Below are positions 1 to 61,100 of a DNA stretch of 61,100 nt, one piece after another. Every line of letters starts with the position of its first letter. Within the stretch, counting starts at the first letter, position 1. The notes beneath the pieces are model-generated. The model had not been told where the DNA came from. It saw only the letters and a list, made by a program, of their open reading frames with translations, and did no database searches. This DNA comes from an uncultured delta proteobacterium (GTDB taxonomy: Bacteria; Desulfobacterota; RBG-13-43-22): positions 1 through 61,100 of the forward strand of contig CAWDKY010000026.1 in assembly GCA_963802945.1 (NCBI GenBank), given 5' to 3'. The position numbers and the translations under genes were made by a program.

Positions 1-1028
1 ATGATCGACTCCACGTTGTCGTTCAGGCACAAGGTGCCGAAGGCTCCCAAGTTCTCATACTCGGGCCGGTAGGTCTCTTTGAGCGGCCATTCGCCTTCGT
101 TGACTTCATAATCGGCCCCGCAGCCAATAACACAATTGGCGCAGGCATACTTCTTGGTCCTGTACTTCTTGTCCGCGTGAATGGTGTCCAGTTTATGAGC
201 CCTTTCTTCACCGAAATCGACAATGCCGACCCCTCCCCAATTTTTTACCGGGGTGTCCCCGGAAAGGGCATTAGCCCCAGTTCCCATGCCGGTACCCAAT
301 TCTCCAAAAGCCTTGACAATCGGGGCCATCGGCCCATCCTTCATAGCTGTCCTGACGGAATCGTTGATCTCTTTAAGTTTTTCAGGGTCGGCCACCGGCA
401 CCTCTTGCTTTCCCCGAACAACGACGGCCTTAAGTTTTTTTGCTCCCATAACGGCCCCTGGGCCGCCCCGGCCGGCTGCCCGGTGATGATCGTTCATGAC
501 ACAAGCCATTAAGGACAACTTTTCTCCGGCAGGGCCTATAAGTGCGGCTCGAAGCATTTTATCCCCATGTTCTTCAATCAAGGCCTCCACGGTCTCGGTG
601 CAGTCTTTGCCCCATAATTTCGAGGCATCCCGGATCTCGGCCTGGCCGTCTTTGATCCAGATATAGACCGGTTTATCAGTCGCCCCGGATACGAAAACGG
701 CATCGAATCCGGCTTTTTTAAGTTCCGGCCCAAAAAAGCCGCCGGAGTTGGCATCGTTCCAGCCTCCCGTTACAGGTGATTTGCAGACAACGGTGTAACG
801 CCCTCCCATGAAGGCCCCGGTGCCGTTCAAAGGGCCGGTTACAAAGCCGATAACATTATCCGGGCCCAGGGGATCCACTCCCGGTTTCATCAGATCGTAA
901 AGAACTCGGGCGCCGATTCCATAGCCGCCGATAAATCGTTTGGCCATCTCTTCGCTGAGTTCTTTTTCCTCGATTTTTCCTGTGGTCAGGTCCACGAAAA
1001 GCATTTTGCCGGCATATCCACCCTTCAT
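1..1028 (-). CDS. aor: Aldehyde:ferredoxin oxidoreductase (W/Mo-pterin), 5' part; runs off the left edge
   Basis: Manual translation: MKGGYAGKMLFVDLTTGKIEE...GVDPLGPDNVIGFVTGPLNGT...KSPVTGGWNDANSGGFFGPELKKAGFDA...RAAGRGGPGAVMGAKKLKAVVVRG; GGAGG RBS upstream; alternative ATG at 1034. Not in the ORF track because there is no stop in the window. Confidence 0.9.
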   Translation of the reverse strand, partial: MKGGYAGKMLFVDLTTGKIEEKELSEEMAKRFIGGYGIGARVLYDLMKPGVDPLGPDNVIGFVTGPLNGTGAFMGGRYTVVCKSPVTGGWNDANSGGFFGPELKKAGFDAVFVSGATDKPVYIWIKDGQAEIRDASKLWGKDCTETVEALIEEHGDKMLRAALIGPAGEKLSLMACVMNDHHRAAGRGGPGAVMGAKKLKAVVVRGKQEVPVADPEKLKEINDSVRTAMKDGPMAPIVKAFGELGTGMGTGANALSGDTPVKNWGGVGIVDFGEERAHKLDTIHADKKYRTKKYACANCVIGCGADYEVNEGEWPLKETYRPEYENLGAFGTLCLNDNVESI

Positions 1029-1499
1029 TTCCATTCCTCCTTAACCCTCTCAGTCTAATTGGAGAAAGCAAGCTTCTTTTCCCCATCCATAGGCTCAATA
1101 AGTCTATTATGTCAAAAATGACATAACGAATTAAAATCAAAAGAATATTTTGAACAGTAATTATAAAGGATTTCTAAAATTCAGTCAATAAGATAAAATT
1201 CATCACAGTATGGGTGTAGAATTTTAAAGATGGGAGAGAAGGCCGAAATGAATAATCCTCCTAATTCTGTATATCATGTCGCTTGGAAGAAAATACATAC
1301 CTCAAATTTTAAGCGATAAAATCATTTGTTAAGATAATATTTATCATTTATAATAAGTTACAAATAATCTGAGGGGGTAGGCAAACCATAAGTCATCTCA
1401 AACAGAATAATGATCAGGGTTGCCTTCCACAATTTAGACTGTAAAATGTAGTGTTATCCAGAAAAACTATAGAATAACTTGTTGGGGTAAAGGTGAGAA

Positions 1500-2003
1500 A
1501 TGGGCACAGGACGCAACAATAAACTTGTCGGACAAACCGGTGAATATCTTGTTGCAGCTGAACTCTCCCGAAGAGGACTGATCGCAACCACATTTACTGG
1601 AAACGTGCCTTACTATGACATCATTGCCTCAGATGAGGATGGCAGGCATGTTTCAGTTCAAGTTAAAGCCAGTCGATGGCCTTCTTGGCAATTTGGCGAC
1701 ATCACGCAGTTCTGCGATATTTCGTTCAATAGAAAGCACCAAATTGTGGGAAGACCAAAGCTATGCCCAGTTCTGCGCCTCATCGTGGTTTTCGTTATCA
1801 TTGATGCAGATGGCGCTGACCGGTTCTACATCCTGACTTGGCGCAGGTTACGCGATTTAATCGTAAGAGGCCACAAGGCTTATCTTGCGAGGCATGGCGG
1901 TAAGCGTGCTGAAAAATGGGATTCCTTGCACAGTGCCATCACAGAGAAGACTTTGAAACCATATAAGGATAAGTGGTCCATCATCGAAGAAAACCTAATG
2001 TAA
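1500..2003 (+). CDS. PD-(D/E)xK nuclease-like protein
   Basis: GEYLVAAEL...YDIIA...VQVK follows the E...D...QxK nuclease pattern. Confidence 0.7.
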   Translation: MGTGRNNKLVGQTGEYLVAAELSRRGLIATTFTGNVPYYDIIASDEDGRHVSVQVKASRWPSWQFGDITQFCDISFNRKHQIVGRPKLCPVLRLIVVFVIIDADGADRFYILTWRRLRDLIVRGHKAYLARHGGKRAEKWDSLHSAITEKTLKPYKDKWSIIEENLM

Positions 2004-2010
2004 GAAAGAA

Positions 2011-2072
2011 AACACCAATCGGCTACAATAGATCGCCGAAAAGGCTGGTTTCCACTAAGCCGTAAGTAAGGA
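2011..2072 (+). other. Highly degenerate attC-like site
   Basis: Directly after a stop codon; CGGCT(2020-24)/AGCCG(2058-62) arms; ends GTAAGG (eroded GTTRRRY). Confidence 0.3.
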
Positions 2073-2088
2073 TTTGCATGGAGGGAAT

Positions 2089-2955
2089 ATGAGTGACATT
2101 TTTTTTCCGGAGAAAATAGGCATTCGTGCAGCGCAGAAAGACGAGTATTGGCTTCAGGACCAGATTTGGGAGAATCCTTCGATTCTTACTTTGGGAGATT
2201 TGCAGCCCATAAATAGGGAAAAGAAGCAATCAAGCGGTGGAAAACTGGACATTTTGCTAAAAGACCCCCGTGATAATTCAATGTATGAAGTCGAGGTAAT
2301 GTTGGGCGAGACTGATCCTTCTCACATCATAAGGACCATAGAATACTGGGACATAGAAAGGCGGAAATGGCCATCAAGACAACATTATGCCGTTCTTGTT
2401 GCAGAATCCATATCGAGACGGTTCTTCAATGTTATCCAGCTGTTGAGCTTAAGTATACCAATGAAAGCCTTGCAAGTAGAACTGTTAAAGATTGGTGACC
2501 AATTGGCCCTCAATTTCGTGAAGGTTCTTGATTCTTACGAGGAGCCAGAAGAACAAGAAACGATTAATGAGGTCGATGAAAGCTACTGGGTTAAACATTC
2601 CTCCTGGACACTGGAATTGGCTCGATACTTTCTTGAAAAGCTTCGACCAGTTTTTCCGAACCTGGAACTGAATTGTGTTAAAAGCTACATTGCGATCTGG
2701 GATGGAAGGCGGAACTTGTTTGGCCTACACAAGAGGAGTAATCCTAGGTCGCTGATGATCTTCAACGAAAGGGACCTATCTGCAGTTGAACTGATCAAAG
2801 ACCGATTAGACAAAGCCAATATCACCTATGACTACAATAAATACAATGACTTTGTCGTTTATGTGGATAAAGCTGTCGTGTCAAACAATGCCGGAATCTT
2901 CATTGATATCATGAAAACGCGTCGAAAGATCGAAACAGAAAATGAAGCATCCTAA
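2089..2955 (+). CDS. NucS/DUF91-like endonuclease-domain protein
   Basis: EYWLQDQIWENP...GGKLDILL...YEVEVM...HIIRTIEYW motif. Confidence 0.7.
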   Translation: MSDIFFPEKIGIRAAQKDEYWLQDQIWENPSILTLGDLQPINREKKQSSGGKLDILLKDPRDNSMYEVEVMLGETDPSHIIRTIEYWDIERRKWPSRQHYAVLVAESISRRFFNVIQLLSLSIPMKALQVELLKIGDQLALNFVKVLDSYEEPEEQETINEVDESYWVKHSSWTLELARYFLEKLRPVFPNLELNCVKSYIAIWDGRRNLFGLHKRSNPRSLMIFNERDLSAVELIKDRLDKANITYDYNKYNDFVVYVDKAVVSNNAGIFIDIMKTRRKIETENEAS

Positions 2956-3008
2956 CTAAAAAATTCAACGGACTCATAATGACGCGCCGCTGATTTAATC
3001 CGTAAAAT
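2950..3008 (+). other. attC-like site
   Basis: TCCTAAC overlaps the stop; AAATTCAACGG/CCGCTGATTT arms with an unpaired base; ends GTAAAAT (GTT eroded). Confidence 0.55.
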
Positions 3009-3558
3009 GATACATCAAATAATAAAAGTGGATAATAATATTGAAAAATTAGAATCTCATCTTTATTCATGGGATCTTGAAGACTTAACCTTTACAGAAC
3101 GTTTTTTTGATCTTGCAGAAGCTTATCTTTCTTGTAGTCGCCATTTGTTTAAAGCTTTTCTAAATGAAGCTCTTAATCCTATCAATTACAGTCATTCTCA
3201 AGTAGCTGCCTTTTTATTTGAACACTCTATTGAACTCTTTTTAAAAGGGGCAATTTTACAGGCAGGTAAAAATCTAACTAATACCCATAATTCGGAACAA
3301 TTATATAATGAATTTAAAAAACTTTATCCGGGGAAAAAGTTTACATTTAAAGGGAAGATTGAAGAAGCAACAAAAGACAACCCGTCAAGGCCAACTAGTG
3401 AATATGCACGATATCCAATAGATAGTTCAAAAAATTTATGGCCTGGAAATTCTCATATTATATTAGAAATTTGGTTAGAGCAAGTTGAGTTATTTCACCA
3501 AGATTTTGAAAAATTGATACCTTTAATTAAAGAACGATATCCAGAAAAAGGTAGCTAA
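3007..3558 (+). CDS. HEPN-like domain protein (AT-rich)
   Basis: AFLFEHSIELFLKG...THN..LY...EYARYP pattern. Confidence 0.6.
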   Translation: MIHQIIKVDNNIEKLESHLYSWDLEDLTFTERFFDLAEAYLSCSRHLFKAFLNEALNPINYSHSQVAAFLFEHSIELFLKGAILQAGKNLTNTHNSEQLYNEFKKLYPGKKFTFKGKIEEATKDNPSRPTSEYARYPIDSSKNLWPGNSHIILEIWLEQVELFHQDFEKLIPLIKERYPEKGS

Positions 3559-3624
3559 CGATTTCATGTACCAGATGAGCAATTCGCTGGCGCCCAATTC
3601 CCACTGGTGATGATATCGTTATGT
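3553..3624 (+). other. attC-like site (best preserved, 72 bp)
   Basis: AGCTAAC-GATTTCAT-GTACCAG...CTGGTG-ATGATATC-GTTATGT: AAC/GTT cores with paired inner boxes; overlaps the upstream stop. Confidence 0.7.
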
Positions 3625-3712
3625 TGCCTGAAGGAATATTGCTGTGGAAACCCGAACTCAAAAACTGACGGAACAGATTAATCGCCTCCTCTCCAAGTTT
3701 CCTCATGGGGGT

Positions 3713-3817
3713 GGGGTCAAATTTCTTATCTTGAAAATTCAAAACGTTTCTTTAGAAAAAAAGGTTTTTTATGAGGAGTGCGCGTCTGCCTAAAGTCAAG
3801 GATAAAAATTTGACCCC
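3713..3817. repeat. ~105 bp MITE-like element, copy 1
   Basis: Ends GGGGTCAAATTTCTTATCTTGA / TCAAGGATAAAAATTTGACCCC; interior very similar to 5382-5487. Confidence 0.8.
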
Positions 3818-3886
3818 GTTTTTGTAACTCAAAGCGGCGTGACGCGCCGGTGACCATTGTGTTATCCCTGAAAAGAAGGAGAAAAA

Positions 3887-4375
3887 ATGCAGGACATTAG
3901 AGAGTTATTGGCAATACTCAGAATATCGCCAAAGATATTATCTGAATTCGTACAAACCATCCCGGAAGGCAAATTGGATGTACGAAGAGGAGAAGGCTTC
4001 TGGACGGTCGCGGAACATGTCAGCCACTTAGCTCAAACTCAGCCTATGCTGTTAAAGCGCATTGAACGATTCATGACTGAAGACCACCCGGAGTTCATCC
4101 CGTACTTCCCCGGGAAAGAGGAGGAAGACTACGACCCCTCTTCTCTTAAGGATACGGGAGAAAGCCTCCAGCAGTTTGCACAGGGCAGGGAAAAACAAAT
4201 CGAGCTCCTTGAAAAAGCAGACGAGGCCACCTGGAAAAAGACAGCGACACACCCCGAATATGAGGAGTATTCCCTCTATATAATGACCAGGCACGTTCTG
4301 ATGCATGATTACTGGCATATGTACCGTATGGAGGAGCTTTGGCTGACCAGAGACCCCTATCTAACAAAGCTATAA
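3887..4375 (+). CDS. DinB family protein
   Basis: WTVAEHVSHL and HDYWH metal-binding motifs. Confidence 0.85.
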   Translation: MQDIRELLAILRISPKILSEFVQTIPEGKLDVRRGEGFWTVAEHVSHLAQTQPMLLKRIERFMTEDHPEFIPYFPGKEEEDYDPSSLKDTGESLQQFAQGREKQIELLEKADEATWKKTATHPEYEEYSLYIMTRHVLMHDYWHMYRMEELWLTRDPYLTKL

Positions 4376-4392
4376 AGCAGAAAACGCACACT

Positions 4393-4485
4393 GGGGGCAA
4401 ATCTTTTATCTTTACATTTCGGCCCCTATTGCGAGTTTGCATTTAAAGGACATGAAGGAAATGTTAAGCGTAAAGGTCCAACCCT
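4393..4485. repeat. Degenerate copy of the GGGGTCAAAT MITE family
   Basis: GGGGGCAAATCTTTTATCTTTACA matches the left end of the 5382 copy; right end eroded. Confidence 0.5.
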
Positions 4486-4542
4486 AAATTTCCCTGTGAC
4501 CAGTATTCGATTTAAAGAGACTAATGAAGAAAGGAAAAAACT

Positions 4543-5355
4543 ATGAATCTGGAAACCGTACTGTATGATGTCAAAGAAAACATCGCCCAAATCACCATGA
4601 ATCGTCCCGACAAACGTAATGCTTTAAACCGTCAAATGCTTGAAGATCTGGATGCCGCCTTTGCCGAGGCGGATAAGGACCGCAACGTCAAGGCCGTAAT
4701 CCTGGCGGGAGCAGGACCATCATTCAGCTCGGGATATGATCTTAAGGGGAGCCCCTATACCAGCATCCCCGAGGGCTACGATCAATGGACCACAGATAAT
4801 GCCATTCGCACCCTGCGTAAGATCAGCGAACGGTATCAGATGATCATGTACTTCCCCAAGCCGGTTGTGGCCAAGGTCCAGGGGTATTGTGTGGCTGCCG
4901 GCTGTTACCTCCAGATGTGTTGTGATATAGCCATCGCTTCGGAGAATGCCGTCCTGGGACATCCGGCCACACGCAGCGGAGGAGTGACCAGCATGCCCCT
5001 TTGGGTAACCCTGTTGGGCTTGCGCAAAGCCAAGGAATTGCTTATGACCTCAAAACTCATCTCCGGTAAGGAAGCGGAGAAGATCGGCCTGGTGAATTAT
5101 TGTGTGCCTGAGGACAAGCTGGAGGAAGCGGTCTGGAAAGAAGCCAAGCTGATGGCCGAAGTCCCGGCAGACGGTATGATTATCCTGAAAGAAGCCCTGA
5201 ACACCCATTTGAGGATTCTCGGCATCGATGCGGAATTCACCTATCATCGACAGTTGAATGCAATGGGACGGGTAGGTCGCAGGCAAGGTTACGGTTTGAG
5301 TGTTGAGGCCGCAAGACAACAGTCCAAAGGACAAACTCCGGTCGAACCTAAATAA
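4543..5355 (+). CDS. Enoyl-CoA hydratase/isomerase (crotonase) family
   Basis: ITMNRPDKRNALN, FSSGYDL, KPVVAKVQGYCVAAG. Confidence 0.9.
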   Translation: MNLETVLYDVKENIAQITMNRPDKRNALNRQMLEDLDAAFAEADKDRNVKAVILAGAGPSFSSGYDLKGSPYTSIPEGYDQWTTDNAIRTLRKISERYQMIMYFPKPVVAKVQGYCVAAGCYLQMCCDIAIASENAVLGHPATRSGGVTSMPLWVTLLGLRKAKELLMTSKLISGKEAEKIGLVNYCVPEDKLEEAVWKEAKLMAEVPADGMIILKEALNTHLRILGIDAEFTYHRQLNAMGRVGRRQGYGLSVEAARQQSKGQTPVEPK

Positions 5356-5381
5356 TAGAAACAGAAGAATTATCGGTCACT

Positions 5382-5487
5382 GGGGTCAAATCTTTTATCT
5401 TTACAATTCATAATGTTTCTTTAGAAAAAAAGGATTTTTTATGAGGAGTGCGTGCCAGCCAAAAGTCTAGGATAAAGATTTGGCCCC
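5382..5487. repeat. ~105 bp MITE-like element, copy 2
   Basis: GGGGTCAAATCTTTTATC...GATAAAGATTTGGCCCC; shares TTTCTTTAGAAAAAAAGG..TTTTTATGAGGAGTGCG with copy 1. Confidence 0.8.
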
Positions 5488-5508
5488 ATTTTTAGTTAAT
5501 GGAGAAAA

Positions 5509-6177
5509 ATGAATAGGAAAACATTGCTGAGTTGGAGTAGCGGTAAGGATAGTGCCTGGGCGCTTCACCTGCTCCAACAAGACCCGACGATTGCGGTTCT
5601 CGGTCTTTTTACCGTCATGAACCAGAAATACAACCGTGTGTCCATGCACGCCACGCGATTGGAAATGCTGGAGCGGCAGGCTGCCGCCGTGGGACTGCCG
5701 CTCCAGACGATCTATCTTCCCGATCCATGCACCATGGGGCAGAGCGACGAGATCATGCGGCAGTTCGTGATGGAGTCCGCCGCCAAGGGGATTGAATGCC
5801 TGGCCTTTGGAGACTTGTTCCTTGAGGACGTCCGCAAATATCGAGAGAACCAACTGAAAGGAACTGGGATTGAACCCGTTTTCCCTTTGTGGGCAATCCC
5901 CACGAGAGAACTGGCGGAGCAAATGCTGTCAGCAGGACTGGAAGCCTATGTCAGTAGTGTTGATCTCAAAAAACTGCCATCGCATTTTGCCGGAAGGAAA
6001 TGGGCAAGGGAGTTGGTTGCAGAACTCCCACAGGATTGTGACCCATGTGGAGAGAACGGAGAGATTCATACCGTCGTTACGGGAGGTCCCATGTTTCGGA
6101 AGCCGATCCCAGTCAACGTTGGCGAGATGGTTGAACGGGATGGGTTCGCTTACGTTGACATCATTCCCGTGATCTGA
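5509..6177 (+). CDS. PP-loop ATPase, diphthamide synthase (Dph6/MJ0570)-like
   Basis: SWSSGKDS, FGDLFLEDVRKYRE, DPCGENGEIHT. Confidence 0.9.
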   Translation: MNRKTLLSWSSGKDSAWALHLLQQDPTIAVLGLFTVMNQKYNRVSMHATRLEMLERQAAAVGLPLQTIYLPDPCTMGQSDEIMRQFVMESAAKGIECLAFGDLFLEDVRKYRENQLKGTGIEPVFPLWAIPTRELAEQMLSAGLEAYVSSVDLKKLPSHFAGRKWARELVAELPQDCDPCGENGEIHTVVTGGPMFRKPIPVNVGEMVERDGFAYVDIIPVI

Positions 6178-6321
6178 AACGATTGTCGAACAAGGCCTCG
6201 CACTTTGCGTCGTATTCGGCGCAGAGATGAAGGCGGATATCGGCGCCGACTGCGTCGTCGCCAATGCGGATCACATAGTTCATAAGGATCGGCGACTAGA
6301 TTTCTTTAGGAGGTATCAGGC

Positions 6322-7086
6322 ATGAGTAATTCCCATATGTTTCGGGCTAATTATGGTCTGGATGCCCCAGGCGTTGTTGCAGGGCTCTCCATCGGAGGAC
6401 TGGCCTGCCTTCTGATAGGGTTTCTCTTTCGTATCCTTGGCGGTCCTCAGCACTCCGTGTTGGTGATCTCGGTTTTTGTCTCAGGCGTTCTGGCAGGCGG
6501 CGGCATGCTCTTTGTTGCCGCCGTAATGTTATGGAGCAGCAAATCCGGCAAGCTTCTTGAGTGCAGGCGTCTCATTCGCTCTCTTCAGATCAAGGAGCAT
6601 GAGAACATCCTCGATGTAGGGTGCGGTCGCGGATTGCTATTGATCGAAGCCGCGAAGTACCTTAAATCAGGTAAAGCTATAGGAGTCGACCTCTGGCAGA
6701 GTCGAGACCTATCAGGTAATACAGCGGAGGCGGCTCTCGCGAATGCACGGATTGAGAACGTTGCTGATCGTGTTGAGATTAGGACGGGAGATATGTGCTC
6801 CCTGCCGATGGAAAATGACAGCGTTGATGTTGTTGTCTCAAGCCTGGCCATACACAACATCCCAACCCAAGAAGGCCGGGTTCAAGCTATTGAAGAAATT
6901 GCAAGGGTGCTGAGACCTGGAGGCCGTGTGGCCCTTCTTGACTTACACTGCACACACGAGTACGCAGGGACCCTTAGGCGTTTGGGATGGTCGCCAGTGG
7001 AACGGTCAGGACTCATCTTTTTATTTTTTCACCCTGTTCGGGTTGTCTACGGGACAAAGCCAAAAAGGCCATTGGAAGGGTCATAA
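6322..7086 (+). CDS. Class I SAM-dependent methyltransferase with N-terminal TM helices
   Basis: ILDVGCGRG, EIARVLRPGG, hydrophobic N-terminus. Confidence 0.9.
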   Translation: MSNSHMFRANYGLDAPGVVAGLSIGGLACLLIGFLFRILGGPQHSVLVISVFVSGVLAGGGMLFVAAVMLWSSKSGKLLECRRLIRSLQIKEHENILDVGCGRGLLLIEAAKYLKSGKAIGVDLWQSRDLSGNTAEAALANARIENVADRVEIRTGDMCSLPMENDSVDVVVSSLAIHNIPTQEGRVQAIEEIARVLRPGGRVALLDLHCTHEYAGTLRRLGWSPVERSGLIFLFFHPVRVVYGTKPKRPLEGS

Positions 7087-7136
7087 CGAGTCGTTCCACT
7101 GGAGCGCTATCGCTCCCGGTAAACTTTGTGTTACCT
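7081..7136 (+). other. attC-like site
   Basis: TCATAAC overlaps the stop; central GGAGCG-CTAT-CGCTCC hairpin; ends GTTACCT. Confidence 0.55.
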
Positions 7137-7155
7137 ATCAAATAAACGAGGGAAT

Positions 7156-7458
7156 ATGGCACCGACGAAAGAAGAATTCATAGGGATCATTAAAGAAATC
7201 CGTGAGGTGATAGCCTCTGATGAATGTACTGAATGTTCATGCTTTAATATCAGATGCGAATTACACGGAGATTGTTACAATTGCGTAAGAGTTTACAGAC
7301 ACTTTGGTCACCAGGTGCCAAGATGTCTTCAGTTCGTTTTAGATAAGAAGAGCGCAAGCATTTCCCAAACCATGGAAAAAGAAATGGGAAAAAGGCCGAA
7401 AACACCTGATGAATATTATGATTATTTAAAGGCGATAATGCCTAAAGCCGATATTTAG
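7156..7458 (+). CDS. Small Cys-rich hypothetical protein
   Basis: CTECSC..CELHGDCYNC..VPRCL; GAGG RBS. Confidence 0.65.
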   Translation: MAPTKEEFIGIIKEIREVIASDECTECSCFNIRCELHGDCYNCVRVYRHFGHQVPRCLQFVLDKKSASISQTMEKEMGKRPKTPDEYYDYLKAIMPKADI

Positions 7459-7469
7459 TCACTTCCAGG

Positions 7470-8051
7470 CTATTTTTTTTGGGGCTCGTATTTATAACCT
7501 GTACCGATCAATATATCCCATAACGGAGTGGTAACACCGAAGTTAGTATCGGGATGGTGGTGATGGATATGATGATTGGCCGCCCAGTCTCGGGCGAAAA
7601 CATAATGAAAACGGTGGTGGTGGATGGTGAAATGACTCAGCCCATAAGTGACGTAGCCGAGAGCCACGGTACCGGTCAATATAAAGGCATAGTTCCCGGG
7701 CATAAACAAAACAAATAGGCCTATAAGACCCAGCAGTATCAAGGCGGGCACAAAAAAAGGTAAGGCGTCATAGCCCAAGGGATTCACGTGATGCAGGTGG
7801 TGACTCTGGGCTATGATCTGCACAGATCCGTGAAACAGCCAGCGGTGAATGGCGTATTCAAAAAAACTGAAAAGGAACAGGCCAAACAGGATGGTCAGAA
7901 GAACCGCGATTGGGTTGTGTTTACTAGTCCGTAGACCTGCAAAGATCAGTACCACACCCAACGGAATATCGATGGCGAATTCAGCCCAGTAATTAAACGG
8001 GGTCTTGGTCAGCTTCGTAATGGTCTTCAGAACAGTGTCGAACGGTCGCAT
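7470..8051 (-). CDS. Fatty acid hydroxylase/sterol desaturase family
   Basis: His boxes HRWLFH, HHLHH, HFTIHH, HHIHH; NFGVTTPLWD. Confidence 0.9.
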   Translation of the reverse strand: MRPFDTVLKTITKLTKTPFNYWAEFAIDIPLGVVLIFAGLRTSKHNPIAVLLTILFGLFLFSFFEYAIHRWLFHGSVQIIAQSHHLHHVNPLGYDALPFFVPALILLGLIGLFVLFMPGNYAFILTGTVALGYVTYGLSHFTIHHHRFHYVFARDWAANHHIHHHHPDTNFGVTTPLWDILIGTGYKYEPQKK

Positions 8052-8123
8052 TATTAGTTGTTCCGCCTTGGCCAGGATCGACAGCGGTAGCTGGGAGGGC
8101 TTTTGAAATAGATATCCATCCTT

Positions 8124-9041
8124 CTAACCGATGGCCAGCATTTTCTCGACGGCCGACAAAGCTTTGATTCGAATTGATTCCGGAACCGTGACTTTATGCT
8201 GCATATCCTGTAAAGCCCAGAGGACCTTTTCCAAAGTAATCTTTTTCATATTGGGGCAAACGGCTTTGCTGGTCACCGGGAAAAAATGTTTTCCGGGATT
8301 TTCTTTTTTCAGGCGGTGGAGAATGCCCGTCTCCGTTCCGATAATGAATTCTTTCGCCGAACTTTCCTTCACATAACGTATCATGCCGCCGGTGCTTATG
8401 ACTTCATCGGCCGCCTCCTTGGCATCGGGACGACATTCAGGATGCACCAATACCAAGGCACCGGGGTGTTTTTTCTTTTCTTCGGCAATTTCTTCTCCGA
8501 AAATCCGCATGTGTGTGGGGCAATACCCCGGCCATAAGTGCATTTTCCTGCCTGTTTTTTGGGCCACCCACTGCCCCAAATACTGGTCGGGAACAAAAAG
8601 AATTTCCCGATCGGCGGGTAAACTCTTCACTACTTTAACGGCGTTGGCCGAGGTACAACAGATATCCGATTCGGCTTTGACGGCCGCCGTGGAATTTACA
8701 TAACAGACGACAACAGCGCCGGGGATTTCTTTCTTCTTCTCAATCAATTTTTCCGCTGTAATCATATCGGCCATGGGACAGCCGGATTCGATCTCCGGCA
8801 ATAAGACCGTCTTCCCCGGATTGACAATATAGGCCGTTTCGGCCATAAAATGAACCCCGCAGAAAACAATGACCTCGGCGTCGGTTTTAGCCGCCTTCTG
8901 GCTTAATTCCAGAGAATCGCCGATAAAATCAGCGATATCCTGAACCTCCGGGCGCTGGTAATTATGGACCAGAATGACGGCATTTTTTTGCTTCTTCAGG
9001 CGCATAATCTCGGCAATGATTTCATTATGATCAGCGGGCAT
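8124..9041 (-). CDS. nadA: Quinolinate synthase
   Basis: [36 protein letters not shown]. Confidence 0.97.
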
Positions 9042-9118
9042 TATCCATCCCTCCAATTTAAACCCAGGCCCTTATGGGCGCTACGATGCCTTGCAAAAGA
9101 ATTCAGGTAATGAAGACC

Positions 9119-9186
9119 AAAGGTGCAAGGCGCAAGGTTCAAGGTCCAAGGAAAAACCTTATACCATATACCTTAAACCTTATACC
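9119..9186. repeat. Heptamer tandem repeats in inverted arrangement
   Basis: AAGGTGC-AAGGCGC-AAGGTTC-AAGGTCC followed by ACCTTAT-ACCATAT-ACCTTAA-ACCTTAT. Confidence 0.7.
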
Positions 9187-9244
9187 GATAACATTTTAAA
9201 CTCTAATCTCATCGAATATTATTTTCATTTTGAAATGAAAACCA

Positions 9245-10846
9245 TCACAACCACCGATCCCCTCCGGCCACACTATCCTCCCTGAAATGACAGCCCCGAC
9301 TCTGTCGGTTGTGACGGGCCGCCTGGGCGATGATCAAGCCCACCTCGACGGCGTTACGCAGACCGATCAGACCGTCGCTCAGCTTGGTCTTACGGTAGAA
9401 GGTCTCGATCTCGTTCTGCATGTGACGCAGTTCGCGGATGGCCCGCGAGAGTCGGTCGCCGGAGCGGATGAGTCCCACATAGTGCCACATGATGTTTTGG
9501 ATGGTCTGCATGTCGCCTTGAAGCAGGGCCGGATCGGATTTTTGGGTCAGCCCGGATTCGTCCCAGGCCGGGATGTCCTCAGGGGTTACCGCACATTTCG
9601 AGCCGGCGGCCAAACGGGAAGCGATATCGCGGGCCGCCCGCGTTCCCCAAACCAGACCTTCCAGCAGAGAAGTCGAAGCCAGACGATTCGCCCCGTGCAA
9701 GCCGGTGCAGGAAACCTCGCCGACGGCATAGAGACGGTCAATGTTGGTCCGGCCCCATTCGTCCACGGCTACTCCCCCGCAAAAATAGTGCGCCGCCGGG
9801 ACAACGGGAATCGGTTCCATAGTGATATCAAGGCCGACTCGTTGGCATTCGCTGTAAATATTAGGAAATCGATCTTTGATTTCCTCGGCCGGCATATGCG
9901 AGGCAATGTCCAGCAGGACGTAGGAATAGCCCTCCGTTTCCATTTCGCTATGGATGGCCCGGGATACCACGTCCCGCGGGGCCAGATCTTTCCATTCGGG
10001 AGAATACTTTTCCATAAACGGTCGGCCGTCAGGCCTGAGCAGTACACCGCCTTCACCGCGCACGGCTTCACTGATAAGAAAACCCTCGGCCCCCGGAACG
10101 GAGAGCACCGTCGGATGAAATTGGATATATTCGGTGTTAAGGATACTCGCCCCGGCGCGATTGGCCATGGCCAGCCCGTCGCCCCTGGCCCCTGACGGGT
10201 TGGTGGTGTTGCGATAGATTCGCCCAATGCCGCCGGTGGCCAGAATGGTGAAAGCAGCTAACGTTCGGTGAACGGATTTTCCCTTGCGGTCGAAGACATA
10301 AACGCCGTGGCAGGCAACCGGCTCGTAGGCCGCCAGCGGGTCTCGGGAGTGGTGGGGATAAGTGATCAGGTCCACGGCGGTGGCCTCGGTAATCAACTCT
10401 ATGTTGGGCTGCTCTTGGACGACCTGCATCAGGGCGGAGATGATCGCCTGCCCCGTCCCGTCGCCCACATGTAAAATACGCCGACGGGAATGGGCCCCTT
10501 CTTGTCCCCAATCAGGGTCACCGTTGTCTTGTTCATCAAAAAGGACTTTGGCCTTCTCCACCAAAACTTCCTGCAAAAGGGCAGGGCCCTCTTCGGCCAG
10601 GATGCGCGCCGCACGCGGCAGAGAGGCGCCTGCACCGGCGGCCAGGATGTCTTCAACCAACAACTCCGGGGAGTCTCCCGGTCCGCGGCCGATAATTCCG
10701 CCTTGGGCGTAACGCGAATTGGATTCGCAGGGGTCAGGGGCGCGGTTAATCAGGATGATGTGCCGTTGCGGATCCTGGGCCAGGTTCAAGGCGGCCGTTG
10801 CTCCGGCTATTCCCGAGCCGATGATCAGTACATCTGTAGTTTTCAT
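9245..10846 (-). CDS. nadB: L-aspartate oxidase
   Basis: GSGIAG, SRYAQGGI, EGAHSRRRILH, GLHGANRLASTSLLEG. Confidence 0.97.
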   Translation of the reverse strand: MKTTDVLIIGSGIAGATAALNLAQDPQRHIILINRAPDPCESNSRYAQGGIIGRGPGDSPELLVEDILAAGAGASLPRAARILAEEGPALLQEVLVEKAKVLFDEQDNGDPDWGQEGAHSRRRILHVGDGTGQAIISALMQVVQEQPNIELITEATAVDLITYPHHSRDPLAAYEPVACHGVYVFDRKGKSVHRTLAAFTILATGGIGRIYRNTTNPSGARGDGLAMANRAGASILNTEYIQFHPTVLSVPGAEGFLISEAVRGEGGVLLRPDGRPFMEKYSPEWKDLAPRDVVSRAIHSEMETEGYSYVLLDIASHMPAEEIKDRFPNIYSECQRVGLDITMEPIPVVPAAHYFCGGVAVDEWGRTNIDRLYAVGEVSCTGLHGANRLASTSLLEGLVWGTRAARDIASRLAAGSKCAVTPEDIPAWDESGLTQKSDPALLQGDMQTIQNIMWHYVGLIRSGDRLSRAIRELRHMQNEIETFYRKTKLSDGLIGLRNAVEVGLIIAQAARHNRQSRGCHFREDSVAGGDRWL

Positions 10847-10889
10847 AAATATCCTTAACTAATATTCCGGGAAGATTTGGTTATAGCCG

Positions 10890-11737
10890 CTACGATAAAT
10901 AATCAAAGGATGCGTCAAATACCTTTACTGAATGGGTCAGCGCCCCTGTTGAAATGAAATCCACCCCTGTCTCGGCAATCCGGCGGACAGTCGAAAGCGT
11001 CACATTGCCGCTGGCTTCCAGTTTGGCACGGCCGGCCGTCAGGCGGACGGCATCGGCCATCATTTCGCAGGTCATGTTATCGAGCAGGATACGCTCGACC
11101 TGAAGACTCAGGGCCTCGCGGACATCATCCAAGGTGCGGGCCTCCACCTCGACCTCCAGGCCGGTGTGGGCGGACCGGGCCCGCCTCACCGCCTCGGTGA
11201 TGGACCCGGCATAGTCTATATGGTTATCTTTGATAAGGATCATATCGTACAGGCCGATGCGGTGGTTCTCTCCTCCGCCCCGTTTGACAGCCAGCTTATC
11301 GGCCAGGCGCAAACCGGGTGCGGTCTTTCGCGTGTCAAGAATAACCGCCTTCGTCCCGGCCACTGCGTCCACGAATTGATGTGTCAGCGTGGCGATCCCG
11401 GACATCCGCCCCAGGAAGTTGAGGGCGGTTCGTTCACCGGTCAGCAGACTGCGGGCGCGCCCTGAAACCAGGGCCAGCACCTGACGGTCGGCAACCCGTG
11501 CGCCTTCATCCACTTTGCGTGACGGAAGTCCACTTCCGCGTCAACCATCTGATAAACCGCCCGGGCCACATCCAGTCCGGCTACGATACCGTCCTGTTTG
11601 GCGATGATCCGGCCGCGCATTCTGGCGTCGGCTGGAACAATACTGTCGGTGGTAGCGTCTCCCGGTCCAATGTCTTCGGTCAGGGCCCGCCGGATGGCCT
11701 CAAGAATATCGGGATGCAGAGATTTTTGAATAATCAT
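10890..11737 (-). CDS. nadC: Quinolinate phosphoribosyltransferase, frameshift near 11515
   Basis: N-part ALTEDIGPGDATT (11441..11737) plus C-part LDTRKTAPG, LIKDNH, ILLDN (10890..11513) in adjacent frames. Confidence 0.92.
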
Positions 11738-11938
11738 TTTAATGTTTGGCGGGGAGATTTTTTAAGGGCCGAAGGTTCTTTTTCCTTCCGTTGGTTCTGG
11801 CTTTTGAGGTTTTTATGGTTCTTCCTGAGAAACTACATAATCTATCATAATACTAAGAAAAAATAACATCGAACCATCTAAAAGTAAAGCCTATACTTCA
11901 ACCAAGATCTTTTTTCCATTTTAAGCTAAGGGATATCG

Positions 11939-13309
11939 TCAGTCTTTTTTTCCTGGGAAGACGGTATGATCAAACTGAGAAGCATCAGAATTGTTAAAAA
12001 GGGGACGATTCAAGTTGATAATCTTTTGCCTCACCATTTGGATGTGCTCTTTAAAAATGAAAACTTCATCATAAAAAGGAACCGAAACCTTAATGCCGTC
12101 GACGGCTTTCTCGATTTGACCGAGATGCTCCTGGTAATCATTGAAATATTCCGGCCGGTAGTGTTCCGTTAGATCCTTTTCAAAATTTCTAAGTTCGCGG
12201 TACCATCGATAATATTTCGACCGGTTTCTCCAGGTATACAGCCAGGGCAGGATTCCGATCATGGGAATCAGTATCACTCCCAAGGGAATAAGTAACAGGA
12301 GCATGCTCTCGATGAATGCTGCTGCCCAAAAGGGCAGGATTTCATACAGTACCGAACCGCCCGATTTGTAAAACCGCTGAGCCTGCTCACTGATCGGGAA
12401 ATCCTGGGTCTTCAATGAAGGGAATTCACCTCCTTTGTGGAGCCAGCCGGCACCGCTATAAATCTCCACAGAGGCCTTCAGAAGCAGATAAACCAATGCC
12501 GGATGCAGGTTTTTGCGCACGATGAGATTTACCGTCGAGGCCAGAAGATGAATATCTGAAGAAGGATATCTTTCGGTCAGGTTCACTATTCCCTTTGGCA
12601 AAACCACATGAGACAGGCCAGGGAAAAGCCTGGTGTAGGATTCCGCTTGGTTGAAACTCATTAGTTTAATATCTTTATTGTGAAGCATTTCCTGCACAAA
12701 CGGGTTGTCGGCCGCGCTGAATACCATAATCACATCGATCTTGCCCTCCATCATCGCCTTTTTGGAAGCGGCCTGGGGGAACTCATATATTTTTGTCGGA
12801 GGATTAAGAGCATTGGCTGCTTTCAGTAAATCAAAAGTGAATTTTCGTATGCTGCTTCCTTCCGGGCCGGTATTGATTCTTTTACCTCTGAGTTGTGACA
12901 AATCATCAAGGGTCTCATTGCCTTTATAAAAGACCCATAAAGGTGTGTAGAACACACTGCCAAGAGACACAAGATTCGACAGGCCCTCCACCCTGCCCAT
13001 GCCGTCCTGGACAAAACCGGCATCAAGCCTCTGGGATTGATCCATCAGGCGTCTCAAATTCTCCACGGCGCCTGATGATGGGAGTAGTTTTACCTTGATG
13101 CCGTTTCGGGCCAGTACCTGCCGGTAACGCTCACCGAAGATAACAAATGAGCCTTGTTCCCTGCCGGTGCTCATCACCAGGGTATTCGGGGGGATCGGTT
13201 GAACAAAATGATAGCTCGCCCAGCAGAGGATCGCGATGATCAAAATGGCAGGGATGAAAAATTTCAAGATTACTTTTAGATTTAATTCCCTGATTTTGTT
13301 TCGGCCCAT
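11939..13309 (-). CDS. TAXI-family TRAP solute-binding protein with C-terminal membrane extension
   Basis: SSGAVENL, GFVQDG, LRGKRINTGPEGS, TM helix near the C-terminus. Confidence 0.8.
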   Translation of the reverse strand: MGRNKIRELNLKVILKFFIPAILIIAILCWASYHFVQPIPPNTLVMSTGREQGSFVIFGERYRQVLARNGIKVKLLPSSGAVENLRRLMDQSQRLDAGFVQDGMGRVEGLSNLVSLGSVFYTPLWVFYKGNETLDDLSQLRGKRINTGPEGSSIRKFTFDLLKAANALNPPTKIYEFPQAASKKAMMEGKIDVIMVFSAADNPFVQEMLHNKDIKLMSFNQAESYTRLFPGLSHVVLPKGIVNLTERYPSSDIHLLASTVNLIVRKNLHPALVYLLLKASVEIYSGAGWLHKGGEFPSLKTQDFPISEQAQRFYKSGGSVLYEILPFWAAAFIESMLLLLIPLGVILIPMIGILPWLYTWRNRSKYYRWYRELRNFEKDLTEHYRPEYFNDYQEHLGQIEKAVDGIKVSVPFYDEVFIFKEHIQMVRQKIINLNRPLFNNSDASQFDHTVFPGKKD

Positions 13310-13740
13310 TGTCTCTCTCACCTCTTATGATTATGACCATAGTACCATTTTTGGAGTTCAAGAGCCATCGGTCATACTTTTTGTTAATGGGACAAGAGCT
13401 TTTTTCCCGATGATTTAAGTATAATAGAGGAGCAGACTGCAAGTCAAGGGTTTAGGGGAAATCGAAGATCCCGTACCTCATCTGGGCGCATTTCCGGTTT
13501 GCCCGATGCTCAGCTAACCCGCTTATTGGTGGGGACGTTCGTTTAGAAATTGCTTACTATAGTGGGATAAAGGAATTTGAATAACCACGCTGTTCGATTT
13601 TGATCGGCTAACGTCCCCGATCAGGAGTCTGTGTTGCCCCCAAAGCAACGTAGGTAGCAATGCCCCCTCATTATCCGCATCAGTGAAGCGATGAGCGTCT
13701 GTCGAATGAAAAGTTTGCAACATCTACTCAAGAAAAATTA

Positions 13741-14030
13741 TATAACGCCGTCCAGTTTATCGGCTACCGAAGTTTTGCACGCCCGGCAATGTTGGGCACT
13801 TCGGTAGAGCGGTTTGCCGCAGGAGGGACAATGGTAGCGTTCACCTTCGGTCTGAGCCCATTCAAGGACCCCTTTTCAGTACCATGCTCAGCCACCTTGG
13901 CCTGCCTTAGGGGAATGAATCTTTTCATTACCCTTAAAACTGAATTTTTGACTTGAGCAGGAATAACATCAGCTAACTCGCTGTTTTCCAACTTGTCGCA
14001 AGGACATTCCTTGCATTGATGGCACAAATA
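13741..14030 (-). pseudogene. C-terminal remnant of a DUF3795-like Cys-rich protein
   Basis: CHQCKECPC...VMKRFIPL, then frameshifted YHCPSCGKPLYRSAQHCRACK; parallels the intact 31631..32074 protein. Confidence 0.6.
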
Positions 14031-14063
14031 AAAACTAAAGATGGTCGCCTGTGCCGGCACTTT

Positions 14064-14663
14064 TTATTTAAAAAGGTAACGAGAAATCATATCCGATAGT
14101 TCCTCTATCATGAGATCCCTATCCTTTGAGGTTGATCTCGTTGCCGAATGAATGATTTCCCTTATGGCTATTGATATAAACCAGGCCGTCAGCTCTATAT
14201 TTTTTTTCCGCAACCTGTTTTCGATTAATTTTAAATTGGCCGTGATCTGGCTCCTCGCAGTTTCTTCCTGTTGTTTGATAATCTGATCAATTTCGGGATC
14301 GACATTTTTCAGTATCTCCGCCTTTTGATCGAATTCGAGGGTTGCATAGTGCGATTTCCATATGGTTTTTACCAGGTTTTGAATTAATTCGGATTGGTTG
14401 GTATCCGTAATCTTTTTTGATGAATACTCGTTTAAAATCTTCAAGACATTTAAACGATGAGTCTTTAGCAGCTCAATGAACAATTCCCGTTTATCTTCGA
14501 AATAACTGTAAAAACTTCCAATAGCTACTCCGGCCTCGGAGGCAATCTCCCTTGAACTGGTTCCATGCAGGCCTTTTTGGCTGAACAGCCTGAAACCGGC
14601 CTCTAATATTCTATTCTTTGTATCTATACCCCTATTTTGTTTTGGTGCTCTCTTTTTTTGCAT
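14064..14663 (-). CDS. TetR/AcrR family regulator
   Basis: ILEAGFRLFSQKGLHGTSSREIASEAGVAIGSFYSYF. Confidence 0.92.
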   Translation of the reverse strand: MQKKRAPKQNRGIDTKNRILEAGFRLFSQKGLHGTSSREIASEAGVAIGSFYSYFEDKRELFIELLKTHRLNVLKILNEYSSKKITDTNQSELIQNLVKTIWKSHYATLEFDQKAEILKNVDPEIDQIIKQQEETARSQITANLKLIENRLRKKNIELTAWFISIAIREIIHSATRSTSKDRDLMIEELSDMISRYLFK

Positions 14664-14742
14664 TTAATCCTCTATATTTCTGAACCCATAAATCCTTGTG
14701 ATTTCGGAATTATATCACGAAAAATATTTTTCACCTATAAAT

Positions 14743-14817
14743 TGAACAATAATTCATATTTTTTGCTTGACAACATGAACAATTGTTCATATAAGATGGA
14801 CATGAACAATTATTCAA
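14743..14817. promoter_or_regulatory. Three TGAAC-N4-RTTCA operators over a sigma70-like promoter
   Basis: TGAACAATAATTCA 14743-56; perfect ATGAACAATTGTTCAT 14775-90; ATGAACAATTATTCAA 14802-17; TTGACA 14767-72 then 17 nt then TATAAG. Confidence 0.75.
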
Positions 14818-14848
14818 CAATAAATGTTAAGTTTTTAAGGAGGCAGAA

Positions 14849-15802
14849 ATGAAAATTCAAATTCAAGAGGTCGACAAAATTGAAATATTGACTCTGCAAG
14901 ACAATTATATAGATTTATTGTCTTTGCAAGATACGGAAATAATTTCCAGGGCAAAACCGATTAAAGGAAATGAGGTAAGCAACAGCATCTTGGCTGAACA
15001 TGGCTTCTCCTTACTGGTAACCGTCACCATGGAAGGAAAAAAAAGAAGCCTTCTCTATGATTTTGGGTTTTCCAGCCACGGAGCGCTCTATAATGCAAAG
15101 GCGTTAAACCTCGATTTGAGATCGGTCGAATCATTAGCCCTTTCGCATGGACATCTCGATCATTTCGGTGGAATAGAGTCACTTACCGGTCACATTGGGA
15201 AAAAGGGGATTGAAATGGTGCTTCATCCGGCTGCTTTCAAAAGCCCACGCTATTTTAAGCTATCAGAAGATTTTAAGATCAATCTTCCGACGTTGTCGCG
15301 AGAACTTTTAAAATCGGCAGGAATTAATATTGTCGAGACCCGAAAGCCCTATGCACTTCTCGACGGCTGTATCTTCAGTACCGGTGAAATTCCAAGGAGG
15401 AATGATTTTGAAAAAGGCGTGCCCTACTTATATAGTATAGAAAATGGCATTGAAAAACAGGATCCAATTGAAGATGACATGGCTTTAATTATAAATGTGA
15501 AAGGCAAAGGCCTGGTCATATTGACCGGCTGTGCGCATGCCGGGATCGTGAACACAGTGAATTATGCCAAAGAGATAACGGGAGAGGAAAAATTTTATGT
15601 GGTTATGGGCGGTTTCCATCTGACAGGACCGGATTTCGAACCGATCATATCCCTCGTTACGGGAGCACTTAAGACTATGAATCCCAAGTATATCGTGCCT
15701 ACCCATTGCACAGGCAGAAAGGCGATCATGTACATGGAAAAAGAAATGCCTGAACAATTCATATTGAATATGTCAGGAACGTTGCTCACATTTTCCGTAT
15801 AA
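14849..15802 (+). CDS. MBL-fold metallo-hydrolase (COG1237-like)
   Basis: AEHGFS, LSHGHLDHFGG, GCAHAG, GGFHL, PTHCTG. Confidence 0.9.
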   Translation: MKIQIQEVDKIEILTLQDNYIDLLSLQDTEIISRAKPIKGNEVSNSILAEHGFSLLVTVTMEGKKRSLLYDFGFSSHGALYNAKALNLDLRSVESLALSHGHLDHFGGIESLTGHIGKKGIEMVLHPAAFKSPRYFKLSEDFKINLPTLSRELLKSAGINIVETRKPYALLDGCIFSTGEIPRRNDFEKGVPYLYSIENGIEKQDPIEDDMALIINVKGKGLVILTGCAHAGIVNTVNYAKEITGEEKFYVVMGGFHLTGPDFEPIISLVTGALKTMNPKYIVPTHCTGRKAIMYMEKEMPEQFILNMSGTLLTFSV

Positions 15803-15862
15803 TTGCTATTTTGCTATCGGTAGGAAGAACTATTTGTTTTTTCTTAAAAAGGAGGAAAAATC

Positions 15863-16315
15863 ATGAATTTGGGTATACTCACCTGTTCTTCGATCACTCA
15901 AGATCTGGCCTGTTCTTCATTTAATTGCCTGAAAGAATTATATGATGGTAAAGGGGAATTTTCAGTATATAAAGGGGAGGCCAAGCTTGTTGGTATTATC
16001 AATTGTTCTGGTTGCCTTACGATTAATGCACCTGAAAAACTTCTTAAGCGAATTCGTTCATTAACAGAACTTAAGCCGGATGCGATCCATCTAAGTACTT
16101 GTATGGTTGATATCTGTCCATTTAAAGATAAATATTTTAAATTGCTAACTGAAAATTTCCCTCAAATTCAATTTATCGCCGGAACACATGGCTGGCCGGA
16201 AGGGATGAGTAAAGAAGATCACATAATAGTAAATAGAAAAATGGTAAATGATCTATTTAAAAATGGGAAAACAATGGGGGATATGATTCCGTTTCTCTAC
16301 AATCCAAGCAAATAG
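15863..16315 (+). CDS. CGGC-domain protein
   Basis: CSSFNCL...LVGIINCSGC...IHLSTC...CP...GTH. Confidence 0.85.
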   Translation: MNLGILTCSSITQDLACSSFNCLKELYDGKGEFSVYKGEAKLVGIINCSGCLTINAPEKLLKRIRSLTELKPDAIHLSTCMVDICPFKDKYFKLLTENFPQIQFIAGTHGWPEGMSKEDHIIVNRKMVNDLFKNGKTMGDMIPFLYNPSK

Positions 16316-16394
16316 ATATTTTGGGATCATCGGCTCTTTGAGCGTGTTCAAACACTTATTATGGAGTGAATTAATAAGATTAGAGGTGAATAGA

Positions 16395-16751
16395 ATGGAA
16401 TGTCAAAAATGTGGCCAACTTATCGAAACCGGGGGAGAAAGGGAAATGCACGGCCAAACCTTATGTGAAGACTGTTACATCGATGCCCTTTCTCCGGTAA
16501 AAGCCTGTGACCCCTGGGCGGTTCATTCGGCCAAGCGACTTGAGCAGGCGGGGACGGGCATTCAGGTAAGTGATCTTCAGAAAAAAATATTGACATTTTT
16601 GAAAGAGTCCGGCCCGGTGTGGCCGGACATAGTCTGCCGGAAACTCAATATCTCTCTCAAAGAATTCGAAAGGGAATTTGCTTCCCTGCGGCACATGGAA
16701 AAGACCCGAGGGGAAAAAATCGGCGACCAGGTCTTCGTCCGTCTTTGGTAA
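16395..16751 (+). CDS. Hypothetical Zn-finger plus winged-helix protein
   Basis: CQKCG..LCEDC..CDPWAV..EREFASLRHME. Confidence 0.75.
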   Translation: MECQKCGQLIETGGEREMHGQTLCEDCYIDALSPVKACDPWAVHSAKRLEQAGTGIQVSDLQKKILTFLKESGPVWPDIVCRKLNISLKEFEREFASLRHMEKTRGEKIGDQVFVRLW

Positions 16752-16848
16752 TCAAATATAAATAAAGTCGGTTAAGATTAGAAAAGGGGATGCCGTAAGC
16801 TACATACCGAACCCGTTAATTTAAAACTTTCGATGAAAGGAGAAAGCC

Positions 16849-17388
16849 GTGAAAATTCTCAACCTTTATTTTTCTTCCACAGGCAATACCGCCAAAGTGG
16901 CGGACCGGATAACCACCACCGTGGAGCACCTGGGACATCAGATCGACACAGTAAAAATCACCGGGGACGCCGAAATCGATTTACTCAGTTATGATTTTAT
17001 CTTCGTGGGGTCAGGCGTTTATCAGTGGATGCCTGGCAAAGTCATGCAGGAGTTTATCTTGGCAAGGCTTACCCAATACGTCTCCGCCGGGGAGATCAAG
17101 CCCGCTTCCCCCCGGCGCCTCGGGAAAAAATGCGTGGTTTACTGTACCTTCGGCGGAGCTCATACCGGCGTTAACGAAGCCCTCCCGGCCGGGAAGTACC
17201 TGGGCCAATTATTTGATCACCTGGGTTTTGAAATCGTCGCTGAATGGTATTTCGTTGGCCAATATCCGTCAGAAGGACGATTGAAAGATATGTCGATCCT
17301 GGGCCGTCTCGGTAATATCATGGGCAGGCCCAGCGATGCTGACCTCGAGGATATAGCCGAAAAGGTTACGGGGGTGCTGCGGATATAA
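16849..17388 (+). CDS. Flavodoxin family protein
   Basis: YFSSTGNTAKVA, YDFIFVGSGVY. Confidence 0.85.
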   Translation: MKILNLYFSSTGNTAKVADRITTTVEHLGHQIDTVKITGDAEIDLLSYDFIFVGSGVYQWMPGKVMQEFILARLTQYVSAGEIKPASPRRLGKKCVVYCTFGGAHTGVNEALPAGKYLGQLFDHLGFEIVAEWYFVGQYPSEGRLKDMSILGRLGNIMGRPSDADLEDIAEKVTGVLRI

Positions 17389-17652
17389 TGTGTCTTAAGG
17401 AACTCAGCAGGGACAAGGTTTAGACTTGAAAGTCGAGATCTGGAGAAAAGGATTCGAAGAAATCAAAAAAATAATGTCTGAATCCCATTGTCTTTTCTTA
17501 AGAAATTTTTTAAATATAGACAAGGAGGATTTTAAGAAACAATTGACATTATCATAATTTGACGGAAGAAGGACTTGACTTGACAGTTAGGTAGCAAGGG
17601 GGGCCAGATACCTCCTGGATTGTTAGCGGCAATTAAAAAGGAGGTAACGAAG

Positions 17653-17890
17653 ATGACCACCCAAGAGGAGCTTATCAGAAAAAAACAAAGTTTGATAGAG
17701 TTAGCTGAGTTTTTACAGAACGTCTCCCAGGCCTGCCGAATTAACGGGGTATCCCGACAACATTTTTACGATATCAAGAAAGCCTATGAAGAGCAGGGGA
17801 TTGAAGATCTGAAGGAAAATGCCGCCGATAACCCTGCTTGAAGAACCGTGTGGCTCCTAAAGTGGAAGAAGCGGTAGTGAACATGGCCTG
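17653..17890 (+). pseudogene. IS481-family transposase N-terminal remnant
   Basis: LIELAEFLQNVSQACRINGVSRQHFYDIKK, then frameshifted KNRVAPKVEEAVV; no DDE domain follows. Confidence 0.75.
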
Positions 17891-18116
17891 ATCCACTCCT
17901 GTCTACGTTGCTGTGGTGGTTTGCCGGTATATCTTATATTGCACCTGTCATTTCCAGGGCATGAACAACAACCTTCTGATTGGATTTATCCGTAATGATC
18001 TCCACATGGACTCTCCGTCTTTGCGCTGTGATAATAGCTGCAGCAATTTCCTCGGACTTGAAACAATTTCCTTAAATGATGATCTCTGCAGATAGATATC
18101 ATTTCCAAAAACCATC

Positions 18117-19133
18117 TCAACCCAATACGGTCCTTGCTATAGAACTGAACCTCTTGGAGAGATCAAAATCCTTCAAGTCTTTAGTGGCCAGTTTTTTTGA
18201 CGGGCACATGTGCAAACACTTGCCGCAGAAATCTCCGCAGATGATGCCAAAGCAATTATCACGCATAACATGGTCAAAAATCTTGGAGAGATCAAAATCC
18301 TTCAAGTCCTTAGCGGCCAGCAGGTCAGAAATGTTGATATTCCCGCTCGTAAATTCAGAATAAAAGTGCATAAGCTGTCCCGGCCCGTCGGGGATTTTAA
18401 TATCACTTCGGCCGCCGGAGCCCTTAACCATCCCTAATAATCCGTACATACACCTGATATTGTCGTGCATAGAGTAAGTGATTGTTTTACCATCTATGGT
18501 TAACGACTGGCTTTCAGTCTTGGATAATGCGCCCGTTGGGCAGAGACGCACACACTTAATACCGCACTCTTTTTTGCGGCATAGAGGCGGGCCGTTATAG
18601 AGCGGTGTAGGCTCCAATTCGGCCGTAGTGAGTATCGAGTTGAATCGCTGCATCGAACCGAATTCAGGCGAGAGCCCGAGACCGTTCCAGCCGAGGTCTA
18701 CAATTCCGGCAGCCGCGGCAGCGTGCCGATGCGAGAATTCTGCCCGCGCCTTGTTGGTCGCCAGCCATTCCTCATAATTCTTATATTGCGAAGTCATCCA
18801 TGTGGGCAGGAAACACAATGTTTTATACCCTTTATATTCCAGCAATTTCGCCATTCGGTTGACCATGCGGGAGCTTTCGAGATTGGTCAGCCCATATCCA
18901 TAGAAGAGATACGGCGTGATGGTTTTGCCGGGCTTATCATATTCTCCCCACACATCCGCTGCTCCTTGAAATAGGTGCAGCGCAATCGAGACGACTGACT
19001 TGCAGCCGGGCAGGAAATCGGTCGGCTTATGACCTTCGGGTGCATTCGCAAAGCGCTCTGCCGGAGCAATTCCGACAAGGTCAGCACCCCAATCCAGCAA
19101 GTTTTCAATGACAGCCTTTGTTAGCTTGTCCAT
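18117..19133 (-). CDS. Epoxyqueuosine reductase (QueG)-like cobalamin/4Fe-4S protein
   Basis: GADLVGIA, FSHRHAAAAAG..GWNGL..PEFG..RFNSILT, C..C..CVRLCP, CGKCLHMCP. Confidence 0.8.
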   Translation of the reverse strand: MDKLTKAVIENLLDWGADLVGIAPAERFANAPEGHKPTDFLPGCKSVVSIALHLFQGAADVWGEYDKPGKTITPYLFYGYGLTNLESSRMVNRMAKLLEYKGYKTLCFLPTWMTSQYKNYEEWLATNKARAEFSHRHAAAAAGIVDLGWNGLGLSPEFGSMQRFNSILTTAELEPTPLYNGPPLCRKKECGIKCVRLCPTGALSKTESQSLTIDGKTITYSMHDNIRCMYGLLGMVKGSGGRSDIKIPDGPGQLMHFYSEFTSGNINISDLLAAKDLKDFDLSKIFDHVMRDNCFGIICGDFCGKCLHMCPSKKLATKDLKDFDLSKRFSSIARTVLG

Positions 19134-19506
19134 ATTCATTCCTCCTTGATAAATTTGATAAGTCATCTGCTCCAGTCTCAATCAGGCAATAGATGACGAT
19201 TTTTCTTTCATAATTCATGGGGATTATTTCTTTAATTCATCATTTTACGTAAAATCATTTTACACCTATTCCGGTGTCTGGAAATGTTATAAAAATATCA
19301 ATATCACGGAAAAAACATTTCGATGTCGCCTGCGCATTCGCCTTGCATGTAGTTGCCCTGGTTATGCCTGCCTTTGCCGACCTTTCCAATCATATAGTCC
19401 ACAAGCTCATCAGGATCTGTAAAATAGAAGGGTTCCTTGCCGGCCATCATGACTCTTTCCTTTTTTACTTCCCATAGTGAAAGATTTATCGATGCGTCAT
19501 CTCCCC

Positions 19507-20250
19507 TTAAGGAAGGATTACCTTTTCTGTCTCCACTTTCCCTCGAACAGGGTTATTGATACGGCTGTAATATGGCCCTTTGGAGAGGTAGAGCGCAGCC
19601 AACGGGTTATGCCCCAACACACGATCTTTAACAGCGAGTACCGTGCACGGGACTTTGCAATATTTTAAGAACAGGGTATCATGCCCCACACACAGACCGA
19701 GGAGCACGGCCAGGTCCACGTCCTCATTATTTATAATCTCAGCCTGGGCGATCGGGTTGCACATTGGTTCCATGAGTTCTGGGCCCATGATCTTCTCATG
19801 GCCCTCAATTCCGATGAACTCCTTAGGAATGCGGCCTACCTTGCAGTTTACGGATACCACCTCGAAGTCATTGTTTTCGAAGATGGTGGTGACCATGCGG
19901 GCTTCTTCCCTCAATCCCACGCAAAATGCGAGCCCGATCCTCGAATATCCGCACTTGTGCACAAACTGAATGGTCTCTTCAAGCCTAGGTATTTTTGTCC
20001 TGAGGCCCTCCGGTGTGAGTTCGTAACACTGCGCCTCCTGGATGGAAGCGAGCCTCGAGAATTCCCGTATCTCCCGATGCTCATACTGTCCGGCACTCTT
20101 TTCCATGACCTCCGGGAAACGCTTCATGGGACAAAATATCGGTGCTTTATCAAGGGGCGGTAAAGGGTCGTTGACAGGTAGAATCGGATAGCAGGAATTA
20201 CCGTTACATTTTGCACAGGTACTTTTTTTGTTTCCTGGGTCTCTACTCAT
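19507..20250 (-). CDS. DUF1847-like metal-binding protein
   Basis: RIGLAFCVGL, MCNPIAQA, GLCVGHD, VKDRVLGHNP. Confidence 0.85.
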   Translation of the reverse strand: MSRDPGNKKSTCAKCNGNSCYPILPVNDPLPPLDKAPIFCPMKRFPEVMEKSAGQYEHREIREFSRLASIQEAQCYELTPEGLRTKIPRLEETIQFVHKCGYSRIGLAFCVGLREEARMVTTIFENNDFEVVSVNCKVGRIPKEFIGIEGHEKIMGPELMEPMCNPIAQAEIINNEDVDLAVLLGLCVGHDTLFLKYCKVPCTVLAVKDRVLGHNPLAALYLSKGPYYSRINNPVRGKVETEKVILP

Positions 20251-20396
20251 TGATCCACTTCTTCTTTCATAGAATAATTATGGTTTCCCGGATGATCCTT
20301 TTCGGGAATCCTAAAAAATCCCTTCATCATATGGAATACTGGTGCTCATTAAATTTCACAGATAATGTTTCGCACGTATAACGTTTCTCCCATAAA

Positions 20397-20660
20397 TCAC
20401 AGCCGCCTTATTTTTCCATCCTCGATCAGATACCTTTCCTGTAATATATCAGGATGTTTGCTGTTTTTTGTAAAACACTTGCAGCAGTATCGGCCCTGCC
20501 TATCTCCATCGATATGGCGAGTATTGCTGGTGCGTGAAAAGCTGTTACATCCGAAGCCGCCTAGTTCAGAAGGTATGATGAGCTTCTGGAGACCGATATC
20601 AAGACAAAGTTTCTTTCTCTTTTTTAAGAATAATGTTCCATATTTTTCTCGGTACACCAT
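20397..20660 (-). CDS. Small hypothetical protein, possibly a fragment
   Basis: GAGG RBS; CxxC-like residues; no family recognised. Confidence 0.3.
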   Translation of the reverse strand: MVYREKYGTLFLKKRKKLCLDIGLQKLIIPSELGGFGCNSFSRTSNTRHIDGDRQGRYCCKCFTKNSKHPDILQERYLIEDGKIRRL

Positions 20661-20986
20661 GCGTTTGGATATGACCTCTCTGTTGGCTCATTGCCTCACA
20701 AGTGCAGCAACATCTCTGGATTCTTTATCCATCAAATCAGTTGGTAAATAACCCCGTACTCCGGCACGGGGTATTCAGGGGGTTTTGAAATAAAAAGAAG
20801 AAGTCATCGACATTCCTGTTCATAGAGCTTCCTTGTATTTGCTATGCAATATGAAGCTGCAGAAATTTTTATTATAGAAATTAAAACGAACGTTCGATAT
20901 AAATAAAACAAAATAATTGCCTTGTCAAGAAAAAATTAATAGTGTTAAATTTCAACAAGAGATCTCGAAGAAGAAGGAACAACATC

Positions 20987-21574
20987 ATGCCAAAAATCGT
21001 TGACCGCGATCAATTCCGGGGAAAACTGCTGGAGGGCTCTTTCAAGCTCTTCAGTCAAAAAGGGTATGCCAATGTTACGATTCGTTCGATAGCTCAGGAA
21101 ATCGGCGTCTCTACAGGGAGTTTGTATCATTATTTTAAGAACAAAGAAGCTATACTCGAGCAGATGTTTGCCTATATCCAACAACGGACCTTCGGGGAAT
21201 ACCGAAGAAGGATCGATGGAATAGACGACCTGGATAAACGCCTCAGGATAATCACTGATTACTGGAAAATCCATATGAGTGAATATCAAGACCTCATGCT
21301 CCTAGCCATTGATTATTATAGACATCATGGCCGTTCCAAAAGGGCGAAGAAGATCTTCAACGATTTTGCAACATATTATATTCATGTCTTCTCCGAGACC
21401 TTCCAGATCACACCTGCGAGTGCTGAAACACTCTGCACCTATTTTGTCGGCATAGTGTGGACTTCTCTATTGGCTCCGGAAATATTCAGTCTGAATGACC
21501 ATATCAACTTCCTCGCCGGGTACATTATAGAGGCTATGAAATCTGCAGATCGCAGACCTGGACTCCGTAGGTAA
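20987..21574 (+). CDS. TetR/AcrR family regulator
   Basis: MPKIVD...LFSQKGYANVTIRSIAQEIGVSTGSLYHYF; palindrome CGAACGTTCG at 20887-96 upstream. Confidence 0.92.
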   Translation: MPKIVDRDQFRGKLLEGSFKLFSQKGYANVTIRSIAQEIGVSTGSLYHYFKNKEAILEQMFAYIQQRTFGEYRRRIDGIDDLDKRLRIITDYWKIHMSEYQDLMLLAIDYYRHHGRSKRAKKIFNDFATYYIHVFSETFQITPASAETLCTYFVGIVWTSLLAPEIFSLNDHINFLAGYIIEAMKSADRRPGLRR

Positions 21575-21676
21575 GCAAAGACGCTTTTGATGGCAGAGCC
21601 AAAGCCGTTCCAAAGGAGTTTAATCGGGATTGATTCCTTGAATCCTTCAATGACAAATATTTTTGTGACTATCTGG

Positions 21677-23134
21677 TTACCAGGAGCTTTCCGACGCAGC
21701 CCCTTGACCGGCAATGCGGCCGAAGGCCAGGGCCTCAGGAAGATTGCTCCCGCTTTGGTAAAGGTGGCCGAAAAAGGACCCCAGCTCTCCGGCTTTATAA
21801 AGCCTGGGGATGGGCCTGCTTTCCATCTCCAGGACCTGGGCCCGGCTGTTGTGTTTCGGCCCGCCCTGGGTGTTGATGATGCTCAAACACAACTCCACCC
21901 CGTAAAAAGGAGGTCCTTCGATAGGGGCCATATATTTTGATGAACGTCCAAAGGCGTTCGTCCTTCCTTCCCTGGAATCCAGGTTGTTTTGATTGATTGT
22001 ATTCTCCAATCCCAGCGGATCGATGCCCAATTTCGCAGCTAATTCTTTTATCGACTCACTCTTAACGATCCACCCCTTTTCAATCTCGGCCCTATTATTC
22101 CGGCTCCATTCATCCAGTCCCTGCCAGGAGGCGTAGCCTACCTTTGAATTCTTCAGCCCATAGAGGGGCCCGCCTTTTATAAAATTCTCATCGAAGATAC
22201 CGTAAAAAGGAAGATTGGGATATTCGGCTCGTTCATGATCAAAATAAGTGAAGGCCAGCGGTCCTTTTCGGTGCGTGATAGACATCGATTCGTTGATAAA
22301 ATTTTTCCCATACCGATTTACAAAAACAAAGCTTCCCTTGTGCCGCCTGAAAGCCAGGGCCACCCCGATCTTCTCCGTGGGTCCTTTTAAAGCCGCCCCC
22401 TGCCATTCCGTAGTGGCAAAGTGCCACTGGTCGGCCCCAAGCTCATTAGCTATCTTTATCCCGTCGCCGGTATTATGGGGTGTGCCGAAGGGATACAGTT
22501 TAAGACCTGGAAAATTGAAATGCCCTTGCATTTCAAAGTTATTTTCATAACCCCCCGTGGCCAGGACAACTGATTTTCGGGCCATCAAAAAAGTGGACTT
22601 CCCTTTCTGTTCAGCCATAACCCCGCGGATGGTATCGGTCTTTGGATCTTTTAGGATCTTTTTCGCCGCAGTCTCATAAAGGATTTTGATCTTTCGCTGC
22701 CTTACGTTAGCAGCCAGCCGTTCAAATAAACCTTCCCCCAAACCTGCCGACCAGTGGTCGATACATTGCGCTCCTGGCAGTGTGGGAAAGGTTGGGGTGT
22801 TTCTGGTGCGGAGCTTTAATTCAATGCCCCAGTCCTTCAGTCTTTCGGGAAGGGAAACCATGGCTTGGGCCAAGGTGCGGATAAGATCTTCGTCCGACAC
22901 GGTGCCGAAAGACAAGGCTTTGTAATAATCCACGGCTTCGCTCACATTATTGGGAAGAAACAAGTTGCCCACGCTGCAGGCCGTGTTACCTCCTCCGAAA
23001 GGGGCTTTTTCGATGATGACGACTTCAGCACCGCTATCCCGGGCGGCGATAGCCGCACAGGCTCCGGCACCTCCATAGCCCAAAACGACCACATCCGTCT
23101 GAATATCCCATTCCATGTTTTTCTTCATGGTCAC
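21677..23134 (-). CDS. FAD-binding oxidoreductase (fumarate reductase/3-ketosteroid dehydrogenase-like)
   Basis: VVVLGYGGAG, VVLATGGYENN, NTGDG, TQGG, IPRLYKAGE. Confidence 0.88.
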   Translation of the reverse strand: MTMKKNMEWDIQTDVVVLGYGGAGACAAIAARDSGAEVVIIEKAPFGGGNTACSVGNLFLPNNVSEAVDYYKALSFGTVSDEDLIRTLAQAMVSLPERLKDWGIELKLRTRNTPTFPTLPGAQCIDHWSAGLGEGLFERLAANVRQRKIKILYETAAKKILKDPKTDTIRGVMAEQKGKSTFLMARKSVVLATGGYENNFEMQGHFNFPGLKLYPFGTPHNTGDGIKIANELGADQWHFATTEWQGAALKGPTEKIGVALAFRRHKGSFVFVNRYGKNFINESMSITHRKGPLAFTYFDHERAEYPNLPFYGIFDENFIKGGPLYGLKNSKVGYASWQGLDEWSRNNRAEIEKGWIVKSESIKELAAKLGIDPLGLENTINQNNLDSREGRTNAFGRSSKYMAPIEGPPFYGVELCLSIINTQGGPKHNSRAQVLEMESRPIPRLYKAGELGSFFGHLYQSGSNLPEALAFGRIAGQGAASESSW

Positions 23135-23781
23135 CTTTTTTTCATTTCCTTATCCCAACCGGTTTTCTCCCAATATTTCTTATTCATTATTGGAATTAAA
23201 GATTCCGGAGTTAAATGATTTCCCAACCCCGAATTAAATAAATTATCAATATTCTCGATTAGTTCTATTGGACCGAGGATCTTATCTGTATGAATGATAT
23301 GGTCGGTCTGGCCATCCCAAGTAATATTCCATTCAACATTTAGCGGTCGATAAAGAACATCAAATGATATCGAATCAAGACTGGGATCAGCAAAAACCCA
23401 ACGATCATCAATTAAAATCTGAACGAAGCAGTGATAAAAAGGATTGTTTAAAAATTGAACATCATCTCCTATCAAAGGTTGTAAAAATTCTCTTTTCAAA
23501 GGAATTTTAACTAATCTACTGAGTATGAATGAATTCCTGAGCAAAGCGATCAGTAAAAGGGCTTTATTCCAACAGGCCCCATACCCCTTTTTTGCCGTCT
23601 CCGATGCCTTGACCTTCACTCCATCAGAGCAAAGCGGATAGTTATCCCGAACGAATTCAAAAAGTGTAATTACGTTGGAATGTGTTGGCCCCAATATTTT
23701 TTTTGACAGATTTTGTAAAATAGGGTTATGAAAATCTCAATAATAGGTTTCTTGTAGATATAGCTCTTCACCATTTTTCAT
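23131..23781 (-). CDS. Transglutaminase-like protein with in-frame TGA at codon 15
   Basis: GGAGG RBS, ATG 23781, MKNGEELYLQETYY*DFHNP, in frame with GACWNKA..YHC..WVFADP (Cys-His-Asp triad). Confidence 0.75.
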
Positions 23782-23829
23782 AGCCGACCTCCGTTTATTA
23801 TTTATTTCTCAAAGAAAAACCAAAATGTT

Positions 23830-24621
23830 TCAGCGGCCCATGAAAACAGGCTCCCTTTTTTCCAGAAAGGCGGTAAAGCCTTCTTTGACATCCTGGCTCT
23901 TCCTCACCACTCCCAATACATAGGCCTCATAATCGATGGCCTGGGCCAAATCCCATTTTAAAAAATTTTGCAGACCCCGTTTGGCGAAGGAAATCGGGAT
24001 CGGTGCATTCCTGGCGATCCGGCAGGCCAGCTCCCACCCGGCCTCCCCTAATTGCTCATGGGCCACAACTCGGTTAACCAACCCGATGCGCAATGCTTCT
24101 TCGGCCTCGATCACCTCTCCGCTGAAGATCAGCTCCGCGGCCTTCGCATAGCCCACCAAACGGGGAAGAAAGTAGATGCCCCCCCAATCGGGATGGAGTC
24201 CCCGGCGGGTAAAGACCTGCCCGAAACGGGCCTTCTCGCTGGCGATACGCATATCGCAGGCCAAGGCCAGGTTGCATCCCCCTCCGGCAGCCACCCCGTT
24301 GACCACTGCGATAACCGGCTTTTCCATAGTGTTGATGGCCAAAACCGCTTGTCCCATGGCCGGGCGCAAAGCGGAAACCTCTTTGGACAGGGCCTGCACT
24401 GAGCCGTCGACAAATTCATTGACATCACCACCGACACAAAAAGCCTTTCCCGCGCCGGTGATGAGAACCACCCGGACCTGAGAATCGGCAGCCGTGTCAT
24501 TTAAGACTTCCACTAATTCCTGACGCATCCTACCGCCGAAGGCGTTGAGTTTCTCCGGACGGTTCAAAGTGACGAGGGCTACCTGTTCTTTCTTTTCCAA
24601 GAGTATGTGTTCCAAGTTCAT
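23830..24621 (-). CDS. Enoyl-CoA hydratase/isomerase
   Basis: LNRPEKLNA, FCVGGD, GVAAGGG, PDWGG. Confidence 0.92.
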   Translation of the reverse strand: MNLEHILLEKKEQVALVTLNRPEKLNAFGGRMRQELVEVLNDTAADSQVRVVLITGAGKAFCVGGDVNEFVDGSVQALSKEVSALRPAMGQAVLAINTMEKPVIAVVNGVAAGGGCNLALACDMRIASEKARFGQVFTRRGLHPDWGGIYFLPRLVGYAKAAELIFSGEVIEAEEALRIGLVNRVVAHEQLGEAGWELACRIARNAPIPISFAKRGLQNFLKWDLAQAIDYEAYVLGVVRKSQDVKEGFTAFLEKREPVFMGR

Positions 24622-25553
24622 TAGAAGTTCTCCTTAAAAAAATGAGTTAGTGCCGAAGATCCCCTTTCGGCCTGATCCATCAGCTCGGTGATGATGGCTT
24701 TTATCGGCTTAAGGCTGTTGATGAGTCCCGCACTCTGACCGGCGGGCATGAGAGTATTCCCCCGTTCGCCCTGCTCATTGGCGTAATCAAAAACCTTGAG
24801 ATGGGCTTTCGATTCCCTTCCCTGTTTACTCAGGGCCTCTGCTGCCTGGTTTTTTAAGACCCTTAAGGGCATGGCTTCTCCGCCGACCAGAAGGGTCCCA
24901 GTGTCGCTGGCTTCAATTAGGGCTTCTTTGTAAAATAAGGGGACCGAACATTCCGGGGTGGCTAAGAAACGGGTCCCTATCTCTACCCCCTCGGCCCCCA
25001 AGGCTAGGGCCGCTAAAAAGCCTCGAAAGTCGCTGATGCCCCCGGCGGCGATGACCGGAATATCCAGGGCGTCGCATAATTGGGGGACCAGACACAAGGT
25101 GGTCAATTGGCTCCGGCCGCCGTGGCCGCCAGCCTCAAAACCCATGGCAATGACTACGTCTACGCCGGCCGCCTGGGCCTTCAACCCCATGGCCGTGGTG
25201 GAAACCTTGTGCAGGACCGTGATCCCGGCCGCCTTGGTCCGATCCATAATTTTGATCGGGTTTCCGCCTGAAGTTGTAATAACCCGAATCCCCGTTTCAA
25301 GAACGATCTCCAGGGCCTCGGCCGCGTTGGGGGTATGCAAAGGAATGTTGATGCCGAATGGTTTGTCGGTCATGGCCCTGGCCTTCTGAATTTCTTCCCG
25401 GAGCTTGGCCGCCGGCAGGGTTGAAGACGCGATCTGACCGAAACCGCCGCTTTCGGATACTACTGCAGCCAGGTGACCAAGGGTGATTTGTCGCATGGGT
25501 CCCTGGATTAAGGGAAATTTAATTCCTAACAATTTGATGAGTCTGTTTTCCAT
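24621..25553 (-). CDS. Nitronate monooxygenase/FabK-like flavoenzyme
   Basis: PLIQGPM, GFEAGGH, IAAGGI, IGTRF, AGQSAG. Confidence 0.88.
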   Translation of the reverse strand: MENRLIKLLGIKFPLIQGPMRQITLGHLAAVVSESGGFGQIASSTLPAAKLREEIQKARAMTDKPFGINIPLHTPNAAEALEIVLETGIRVITTSGGNPIKIMDRTKAAGITVLHKVSTTAMGLKAQAAGVDVVIAMGFEAGGHGGRSQLTTLCLVPQLCDALDIPVIAAGGISDFRGFLAALALGAEGVEIGTRFLATPECSVPLFYKEALIEASDTGTLLVGGEAMPLRVLKNQAAEALSKQGRESKAHLKVFDYANEQGERGNTLMPAGQSAGLINSLKPIKAIITELMDQAERGSSALTHFFKENF

Positions 25554-25718
25554 GAGTGTACATCCTCTCCTTGGCTGCCCGTTCCATCCCCGCCAGCTAA
25601 TCCAAGAACGAGAGCTTGGTCTCACAAATGGGTTACTCTGGCCAATCTACAAAACTCCTGCCCGTTACAAATTCCGCAAGTCTTCTGAGTGCCTCCAGGG
25701 CAGCTTCCTTCCTTATTA

Positions 25719-27038
25719 TTACTCCGTCGTTTCCATACCTTGGCCCGCCTCTTTTCTGGTTTGTTCATCAAGCGAGGAGAATTTTTTTTGAATTTCTTCC
25801 AGATCCTTCTCGCTCTGTTCGCCAATGGCTCCCTCCGAAAAGAGCTGGTTGATAACCTCTCTGTTGTAATGAAGCACCTCGGCCATAATTTCTCGTGTGT
25901 GCTGCCCGGCAAGCGGTACGGGATCAAACGTCTCTGCAGTCTCGGATATTTTGATGGGATTCCCAACCGATTTGTACGATCCCCTAACGGGATGATTGAC
26001 CTCCACGACCATATTTCTCGCCAGGACCTGGGGATCAGAAAGGGTACGGTCAATGGTATTGATCGGCGCCCAGGGTACTTCGAATCGGTTGAAAAGCTCC
26101 CCCCATTCTTTGATTGTCTTCGTCAGAAAAATATTCTCCAGCGTCTCATTAACCATATCCTTATTGGCGTAACGCATTATTCCATTGGAAAACATCGGAT
26201 TTGTCATTAGATCTTCACGCCCCATGGCCTGGCAGGCGGCTTTCCAGTGCTTATCGTTGAAACAGGCGATTGTGAAATAGTAATCCTTGGCACGGTAGGC
26301 CCTGTAAGGGATGAGCGTCTCATGGCCGCTCCCCTGTGGACCGGACACAAGACCGCCTACCAGAAAATACTCAGATATATAGGTCAAGAGTGATACCTGG
26401 CAATCCAGAAGGGCCACATCCAGCATAGTACCGCTCCCAGTTTTTTCCCGCTTCCATAACGCCGACAAGATAGCTATGGCAGAAAAAAGAGAGCCTGCCA
26501 AATCGCCCATGGCCAGGCCCATTCGTACGGGGGCCCAACCTGGCTCTCCCGTTAAGCTCATGCTCCCGCCCCTAGCCTGTATCGTGATATCGTAGGCCGG
26601 CATATTGGAATCGGGTCCCGTTTTCCCATAACCGCTCAGCGAGCAGCATATAATATCATCTTTGACATTCTTCAGAGTTTTATAATCGGCCCCCATCTTG
26701 GCCAGGGCGGAAGGCCGCGAGTTATCGAAGACCACATCCGAAATCCGAACAAGGTCGTAAAAAACCCTCAGTCCTTTTTCGCTGGCAAGATCTATTCCCA
26801 TGCTTTTTTTATTTCGGTTTATGGCCAGAAAATAGGCTCCTATTCCGCCCACATGATACTTGGCGGGAATTCTCGAAAAATCACCTGCAAAGGCCCCACC
26901 TTTGGGATTTTCGATCTTGATGACCTCTGCGCCAAGGTCAGCCAGTATCATGGTACAATATGGTCCTGCCAACACTGTGGAAAGGTCCACAATCCTAATC
27001 CCCTTCAGGGGTAGCTGATTGAGTGGCATTTTATTCAC
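25719..27038 (-). CDS. CaiB/BaiF (family III) CoA-transferase
   Basis: PLKGIRIVDLS..AGPYC..LADLGAEVIKIE, NRNKKS, AYD. Confidence 0.93.
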   Translation of the reverse strand: MNKMPLNQLPLKGIRIVDLSTVLAGPYCTMILADLGAEVIKIENPKGGAFAGDFSRIPAKYHVGGIGAYFLAINRNKKSMGIDLASEKGLRVFYDLVRISDVVFDNSRPSALAKMGADYKTLKNVKDDIICCSLSGYGKTGPDSNMPAYDITIQARGGSMSLTGEPGWAPVRMGLAMGDLAGSLFSAIAILSALWKREKTGSGTMLDVALLDCQVSLLTYISEYFLVGGLVSGPQGSGHETLIPYRAYRAKDYYFTIACFNDKHWKAACQAMGREDLMTNPMFSNGIMRYANKDMVNETLENIFLTKTIKEWGELFNRFEVPWAPINTIDRTLSDPQVLARNMVVEVNHPVRGSYKSVGNPIKISETAETFDPVPLAGQHTREIMAEVLHYNREVINQLFSEGAIGEQSEKDLEEIQKKFSSLDEQTRKEAGQGMETTE

Positions 27039-27096
27039 CTCTTTTTTCGCTTTGATTTATTCATTTCCGGGGGTAGTGATAAGCCCCTTTTAAACA

Positions 27097-27501
27097 TTAA
27101 CCCACAGGGATGTTTTTTTGGATAAAATTGACGATTTCTTCGAAAGAAGCCTTTTGTGTAAAGACCTCTGCGACACCTATTTTCTTCAATACGGGAATGT
27201 CCTCATCGGGTATCACTCCGCCCATTACCAAGAGCACGTCCTCCATATGGGACTCTTTCATTTTTGTAATAATCTTTTCGGCAAACTGTTTGTGCGACCC
27301 GGATAAGATGCTCACACCTATGATGTCGACATCCTCCTGGATGGCCGTATTGATAATCTGCCCCACCGTGTTGCGCAGTCCGGTATAAATGACCTCCATC
27401 CCCGCATTCTTCAGTCTGGAGACCACGAGTAAGGCTCCCTTATCATGTCCATCCAGGCCAGCTTTGGCTACCAGAATTCTGATTTTTTTCTCCTCGTTCA
27501 T
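27097..27501 (-). CDS. Cobalamin-binding small subunit of acyl-CoA mutase
   Basis: AKAGLDGHDKG (DxHxxG), SILSGSH, GGVIP. Confidence 0.93.
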   Translation of the reverse strand: MNEEKKIRILVAKAGLDGHDKGALLVVSRLKNAGMEVIYTGLRNTVGQIINTAIQEDVDIIGVSILSGSHKQFAEKIITKMKESHMEDVLLVMGGVIPDEDIPVLKKIGVAEVFTQKASFEEIVNFIQKNIPVG

Positions 27502-27600
27502 TTTGTGTCTCCCATTTAAAGGAATATGCCATAAAATTACTGGATGCCTCGTCCAGTCGTTTCAGGAAAATCGTTACCCGGATGTCGGTATTATGAAATT

Positions 27601-29323
27601 TTATTTTGCCTCGCCAAATACGTTCCTTAAAACCCGACAAATTTCACCCATAGTCGTATATTCTTTCACAGCTTCAACGAATAGGGGTATGAGATTAATC
27701 CGGTCGTCCTCTGCCTCATTTTCGATTTTTTCCAGACAGGCCTGTACCTTCCGGTTATTCCTATTCTTTTTTATCATCTGAAGATTTGCAATTTGCCGCT
27801 CCTCGGCGTTCTCTCGCCGATGGGCCTTATAGAGAGATGTCCGCGGCACCGATACTTCTATCTCGTCGGGCTCGGTATACTTGTTAACTCCCACCCGAAT
27901 TACTTTGCCGGTTTCCACATCGCGCTCGATAGGCGTCCGCTGAGGCGACGATCTCCCTCTTCATCCAGCCGCTTCCAATGGCCTCGATTGCCCCACCTCT
28001 CTCGTCGATCTTCCGGATCAGTTCGAATATCTCCGCTTCGTAGCGGTCAGTGAGGTTTTCTATGTAGTATGAACCTCCCAAGGCATCATACACATCGCCA
28101 AGTTCACACTCCTCAACGATGATCCTGGCCGCGTCCGCGCCGAGTTGGATTGCCTCGATGCTGTGCCCCAACCCTAGAGGCTCGTCGAAGGGAGGCTCCA
28201 TTCCCGGTGGTTCGCCAATCATCGCCGAAAAGACGGCCCCAACGGCAATACGGATCAGATTGTTAAGTGGCCTCTGCTTGGTGCAGGGCCAGTAGCCGGC
28301 AAGCCCGCCGCCTAAATCGCGGTATATCCAATTGGCAGGCTTTTTTGAATGGAATCGGTCTCGCATAATCTTGGCCCATACCCGGCGGGCAGCTCGACGG
28401 CAAGCAGCCTCTTTCAGCACCTCCATACCACCGCCGAAGTTGAGAAAGGTCACCTGTTTAGCAAATAGATCGACGTCGAGCCCTGCCTCAATGGCCGTCT
28501 GAAAATAGGAGATGGCATTGGCAAAGGTAAAGGCTACTGCCTGCACTCTGGTTGCGCCGGCCTCCCGCATGTGAAAGCCACATATGCTTATGGTATTCAT
28601 CTTAGGTATGTGCTCGGCACAATAGGTGAAGGTATCGCGTGTCATCCTCATTGAAGGCCTAGCGGGGAAGAGATGCGTACCTCTGGCCACATATTCCTTC
28701 AAGATATCGTTCTGAGGAGTCCCCCGCAATTTTTCCGGCGGAATCCCTCTCTTTTCGGCCAAGGCAATATACATAGCCAGCAGGATATTGGTTGTGCCGT
28801 TGATTGTCCAGTTGGAGGCTATCTTGTCAAGGTCGCGGTCTCCGGTCCAGGCCTCGTAGATGATCTCGAAGTCTCTGAGAGTATCTACGGCCACCCCGAC
28901 GCGGCCTACTTCGCCATTGGCCAATTCATCATCGGAATCATACCCGATCTGTGTGGGCAAATCGAATGCGATATTCGGCCCGCCACCTCTCCTGTTACTT
29001 TTATCCATATAAAAATCGCGCATATCCTCCGCTGTGCCGTAGCCCGAATAACCGAAAGCTGTTTTGATCATCTTGCCGGCACCAAGTTGTTTCCCTCTAC
29101 CCCACAGGGCACTATAGAGGGGGATGGCATACCTTCCTGAGGTAAATGGAAACTCGCCTGGAAACCCCACTTGCCTTAGATAATCGTGGTCCTTCAGGTC
29201 GGCAGGCGTGTACAGCTCAAGGGGGCTTTCCGGTAATCCCAGCCGCTTCAGGGATTCCTTAAGAGTGCTCTCCTCCCATTTTGCCCTTGCCGCTTCTATT
29301 CTGTTCTTTTCTTCCGATGTCAT
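27601..29323 (-). CDS. Divergent acyl-CoA mutase large subunit (MCM family), frameshift near 27925
   Basis: GFPGEFPFT, AFDLPTQIGYDSD, GEVGRVGVAVD, QNDILKEY, LGGSYYIE; C-terminal VGVNKY..TMGEIC in a second frame. Confidence 0.88.
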
Positions 29324-29398
29324 ACGCTGTACTCCTCTTTGTAATATCTCCACCAATTTTACTATCTCCCTCAGATCGCAGTGCTGTTCGTTATTTCT

Positions 29399-30169
29399 CT
29401 AATAATGGATTTTTTTGCTTGAGACCTTCCTGGCTGATGAATTGATTTTTGCGAGTTCTGACATATACTTATATGCGTCTCCCGGAAAGCTAGTGATTGC
29501 CAATTCCAGCGCGCGACCAGATGATGAAAAATAGATTCGCTCCATAACCAGGAGAGGATGCCCTTCTTTGACTTTGATCATTGAGGCAATTTTTTTATCG
29601 GCTACCGAAGCGGAAATGGATTGTTCGGCACGCCTTACCCCTTCTAAGGCTTCTCTTTCCACTCTATCGATTAACAATGAACCGTCAAAATTTGTTAGCC
29701 GAATGTTTTTTCCTAATTCTTCCGGAACATAGGCCTGAAAAAAAGCACAATGTTCGGCATACAGATGACGGATTCCCTCAAATAGATATAACCTTCCGTC
29801 TTTATTCAGTTTCATTGAACAGGCCATGTCGAGACTAATCGCCGTTAATTTTTTAGAAAATAGCTTTAATATGGTCTGTGCACCTAACTGATGGAGGTCG
29901 TCAACATAGCCGTAAAGATTGAGATTTAAAATAGAGCCCCTATGTCGGGTAATGAAAGTCCCTCGACCCTGTTCTCGCCGAATAAGCTCATCATTCTCAA
30001 GAATACTCAATGCCTGTCTTACCGTAATCTTACTTACACCGAATTCCTGACAAAGCTGATCTTCAGTTGGAAAAATTTCATCCGGTTTGAATTCGCCATC
30101 AATGATTCGTTTCCTCAGCAACTTTTCCAATTCAAGATAGAGAGGAGCTGTAGTTTTATTTAACATCAT
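29399..30169 (-). CDS. GntR (HutC/UTRA) regulator
   Basis: PLY..L..I..GEF..FPTEDQLCQEFGVSKITVRQAL..GRGTF. Confidence 0.9.
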   Translation of the reverse strand: MMLNKTTAPLYLELEKLLRKRIIDGEFKPDEIFPTEDQLCQEFGVSKITVRQALSILENDELIRREQGRGTFITRHRGSILNLNLYGYVDDLHQLGAQTILKLFSKKLTAISLDMACSMKLNKDGRLYLFEGIRHLYAEHCAFFQAYVPEELGKNIRLTNFDGSLLIDRVEREALEGVRRAEQSISASVADKKIASMIKVKEGHPLLVMERIYFSSSGRALELAITSFPGDAYKYMSELAKINSSARKVSSKKIHY

Positions 30170-30499
30170 CAAACTCCTGTTCATCATAAAAAAGTAAATC
30201 TAATTTAATTAAAAATTCATTATAATATTATAATGAATTTGTCAAGAAGTATTTATGCGATTTTTCATAATATGAATTTCCTACTGGGCTTAACAGTTTA
30301 AAAATACGAAATTTATAAGTAAAAAGGTCATGCTTCTTTAATGATGAGGAAGGGGATGACTTAAGAATCCCGGAAGTGTTTGAGATGGGGGGATTGTCTA
30401 ATCGAATGAAAAGATGTTTTATGGCTTTGAATAGACTTCGAAGGCGTCTATTCATCTAACAATATAAATAGGTTCTATCTGGAAATTATGGATTTCCAG

Positions 30500-30992
30500 A
30501 TGGAACCAAGGGCACTAGACACTTGGCCCCGTTCAAAACCATGATATCCTGATTCATCTCCAACGTGGTGTACAGGACCGTCGGCTCAAAAGTGATCCGC
30601 TTTTCCATCAACGTTGCCGTGGCTGGATACAATTTCTCCCCGCAAAACTTGGGCAGCCATTCCTCTTTTTACGCCTCTGTCTCAAACTACAAAATCGGCA
30701 TTGCCATCAAAAGGGGTGAAAGGGTCCCCAGGGCCAGACTGCCATCTTCCCAAGCCAGTTCTTACACCATGATGGCCGCATTGAGGGCCGAGCGTCCCAT
30801 GTCATAGCCTCCAAATTTCTCTGGGATGATATTGGGACAAAATCCCAGCTCCCAGACCTTGCTTAATAGCTCGGCCGGCAGTTCGTCTTTCTCATCGCAA
30901 TCTCTCGAAATCGGCCGCAGCTCCTTCTCGGCAAACTTACGCATCATGTCCTGAATCTGTTTCTGGTCTTAGTCTAATGTAAAATCAGCCAT
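30500..30992 (-). pseudogene. Acyl-CoA dehydrogenase pseudogene
   Basis: MADFTLD*DQKQIQDMMRKFAEKEL..IPEKFGG..MV*ELAW..IL*FETEA*KEEWLPKF..LNGAK; four in-frame stops; 3' truncated. Confidence 0.85.
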
Positions 30993-31086
30993 TGAAATAT
31001 CTCCTTTATCCTTTTACAAGGGTTATTGTTATAGATTATTAGGCCATTTTAGGCCGGATTCGCTAAAGGCTTGCCTAGCCTAGATC

Positions 31087-31569
31087 CTATTCATTGAGAG
31101 TGTTCTTTTCTATTTCAATAAACCTATTCATAACAAAATTGAAAAATTTAAAGCATCTGTTTTTGTATTTCTCTTCTTTCCGATACCTCTCTGCCTCCTC
31201 GGGTTTACTGAAGTCACATTGGGTGAGATTTTGGCATTGAGTGGCTCCAAATTTTTCTATAAAGTCTTTATAAAGGGCGTTTACGGCGGATATGGCCTTG
31301 TTTCTCTCTTCTTTATCTTCAAGGGGAAAGCAAGTTTTCCCTTGTCCTGAACGCAGACCAATAGCCACGTTGCTCCCGACCAATAAACCGCAAGTCGCAT
31401 CGCCTGAATTGACGGCGCCTAAATATCCGGCGGTCGCCCAGGAATCTTCGCCAAGCGGTAATCCCCAAATCTCTTGCAGCCCCTGCAAGGTAGCTTCAGC
31501 TCAAGTGGAAGCAACAAAGGTTTTGAATGTCCGTTCTAAAATCTCTTCATAATTTTTCTCTTTTGTCAT
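31087..31569 (-). CDS. C-GCAxxG-C-C family selenoprotein (Sec at codon 23, 160 aa)
   Basis: AGGAGG RBS, MTKEKNYEEILERTFKTFVAST-TGA-AEATLQGLQE..TCGLLVG..TQC..RC; SECIS-like hairpin follows the TGA. Confidence 0.88.
31473..31503 (-). promoter_or_regulatory. UGA plus bacterial SECIS element
   Basis: TGA (31501-03), 11 nt spacer, CTTGCAG-GGG-CTGCAAG perfect 7-bp stem with G loop. Confidence 0.8.
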
Positions 31570-31630
31570 TTGATCCTCCTAGATATGTGACCCAACGTTT
31601 AGGTGAAAAGCATTATCTCTTGTATTTGGA

Positions 31631-32074
31631 CTAATCGGTCCAATCAACGCCGCAGGATCGGCAGCGGCGGGCGCCTCGGAATAGCTGGGCACCGCAGTTT
31701 TTACAGCTGAACCATTTCATTTCGTGCTCGATCCACTTCTCTGTGCCGAGTTGACTCCAAAGGGGAATGGCGCGCTTTATCTGGCTTCGCGCGGCTTCAA
31801 ATGAAAACTCCTCGACGATGTTGCACGGCCAATCAGGACAGCGATGACATCCATCGAGACTCTTCTCTTGTGTGCAGCTCTTGATTGGGCAGGTTTTGCA
31901 TAATACAAATTGATTTTTGGAAAGACATCCTTCACATTTGATGTCATTTTGATCGACGCTATAGGCTGCGGCCATTACAGCTATGAATTTAAGGTTGCCG
32001 GATAAATAAGCCATTCGGATGCCGCAAACACCACAGTATAGTCCACAGGGGCTGAGCAAGTTTTCATCAATCAT
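31631..32074 (-). CDS. DUF3795-like Cys-rich protein
   Basis: PCGLYCGVC..CEGC..CKTCPIKSC..CHRCPDWPC. Confidence 0.85.
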   Translation of the reverse strand: MIDENLLSPCGLYCGVCGIRMAYLSGNLKFIAVMAAAYSVDQNDIKCEGCLSKNQFVLCKTCPIKSCTQEKSLDGCHRCPDWPCNIVEEFSFEAARSQIKRAIPLWSQLGTEKWIEHEMKWFSCKNCGAQLFRGARRCRSCGVDWTD

Positions 32075-32184
32075 GACGATACACCTCCAATCATTTGAGG
32101 ATAGGAATTCCCTACAATTTGAATTTCCCTTTGAAATACGTATCCCTTACATTTTTCACTTTATCCTTTAGGCCATAATGGGCC

Positions 32185-33027
32185 TTACGGTGATCGTTTA
32201 GACACAGGCACAGCGGCGACCATTTCAGTCGCGAGCGTTGAAACGGCGCATGATCCGAAGATTCCAAGGTCATCGGACAGCGTAGCCCGGGCCAGTCCTG
32301 TTCCCTCGTAAGAGACCCGTAGGTCTACGGCAACGCAGATCCACTGACTCGAGGGCGGTCGGTTCAAATGCATCGTCACTTCAGAGTTGATGAATCGAAG
32401 GCCCTCAGGAACCATGAACGAGATGCCTGAAAGGTAGTCCGCCGCTGCAGCCGCGCGGGCCGCCGGCGAAAGAGGTTCATGGGAAGTCAGCAAAAATGGA
32501 ATGTTTACCCAAGCGCAGGCGAGCTTTTCGCGTTCGCCAAACGTGATCGGCCGAATCTCTGCGACGTCGATGAACCGCGGGGGCTCGCTGGCTGGACGTA
32601 TGGGCTTCGCCAACGCATCGTGGCCCATCGGCGCCGGCCCGAGCGCGAGGTCGGGGACGTTAATCCCCTCCGGCGATGATTCTTTAAGGAACAGGCCCAA
32701 ACATCGCGCAACAAGGACGTCATTGATCATCATACTCGCGTCTGCCACCCGCACCCGGCTTCCCTCTCGTATGACCGTGTGAGCAATCCGGACGTCACCC
32801 AGGGGAGCCGGCCGGAATAGTTCGACCGACGATCGCGCCAGACGAAACCCACCGGTCCCAATCGCCGAGTCGAGCGCTTGCACGAGCGTCGCCTCGATCG
32901 CTGCGCCGTGCATCACATCGCCCCATGGGCCCAGCGTGTGACTTGTGGGTCTGAACACGTCGCCGGCGCGTTCGAAGAGATATGGAGATACGTCCATAAC
33001 AGTTTTCGAGTGATTGCCTATCTCCAT
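32185..33027 (-). CDS. Thioesterase family (TesB-like double hot-dog), GC-rich
   Basis: GPWGDVMHGA, LFRPAP, FINSEVTMHLNRPP. Confidence 0.85.
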   Translation of the reverse strand: MEIGNHSKTVMDVSPYLFERAGDVFRPTSHTLGPWGDVMHGAAIEATLVQALDSAIGTGGFRLARSSVELFRPAPLGDVRIAHTVIREGSRVRVADASMMINDVLVARCLGLFLKESSPEGINVPDLALGPAPMGHDALAKPIRPASEPPRFIDVAEIRPITFGEREKLACAWVNIPFLLTSHEPLSPAARAAAAADYLSGISFMVPEGLRFINSEVTMHLNRPPSSQWICVAVDLRVSYEGTGLARATLSDDLGIFGSCAVSTLATEMVAAVPVSKRSP

Positions 33028-33370
33028 TTAATCCTCCAGTTGTTGAAACGGCCTTAACATTTTAATACCTTTTATTTATCGAAGAAGAACCGGTACGTTC
33101 CGTGGCAACTCCCCTGTGAATGCATCAGACAGCCCTCAATTTTTGGATCGACCTGGTATTTCAGGCCGAGGGAATCGTACCAACAATTGATCCTGTGCAT
33201 TACGCCGCATCGGTACCCCTCGATGATCCCGATCTCCTTGATTCCTTTATAGGCAAAACAGCCTTCTTTCTCCCACTCCCACGCGATAACGTTCAGCTCA
33301 GGAACGGTTAAAGAAGTCTTCATGAAATCTGGAATAATGAGATCATGGGCCCCGCGTATAAATTCAACTA

Positions 33371-34505
33371 TAGTTAACGCCATAAATAAGTAGACATTAT
33401 GTGCATTCCATGCTATAATGACTCCCAATAAAATCACATTGGGAGGAAAGCCATGAAAGCTCTAAGCCTCGATCACCCAAAGATGACGCGAGAGACCTTG
33501 TTACGAATGGCCGATGAAATTCCGGGAGCTTGGATCGGCATGCGGATCGCCGGTTATCTTCTGCTCTTGGCCGGGTGGAAATCCACGGCTGTTGCCGAAC
33601 TGTTCGGGTTGACCCGGTGGACGGTGGTGAAATGGATTCATAAGAGCAACGAGGAGGGAATTGGGGCTGTCCGCGATCGATTTCGCCCTGGCCGGCCTTC
33701 CCACTTGGATGATCGCTTGAAGAGGGAACTGGACGTGGTCTTGTCCAAGTCTCCGAAAGACTATGGCATTGCCCGGGTCCGGTGGGATGGGGTGGTCTTG
33801 ACGGAATATTTGAAGCGTTTTCATCGCATAACCATCCATGTCCGCCATGCCCAACGGTGGATACGTCAGTTGGGGTATTCCCTGAGGCAGCCGATGTACC
33901 GGTTTGTTCAGGCTTCCCAGGAAGGGGTAGAGGCATTTCAGAGGGAATTAAAAAAAACTCCGCCAGGCCGAAAAGAGCGAAGGAAGAAGAATCATTCTGT
34001 TTGAGGACGAAAGCGGGTTTAGTCTTCATCCGAGGCTGGGTCGTGTCTGGGTAAAGAAAGGAACGCAACCGTACGTCTCCACCCGGAGCCAACATCAGAA
34101 GCGGCTTAATCTCTTTGGATGGGTCGCTCCCGTTGATGGGCTGCATGGCATGATGAAATGGAGGAAGGGCAATACCGAGGGCTTTATGCGGCTTCTCAAA
34201 AGCATCATGATACGTTTCAAAGATAAGAGTATCGATCTTTGGATAGATCGAGCCCCATGGCACAGGGGAGAGATGGTGGAGCACTTTCGGAGTCAACACC
34301 GTCGAGTGCATCTTCACTATCTTCCGCCCTACCATCCGGAGCTGAATTATCAAGAAACTCTTTGGCGAACCATGCGCTATGAGGAAACAACGAATGCCTT
34401 TTTTGAGACTCTTGAAACCCTGGAGGTCTCTGTCTTTAAAAGGTCGCAACGATGGAAACCTCAAAAGATAAAATCTTTATGTCCACTTATTTAAGACGTT
34501 CACTA
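33371..34505 (+). mobile_element. IS630-family insertion sequence (1135 bp)
   Basis: TA duplication (33369-70, 34506-07); 27 bp IRs with 23/27 match; HTH ORF plus DDE ORF. Confidence 0.93.
33453..34494 (+). CDS. IS630 transposase (two frames joined at an A8 run)
   Basis: orfA GRPS..W..LGYSLRQP; A8 at 33950-57; +1 frame ILFEDESGF..WIDRAPWH..LPPYHPELNYQE. Confidence 0.9.
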
Positions 34506-35010
34506 TAGTTCATCAAAACTCTCAAATTTATCGCTTGCCCCCAGTATCTTTTTCACCCTTTTCACCTCGAACGGGGCCATCATCTGAATCGCTGTGAGGT
34601 TCAATTTGTTTCCTACCTCAATACCACATTCCCTTACCGCGCTATAGTACCACATCGCGTCGTGCGTGATCCATCCCTTTGAGAGAAACTCTTTCAGGTC
34701 TTTCTTATCAATTCGATCCAGTGCATTCATGGCCACCCCCTTTTTCTATTATTAGAGAAAACGGCAATATACGACAAATAACTTTCTCGATCACCACCAT
34801 CCGCAAAAGCCAACGAAATGTCATCGCTGAAACGGAAATCTTTGCTGGGATGAAACAAGACCAGTGCCCGGGCCTTGCCCTCCCCACAGAGGTACTGGTG
34901 GAAGTAGTCCGCCTCAAGCTCTACGAAGATTGAAAAAGCAGTCCAGCCGGCAAGAAAGAACAGGCCTATTACGACTACAATCTTCTTTATCTCAGCTTTC
35001 TGGTTATCCT

Positions 35011-35083
35011 TGTCGAATATCGCAGGGTTCATCGGGAGGTGGGCGCCCTTTCCCGCCGATACGGTAAACCGACTGGTTCGACA
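35011..35083 (-). other. attC-like site
   Basis: Minus strand TGTCGAAC..GGTTTACCG...CGATGAACC..ATTCGACA; outer TGTCGAA/TTCGACA inverted repeat. Confidence 0.5.
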
Positions 35084-35182
35084 GCCCTTATCTTCAGCAA
35101 TTATACTACCTACACGAAATCGCTGTCGTATCTTTTGCACGCGCCCATAGGTGACAGGGGCGTCTTGTCATCAGTTTCCCTC

Positions 35183-35779
35183 TCAAGCGCTATGTTCGAT
35201 ATCGTCGGGGTATTTCCCATGCTTGAAAGCTTCAAACCAAATGGATCTCATTTCAGGGGTTGAAAGATTGAGTTCATTGAAAACATCCATTGCGAAATCA
35301 ACAGAGCCCAATCCACTAGCGCTAATAACATGCTGATCTCTGATTGACAAGGAATCAACATAATTATCATGCCCCGAATATTCGGGAACCATTGTTGATA
35401 GGTATTTTAGAGAATTGCTTGTATGCTTTCTCTCTCGCAGGATTCCGGCTCTCGCGAGAACTGTCGTTGCCGCACAAATCGCAGCAATTGGTATCTGTTG
35501 CTTCTCAAGACGAATCAAGAACTGATCAATCTCGGTTTTCGGGTACAAGCCCTCCCACATATAACCACCGGGCAGCAAGAAGATCAGAACATCGCCAAGG
35601 TCAACCTGAGATAACACTGTGTCAACCCTGACACTCAACCCTCCCATTGAAACTACGGGTTTGTCTGAGAAACCTACGGACACCACGTCAACTTTTCCGA
35701 AACGCCGAAGTTCAGCAAGGACGTTTCCAAGCTCCCAGTCAGCATACCCGTCAAATAATAATACATAGGCCTTCTTCAT
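35183..35779 (-). CDS. DJ-1/PfpI family protein
   Basis: FDGYADWE, LPGG, AAICAA. Confidence 0.9.
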   Translation of the reverse strand: MKKAYVLLFDGYADWELGNVLAELRRFGKVDVVSVGFSDKPVVSMGGLSVRVDTVLSQVDLGDVLIFLLPGGYMWEGLYPKTEIDQFLIRLEKQQIPIAAICAATTVLARAGILRERKHTSNSLKYLSTMVPEYSGHDNYVDSLSIRDQHVISASGLGSVDFAMDVFNELNLSTPEMRSIWFEAFKHGKYPDDIEHSA

Positions 35780-35833
35780 TTCACTCTCTCTTTCCTTTTA
35801 TCAGGTATCGAACTCGTAAATAGATAGATCTTC

Positions 35834-36916
35834 TCATCCCAGACCGGCCTTTATCGCCTCCCGCAGGGCTTTGCTATCTTTCGGAGGCTCCGGAAAATCG
35901 GGTTTATTGACCATGCCGATGGCTTCGGTCGGGCAACCGGTAGCGCATACAGCACAGCCGAAACAACGATCCAGGTTGACTTGGGGGAGGTCATTATCCC
36001 CCATAGTCAGTGCCCCCGGTGGGCAGCGATCAATACAAATACCGCAGGCCGTACAAAGATCGGAATCAAAACGAGGTTCAAAACCCGAGTTGAAAAACAA
36101 ACCGGGTTTGGGCCTGGCCAGGACGTTGGTTACGACAATACAGTGCCAGCGATCACAGCTACAAAGGTACCCGATATCCTCGGTGGTATTTTGACTCATG
36201 TGGATGAGCCCCGCTTTTTCTGCCCGATCCAGGATCGCCCTGGCCTCCTTCTTGGTCACTTTTTTACCCCCCAGTCTTTCAATGACGTATTGGGCTATGG
36301 GGCCGAATTGCATACATACATTGGTGGGCATCCCATGGATGTCCTCTCCACGCAAGACCGCCGCATGACGGCAATAGCAGGTGCTGACCGCAATAGGATC
36401 GTATTTGTCAATAAAAGATTGAACCTGGTCATAGGTATGGACCTGATTGTCGACCTTCACCAAGGCATCGACGGTGATCACCCTGTTATTGGGAAAAGTC
36501 GGTTCAGGGAGATCGGCTTTTTGATTATAAGTCTTTTTATAAGCATGGATGAGTTCGGCAATTTTTTTGTCTCTCTCAGCGGTCCTGCCGGGCATGAATT
36601 GAAATTCCAATAGTCCGGGCATACCTAATCTAGCCGCCTGGTAAAATCGGCCTTGATCCGTGGTCAAGGATAGGCAAAGCCCTTTGTCGGCCATGGCCTC
36701 GAGAATATCTTTGATTTCTCCCTCATCACGGCCTATGCCTGCCGCCATATCTTTGGCCGTGAATGGTCCTCTGGGCATGGCATTGTTGATTTCGGCTTCC
36801 TGAGGGGAGAATAATTCTTCCACCAGGGCGAAGAATTCAGGTATATCCATACCGGCGTACCTTCCTCCACGTTTTTGCATCACCTCAAGTAATTGTCGGT
36901 ATACTTCGTAACTCAT
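35834..36916 (-). CDS. Poly-Fe-S protein (HTH-like N-terminus, Cys-rich middle, 2x[4Fe-4S] ferredoxin C-terminus)
   Basis: CYCR..VCMQF..LCSCDRWHC..CTACGICIDRCP..CFGCAVCATGCP. Confidence 0.88.
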   Translation of the reverse strand: MSYEVYRQLLEVMQKRGGRYAGMDIPEFFALVEELFSPQEAEINNAMPRGPFTAKDMAAGIGRDEGEIKDILEAMADKGLCLSLTTDQGRFYQAARLGMPGLLEFQFMPGRTAERDKKIAELIHAYKKTYNQKADLPEPTFPNNRVITVDALVKVDNQVHTYDQVQSFIDKYDPIAVSTCYCRHAAVLRGEDIHGMPTNVCMQFGPIAQYVIERLGGKKVTKKEARAILDRAEKAGLIHMSQNTTEDIGYLCSCDRWHCIVVTNVLARPKPGLFFNSGFEPRFDSDLCTACGICIDRCPPGALTMGDNDLPQVNLDRCFGCAVCATGCPTEAIGMVNKPDFPEPPKDSKALREAIKAGLG

Positions 36917-36989
36917 GTTGATTTCCTCCAACTTTATTACTGACACTTTTAAAACCGATTGAGGATTATCCGATTCAAAAAGATCCCTT

Positions 36990-37493
36990 TCACCATTTGA
37001 TCCTAAAGAGAATCTCGCAGGCTCCGTTGCAATTATCCATGTCACGCTCGTTAATGACCTCTCCTTGTAAGCCGCAGCCTTCCATCCAGCCGGTAAATCG
37101 GAATTTGGCTGCGCAGTGGAAAGAGCTTGTCGTTCCCACCTTACTCACATTCTTATAAACATAGCAGTCGAGGACGCGGCCTACAACAGAGTGATCGTCT
37201 AATTGTTCAATCTCGTATTTATGCTCCTCCGGCATATAGAGATCGCAGGCAATAACCAAGAGCCTTTTAAAATTTTTCGAATTCATGATCTCCCCCCATT
37301 TCGTCGCGGCCATCAGCCGCTTTATCTCTATCTTCCCAAGCGACCCGGCAGCCGCCTGATTCAGCCTACTGGCTACAGCAAGGCCGGACTCCTGAGCAGT
37401 CTTTAATACCCACTGCCCATCATGTGAAATCCAGCAGGCTCGTATGAGCCTTTCCTTTTGTTCCGGAGTAAGTCTGACTTCGTTTGCATTCAT
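36990..37493 (-). CDS. DUF6125-like paralog C (divergent)
   Basis: CWISHDGQW..IEIKRL..CYVY..HCA..C..C. Confidence 0.75.
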   Translation of the reverse strand: MNANEVRLTPEQKERLIRACWISHDGQWVLKTAQESGLAVASRLNQAAAGSLGKIEIKRLMAATKWGEIMNSKNFKRLLVIACDLYMPEEHKYEIEQLDDHSVVGRVLDCYVYKNVSKVGTTSSFHCAAKFRFTGWMEGCGLQGEVINERDMDNCNGACEILFRIKW

Positions 37494-37537
37494 ATCTTTT
37501 ACCTCCTTAAAAACAAAACTGACAATCACAGCCCTAT

Positions 37538-38053
37538 TTATTTTTCAAAGAAAAACCGATAATCCCGAAAACATTGGCCGTGGGTGTGCATCATGCAGCC
37601 GGTGACTTTGGGCTCCACCTCATATTTAATCCCGAGCGTATCGAACCAGGTTTCTATCCGGAGCATAATGCCGCATTCATAGCGGTCTGCTACTCCTAAT
37701 CTTTTCATCCCCTCATAGGCAAAGCAGGGTTGCGCCTCTATGCGGATACTATTCTTTTTTGGAAAACTGAAGTTGACTTTCATGAATTTTCCAGTAACGA
37801 TTTTTATCGCTAATTTAAAAAAATACGTCATTTCGTCAAAGCTATCAAGCCGGGTGACCCCTAGGGCCTTTTGATAACGTTTGATCTCTATTGCTGACAT
37901 GGATTTTATGGCCGCCAAGTTGAGCTTGTTGGTCTTTTCTATTCCCAATTCCTCCAGACAGTTATAAAACCACATGGCATCATGGGTCATCCAGCCTTTA
38001 TTCAAAAGATCTTTCAATTCATCTTTGTCAATGGGAAGATTAACTTTTTTCAT
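37538..38053 (-). CDS. DUF6125-like paralog B
   Basis: GWMTHDAMW..CFAY..ECGIM..CMMH..QC. Confidence 0.8.
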   Translation of the reverse strand: MKKVNLPIDKDELKDLLNKGWMTHDAMWFYNCLEELGIEKTNKLNLAAIKSMSAIEIKRYQKALGVTRLDSFDEMTYFFKLAIKIVTGKFMKVNFSFPKKNSIRIEAQPCFAYEGMKRLGVADRYECGIMLRIETWFDTLGIKYEVEPKVTGCMMHTHGQCFRDYRFFFEK

Positions 38054-38090
38054 TTTTAAAAACTCCCTTCTGGCTAGTTATACCCCGATA

Positions 38091-39188
38091 TCAACCCTTC
38101 GCCGAAATGGATAAGGGGATTAACGTAGTACCCCTTATTTTGGAGGTTTGTTCCATCAATTCACGCCCACTAACCGGAGGAGTCATATGCTGCTCTTGGG
38201 GTTTTTGCAATAGTGCCATGGCTTGGCTAGGACAAGTAGTCACACAAAGGCCGCAGCCAATACACCGATCCGTGTTGACGAAAGCCACCTGATCATCATT
38301 GATGCCAATGGCCGCCATCTGGCAGCGTGTTAGGCATGTTTCGCAGGCCGTACACAACTCGGGATCGACTGTGGCATAGTAATGGCTAAAGACCACCTGA
38401 GCTGGATTGGACATCTTGTTGAGCTCTCGAAGAAGGCCGCAGCAGTCCCCACAACAGTTGCACATACCTCCGGGATTGATCATATTGGCCGGCTGGTTCA
38501 CCAGTCCCGCTTTCTCGCTGATATCCAAAACTTGCAGGGCTTCCTCCTGGCTAATATAGCGGCCCAATTTGTTTTCCACATAGTAATCCGCATGGAATCC
38601 GAAAAGCAGGCAGACTTCCTTTGGCTTATCGCATTCATTGCCAACCAATTTCTGCTGTACCCGGCAGATACAGTCGGCTAAAGCAATTTTCTCTTTGGTC
38701 TTGATGATTTCCCGGGCTTGCATATAGGGCGCCACCGGCCATTCAACCCGAATGGATTGCTGGACCGGAATAGTCCTCAAGGGGACAATATTTTTTCCCG
38801 GGGAAAAATCGAAGAAGCCTTCTTGGAAATAGGCCTCCACCATTTCAGCAAGATCGCGGTCCATATTCTTAAGTTGAAATTCATACGATCCGATCACAAA
38901 GGCCACGGCCGCATACTTGACCACTCCGTCTTTGCGCTGGCGGAACAGCAGTCCTTTCTGAGCCATGTCGGTCAGTAGTGTGGAAACTGCCTCTACATTA
39001 CGCCCAGTTCGCTCAGCGACCGACTCAGGTGTCTCCAGCATCATAGTCATATCGAGATACATCTTGGCTTCTTCTTCCGTAAAAAGCTTCTTAAGAATCT
39101 TGATCTCGATACCGGATGGGGTGGGTGGGAAACCAACCGAATACTGATCCAATTGCTCCCTGAGTTTTTCATATATGGATGAGTTCAT
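38091..39188 (-). CDS. Poly-Fe-S protein, paralog of 35834..36916
   Basis: CICR..C..VCLLF..MCNCCGDCC..CTACETCLTRC..CIGCGLCVTTCP. Confidence 0.88.
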   Translation of the reverse strand: MNSSIYEKLREQLDQYSVGFPPTPSGIEIKILKKLFTEEEAKMYLDMTMMLETPESVAERTGRNVEAVSTLLTDMAQKGLLFRQRKDGVVKYAAVAFVIGSYEFQLKNMDRDLAEMVEAYFQEGFFDFSPGKNIVPLRTIPVQQSIRVEWPVAPYMQAREIIKTKEKIALADCICRVQQKLVGNECDKPKEVCLLFGFHADYYVENKLGRYISQEEALQVLDISEKAGLVNQPANMINPGGMCNCCGDCCGLLRELNKMSNPAQVVFSHYYATVDPELCTACETCLTRCQMAAIGINDDQVAFVNTDRCIGCGLCVTTCPSQAMALLQKPQEQHMTPPVSGRELMEQTSKIRGTTLIPLSISAKG

Positions 39189-39373
39189 GAATACCTCCTT
39201 ATCCCGTTTTTCTGAAATTCGGCCAAAAGCGACGATTCACCTTTAGTCGTCGATTCTTTAAACCCCATCTTCTGAAAAGCATCTCTCAGATCACGATACT
39301 CCAGGAACAGACACATCCTCTCAAAAAAATCCGCCTTTTCGTATCGTTTCAGTATCTCTTCTTCTCGTTCCAT
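39185..39373 (-). CDS. Small hypothetical protein
   Basis: AAGGA RBS; ATGA overlap with the next gene. Confidence 0.55.
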   Translation of the reverse strand: MEREEEILKRYEKADFFERMCLFLEYRDLRDAFQKMGFKESTTKGESSLLAEFQKNGIRRYS

Positions 39374-39390
39374 AAAAATATATCCTTAAT

Positions 39391-39906
39391 TTATTTTTCA
39401 AAGAAAAACCGATAATCTCGAAAGCATTGGCCGTCGCTGTGCATCATGCATCCGGTCACTTTGGGTTCCACTTCATATTTTATGCCCAGCGTGTCGAACC
39501 AGGTTTCTATCCTCAGCATGATGCCGCATTCATAGCGGTCGATAACTCCCAAGGCTTTGATTCCTTCATAAGCAAAGCAAGATTTCCATTCACCATGGAT
39601 TAAGTTAGTTTCCGGCATACTGAAGCTATATTTCATAAATTTTCCGGTAACGATTTCCATCACTATCTTAAAAAACCTTTTTAACTCATCAAAGGTATCA
39701 AACTTACCGGCACCCAGGGCCTTTTGATAACGCTTGATCTCTATGGCTGCCATGGCTCTGATCGCAGCCTTATTGATCTTGTTGGTCTTCTCAATCCCGC
39801 ATTCCTCCAGGCAGTTGTAAAACCACATGGCATCGTGGGTCATCCAGCCCTTATTTAAGAGCTCCTTCAGTTCAGTTTTATCAAGGGGAATATTATCAGA
39901 TGTCAT
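39391..39906 (-). CDS. DUF6125-like paralog A
   Basis: GWMTHDAMW..CFAY..ECGIM..CMMH..QC; AGGAGA RBS. Confidence 0.8.
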   Translation of the reverse strand: MTSDNIPLDKTELKELLNKGWMTHDAMWFYNCLEECGIEKTNKINKAAIRAMAAIEIKRYQKALGAGKFDTFDELKRFFKIVMEIVTGKFMKYSFSMPETNLIHGEWKSCFAYEGIKALGVIDRYECGIMLRIETWFDTLGIKYEVEPKVTGCMMHSDGQCFRDYRFFFEK

Positions 39907-40058
39907 TATAAATCTCCTTTTTAGACAGGATTCAAGGGGCCAAGGACCGCAGGGCGGAGTGAAAGGCGTTGATAGTAACACCCTTAAACTCTTGATTTGC
40001 GAAATCCCGGCATCCTTTCATTAATATTTTTTCCGTTTTACTTCAGTCTTCAGCCTCA

Positions 40059-40550
40059 CTATTGCCAAAGTCCCTTAGTCATTTCGCCCACAAGGACGGG
40101 CTCGAAGGAATCAAAAATAATATCCCTCACCCTGGCAAATTTTTCCCACAGTAGCGCATAGCCTTTTGTCCCTTTGGCTATGGCGATCTTTTTCTGCCAG
40201 GCCTCAACTTCATCTGGGGTTGCCTTCCGCAATTCTCCCACCGTCCCCATCAGCCTTACACCAGGAGGTGTCGAGAATTTTCCTTGAACCAGCGAATTCA
40301 GCCAAAAACCCTTGTCGGCGTTCACAGCCAGAATGCAGACCCTGGGGTTTCGTTTCAGATTGTGCGGTATCCTTACCGGATTTTCTTCGAAATAAAAACC
40401 TGTTTTATCTTCGAGTAGAATCAGCGCCCCGATAGGTGTCACGTGAGGTGATCCATCTTCATTGACGGTGGCCACTGCAAAATGACTACAGCTTTTAAAA
40501 CCTTCTTCAAATACAGTCCTGATCGTTTCCCAATGTTTGCTTATTTCCAA
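40059..40550 (-). CDS. Pyridoxamine 5'-phosphate oxidase-like FMN-binding protein
   Basis: VATVNEDGSPHVTPIG, NLKRNPRVCI; TTG start after GGAGG. Confidence 0.85.
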   Translation of the reverse strand: MEISKHWETIRTVFEEGFKSCSHFAVATVNEDGSPHVTPIGALILLEDKTGFYFEENPVRIPHNLKRNPRVCILAVNADKGFWLNSLVQGKFSTPPGVRLMGTVGELRKATPDEVEAWQKKIAIAKGTKGYALLWEKFARVRDIIFDSFEPVLVGEMTKGLWQ

Positions 40551-40592
40551 AAGACACCTCCTGTTTCCGTAAAACAAGTTGTCGTTAATAAT

Positions 40593-40677
40593 ATTTATAT
40601 AACAATATGTAATAAATGTCAAGACAATTTGTTGTTAATTTAGAATAAAGTTGATTTTTATAACTTATTGTTATAAA
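40593..40677. promoter_or_regulatory. Minus-strand promoter with ATAAC-N5-GTTAT palindromes
   Basis: TTGACA(-, 40617-22), 17 nt, TATAAA; TTTATAAC-TTATT-GTTATAAA at 40657-77 and an imperfect copy at 40599-613. Confidence 0.55.
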
Positions 40678-40730
40678 TTGTTCTAAATTCATAATCTATG
40701 AGCTGGGATTAAGTTAAAAAGGAGAGTTCA

Positions 40731-40962
40731 ATGGATTCTGAAGCAGTCAAAGCAAACGATAAGCAATTTTTCGATTATGTAAATAAAAGAGATAGGGAAG
40801 CCATGGAAAAAGGGATTGATACATTTGTAGCAGAAGATTTTATTAATCACAGCCCTGCCTTAAGGGATGGGATCCAATGAGATCATGAGCCTTGCCATGG
40901 TCAAATATAAGGATGAAAAAATTGTGGATAGATGGGTCACTTTTGAAATGAAACAGCAATAG
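40731..40962 (+). pseudogene. SnoaL/ester-cyclase-like remnant with internal deletion
   Basis: MDSEAVKAND..FVAEDFINHSP joined out of frame to MVKYKDEKIVDRW. Confidence 0.6.
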
Positions 40963-41026
40963 AGACCTACTTGGGTTACGAATTGATTAAGAGGGGCGAA
41001 AATGCGCCCGTAAATTGTAACGAGAG

Positions 41027-41371
41027 ATGATCTATAAAACCATCGGCAAAAAGATTCAAAAAGCCAGAGAGGAGGCCGACCTTTCCCAGGAGGAACTGGC
41101 CTCTAGGCTGGGATATACCCAGGCCGCCCTTTCCAATTATGAATTAGGAAAGAGGCGTCTCTATTTGGCCAACATTGAACAAATAGCCAGAGAACTGGAC
41201 AAACCTTTGAGTTATTTTCTGGAGGAGTCCCATTTAACGGCCCATGAAATTCAGAAGGAAACCAAAGATGAAATACAGACGGAGATTGTTCAGTTGTTAT
41301 CCGAACTGCCGGTAGAGGAAAAAAAGAATATCCTCGAATATATAAAGTGGAGGAGGGATCGTTTGAAATGA
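41027..41371 (+). CDS. XRE-family HTH regulator
   Basis: LSQEELASRLGYTQAALSNYELGKR. Confidence 0.92.
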   Translation: MIYKTIGKKIQKAREEADLSQEELASRLGYTQAALSNYELGKRRLYLANIEQIARELDKPLSYFLEESHLTAHEIQKETKDEIQTEIVQLLSELPVEEKKNILEYIKWRRDRLK

Positions 41372-42510
41372 TCGGCTTCGATCTTACAGAAGAACAGCTT
41401 AGTTTTCAAAAAATGGCCCGAACATTCGCTGAAAAAGAAATGAAACCCTATGCCGATGAACTGGATAGACAACAGGGGGCAGCCTTCGATTGGAGAATCG
41501 TCCATCGATTTGCAAAGGCCAATCTACTGGGACTTAGTGTCCCAAAGGAATACGGCGGAATGGGGGTCGATCTTCTCACTGCCAATCTGATTGCAGAGGA
41601 ATTAGGGGCCATTTGCCTCGGAATTTCCGAAGTGGCCGGTGGTGCCTGGCTGGCCACAACGTGCCTTACTTTGGTGGGGAATGAGGATCAGAAAAAACGC
41701 TATCTTCCCCTGGTCTGCGGAGAGAAGGCCGTACTTGCGGGTCTGGCCATAACCGAAGCCGAAGCTGGGTCGGACATTGGCGGTATCAGGTCCACGGCTG
41801 TAAGAAAAGGGGACCGCTATATTCTCAATGGATCTAAGGCATTTATAACCAATGCCGGTCTGGGAAGCTTTTACATCGTCTTTGCCACGACCGATCCTCA
41901 AAAGCGACATACCGGGCTGAACGCCTTCATCGTGGACGGTGATGCGCCCGGCCTGACACTTGGCGCCGTTGACGACAAGATGGGGCTCAGGGCTGCGCAA
42001 ACCGGGGAATTGATTTTTTCTAATGTGGAAATCCCGTTGGAAAATCTTTTGGGCACAGAGAATACCGGGTTTCTTATTGCTATGCAGACCCTGGATATGT
42101 CCAGACCATGTTTGGGAGCCGGGGTCATAGGTGCAGCCAGAGCAGCTTACGAAACGGCCCTGACTTACGCCCACGATCGGGTCATCTACGGCCGACCAAT
42201 TTTTGAGAACCAGGCCGTCTCCTTTATGCTGGCCGACATGGCCACAGAGATTGAGGCGGCCAGACTCCTGACCTGGAGGGCCTGCTGGCTGGCCGACCAG
42301 GGGATGGATTCGACCAAAGCCTCATCTATGGCTAAAATTTTCGCCACCGAAATGGCCGAAAGAGTCTGTAGCCGGGCTATTCAGATCCTGGGTGGCCAGG
42401 GATATACCCGCAAATGGCCGGTTGAAAAGTTTTACAGGGACGTCAAAGCTAGCCAGATTTATGAAGGAACCAATCAGATTCAGAGGATGATCATCAGCTC
42501 CATGCTGTAA
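41368..42510 (+). CDS. Acyl-CoA dehydrogenase
   Basis: AITEAEAGSD, LNGSKAFITN, KMGLR, QILGGQGY, IYEGTNQIQR. Confidence 0.95.
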   Translation: MIGFDLTEEQLSFQKMARTFAEKEMKPYADELDRQQGAAFDWRIVHRFAKANLLGLSVPKEYGGMGVDLLTANLIAEELGAICLGISEVAGGAWLATTCLTLVGNEDQKKRYLPLVCGEKAVLAGLAITEAEAGSDIGGIRSTAVRKGDRYILNGSKAFITNAGLGSFYIVFATTDPQKRHTGLNAFIVDGDAPGLTLGAVDDKMGLRAAQTGELIFSNVEIPLENLLGTENTGFLIAMQTLDMSRPCLGAGVIGAARAAYETALTYAHDRVIYGRPIFENQAVSFMLADMATEIEAARLLTWRACWLADQGMDSTKASSMAKIFATEMAERVCSRAIQILGGQGYTRKWPVEKFYRDVKASQIYEGTNQIQRMIISSML

Positions 42511-42518
42511 CCGATAGG

Positions 42519-43553
42519 TTATTGCGCCGTTATCCTTAGGACCTTGGCCCCCCGGACCTTTCTTTGCTTTAGTTCAAGCAGAGCTTGATTGGCCTCTTCC
42601 AATTTATATTCCTGGATTTCCGGTTTGATGGGAATTTCCGCGGCCAGGGCCAGAAATTCTTCCACATCTCTTCGAGCGACATTGGCCACGCTTTTAATCT
42701 CCTTTTCCATCCACAAATCCCGCGGGTAATCGATTTGAAGCCAGGCGGATTTGTCCCGGTTCTCTTTTCGGATGGCATTGATAACCAGCCGGCCGCCTTT
42801 GTCTAAATTTTTTAAGGCTTCTACAATTGGTTGCCAGGCTGGGGTGGTATCTATGGCCCCTTGGAGTTTGGCCGGGGATTCGGCTTCGATCTCTCCAGCC
42901 CAGACTGCACCCAATTCTTTGGCAAAATCCTTCTCCTGATCGCTGCGGGCGAAAACAAAGACTCGGGTGTCAGGATACTTGTGCCGGACCATCTTGAGCA
43001 CCAGGTGGGCCGAAGCCCCAAAGCCGATCAGGCCCAGATTTTGGCCGTTTTCGATCCCGGTCAGTCTCAAGGAACGATAACCAATGGCCCCGGCGCAGAG
43101 CAATGGAGCAGCCTCGGCATCGGCAAACACCTTTGGAATTTTATAGGCAAACCGTTCAGAAACAACGGCATATTCGGCATAACCCCCATGGACGTCCCGT
43201 CCGGTGGCCTTAAACTGATCACATAAGTTTTCGTCACCCCTTAAGCAAAAAGGGCAGTGACCGCAGGCCGAATGGATCCAGGCGATGCCCACCCGGTCCC
43301 CTACGGCGAAGCGCTTGCCCATGTCCCCTGCTTTTTTAATCCGGCCGACAATTTGATGGCCTAAGACAACAGGAAAATTCGGCGGCGGTGTCCGGCCCTC
43401 GATCTCATCCAGTTCCGTATGACAAACGCCGCAGACCGAAACTTGGACCATGAGCTCGTCGGCTTTCGGGTCCGGTTCAGGCAGGTCTGTCATCTCAAGA
43501 GGATGGTCATTTTTTTCAAGATCGGCCAATTGCTTTAAAACCATGGCCTTCAT
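42519..43553 (-). CDS. Zinc-binding alcohol dehydrogenase family
   Basis: CGVCHTELD, GHQIVG, CGHCPFC..ENLC, APLLCAG. Confidence 0.93.
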   Translation of the reverse strand: MKAMVLKQLADLEKNDHPLEMTDLPEPDPKADELMVQVSVCGVCHTELDEIEGRTPPPNFPVVLGHQIVGRIKKAGDMGKRFAVGDRVGIAWIHSACGHCPFCLRGDENLCDQFKATGRDVHGGYAEYAVVSERFAYKIPKVFADAEAAPLLCAGAIGYRSLRLTGIENGQNLGLIGFGASAHLVLKMVRHKYPDTRVFVFARSDQEKDFAKELGAVWAGEIEAESPAKLQGAIDTTPAWQPIVEALKNLDKGGRLVINAIRKENRDKSAWLQIDYPRDLWMEKEIKSVANVARRDVEEFLALAAEIPIKPEIQEYKLEEANQALLELKQRKVRGAKVLRITAQ

Positions 43554-43622
43554 GAAGAGCAGCCTCCCAAAAAGGGTTTATTCATCGGTTCTTCTTCGCA
43601 GTATTTGTGAAAACTCTTTATT

Positions 43623-43723
43623 ACAGGTTGCTCAAAAAGGTGGGATTGATGGGCCTTTTTGTTCGACCCACATCTCGTCTCACTCCCACCCCTTCGGGGC
43701 GGTACCCGGTTTCGGCAACCTGT
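43623..43723. repeat. MITE-like element with ACAGGTTGC/GCAACCTGT ends
   Basis: 9 bp perfect terminal inverted repeat enclosing internal hairpins; intergenic. Confidence 0.55.
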
Positions 43724-44223
43724 TAATTTTTTACCCGTCCGAAGAGACTTCGATATTTGCGGCAGCCGTCGAATTTCAGATAAGGGATGACCGCATTCGT
43801 CTCTTCTTCATTCATGGGCAGAAACTTTCCTTTGGCCCGAAGGCACGCTTTTCCTTCAAAGAAAAGTTCTCCCTGACAATAGGCGATGCGCCTGCCATCC
43901 TTAAGCATCTGGCCGACGATCTCAATCTCTTCTTTCACCGGGACGGGAAAAAGATATTTGACGGTCAGCTCTGCGGTGACAAAGAAAGGATGCTGACTGC
44001 TAAAGACCGTGGCTGCCCAGCCCATGGTTTCATCCAGAAGCCCGGCCAGGATACCGCCATGGGCGATCATTTTATATCCGTTGTGATGCTGGGGAAGAAT
44101 AAGACGGGTCCTGACGGTTTCTCCCTGGACAAAAAAAAGGGTCTGTGCCCCACAGGAATTTTCATCTCCGCATAAAAAACAGCCGCTGGAATGAGGCAGA
44201 TATTCATGTTCCATTTGGTTCAT
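43723..44223 (-). CDS. PaaI family thioesterase
   Basis: CFLCGDEN, HGGILAGLLDE. Confidence 0.9.
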   Translation of the reverse strand: MNQMEHEYLPHSSGCFLCGDENSCGAQTLFFVQGETVRTRLILPQHHNGYKMIAHGGILAGLLDETMGWAATVFSSQHPFFVTAELTVKYLFPVPVKEEIEIVGQMLKDGRRIAYCQGELFFEGKACLRAKGKFLPMNEEETNAVIPYLKFDGCRKYRSLFGRVKN

Positions 44224-44358
44224 AGAATTTCCTTCTCCTTGATCAGTCTTATGGAAAGATGTGGAATAAATATTCATACCCCAAAACAGAAAAGACATCA
44301 AGCCGGATAAAGGGAACGCTGGAATTTTGGGCGACGGGGGTTTCTTAGGATGTGAAGA

Positions 44359-44382
44359 AAATAGGGACAGATGCCCCTATTT
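44359..44382. repeat. AAATAGGGACAG palindrome (imperfect copy)
   Basis: AAATAGGGACAGATGCCCCTATTT; perfect copy at 47808. Confidence 0.6.
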
Positions 44383-44715
44383 CAGCCTTCCCCTTGGCTC
44401 GACACATTATCGGGCTGTGTTCGGGTAAGCGGCCAGGCGCATGATTGTGCTTGACCGAGGGGCGTGTGAAGAAGTATGCTCAAAAACGGTAAAAAACACT
44501 TTTTTTCAGCAACGTGAAGACGGTTTTGCCTTTGCCGGGTCAGGTGAGGAACGATACGGGCTTTTTCGGGGTCAGAGAGACAATCCCGCAACCGGGCACC
44601 GGCCCAAACACCCCCGAAATGGCAAGACCGCCGCATAATTCCGGTTAAGATGTTTTTGAGCTAAAAACCTTAAAAGATTTTGACAATATGTATGATTGTT
44701 GAAGGAGGACTATTT

Positions 44716-46152
44716 ATGAAAACAGTGATTGACCCACAAAAAGAAATTCCAGTATATGCTGAGGCGGATGTAGTGGTGGTCGGTGGCGGTCCTGCAGGCA
44801 TCGGCGCGGCTTTATCCTCTGCCCGGAATGGCGCCAAAACCATCCTGCTGGAGCAATTCGGCTCCCTGGGTGGTTTGCAAACGCAGTGTTTTAACACCTG
44901 TTTCTCCTATGTTGACCCTGAAATTCAGGGTGGCGTCATCCGGGATATTATGGACAGGCTAAAGAAGGGCGGCGGTATGACCAAGGACGCCTCTGCCGAT
45001 ACCCGGCAAATGCGTGGTATGGGCGGCGTCTTCTTCGATGCGGAGTACTACAAGTTCTTGCTCGATAATATGATGGCCGAGGCTGGAGTTAAACTGCTGT
45101 ACCATGCCTTCGGCGTTGGCGCTATCAGAGACGGCAATATCCTCAAGGGCATTTTTATCGAGTGTATGGAGGGGAAGAAAGCCTTACTGGGGAAAGTTAT
45201 CATCGATACCACAGGTAATGCCGATATCGCCTGGAAATCTGGCGCCTCAGTAATGTCAGGCGGGTTCCCTTACGGTCCAAAGAAGGGAAGAACGATGGGA
45301 TACGGTTATGCCTTCTTTCTGGGCGGCGTGGATGTCCCCAAGTTGAAACAGTTTAGAAAAGAGTATCCAGAGGAGTGGGGCACGATGCATGCCGGCGAAA
45401 AAGCCATCGCCCAGGCCAAAGCAGAGGGGAAGCTTACCGGAATGCGCCAATCTTACATCCTCAGTGAGGTTTACCGCGGTCCGAGAATCTGGGTAATGGG
45501 AGCGCACCACCCCATACCGGCGGGACATCAAAATTGGATGCTGGAAGATCTGACTGAAGGAGAAATACACCTGAGACAGGCGGCCTGGGGATCCTTAAAT
45601 CTACTTAAAGAAAACGTGCCGGGATTCGAGAATGCTTACATGGAAAAGACCCCGAACATTCCCGTCCTGAGGGATACCCACAGAGTGCTCGGACAATATG
45701 TCCTCACGGAAGAGGATATGCGCCAGGGCAGAGCCTTTGACGATTCCATTGCTATCAGCAATATGTGGCCCGATATCTTCGGTCCCGATTACGAACACGC
45801 CGATATATTCTATACGCCACCTTATGATATTCCCTATCGCTCGCTGGTTTCAAAAGACACGGATAATCTTCTTGGCGCGGGCGCTACAATCTCGGCTGAT
45901 TTCGTTGCCTGGGCGGCAGTAAGGTATTGCTCACCCAGTATTTGCACCGGTCAAGCCGCCGGCACCGCCGCCGCTTTGGCCGTCAAGGACAAGGTGACAC
46001 CGAAGCAACTCAACGTGAAAAAATTGCAGGATACTCTCCGCAAACAGGGCGCGCGTATTACGGTCAACGAAGTACCCAAGCCGGTTATGGATGAATATTA
46101 CAAAACAGTAGAGAGACTGGCAGAAAAAAAGAAAGAAACTGTAAAAGCATAA
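44716..46152 (+). CDS. FAD-dependent oxidoreductase (PF12831-like)
   Basis: DVVVVGGGPAG, IDTTGNAD, PYDIPYRSL, GQAAGTAAA. Confidence 0.9.
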   Translation: MKTVIDPQKEIPVYAEADVVVVGGGPAGIGAALSSARNGAKTILLEQFGSLGGLQTQCFNTCFSYVDPEIQGGVIRDIMDRLKKGGGMTKDASADTRQMRGMGGVFFDAEYYKFLLDNMMAEAGVKLLYHAFGVGAIRDGNILKGIFIECMEGKKALLGKVIIDTTGNADIAWKSGASVMSGGFPYGPKKGRTMGYGYAFFLGGVDVPKLKQFRKEYPEEWGTMHAGEKAIAQAKAEGKLTGMRQSYILSEVYRGPRIWVMGAHHPIPAGHQNWMLEDLTEGEIHLRQAAWGSLNLLKENVPGFENAYMEKTPNIPVLRDTHRVLGQYVLTEEDMRQGRAFDDSIAISNMWPDIFGPDYEHADIFYTPPYDIPYRSLVSKDTDNLLGAGATISADFVAWAAVRYCSPSICTGQAAGTAAALAVKDKVTPKQLNVKKLQDTLRKQGARITVNEVPKPVMDEYYKTVERLAEKKKETVKA

Positions 46153-46207
46153 AATACCTGCTTTCAAGCGCCGTTAAATCCACATATTTTTCTTAAGTAG
46201 AAAATGA

Positions 46208-46238
46208 TGAGGGTGAGATTGAGGTCTTCTCACCCTCA
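46208..46238. terminator. Hairpin between convergent genes
   Basis: TGAGGGTGAG..CTCACCCTCA 10 bp stem. Confidence 0.45.
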
Positions 46239-46538
46239 AATACCAACAAAGTGCAAACTCTGAACTCATTTCGATTATTTGCCTTAAAAATTTAGAGATC
46301 CAATTCAAAATCCGTTTTGTAATTATGGGTGTTGTTATTAAATCATTCACTATATTCTCCTACAAAAAAACTTGATTTATACCGGGGTAACCAGAGTGAA
46401 AAAGCTGGTTGTAATTGTTGGAACCAAGAAGGCAATGGCTATTGCCATCAAAAATAATAAGACAGAAAAGAAATATACTCTTTTAAGGGAAAGGTTGATC
46501 GGAGGTTAAAAAATGTATCCTTACAGGGTCGTCTGAAT

Positions 46539-46832
46539 TTATTTTATCTTTCCTATCTCATAACCCAACTGGGCTTCCTTATTTCTCAATAATTTAATAG
46601 CCTTTCTGAAGCGTGCATATCTCCTCCCGGCCTCAAGGATTAAAAGACCGCCCAGGATGATAAAAAGTACGCCCACACCAAAATAAAAGAATCCTTCCAT
46701 GAATTTTATGATCACCAGTCCAACCGAGGTGAATGCCAACCCGGTCTGCATATAGGAATGCATGGTTCTCTCTCTGGAAAGAAGAGTTTGTTCTTCAAGG
46801 AGAACGAGTTTTATTTCCTCATTTTTATCCAA
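46539..46832 (-). CDS. DUF202/YidH-like small membrane protein
   Basis: EQTLLSRERT..QTGL, two TM segments. Confidence 0.8.
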   Translation of the reverse strand: MDKNEEIKLVLLEEQTLLSRERTMHSYMQTGLAFTSVGLVIIKFMEGFFYFGVGVLFIILGGLLILEAGRRYARFRKAIKLLRNKEAQLGYEIGKIK

Positions 46833-46911
46833 ATTTAATAACTCCTTTGGAGTAATACCTTGCTAACCCCTTCAATGCCATTTTGAGGGCATCCTTGTCA
46901 ACCTCTTGGCA

Positions 46912-47723
46912 TTATATATAACCTACCAAATATAATGATCCTGAATATATTATGCCATTTGGTGTAACATCTGTAGGAGAAAATTTATCATCATTATTTC
47001 CTAATAAGGTTCTTATCCCTAAAATAATAGCTTTTAAGTAACCATATCCAGGACCCAAATTATTTTTAACGAATTTATTTGTATAATCCTCTATGTCTGG
47101 CCTTAAAAATGGCAACCTATACACGCCAATATGAATAGTTCTATCTTTGTAAATCTCGATATTTCGTTTGATTTTACCAGCTGAGATCCTTTCAAAAATA
47201 TAGCCATTTCCTGCATAAATACCACAATGGCTCCAAGAGCCATTATCAATTGAAGCAATAATCCGGCTTATTCTGCTCTTGGTATTAAAAGCAAAAATTG
47301 AATCTGCAATATTTAATTTTGATATTAGATTATCCCATTCTGCATTATATTCGCTATTGGAAGAATAAGTTTTGAATTTCGGCATGATATTTACCGTATC
47401 AAATACCTTCAGATTTTCGTTATTAAACGCCCTAATACCACAATTAAATAATCTATAATTGTTAATTGAGTTCGGAAAAAAAAAGAGGCGATTTTTTGAG
47501 TTAATTCAGGGTTGGTATGTTTACAAATAAAAACTTTTGAGTTAACTAAATCTTCGATGCCAATTTTCCTGATTTTTCTATTTCTTAAAAATAAAATATC
47601 TTTATTGGATATAAAAACACCAACCTGATTATATTCAGTTTTGGTATCTGGTTTTATTTTCGTTTTTTTATCATTAAACAAAATAAAACTTCCAATAAGG
47701 TTTTGTTTATCTTCAAAAGTCAT
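46912..47723 (-). CDS. YiiX/YaeF permuted papain-like protein, frameshifted at a T9 run (47476-84)
   Basis: SRII..GSWSHCGIY..VYRL..VTPNGI; an open frame links the T9 run to the 47385 ORF; very AT-rich. Confidence 0.6.
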
Positions 47724-47807
47724 TTTTATATTAAAATTATTTTTTATGGTTGATTTCCAAATTAAGGACGGGCCTTAACTGGAGACTCCAATTTATAAGA
47801 TCTAGGA

Positions 47808-47831
47808 AAATAGGGACAGCTGTCCCTATTT
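47808..47831. repeat. Perfect 24 bp palindrome
   Basis: AAATAGGGACAG-CTGTCCCTATTT. Confidence 0.7.
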
Positions 47832-48007
47832 ACACTATTTATTCTAAAGTTTTCTGTATAACTTCTCTTCCCAAAGGCTTCCTTTGGAGTAGAAGCACCG
47901 ACCATTTGTCTTTTTGGGTTGACCTATGGTTTGCCAACCCTCTCAGATTCTTTATAACTCATTTTATAGCGGAATCGGGTTAATTGATTTGTTAGCAACA
48001 AATTATT

Positions 48008-48232
48008 TCATAATGCCTTTTCAAGACGTTCCGCCACCCAGACTTTGATGATAGATTGTCGAGGAACACCCAAACGTTTTGCTTCTTTATCCAGCAATTG
48101 AATCATCCACAGAGGAAAATCTACATTTACTCTTTTCTGCTCTTGTTTAGGCCTCCTGGCCTTTGATACATCAAGGTGTTTAGAAATATTTTCCCCTTTG
48201 TCAAATTTCTTTTCAATTTCATTAGCTTTCAT
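48008..48232 (-). CDS. CopG/BrnA-type antitoxin
   Basis: MKANEIEKKFDKGE..RVNVDFPLWM..LDKEAKRLGVPRQSIIKVW. Confidence 0.85.
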   Translation of the reverse strand: MKANEIEKKFDKGENISKHLDVSKARRPKQEQKRVNVDFPLWMIQLLDKEAKRLGVPRQSIIKVWVAERLEKAL

Positions 48233-48290
48233 ATAAATCAACATCTTCTTTTCTTGATCGGCGTACTGAAATAATTCTTATCTTTTCTGT
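48222..48290 (-). pseudogene. C-terminal remnant of BrnT toxin
   Basis: EKIRIISVRRSRKEDVDLYES* overlapping the antitoxin start; N-terminus absent. Confidence 0.7.
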
Positions 48291-48379
48291 CAGATTCCAG
48301 GGAATTAATTATAAATGATAAATATTATCTTGACAAATAATTTTTATCTCTTACCTGGTGCAGGGGAAATACGAAGATC

Positions 48380-49620
48380 TTAAAATTGACAAAAAATATG
48401 GGCAAAGATCTGGGCGTCTTGGATGAGATGAGAAATCCGGCAGAATTCGTTGGGTTGATGGGCGGTACCGGAAGAAGTGAACCAGACGGCAGCCGGAAGA
48501 CCGACTTCCCGGAAAAACGCAGCCACGGTTCCTCCCCCAATTCCCCAGGGAAAGGCCTTTTTATGATGCACGGCTTGAACGGCTTTTTGTAAGGCCAGGA
48601 CCACCGGGGCATCGGCCTTGGTCGGCGGTGGGGCTTGAACAATATTAACCACTTCAATTTTGATACCCAGTCCGGTTTTTTTCTCCACCTCGGCGGCGAT
48701 CATTTTTATGGTCTCAATGACCTTAGTTAATGGATATTCGGGCAGGACACGGCAATCCATATAAAACACATCCTGACCAGGGATGGTATTGATGTTGGGC
48801 ACATTGGCTTCTTTTTGCGTGGGCTCAAAGGTGCTTATGGGGAGATCAAAGCGGGGGTCCTTTTTTTTGAAAATATCGAGGCAGTTTTTCCAGGGCCATG
48901 ATTAAATGGGCCGTCCCTCGCAGGGTATTTATTCCCTATGTCAGGCCGACTGCCATGACATTGTTTTCCCAAAAGGGTGAATTTCATCCAAAGCATGCTT
49001 TTTTCCGCCACCTCGATCATGGTCCCTTCCCGGTTTCCGGCATCGGGAACAATAATCAGGTCCTCGGCCTTGAACAGGTTGCGTTTTTTTTTCAAAACAT
49101 ATTGCAAACCCTTTGGGCTCCCTGTTTCCTCGTCGGAGACCCAAATGAGCCCGATAGGATAGGCGGGGCGCACGCCTTCCTCCTGCAAGGCCTTGACGGC
49201 AAAATACGAAGAAACAATACCGTGCTGGTCGTCCTCGACTCCCCGGCCGAAAAGGAAATCTCCTTTCCGTTTCAAGGTCATAGGGATCAGCTCTTCCATA
49301 ACCGCCTGTCGCCGATGGGCACAATATCCATATGGCTCAAGATCCAGATGGTCCGGGAAGAATTCTGGCCTTCGAAAAGGGCCAGGAGATTGGGGCGAAT
49401 CCCCTGGGGAACCCGAGGATCAGGGCAGCCCAGGTTTAAAAGGGTTTGAGGTGATAAGGCCTTTAATTGTTTTTCCAGAAAAAAGGCCTTGGCATATTCC
49501 CCTTGCCCCCCATTTTGAGGACCCTAAGGCTGGAATAGCCGTTAAATCCCGCTGAAAGGCCACCATCTGTTCTTTATACCCCCGGATCCGGTTCTTTATT
49601 CCCGGCCAGGGGTTGGAGGT
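48380..49620 (-). pseudogene. M20 family metallohydrolase (DapE/ArgE-like), several frameshifts
   Basis: HMDIVP, GRGVEDD, SDEETGS, QCHGS, NINTIPG, GGGT, HQPNE spread across different frames. Confidence 0.8.
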
Positions 49621-49628
49621 CTCTCTTA

Positions 49629-50991
49629 TTAATGGGTCGTGGGCGCGGAGCCATTTTGAATCCCCTCGATCTGTGATGACAGGAAATGGACTTGTTTGGA
49701 AATCTCCGGATTTTTTTTAAGACTCTTTTCCACGGTGTTGACCGCATAGATCACCGAGGTCGTGTCCCGATTGAAGGCCTGGCCGATGGTCTCCAAGGTA
49801 TGGCCGGTATATTTCCGGCTTAAAAAAATGGAGAGGTTTCGGGGGAGAAGATGGACCCGTTTCCGGGAACGGGAGGTCATCTCTTCCGGAGACACTCGAA
49901 AATATTTTCCCACCAGATTCTTTATAGTTTGAATGGAGACCTCATGTTTTTCCTGAATCTGTTCCTGCACCACCAATTCAGCCAGGGAGAGATCCAAGTT
50001 CTGGTTCATCAAGTTGGCCTGAGCCGACATCCTGATCAGACAGCCCTCTAACTGCCTCATGTCTTTGAAAGGCTTGCCGGCCAGAAATTGTTTGACCTCC
50101 TGATGAAGGGCGATCCCCAGGAAATTGGATTTCTTTTCCACTATGCCCAGTCGGGTTTCAAAATCAGGGGGGTCAATGGAACCTATCAAGGCCGAACTCA
50201 AACGGGACTTTAATTTGCTGCTCAGACGCGGGATATCCTTGGGCGGCAGGGAACTGGTGAAGATGATTTTTTTATTGGCGTTAAACAAGGTGTCCAGGGT
50301 ATAGCCCAACTCCGTCTGGGTGGTTTCTTTTCCGCTTAAGAAATGGACTTCTTCCAACAGAAGAAAATCGCAGTTTTTTCTATATTTATCTTTGAAGGTG
50401 TTCATGGAATTGGCTTTTAAGCACTGGATCATTTCGTTGGTAAAGTCTTCAGTGGAAAGATACAAGACCCTGGCCTGAGGTTTATGTTGGTGAATATAAT
50501 TACCCACGGCTTGGGACAAATGGGTCTTGCCCAAACCGGAGGATGAAAAAAGATACAAGGCATTGTTATGCAGATTTTTTTCTTCAGCCAAGGCCTTAGA
50601 AGCCAGGTAGGCGAAATGATTACTGGGACCGGTCACGAATTGATCGAAAGTAAAACCTCCGTTCAACTGCTGTTGCCCTTTCCGGTCGAACCCCGGTAAC
50701 ATCCACTGCTGAGGAGGAGCAGAATGGGATTGGGATTGACTGGGCCGGGGAGAAGAAACCTGCAAGCCGATATTCAGGTTATTGGGGTATAGATTATTGG
50801 CCGTCTGAACGATATGGGTGTAATATTTTTCTTTGACCCAATTTAAGAAAAAGAGGTTGGGACAACCCAAGAGGAGGTCCTGGTCATTGGACGGGAGGAG
50901 ATCCAGAGGTTCAATCCACATTTGATACTGATTGGCCGGGATTTGGATCTGGAGTTGTTCTTTAATGGTCTGCCAGCATTGTATCCTTCAT
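49629..50991 (-). CDS. dnaA: DnaA-family protein (atypical second-type copy); 5' frameshift near 50985
   Basis: WIEPL, FTFDQFVTGPSN, SSGLGKTHL, RLSSAL, IGQAFNRDTTSVIYA; in-frame N-terminal extension CWQTIKEQL lacks an ATG. Confidence 0.85.
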
Positions 50992-51753
50992 AAAATCCAA
51001 TTATTCTCCCCACATTCCAAATACGAAGACGTAGACCGGGATGCTAGTTACAAGTCTTAATTTCAGATCCGCTTTTGGGAGATCAAAAAAACGATAATAA
51101 AAGGTAATTTACCCTGCCGGGAGGCCCAAACTTAGGTCGAGATCCTTTTGGGGCCGGTTGACCACTGACAAAAAGGTTAAAGATAACGACACCAAAGTCT
51201 CTTGCTTAAACATTTTTTCAATCAGCCCGCTTTGTATGTTGCGGGAAATTGTTAATTCGTTTGTTGCCAAAGACATATGTTGAAGGATTCAAAAAGGAGA
51301 ACCCTGTGGGTTGGATGAAGGTATGTTTATCTTAGGATTGAACGGCTGTCAAACCCCAATGAGCGGACTTTGCAGTTAGACTTTTGGAAGCACCTGAAGA
51401 AGATAAAAGAGGCTTCCATCCTGAGCCGAAGAAGATTACCCCGGCTAACTGCTTAAAACTATATTCTATTAATGGATATTGAAAAACAATTGGGAATTTA
51501 GAAGGTTAGAAAAGAAAAACAAAAAAGGGCCCTTTTCTTCTCTTTAAACGATCTTCTGTTTTCTGTGTTTTCCTGTCTTTTTTAAAGGCCCCTTGAAGAT
51601 GGGTTTGAAAAATCAGTTATTGTCCCTGTCTCGGATTGACAATCCTTAAAACAGCCAAGGGTTTTGAATGGTCGAAGTTCCCTTTGAGGCATGGATGGGG
51701 AATAAAAGAAAGATCTGCAGAGAAAACCATCCCTATTTTAGTGCCTTGCCTGA

Positions 51754-53106
51754 TCAGAAATTTTTTTGAACCTGGTGAAGAATTCCTTCAATTAAATTTT
51801 GAATCTCTTGTAATCGTTCCGGGGACCGGGCTTCAAAGCGCAAGACCAGGACCGGCTGGGTATTGGAAGCCCTGATTAATCCCCATCCATCCTCAAATAT
51901 TACCCGGACCCCATCCACATCAATGATGGAAAATCTTCGGGCCAGTTCTTTTTTGACGGCTTCCACTAATTGGAATTTGGTTTCTTCCTTGGTTTCCACT
52001 CGAATTTCCGGGGTGGAATAGGTCTTGGGCAGACCGGATAACAACTCAGGAATTTTCTTGCCGGTTTTTGATAAAATTTCCAGGAGTCGCAGGGAGGCAT
52101 AGACCGCATCATCAAAACCAAAATAGCGATCGGCAAAAAACAAATGGCCGCTCATTTCTCCGGCCAGGACCGCCTGAACCTCTTTCATTTTCTGCTTGAT
52201 CAGGGAATGGCCGGTCTTCCACATGATGACCTTTCCTCCATGACGGGGAATGTCATCATATAAATTCTGGGAACATTTCACCTCACCGATAAAGGTGGCC
52301 CCTGGCCGCGTTTTCAAAATGTCCCGGGCAAAAAGGATCAACAACTCATCCCCCCAGATGATGTTCCCGTCATGATCGATCACTCCCAGCCGGTCTCCGT
52401 CCCCGTCATAGGCCAGTCCTACATCGAGATGCTCTCTTTTAACCAGGTCGATCAATTCCTTTAAATTTTTTGGTACGGTCGGGTCCGGTTGATGGTGGGG
52501 GAAAGACCCGTCTATTTCGCAATATAAATCAAAGACCTGGCAGCCCAGTTGGCGGATGATCGGCAGGGCCGCCCAACCTCCGGTGCCGTTTCCTCCGTCC
52601 AGGCCTACCCGCAGGGCATGAGGCAACTGAATATCTTTCAAGACAAATTCCCGGTAAGCCGGAAGGACATCTTCTTCCCGGACCGACCCGGTTCCGGTCA
52701 TGAACTTTCCTTCCTCGACGATCAGACGTAGGCGTTGGATCTCGGCCCCGAAGATGGTGTCCGGCCCGCTGCAGACCTTGAAGCCGTTGTATTCCGGAGG
52801 GTTGTGACTGGCCGTGATCATGATCCCGCCGTCGGTCTTCAAATGGCGGATGGAAAAGTAAAGCAAAGGAGACGGACAAACACCGATGTCGATAACCTGA
52901 CAGCCGGTGGACAATAAGCCCTTCAATAAGTGATCGCGAAAGGCCTTGGAACTAAGACGACCGTCCCGGCCTAAGGTGATTTGTTTTTTCCCGGCTTGTC
53001 CCAGGTAAGTGCCCATGGCCTTACCCATGGTCTCCACTTCTTCCAAGGTGATCTCTTTATCAACAATGGCCCGTATATCGTATTCCCGAAATATTTGTGG
53101 ATTCAT
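51754..53106 (-). CDS. algC: Phosphomannomutase/phosphoglucomutase
   Basis: IFREYDIR, ITASHNP, DGDGDR, GEMSGH, RASNTQP. Confidence 0.95.
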   Translation of the reverse strand: MNPQIFREYDIRAIVDKEITLEEVETMGKAMGTYLGQAGKKQITLGRDGRLSSKAFRDHLLKGLLSTGCQVIDIGVCPSPLLYFSIRHLKTDGGIMITASHNPPEYNGFKVCSGPDTIFGAEIQRLRLIVEEGKFMTGTGSVREEDVLPAYREFVLKDIQLPHALRVGLDGGNGTGGWAALPIIRQLGCQVFDLYCEIDGSFPHHQPDPTVPKNLKELIDLVKREHLDVGLAYDGDGDRLGVIDHDGNIIWGDELLILFARDILKTRPGATFIGEVKCSQNLYDDIPRHGGKVIMWKTGHSLIKQKMKEVQAVLAGEMSGHLFFADRYFGFDDAVYASLRLLEILSKTGKKIPELLSGLPKTYSTPEIRVETKEETKFQLVEAVKKELARRFSIIDVDGVRVIFEDGWGLIRASNTQPVLVLRFEARSPERLQEIQNLIEGILHQVQKNF

Positions 53107-53128
53107 TCATTCCCCCCTGATTGGTAAA

Positions 53129-54212
53129 TCATAACAGCTCACGTTTTCCCTGGGCCTCCAATAACTCCACTATTTTCTTGACCTCCTGGGCCCTATCTCG
53201 GGGACAAATCAAGAGGGCATCTGGGGTATCCACCACGATCAGATCTTTCATCCCAATCAATCCTACGGCCTTTTGAGGGCTATGAACCAGACAGCCTTGG
53301 CTATCCAGGACCATCACCGGACCGTACAAAAAGTTCCCCTGTTCATCCTTGGGTTGCAGTTGATAGACCGCCTCCCAACTGCCCACGTCATTCCAGCCGA
53401 AATCTCCGGCCAGCATAAGAACTTTGTCTGCCCTTTCCATAACGGCAAAGTCAATGGAGATATTCTCCATGGCCTCATAACCGGCCCTTAAGGCCTCTAT
53501 CCCATTGGGGGGTGCCCAGGAATTTTTTTAGTTTTGTCAATTCCTCATACATGTCCGGGGTCAATTTGGACATCTGGTTCAAGATAGCTGAAACCGTCCA
53601 GACAAACATCCCGCTGTTCCAAAAAAATCGTCCAGTCGAAAGCATAGCCTCGGCCTTGGCTCGGTCCGGTTTTTCATGAAAGGCCTTAACCTCCCAAACC
53701 CCATGACCATTGATCTCCGTAATCTTCTTTCCTTGTTCCAGGTAGCCGTATCCGGTTTCCGGAAAGGTCGGAAGGATACCGAGGGTAATCAGATAGTCTT
53801 CGGTTCGAGAAGTTTGGGCAGCGGCTAGTAAGGTCTCCTGAAAGGAAGGGACCTGGGAGATATGATGATCAGCCGGCAAGACAGCCATGATGGCTGATGG
53901 ATCGATTTGTTCCAGGATTATGGCTGCCAGGCCGATACAAGGGGCTGTATTTCTGCCCAAGGGCTCTACGATCAGCCGGGCTTTGGGTAAGTCTGGAAGC
54001 AATGCCTTGACGGCCTCGGCCTGGGAGACCTCAGTCACCACAAGGATATGCTCCCAATCGGTTATAGGAAGGAGGCGGTCAATGGTCTGTTCCAGGATGC
54101 TTTTAGAGCCGACAATGTCCAAGAGCTGTTTGGGCCGTTTGGTGCGGCTCCTTGGCCAGAAACGGGTGCCTCTGCCCCCGGCCATAACGACGAAGTATAA
54201 TGAGGTGTCCAT
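53129..54212 (-). CDS. manC: Mannose-1-phosphate guanylyltransferase, frameshift near 53485
   Basis: MAGGRGTRFWP..PKQ, EPLGRNTA, WNSGMF; ISIDFAVME, WNDVGSW in the second frame. Confidence 0.9.
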
Positions 54213-54230
54213 AGTTCTTTTACCCAATCA

Positions 54231-54470
54231 AAGGTCTACGGTTTAAGGTCCAAGGTGCACGGTCTAAAAATAAGTTACCAAGAATTTTTAATTTTATCCC
54301 TTATTCTTGAACCTAATGTTAGCTCAATATTCAATGTTCAACGTTCAAAGTTAAAAAATGGCTGTTAGTTGGATTCCTTTCGACGGTTTGAAGATTTTCA
54401 TGATCCTAAAGCTTGCATCTATAATCTAAACCATAAAACCTTGAACCTTGAACCCTGGACCTTGAACCTA
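54231..54470. repeat. Heptamer tandem repeat tracts in inverted arrangement
   Basis: AAGGTCT-ACGGTTT-AAGGTCC-AAGGTGC (54231-58); TTCAATG-type tract (about 54325-52); AACCTTG-type tract (54429-68). Confidence 0.7.
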
Positions 54471-54476
54471 TTCTCC

Positions 54477-55664
54477 TTATCCTCCACCCACTGCCATTCG
54501 GCCTTTACCTTCTTTCCAGAAAGGGGATATTTCCCGGAGCCGGCTGATGATCGGGGGAAGATGTTCCAGGACAAAATCGATCTCTTCCTCGGTATTATAG
54601 ATACTCAAGCTGAAGCGGATGGATCCGTGGGCAGCCGTAAAAGGCACACCCATGGCCCGGAGCACATGGGAAGGTTCCAGAGATCCGGAGGTGCAGGCCG
54701 AACCGGAAGAGGCGCAGATCCCCAGATTGCTGAGCAGCATGAGAATGGATTCACCTTCCACAAACTCGAAGCTGACGTTTAAGGTGTTGCTCAATCGTTC
54801 TTGCTGATGGCCGTTGATCATGACCTTGGGAATGGTTTTCAAAATACCTTGTTCCAGTTTATCCCTCAAGGCCTTAACCCGACTGTTTTCGTCCTTCAGA
54901 TTTTTTTGGGCCAGTTCGCAGGCCTTTCCCAGGCCGATGATATAGGGGACATTTTCAGTCCCTCCACGGCGGCCTCTTTCCTGATGACCTCCGATAATGA
55001 AAGGGGTAAAGCGGGTCCCTTTGCGGATATAGAGGACCCCAATGCCCTTGGGGGCATGAAGTTTATGGCCGGAAAAGGAAAGGAGGTCAATCGGAATTTG
55101 GGATAGATCGATGGGAAGTTTGCCCACGGCTTGGACGGCATCGGTATGAAAGACCACTCCCCGGCTTTTGACCAGCCGGGCAATCTCTTCAATCGGGAAA
55201 AGGACCCCGGTTTCATTATTGGCCCACATGATGCTGACCAGGGCCGTTTCCTCGGTGATGGCCGAGGTCACCTGATCCGGATCCAACCGGCCTTCCCGGT
55301 CCACCGGCAGGGTAGTCACTTTAAACCCTTTTTTGGATAGATAGGTGGCCAAATTGCCGACCGCCGGGTGTTCCACCCTTGTGGTAATGATATGGTTTTT
55401 TTGGGGATAGGAATTCAAGGTGCCCCAGATGGCCGCATTGTCGCTTTCGGTGCCGCAACTGGTGAAGACGATTTCAGTCGAATCGGCCTTAACCAGGGCC
55501 GCCACTTGTTCTCTGGCCTGCTGTACCGGTTTAGCCAACTGTCCTCCGAAAGAATGCATGCTGGACGGATTGCCGTAAAGGTCCGTAAAATAGGGGAGCA
55601 TGGCCTCGACCACCTCAGGGGCCGTCTGGGTAGTGGCGTTGTTGTCCAGATAGACGACCTTCAT
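54477..55664 (-). CDS. nifS: Cysteine desulfurase
   Basis: YLDNNATT, HTDAVQ, SGHKLH, SSGSACTS. Confidence 0.96.
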   Translation of the reverse strand: MKVVYLDNNATTQTAPEVVEAMLPYFTDLYGNPSSMHSFGGQLAKPVQQAREQVAALVKADSTEIVFTSCGTESDNAAIWGTLNSYPQKNHIITTRVEHPAVGNLATYLSKKGFKVTTLPVDREGRLDPDQVTSAITEETALVSIMWANNETGVLFPIEEIARLVKSRGVVFHTDAVQAVGKLPIDLSQIPIDLLSFSGHKLHAPKGIGVLYIRKGTRFTPFIIGGHQERGRRGGTENVPYIIGLGKACELAQKNLKDENSRVKALRDKLEQGILKTIPKVMINGHQQERLSNTLNVSFEFVEGESILMLLSNLGICASSGSACTSGSLEPSHVLRAMGVPFTAAHGSIRFSLSIYNTEEEIDFVLEHLPPIISRLREISPFWKEGKGRMAVGGG

Positions 55665-56509
55665 TGCTTTACCTCCTCAACAATGATTTCCGGAGAAACG
55701 AATTCTTGGAATTTAGTCTCCACATATTGTTTTAAGGTGACCTCTGCGGCTCGGCAGGAAGAACAAGATCCACGGAGGGCGACCAGGACCCTGTTGCCCT
55801 CTATGTCGATCAGATCGATATCGCCTCCATCGGCCTTCAGGGCCGGCCTGATCTCCCGTTCTAAGGTCTCTTCAATCAGTTTCATTTTTTGGATGTTGGT
55901 CAGAGGTGCGGGCTTCGATACAACCGGCATCTCGATCGGTTTTTTTTCTTCCTTGAGTATCCGGTTCAAGATGGCCTCAATCTTGTCATGACAGGATTCG
56001 CAGCCTCCTCCGGCCTTGGTATAATTGGTCACTTCTTCCCGGGTCTTGAGATTGTTCTGCCGGATGACCCGCTCGATCTCTTTGTCGGTCACGCCAAAAC
56101 ATTCGCAAATGATCTCCCCTTCTTCAACCTTGAGGATGGGTAGCCCGCGATAATTGGCAATGGCTGCGGCCAGGGCCTGTTCTCCCAGGACCGAACAATG
56201 CATCTTTTCCTTGGGCAATCCCCCTAGAAAGGCGGCAATATCTTTATTGGTGATTTTCTCCGCTTCCTCTAGAGTTCTGCCTTTAATTAATTCCGTAAGG
56301 GCGGATGAAGAGGCGATGGCGCTGGCACAGCCAAAAGTTTGGAACTTGGCCTCGTTGATCCGTTTATGTTCATCCAGTTTAAAGGAAAGTCGCAGGGCAT
56401 CCCCGCAGGCCAAAGAGCCGACTTCTCCCACCCCATCCGGATTTTCCACTTCACCGATATTTTGGGGATTTTCAAAATAGGCTTTAACCTTGTCCGTATA
56501 ATCCCACAT
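55661..56509 (-). CDS. nifU: Fe-S cluster scaffold NifU (three-domain)
   Basis: ACGD, FGCASA, KMHCS, CECFGV..GGCESC, DGGD..GSCSSC. Confidence 0.96.
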   Translation of the reverse strand: MWDYTDKVKAYFENPQNIGEVENPDGVGEVGSLACGDALRLSFKLDEHKRINEAKFQTFGCASAIASSSALTELIKGRTLEEAEKITNKDIAAFLGGLPKEKMHCSVLGEQALAAAIANYRGLPILKVEEGEIICECFGVTDKEIERVIRQNNLKTREEVTNYTKAGGGCESCHDKIEAILNRILKEEKKPIEMPVVSKPAPLTNIQKMKLIEETLEREIRPALKADGGDIDLIDIEGNRVLVALRGSCSSCRAAEVTLKQYVETKFQEFVSPEIIVEEVKQ

Positions 56510-56584
56510 GATAAACCTCACTGATCTGAAAAAAGTAAGTTAATATTTATGATGGACTAGAAAAAAACACCCTAAATCCAGATT

Positions 56585-56686
56585 CGTCATTCCGGTCCCG
56601 CATTAAGTGCGGGATAGACTCCTGCCGGAATCCAGTATTTTTGCTGGTTATAATCTCCTGGACCCCGGCTTTCGCCGGGGTGACGA
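56585..56686. repeat. REP-like inverted doublet
   Basis: GTCATTCCGG..CCGGAATCCAG and CTGGACCCCGGCTTTCGCCGGGGTGAC. Confidence 0.8.
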
Positions 56687-56774
56687 TTTTTTTATGAACT
56701 CATCATCTATGCCGTTTGTAATAATCCTTAGGTAATTTTTTTTCTCCGAACTCCGAACTCCAAACCAAATACTA

Positions 56775-57176
56775 TTAATGTTCTTCCTGTACCAATTCAA
56801 TCAATATCCCATTGGTCCCTTTGGGGTGCAGGAAGGCAACCCGGGTTTGATGGGCCCCCGGACGGGCCTGTTGATCGATCAAGGGGACCCCCTTGGTTTT
56901 CAGTTCTTCTATGGCCTGGTCGATATCTTCCACTTCTAGGGCGATATGATGTATCCCCTCTCCCTTTTTTTCAATAAATTTATTCATAACCCCATCGGGA
57001 TCGGTAGATTGGACCAATTCAAAACTGGTCTCCCCTACGGGCACAAAGGCAACTTTAAGTTCTCCCTGGCGTTCTTCATGGGATACCGGTAAAGCAAACA
57101 TTTCTTGAAATAAAGTTTTTGAGGTATCGGTATCTTTAACACCCACCCCGACATGGGCAATCCTTTTTATTTTCAT
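56775..57176 (-). CDS. mce: Methylmalonyl-CoA epimerase
   Basis: IAHVGVGV, FELVQ, KKGEGIHHIALEV, FLHPK..GILIELV. Confidence 0.9.
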   Translation of the reverse strand: MKIKRIAHVGVGVKDTDTSKTLFQEMFALPVSHEERQGELKVAFVPVGETSFELVQSTDPDGVMNKFIEKKGEGIHHIALEVEDIDQAIEELKTKGVPLIDQQARPGAHQTRVAFLHPKGTNGILIELVQEEH

Positions 57177-58073
57177 GAGATAAAACCTCCTGCTCTTTCT
57201 ATTATCTTATAGCCATTTTTACTTTTTATTTCAAGCCAAAAGCCGGAAATAAGTGAAAACCTGTTCTCTCCGGAAAATAGGAAAGAGATTGAAATATTTT
57301 CCCGGAAAAATAAGGTTGATTTTATCCTAAAAAAATAAATGATTCATTCGGACCTTTTGGGCCCTACGGGGGACAGAACAGTTAAACCAATCCAATGCCC
57401 CTTTGAACGATGGAGAAAAAAACTGGTTTTTTTTACCACTGTCCGGCGGATAAAGTTAGAGCTATAGCGGCAAATAAAAAGTATATCCTATATCATGTCA
57501 CTGGGGATTTTTTCTTGAAAGCATGTAAAAGACCCCGAAGAGCGGGTATTCATTCCTGAAGTTCTCAACCCTTCATTTTGAATAAAACGAAAGAGTTCAA
57601 ACAGAATCGTTGTCAATTTAGCAGGAGATTTAAACCATTGGCAAACCAACCCGAGATTCCCACCTAAACCAAAAGCTCTCGAACTTCAGTTAGACTTTTC
57701 GGATTTCCGGCTTCCTTTTTACGAGGATCAGGATTTCGGAAATTTCTCGAATCACTCGACCGTTTGAGATAATATCAGGGCCGAGATAAAAAAGTCTTTC
57801 CAAATTTCAGGGGATGATCTTTTCAAATACTCTTGATCGCACCTTACTTTGGGTAGTTTTGCCTCCTAAAGTCCCTTTCTCGGTTAAAAACACCCAGTCG
57901 CGTACCTTTTGTCATTTTTCTCCCTTGGCTCATTCTTTTTCTTATTTTATCCTCTACCCATCAAAAAAGAGTCTTATTATTTAAAATGATAACAATCTAA
58001 ATAATAATTATTGACAATATATTCAGATTGTGATATCATTACCGAAAATTGGCATTTTGAAGCATACCCATTA

Positions 58074-58475
58074 ATGAAATTGTCTCTGAAAAGTGAATAT
58101 GCCTTTCTTGCTCTTGTTGAGCTTTCGGCAAATTATGGGAAAGATCTGCTGAAGGTTGAAGATATTGCTTCAAAATATGAGATGCCTGCCAAATTTCTTG
58201 AGCAGATACTACTTCAACTCAAATGGGCTGGCATTGTAAAGAGTAAAAGAGGGTCAAATGGCGGTTATGCCCTATCCAAAGCCCCGGAACAGACAAAGCT
58301 TGCGGATGTGATACGCCTGCTTGATGGGCCGCTTGCCTCTGTAAGCTCAGTAAGTACCTATTTCTATGAACGCGGCCCAATCGAAAAGATTCCAAAACTG
58401 AAAGATCTGCTCCTGGATATCCGGAATTATACGTCATGGAGGCTTGAAAACTTCACATTAAAAGATTTGCTGTAA
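58074..58475 (+). CDS. Rrf2 family regulator (Cys-less, CymR-like)
   Basis: KSEYAFLALVEL, KFLEQIL, SKRGSNGGY; no Cys triad. Confidence 0.9.
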   Translation: MKLSLKSEYAFLALVELSANYGKDLLKVEDIASKYEMPAKFLEQILLQLKWAGIVKSKRGSNGGYALSKAPEQTKLADVIRLLDGPLASVSSVSTYFYERGPIEKIPKLKDLLLDIRNYTSWRLENFTLKDLL

Positions 58476-58540
58476 TAAAAAATTTTAGAAGAATTTATGA
58501 TAAATATTATAGACAATATCATAATATAAGGAAGGTTTAT

Positions 58541-59347
58541 ATGAATATAGACAACCTCAAAATTATCGGTGGGTTCGATAAATCGGGGGCCAGAGAATCG
58601 GTTGAAGAAGTGGTCTTTCGGATGGGAGATATCGCGAGTATCGTAGGACCGACCGGCTGCGGTAAGACGACCCTCATTAACGATATTGAGCTTTTTGCCA
58701 ATGGGGATACCCCTTCGGGGCGAAAGCTGTTGATTAATGATCTACCGGTGAGTTCCGACGAGGCCATTTCGGAAAAGCATGAGCATCCTATCGCTTTAAT
58801 TTCCCAGCATACTAATTTTTTGTCGGATTTGCCCGTGCAGCATTTCCTCGAGATTCACGCCGGGGTGCGTCAACATCAAAGCATCGCGAGCGTTGTCTAC
58901 GAAACGCTGGAGTTTGCCAATAAGCTCACAGGTGAACCTCTTATCAAGGAAAGTCCCATGACTGAACTTTCCGGCGGCCAGACCCGGGCACTTCTGATTG
59001 CAGACGCTGTAATCATCGGGAATGCCCCCATCATCCTCTTGGATGAGATCGAAAACGCCGGCATTCATCGGACAAGGGCGCTTGAACTTCTCAAAAAGTA
59101 CGAAAAGATTTTTATCTTTGTGACCCACGACCCCCGCATTGCTTTGCTCTCCGATTTTCGTATTGTCATGGAGAACGGCGCCATGACAAAGATCATTATC
59201 GGCGATGGGGATGAAAAGGTTGTGGCCAAGGAGATCAGTAAACTGGACGATATCCTCCTCCATTTCCGCATGCGGATCAGGAGAGGAGAACAGCTTACCT
59301 CGAACGAATTGGAAAGCCACTTAAAAAACCTTGGCTACCTGACCTAA
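58541..59347 (+). CDS. Soluble ABC-type ATPase
   Basis: GPTGCGKT, LSGGQ, ILLDEIENAG, VTHD. Confidence 0.9.
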   Translation: MNIDNLKIIGGFDKSGARESVEEVVFRMGDIASIVGPTGCGKTTLINDIELFANGDTPSGRKLLINDLPVSSDEAISEKHEHPIALISQHTNFLSDLPVQHFLEIHAGVRQHQSIASVVYETLEFANKLTGEPLIKESPMTELSGGQTRALLIADAVIIGNAPIILLDEIENAGIHRTRALELLKKYEKIFIFVTHDPRIALLSDFRIVMENGAMTKIIIGDGDEKVVAKEISKLDDILLHFRMRIRRGEQLTSNELESHLKNLGYLT

Positions 59348-59370
59348 GTGATGAGCAGATTATTGAAAAA

Positions 59371-59543
59371 CTGAAAAATGTCGCTCTGAGAGCGAATTGA
59401 GATTTTTCGATAACAATTCTTGGTGAAGCGAAACGGCCGTAAATGTAATATTTGAGCCTGAAAGGCGAGTTTTACATTTACAAGGAAGCGTGCCTTAGAA
59501 TTGCCGAAAAAATCTTTTGAGCCATGAAGAGTGACTTTTTCAG
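59371..59543. repeat. Long nested inverted repeat (MITE-like or structured RNA)
   Basis: CTGAAAAATGTCGCTCT/AGAGTGACTTTTTCAG; GATTTTTCG/CGAAAAAATC; AATTCT/AGAATT; GTAAATGTAA/TTACATTTAC. Confidence 0.75.
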
Positions 59544-59565
59544 CATCGTATAAGAGGAGGAAAGG

Positions 59566-60267
59566 ATGAAATTAGTCATCTGCGCCGGCCCGTCTACGAC
59601 CGGAAAAACAAGCGTATTGCGTCATGTGATTCGCCGCCTGCAAAAAAGGGGGGCAAGGCCGTCCTATTTGAAGATTGATGTGCTCTATGCCGAGGAACAG
59701 TCCATCATGGAGCGGGAATTTTCTATTCCAGCAAAAACGGTTTATTCCGGTGAGTTATGCCCGGACCATTGTAACGTCATGGTATTGGGAGAGGCATTGG
59801 AGTGGGCAGAAAATCAAAAAAGTGACTTGCTGATTGTGGAAACCGCCGGACTTTGTCTTCGATGCTCACCCTATGTTGAAGGGTCTTTGGGAATGGTGGT
59901 GCTCGAAGCCACCAGCGGTATGAACCTTCCCCGGAAAATAGGTCCCATGTTGACCTTAGCCGACATGGCCGTCGTCACCAAAATCGATCTTGTCTCCCAA
60001 GCCGAGAGGGAAGTGTTTCGCGCCAGGATCAAGCAAAGTGCAAGCGGTATCCGAATCGTCGAAACTAACGCTCTTTATGGGATCGGCATCGACCCTCTCA
60101 TCAAAACGATTTCGGAAGCCAACGAAATTGTGTTTCCTCTGTTTTTAAGAGGCAATCCGCCTGTAGGAACCTGTACGATATGCGTAGGGAAAAAGGAGGT
60201 CGGCTGGAAGCAGCACTTTGGGGTCGTTCGTCCCCTGGAAGGTGAAATTTTTTATCGCGGAGAATAG
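59566..60267 (+). CDS. HypB/UreG-like (G3E) GTP-binding protein
   Basis: GPSTTGKT, LCPDH, ETAGLCLRC, TKID. Confidence 0.88.
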   Translation: MKLVICAGPSTTGKTSVLRHVIRRLQKRGARPSYLKIDVLYAEEQSIMEREFSIPAKTVYSGELCPDHCNVMVLGEALEWAENQKSDLLIVETAGLCLRCSPYVEGSLGMVVLEATSGMNLPRKIGPMLTLADMAVVTKIDLVSQAEREVFRARIKQSASGIRIVETNALYGIGIDPLIKTISEANEIVFPLFLRGNPPVGTCTICVGKKEVGWKQHFGVVRPLEGEIFYRGE

Positions 60268-60346
60268 ATGATATTTCTTCCCCAAATATTCATGACCATT
60301 TTTAAGTTTGTCTCGACAACTTCTGTTTAAGAAAGGAGCCGCTATT

Positions 60347-61051
60347 ATGAATAATCATTCCGAATCAAAAGAGAACATCCTTCAGCGATTGCCCGGACTT
60401 GACTGCGGGCTGTGCGGATCCAGAACATGCGTCAATTTCGCCGAGATCCTGCAGGAAAAGCCGAATGAATTGGCAAAGTGCATTCATCTGGGTAAAGAGA
60501 CCGTTAAGTCCATGATAGAAAAACCCATGGAAGCAGGATTCTCGTGCCAGACCTGCAAGGAAGGTATGATGGATATTCCTTTGACATGGAAAGACTCTCT
60601 TGGGCGGGATTATGATTTTATTCTCGATTCGCTGCCGGGAGACCCGGGTCCCCGTGAGATCATCATCCCGCACAATCCTTCTCGCACCAAAGACCTGGAT
60701 ATTCAGAAAGGAGATACCTTGATCGGGAGGCCCATGGGGATGTCCTGTGGTTGCCCGATTACTCACTGCGGAGTTGCCAAAGAGGTCGATCCTGTAAACG
60801 GCGTCATCACCTGGTGCGTCACAGGCCCCCTCAATCCTCGGACAAAAGGGTTTAAGGATGTGGGTTATTATTCGGCCGAGGCTTACGAAGGAGTGGTTAC
60901 CGCCTCCCAATCTGAATTGAAGATCGGCATACGATACTTTTTCATGCCTCATCGTTGCATGTTACAATGGCGTCATTCGGGCCTTGTAAATTTCATTAAT
61001 AAATTCAATGACCATTTATTTATCAGACTCGAAGGCCTGTTCATTGGTTAA
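60347..61051 (+). CDS. (Fe-S)-binding protein
   Basis: LPGLDCGLCGSRTC..C; GRP.G..CGCPITH; CMLQWRHSG. Confidence 0.85.
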   Translation: MNNHSESKENILQRLPGLDCGLCGSRTCVNFAEILQEKPNELAKCIHLGKETVKSMIEKPMEAGFSCQTCKEGMMDIPLTWKDSLGRDYDFILDSLPGDPGPREIIIPHNPSRTKDLDIQKGDTLIGRPMGMSCGCPITHCGVAKEVDPVNGVITWCVTGPLNPRTKGFKDVGYYSAEAYEGVVTASQSELKIGIRYFFMPHRCMLQWRHSGLVNFINKFNDHLFIRLEGLFIG

Positions 61052-61100
61052 TAAAACAGACCCATTCACTCGGTTGTTTTCAGACCCGGTGTCCGGATCC

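Follow-up and report, generated by a model that had tools for sequence, protein, structure and literature searches.

Which CoA ester does a highly divergent B12-dependent acyl-CoA mutase rearrange, and in what pathway, when its genes lie among those of CoA-transferase, crotonase-fold and flavin-dependent enzymes? This question is raised by a locus of an uncultured delta proteobacterium, analyzed here within a window of 61,100 nucleotides. Open reading frames, together with Pfam and NCBIfam profile searches, place eight gene types at 21677-30187, all on the minus strand, in agreement with the gene set of the earlier note:

29399..30187, minus strand: GntR/HutC-type regulator with winged HTH and UTRA effector domain, first gene of the set (Pfam GntR 1.8e-19, UTRA 9.6e-17)
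27884..29356, minus strand: N-terminal piece of the mutase large subunit, carrying the TIM-barrel substrate domain (PF01642, E 1.3e-107, covering positions 10-426 of the 512 in the profile)
27927..27927, minus strand: extra base, G on the minus strand, splitting the large-subunit gene (from shifted-frame translation, P0123 and the run X3 contig)
27601..27926, minus strand: C-terminal piece of the mutase large subunit, read in the second frame (PF01642, E 4.6e-17, profile positions 422-512; matched ORF 27601-27918)
27097..27501, minus strand: mutase small subunit, B12-binding, base-off/His-on type (PF02310 3.4e-19; TIGR00640 136.8 bits, cut-off 57.45)
25719..27038, minus strand: family III CoA-transferase, dicarboxylate type (PF02515 1.4e-113)
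24621..25553, minus strand: FabK/NMO-like FMN enzyme, candidate enoyl-thioester reductase (PF03060 1.5e-56)
23830..24621, minus strand: crotonase-fold protein (ECH_1) without the hydratase glutamate pair (PF00378 2.2e-65)
23131..23694, minus strand: small transglutaminase-core protein, Cys-His-Asp fold (PF01841 4.5e-7, 30.5 bits, cut-off 23)
21677..23134, minus strand: soluble FAD_binding_2 flavoprotein, fumarate reductase/3-ketosteroid dehydrogenase/TcuA-like (PF00890 2.6e-38)

The small subunit carries DGHDKG followed by SIL and GG, and the base-off/His-on B12 motif is DxHxxG...SxL...GG. The first-start-codon ORF of the FabK/NMO-like gene extends to 25625, its likely start being the ATG at 25553, and the transglutaminase-core gene overlaps the next gene by 4 bases. 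The regulator reaches none of the NCBIfam equivalog cut-offs; in one of 19 related loci (L278), a homologue (49%) adjoins the mutase in divergent orientation.

The large subunit scores 382 bits against TIGR00641, above the cut-off. In two trees with characterized mutases it belongs to a clade whose SH-like support is 100 and which excludes methylmalonyl-CoA mutase (MCM; E. coli Sbm and a canonical alpha subunit), HCM (M. petroleiphilum and Xaut_5021), PCM (presumably represented by Xaut_5043) and ECM (two fused mutases adjoining crotonyl-CoA carboxylase/reductase, identified from this context only). The result covers these four groups, both trees having been built without ICM and IcmF; IcmF matches the window mutase weakly (105.8 bits). 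Within the clade, the window subclade and a sister subclade are separate, fully supported and 45-50% identical. The branch has been noticed before: the clade is large and not rare, and the accessible part of one report already presents the sister subclade as a candidate mutase of alkylsuccinate synthase (ass) islands (PMC13685792).

A residue-level comparison with solved MCM and HCM chains, together with a 29-row alignment, confirmed all the motif changes listed in the earlier note. In place of RQYAGF stands FGYSGY, which keeps the Tyr and follows an insertion of about 12 residues; SISGYH reads SICGFH, with the His retained; RTHSQTSGW reads RDLGGGLAGYW; HTNSLDEAIALP of MCM reads EPPFDEPLGLGHS; and QNDILKE..R is retained. 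Besides the insertion that precedes the Tyr motif, the signatures found clade-wide are SN(W/F)TIN, a FxxFGG segment rich in G, and PP(F/Y)DEPLGLGHS, of which DEPLGLGHS is the motif common to the mutase clade. Three residues are likewise kept in all clade rows of the alignment: Tyr in RQYAGF, Arg in ..R(N/G)T.. and His in GYH. The Tyr and Arg are common to the MCM and ECM-by-context rows, but their places are taken by Ile and Gln in HCM and by Leu and Asn in PCM; in MCM the pair is Tyr89 and Arg207, which we take to be the carboxylate-binding residues. Since Tyr, Arg and His are as in MCM and ECM, unlike HCM and PCM, the substrate class predicted from these residues is likely a dicarboxylic, succinyl-type CoA ester. 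A literature search found no activity assay on any clade member, so this class assignment rests on residues and gene neighbors. Thus, the proposal that the mutase acts on a different substrate holds insofar as the enzyme is separate from MCM, HCM, PCM and context-identified ECM, but, with Tyr and Arg conserved, a succinyl-type substrate is indicated and not wholly different chemistry. What the window mutase rearranges is probably a substituted succinate and not methylmalonyl-CoA.

The gene neighbors were compared across 19 window-subclade loci (63-84% identity), whose counts are neither independent nor complete because the contexts are kin and partly cut at contig ends. A PrpD-like gene occurs in 10 of them, a crotonase without the second glutamate in 12, an AMP-ligase in eight and a family III CoA-transferase in three, with either activating enzyme present in 10. 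Among solved proteins, the PrpD-like partner is closest to iminodisuccinate epimerase (2hp3, E 2e-52), an enzyme whose substrate is a substituted succinate. The metagenome locus L236 (83% identical) has the order mutL-mutS-CoAT-...-NMO-crotonase, as in the window, with PrpD and crotonase genes between the CoA-transferase and NMO genes that are absent from the window. Neighborhood conservation is therefore partial: the CoA-transferase, NMO and crotonase order recurs in this locus, whereas neither the transglutaminase-core gene nor an FAD oxidoreductase gene accompanies the mutase in any of the 19, and the PrpD-like gene, second crotonase, MeaB and MBL-fold protein typical of the subclade are absent from the window operon. 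Relative to its kin, the window copy is trimmed: the PrpD-like gene, a candidate epimerase, is missing, as are the second crotonase and MeaB.

The sister subclade, which includes an intact paralogue (C32) of the same genome, has a PFL-like glycyl radical enzyme (GRE) 4-6 kb away in three of five genomes, 15 kb away in a fourth and on another contig in the fifth. The order in D. alkenivorans and a Desulfonema MAG is mutS-mutL-(MeaB)-PrpD-activase-GRE-AAA, and the C32 module reads MeaB-CoAT-PrpD-crotonase-mutS-(640 aa)-mutL. In the accessible text of a 2026 report, ass loci carry the same mutase with argK, MmgE/PrpD and enoyl-CoA hydratases, as a candidate for rearrangement following fumarate addition (PMC13685792), and an "HcmAB-like" B12 mutase of ass/mas islands in Desulfatibacillum and Smithella is proposed, in the portions available, to rearrange the carbon skeleton at that stage (PMC13685792; PMC5606693). 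The window mutase shares with this enzyme the clade in two trees, the clade-wide signatures, the kept Tyr/Arg/His and the split subunits, and relatives of both have PrpD-like and crotonase neighbors. The pocket segments differ, however (ELGGGLAGYW and FGYSGYG in the window subclade versus QPITAHIGCSS and GKYGGFG on the ass/mas side), as does the apparent activation of a free acid by a CoA-transferase or ligase in the window subclade; unlike the islands, the window copy is without PrpD and MeaB. For the window subclade, none of the 22 stretches compared has a glycyl radical enzyme nearby, so the link to fumarate addition is a sister-group analogy only.

The partner enzymes carry their own indications of substrate. 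The CoA-transferase matches best, within NCBIfam, the models for succinate-glutarate and succinyl-CoA:mesaconate transferases, in each case far under cut-off, and among solved proteins human succinate-hydroxymethylglutarate CoA-transferase (9br7, E 1.3e-83), a succinyl-CoA:dicarboxylate transferase; orthologues (71-72%) come after the mutase genes in L236 and L239. The FabK/NMO-like enzyme has FabK enoyl-ACP reductases as best solved relatives (7l00, E 3.4e-64), scores 262.9 against the FabK equivalog (cut-off 453) and has a 71% orthologue in L236. In the crotonase, aligned to C. acetobutylicum Crt (5z7r), Asn117 and Phe137 replace the hydratase glutamates (GGGCE to GGGCN, GQPE to GQVF), and the L236 orthologue (77%) has Asn/Phe at the same two sites. 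The transglutaminase-core protein has no NCBIfam or PDB sequence match, and no second copy was found in the genome. The flavoprotein aligns with TcuA over its full length (162, cut-off 369) and has flavocytochrome c3 fumarate reductase and 3-oxosteroid 1-dehydrogenase as its closest solved relatives (E about 5e-33); in nine loci fetched from other genomes, no operon gene lies within 1.5 kb of its homologues.

We lean, if only slightly, toward an accessory operon for the use of a free substituted succinate-type dicarboxylic acid under GntR-type control. The CoA-transferase, of the dicarboxylate-type family, would form the CoA ester. The two-subunit adenosylcobalamin mutase would then move the thioester carbon, converting a substituted succinyl-CoA into a substituted malonyl-type CoA ester, as suggested by the kept carboxylate-binding residues and by the location of the sister subclade in ass islands. 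The crotonase-fold protein, which has neither hydratase glutamate, is a candidate decarboxylase or isomerase for the mutase product, and the FabK-like enzyme may reduce or make a C=C bond next to the thioester; the transglutaminase-like protein and the fumarate-reductase-like flavoprotein would be add-ons of this genome only. Of the sequence of CoA activation, rearrangement and redox/hydration steps put forward earlier, activation agrees with the related loci, but hydration is unlikely because the crotonase is without both hydratase glutamates.

This route has counterparts in known systems. ECM, whose substrate is methylsuccinyl-CoA, a substituted succinyl-CoA, keeps Tyr and Arg like the window mutase, but the two context-identified enzymes are fused (660-665 aa), form a long branch of their own (stem length 1.04) and have the pocket segments RYGVQVNSLGL and VQLPAWNEALGLP. 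MCM (P. shermanii 1REQ, human 2XIJ, E. coli Sbm) shares PF01642 and PF02310, Tyr89, Arg207, His244, QNDILKE and the expected chemistry, in which the thioester carbon of a succinyl-type CoA ester undergoes a 1,2-shift; in the window mutase, by contrast, the B12 domain resides on its own small subunit, and RTHSQTSGW, HTNSLDE, VSMTMNG and LSFFWGIGMN are all replaced. The sbm-ygfD-ygfG-ygfH (scpABC) set of E. coli takes succinate to propionate with a CoA-transferase, a mutase and a crotonase-fold decarboxylase, a logic like that of the window operon, which differs in mutase clade, in transferase family, in being without MeaB/ArgK and in its two extra flavoenzymes. The indoleacetate operon of A. 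aromaticum, likened here from its description in the accessible text and not from sequence, similarly combines a family III CoA-transferase (IaaL) with a B12 mutase, the phenylsuccinyl-CoA mutase IaaGH, which converts an aryl-substituted succinyl-CoA to and from a benzylmalonyl-type CoA ester (PMC8360864). As described there, a decarboxylating acyl-CoA dehydrogenase comes next, an enzyme without a window counterpart (PMC8360864).

The resemblance to sbm-ygfG-ygfH, with a transferase, a mutase and a glutamate-less crotonase, could mean an ordinary MCM operon of the E. coli type, in which the CoA-transferase yields succinyl-CoA and the mutase methylmalonyl-CoA, decarboxylated to propionyl-CoA by the crotonase-fold enzyme. 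The retained Tyr, Arg, His and QNDILKE segment would fit, as would the methylmalonyl-CoA mutase labels of relatives in source databases. This is improbable, however, as the large subunit scores 321.6 against the MCM equivalog NF006944 (cut-off 876), is 35-41% identical to solved or plasmid-borne MCMs, belongs to a fully supported clade apart from MCM in two trees and differs from MCM in four barrel segments throughout that clade. Moreover, another mutase locus of the genome, C53, outranks it on the family profile (halves at 385.9 and 375.6 bits), though frameshifted too, and no solved methylmalonyl-CoA decarboxylase is among the best 60 PDB matches of the crotonase. Even less probable is a hydroxyacyl- or branched monocarboxylic acyl-CoA mutase of the HCM/ICM/PCM type, despite a best PDB match to the large subunit of 2-hydroxyisobutyryl-CoA mutase (4r3u, E 1.4e-84), subunits split as in HCM, some automatic hcmA labels and the name hcmAB given to ass-island relatives in the accessible part of PMC13685792. 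Every clade row of the 29-row alignment has Tyr/Arg in place of the HCM and PCM residues, HCM and PCM fall outside the clade (36.9% identity to M. petroleiphilum HcmA and 36.5% to Xaut_5021, the HCM-like best match on the X. autotrophicus Py2 plasmid), and the partner transferase is of the dicarboxylate type.

Whether the preferred dicarboxylate operon functions in this organism depends on its large-subunit gene, which, as the earlier mention of a repaired enzyme hinted, is indeed split in two ORFs by the extra base at 27927. The N-terminal frame reaches a premature stop (...ADAYRARCGN...stop) and the other frame reads IERDVETGK.... Across the break site, P0123 (573 aa), a near-identical and intact public protein, reads ...ADAYQRDVETGK...; it begins at the residue corresponding to 29323, and the ATG there is the likely true start. 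Compared by eye, the 105-aa C-terminal ORF is the P0123 C-terminus from VETGK on, and by reading, one residue differs besides the extra base. No more than one tenth of the sampled words occurs in any of the sequencing runs found, and there position 27927 is crossed by a single 151-base contig, of a relative; the run X3 contig, 91% alike, has one base fewer there. The extra base is likely an assembly error, because nadC in the window (split inside its N-terminal domain) and the C53 mutase (beside a C5 run) are frameshifted too and P0123 is intact.

Alternatively, the frameshift could be real and the operon, having lost the PrpD-like gene, the second crotonase and MeaB, a decaying remnant, dead here whatever the family does elsewhere. 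We consider this unlikely, although a possibility of some weight: with the frameshift present in the assembled gene, the operon may be nonfunctional here; P0001, a 479-aa protein from a Logan contig of another assembly, has the same shifted-frame end, with one more residue change beside the break; partners found in 10-12 of the 19 related loci are missing, including those between the CoA-transferase and NMO genes of L236; and the genome keeps the intact paralogous C32 module. Against decay stand the near-identity to P0123, the other splits, which fit residual single-base assembly errors, and a large-subunit gene with no further stops or gaps. As for a pseudogene under relaxed selection, raised earlier as a counter-reading, long-term purifying selection was strong on both pieces, as judged from comparisons with L236, L237 and L239: dN/dS is about 0.04-0.07 for the N-terminal piece, and for the C-terminal piece, whose synonymous sites are saturated, pN (0.125-0.145) is far below pS (0.76-0.92).

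The operon around the divergent B12 acyl-CoA mutase occupies 21677-30187, and the eight gene types that the earlier note had listed on the minus strand were borne out by ORFs and by Pfam and NCBIfam families:

29399-30187, minus strand: GntR/UTRA regulator
27884-29356 and 27601-27918, minus strand: mutase large subunit, in two ORFs
27097-27501, minus strand: B12-binding small subunit
25719-27038, minus strand: family III CoA-transferase
24621-25625 (likely start 25553), minus strand: NMO/FabK-like FMN protein
23830-24621, minus strand: crotonase-fold protein
23131-23694, minus strand: transglutaminase-core protein
21677-23134, minus strand: FAD_binding_2 flavoprotein
20942-21574, plus strand: TetR gene bounding the operon

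Intergenic gaps are short: the widest precede the NMO gene (about 165 bases) and the transglutaminase-like gene (about 135), and the transglutaminase-core gene shares 4 bases with the FAD_binding_2 gene. On the far side of the regulator there are just two short ORFs, 30228-30455 and 30565-30807, neither of which matches Pfam. Promoter and terminator scans set no operon boundary: they gave 16 promoter-like sites against a shuffle mean of 11.7 (sd 3.1), and for terminator-like sites 11 against 11.7 (sd 3.2). An Rfam search of 20000-32000 at E values up to 0.1 gave zero matches, cobalamin riboswitch included, and no RNA run containing window words was found in the sequencing-run index searched. 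Just past the regulator, the minus strand carries small redox-type genes (C_GCAxxG_C_C, DUF3795) and a two-domain acyl-CoA thioesterase (4HBT_3) at 31087-33027, and further on, at 35834-39981, three DUF6125 paralogues interleaved with two 365-403-aa proteins whose C-termini bear double [4Fe-4S] motifs and which lack any further Pfam domain.

By sequence, the mutase belongs to the acyl-CoA mutase superfamily and, within it, to a clade marked by the signature DEPLGLGHS. The large-subunit ORFs jointly cover profile positions 10-512 of the barrel domain (PF01642/TIGR00641), the first piece scoring 382.3 bits against a TIGR00641 cut-off of 303.8. The small subunit, a 134-aa ORF, matches PF02310 and TIGR00640 above cut-off and carries DGHDKG, SIL and GG, following what we take to be the B12-binding motif expected in an acyl-CoA mutase domain or subunit (DxHxxG...SxL...GG). 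Alignment to solved methylmalonyl-CoA mutase (MCM) and 2-hydroxyisobutyryl-CoA mutase (HCM) chains, together with a 29-row alignment, confirmed each motif substitution that had been read earlier against canonical MCM: RTHSQTSGW of MCM becomes RDLGGGLAGYW and HTNSLDEAIALP becomes EPPFDEPLGLGHS, and two more segments are changed, from VSMTMNG to SNWTING and from LSFFWGIGMN to FLNFGGGME. The mutase retains the Gln of QNDILKE, the Arg that stands four positions further on, the His of GYH and, following an insertion of roughly 12 residues, the Tyr of RQYAGF (here in FGYSGYG). The residues aligned to MCM Tyr89, Arg207 and His244 are Tyr, Arg and His, of which the first two presumably bind the carboxylate in MCM and the third is presumably catalytic.

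When 8000 candidates were scored in a word-based search, the best 120 were nearly all of about 570-600 residues, with identities of up to 85%; a search of plasmid records, which served as a reference source only, yielded no plasmid-borne mutase above 41% identity. Two trees were built, one with FastTree (172 rows) and a quick one with IQ-TREE (87 rows), the references being M. petroleiphilum HcmA, Xaut_5021, Xaut_5043 (which we take to be pivalyl-CoA mutase, PCM), E. coli Sbm, a Streptomyces protein, a canonical MCM alpha and beta pair and, as ethylmalonyl-CoA mutase (ECM) by context, two fused mutases of 660-665 aa encoded beside crotonyl-CoA carboxylase/reductase (TIGR01751 622 and 596 bits). 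Both trees agree in gathering every protein with the DEPLGLGHS signature into one clade (support 100), separate from MCM, HCM, PCM, ECM by context and a large group of split MCM-like proteins. The window mutase, which bears the clade-wide signatures (DEPLGLGHS and others) of the ass/mas-island mutases, candidate alkylsuccinyl-CoA mutases, lies within a 23-row subclade (support 100), whose 19-row sister comprises the mutases of Smithella, Desulfatibacillum and Desulfonema and an intact paralogue on contig C32 of the source genome. The expectation of a divergent mutase outside the characterised subfamilies is upheld against MCM, HCM, PCM and ECM by context, IaaG/IaaH of Aromatoleum and the large subunits of isobutyryl-CoA mutase (ICM) and IcmF being absent from the trees.

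A plain methylmalonyl-CoA mutase, with which the window enzyme shares the Tyr, Arg and His just described, is improbable: NF006944 scores 321.6 where 876 is required, the protein falls outside the pair formed by Sbm and MCM alpha in both trees, and the pocket segments RTHSQTSGW and HTNSLDE are not present, RDLGGGLAGYW and EPPFDEPLGLGHS standing instead. The best solved relative of the mutase is HCM (E 1e-84); a substrate of the HCM or PCM type is nevertheless very improbable, HCM having Ile and Gln and PCM Leu and Asn at the positions of Tyr89 and Arg207, where the window mutase has Tyr and Arg, and the branches being separate. Membership in ECM was also rejected, since the ECM-by-context rows stand on a long branch of their own and are fused, whereas the B12 subunit of the window is separate. 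A small, long-branched DEPLGLGHS subclade from aerobe-type lineages (loci L177, L133 and L155, of Rhodoblastus, Mycobacterium and Marmoricola) has AEH or AGH for GYH and GGEHAWGNAY as its pocket segment; this subclade is not ECM, since the same Rhodoblastus genome also encodes, as a separate gene, a fused mutase next to ccr.

The sister subclade is linked to glycyl radical enzymes. When five of its genomes were searched for the mutase and PFL-like enzymes, the two lay 4-6 kb apart in three, 15 kb apart in one and on different contigs in one. In D. alkenivorans DSM 16219 the order is sigma-54 regulator, small subunit, large subunit, PrpD-like protein, activase, small ORF, glycyl radical enzyme, small ORF, AAA_5 and VWA; in a Desulfonema MAG it is small subunit, large subunit, MeaB, PrpD-like protein, activase, glycyl radical enzyme, small ORF and AAA. 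The window mutase does not belong to this glycyl-radical-linked group but to the subclade beside it, and no PFL-like glycyl radical enzyme gene was found in any of 22 stretches (the 30-kb window stretch and 21 related loci). The accessible text of a 2026 comparative study of Smithella describes family B ass loci that carry an 'hcmAB' mutase, argK, MmgE/PrpD and enoyl-CoA hydratases, likens their gene content to ass locus I of strain AK-01, and names the mutase as a candidate for the rearrangement after fumarate addition (PMC13685792); an older genome paper, in its accessible portion, ascribes that rearrangement to 'methylmalonyl-CoA mutase' (PMC5606693). The DEPLGLGHS branch is already in print as a candidate rearrangement mutase. 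A separate subclade lacking the glycyl radical enzyme and having a conserved module was not found in the literature searched, nor was an assay of any clade member, alkylsuccinyl-CoA terms included, and no specificity residues were found in the accessible part of PMC11599936. On contig C32, an intact module lies on one strand at 11735-20516, with MeaB, CoA-transferase, PrpD-like protein, crotonase, small subunit, a 640-aa ORF of no known family and large subunit; identities are 42% for the CoA-transferase, 45% for PrpD and 46% for the crotonase, which is of the crotonase-a type, and the large subunit, 49% identical to that of the window, branches at the base of the glycyl-radical-linked subclade.

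A related-locus search with a single protein returned one distant locus, and one with the family alignment mostly generic mutases of 40-45% identity; clade-specific DNA motifs were adopted in place of these queries. In a scan for the DEPLGLGHS motif, 15 of 80 loci had no mutase and were discarded as chance matches. A second motif scan gave 18 stretches in about 185,000 species genomes, which with the earlier loci and four metagenome contigs form a set of 19 loci of the window's own subclade, at 63-84% identity. Neighbours were counted by tblastn and Pfam, and the counts are lower bounds and non-independent, because many loci are cut by contig ends and the loci are kin: small subunit, 16 of 19; crotonase without the second glutamate, 12; PrpD-like protein, 10; AMP-ligase, 8; aldehyde dehydrogenase and MeaB, 5 each; OYE, 4; family III CoA-transferase and nitroreductase, 3 each; NMO, crotonase of the window's type and GntR, 1 each; transglutaminase-like protein and FAD oxidoreductase, none. 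MBL-fold proteins were matched in three loci, plus three more by Pfam, and amidase or C-N hydrolase genes occur in three. A G-protein chaperone of the MeaB/ArgK type is common, though not universal, near mutase genes; none was matched in the window contig, and the source genome has copies on contigs C28 and C32.

The closest locus with context, L236 (83%), encodes an amidase, the large and small mutase subunits, CoA-transferase (72%), PrpD, a first crotonase (crotonase-a), NMO (71%), a second crotonase (77%) and a nitroreductase, so that the window looks like this arrangement minus PrpD and the first crotonase, plus two genes of its own. The subclade is present in MAGs of Thermodesulfobacteriota, Spirochaetota, Leptospirales and Syntrophales. 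Searched in 13 further genomes of its genus, the window mutase has a best match of 54% identity, which makes the operon an accessory trait. In two related loci (L224 6823-9183 and L225 8541-10802), the mutase is separated from the crotonase-ligase-PrpD genes by a stretch of about 2.3 kb that contains long ORFs, none with a Pfam match.

Among the partner enzymes, the CoA-transferase has human succinate-hydroxymethylglutarate CoA-transferase as its nearest solved relative; for the PrpD-like partner of the related loci, iminodisuccinate epimerase comes first and cis-aconitate decarboxylases second. The crotonase gene was rejected as an enoyl-CoA hydratase, both catalytic glutamates of the pair (GGGxE, GxPE) being replaced, by Asn117 and Phe137 relative to Crt 5z7r; this is a conserved change and not decay, because the 77% identical orthologue has both residues too. 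The NMO-like protein is not FabK proper (TIGR03151 262.9 against 453.1 required), although its best solved relatives are FabK enoyl reductases. Soluble fumarate reductases and 3-ketosteroid dehydrogenases are the closest relatives of the FAD protein, which also aligns from end to end with TcuA, at a score below cut-off; homologues occur in 22 of 301 genomes of the phylum, and at nine loci fetched from other genomes no operon gene was found within 1.5 kb. No solved relative of the transglutaminase-core protein was found by sequence.

With slightly better than even confidence, the operon may be read as one in which the mutase acts on a substituted succinyl-type CoA and yields a malonyl-type CoA ester, with crotonase and flavoenzyme steps. 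The substrate would be a substituted succinyl-type dicarboxylyl-CoA, because the retained Tyr and Arg separate MCM and ECM by context from HCM and PCM in the 29-row alignment, because sister-subclade operons make substituted succinates, and because the CoA-transferase and PrpD-like partners resemble enzymes of dicarboxylates or substituted succinates. For the substituted malonyl-type product, the crotonase without hydratase residues would be a plausible decarboxylase or isomerase, and the flavoenzymes may handle a C=C bond before or after these steps. The proposed working mode would be like that of MCM and ECM, like the function proposed for the ass-island mutase and, following the proposal in the accessible text of PMC8360864, like that of the IaaGH mutase. 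More tentatively, and at clearly less than an even chance, the whole subclade may be a B12 mutase for a substituted succinate not derived from hydrocarbons, in a widespread, undescribed anaerobic route of ligase or transferase activation, PrpD-like epimerisation, rearrangement to a substituted malonyl-CoA and decarboxylation by the glutamate-less crotonase. A precursor with an amide or aldehyde group is hinted at by the neighbours that the relatives have: amidase, C-N hydrolase, aldehyde dehydrogenase and ene-reductase.

Few specificities of acyl-CoA mutases have been characterised so far, each of them opening up a pathway; to our knowledge, no assayed enzyme has yet been assigned to the alkylsuccinate rearrangement of anaerobic alkane degradation. 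The window shows that the branch containing the candidate for that rearrangement has a second, separate subclade, which, putatively acting on free acids without a glycyl radical enzyme, would be much easier to test in vitro. The intact C32 module and a near-identical intact public copy of the window enzyme are at hand, and identifying their substrates would establish a new B12 rearrangement and set right the label 'methylmalonyl-CoA mutase', which is very common in annotations of sediment genomes.

In the window itself the large-subunit frame is interrupted, the first ORF ending ...SADAYRARCGNRQSNSGGS-stop and the second frame reading IERDVETGKVIRVGVNKY.... The public homologue P0123 (573 aa, on a 471-kb contig and in the same 90% cluster) reads uninterrupted across the break (...SADAYQRDVETGK...), and one extra base is therefore placed at 27927; the base is missing, too, from a 151-base contig of a relative that is 91% alike. 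Outside the break the window and P0123 differ at one residue, the C-terminal piece being identical (compared by eye). Public DNA sequencing runs matched at most 0.10 of the sampled window words, and four runs mapped to the window gave, across the break, only this 151-base contig of a relative and nothing from the source sample.

Other genes are split as well. At 10890-11761 on the minus strand, beside nadB, nadC (quinolinate phosphoribosyltransferase) is frameshifted inside its N-terminal domain, with profile positions 1-44 on ORF 11441-11761 and 45-82 on ORF 10890-11513. A second mutase large-subunit gene of the source genome (contig C53, 169251-170793) is split in two frames beside a C5 run, about 14 kb downstream of a PFL-like glycyl radical enzyme (153737-155617). 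The NMO gene of L236 (8245-9281) and the AMP-ligase gene of L282 (11463-13035) each lie in two ORFs, so frameshifts are common in related-locus assemblies too.

Residual assembly error is the likelier cause of the 27927 break, about twice as probable as mutation, because single-base breaks occur in three conserved genes, one of which serves NAD synthesis. That the operon copy in the source organism is a true remnant is unlikely, if far from negligibly so, a judgement independent of the substrate readings; a Logan contig of another assembly (P0001) ends in the shifted frame too and has one more changed residue next to the break. Long-term selection on the large-subunit pieces was strong: compared with three relatives, dN/dS is about 0.04-0.07 for the N-terminal piece, and for the C-terminal piece pN is 0.125-0.145, synonymous sites being saturated.
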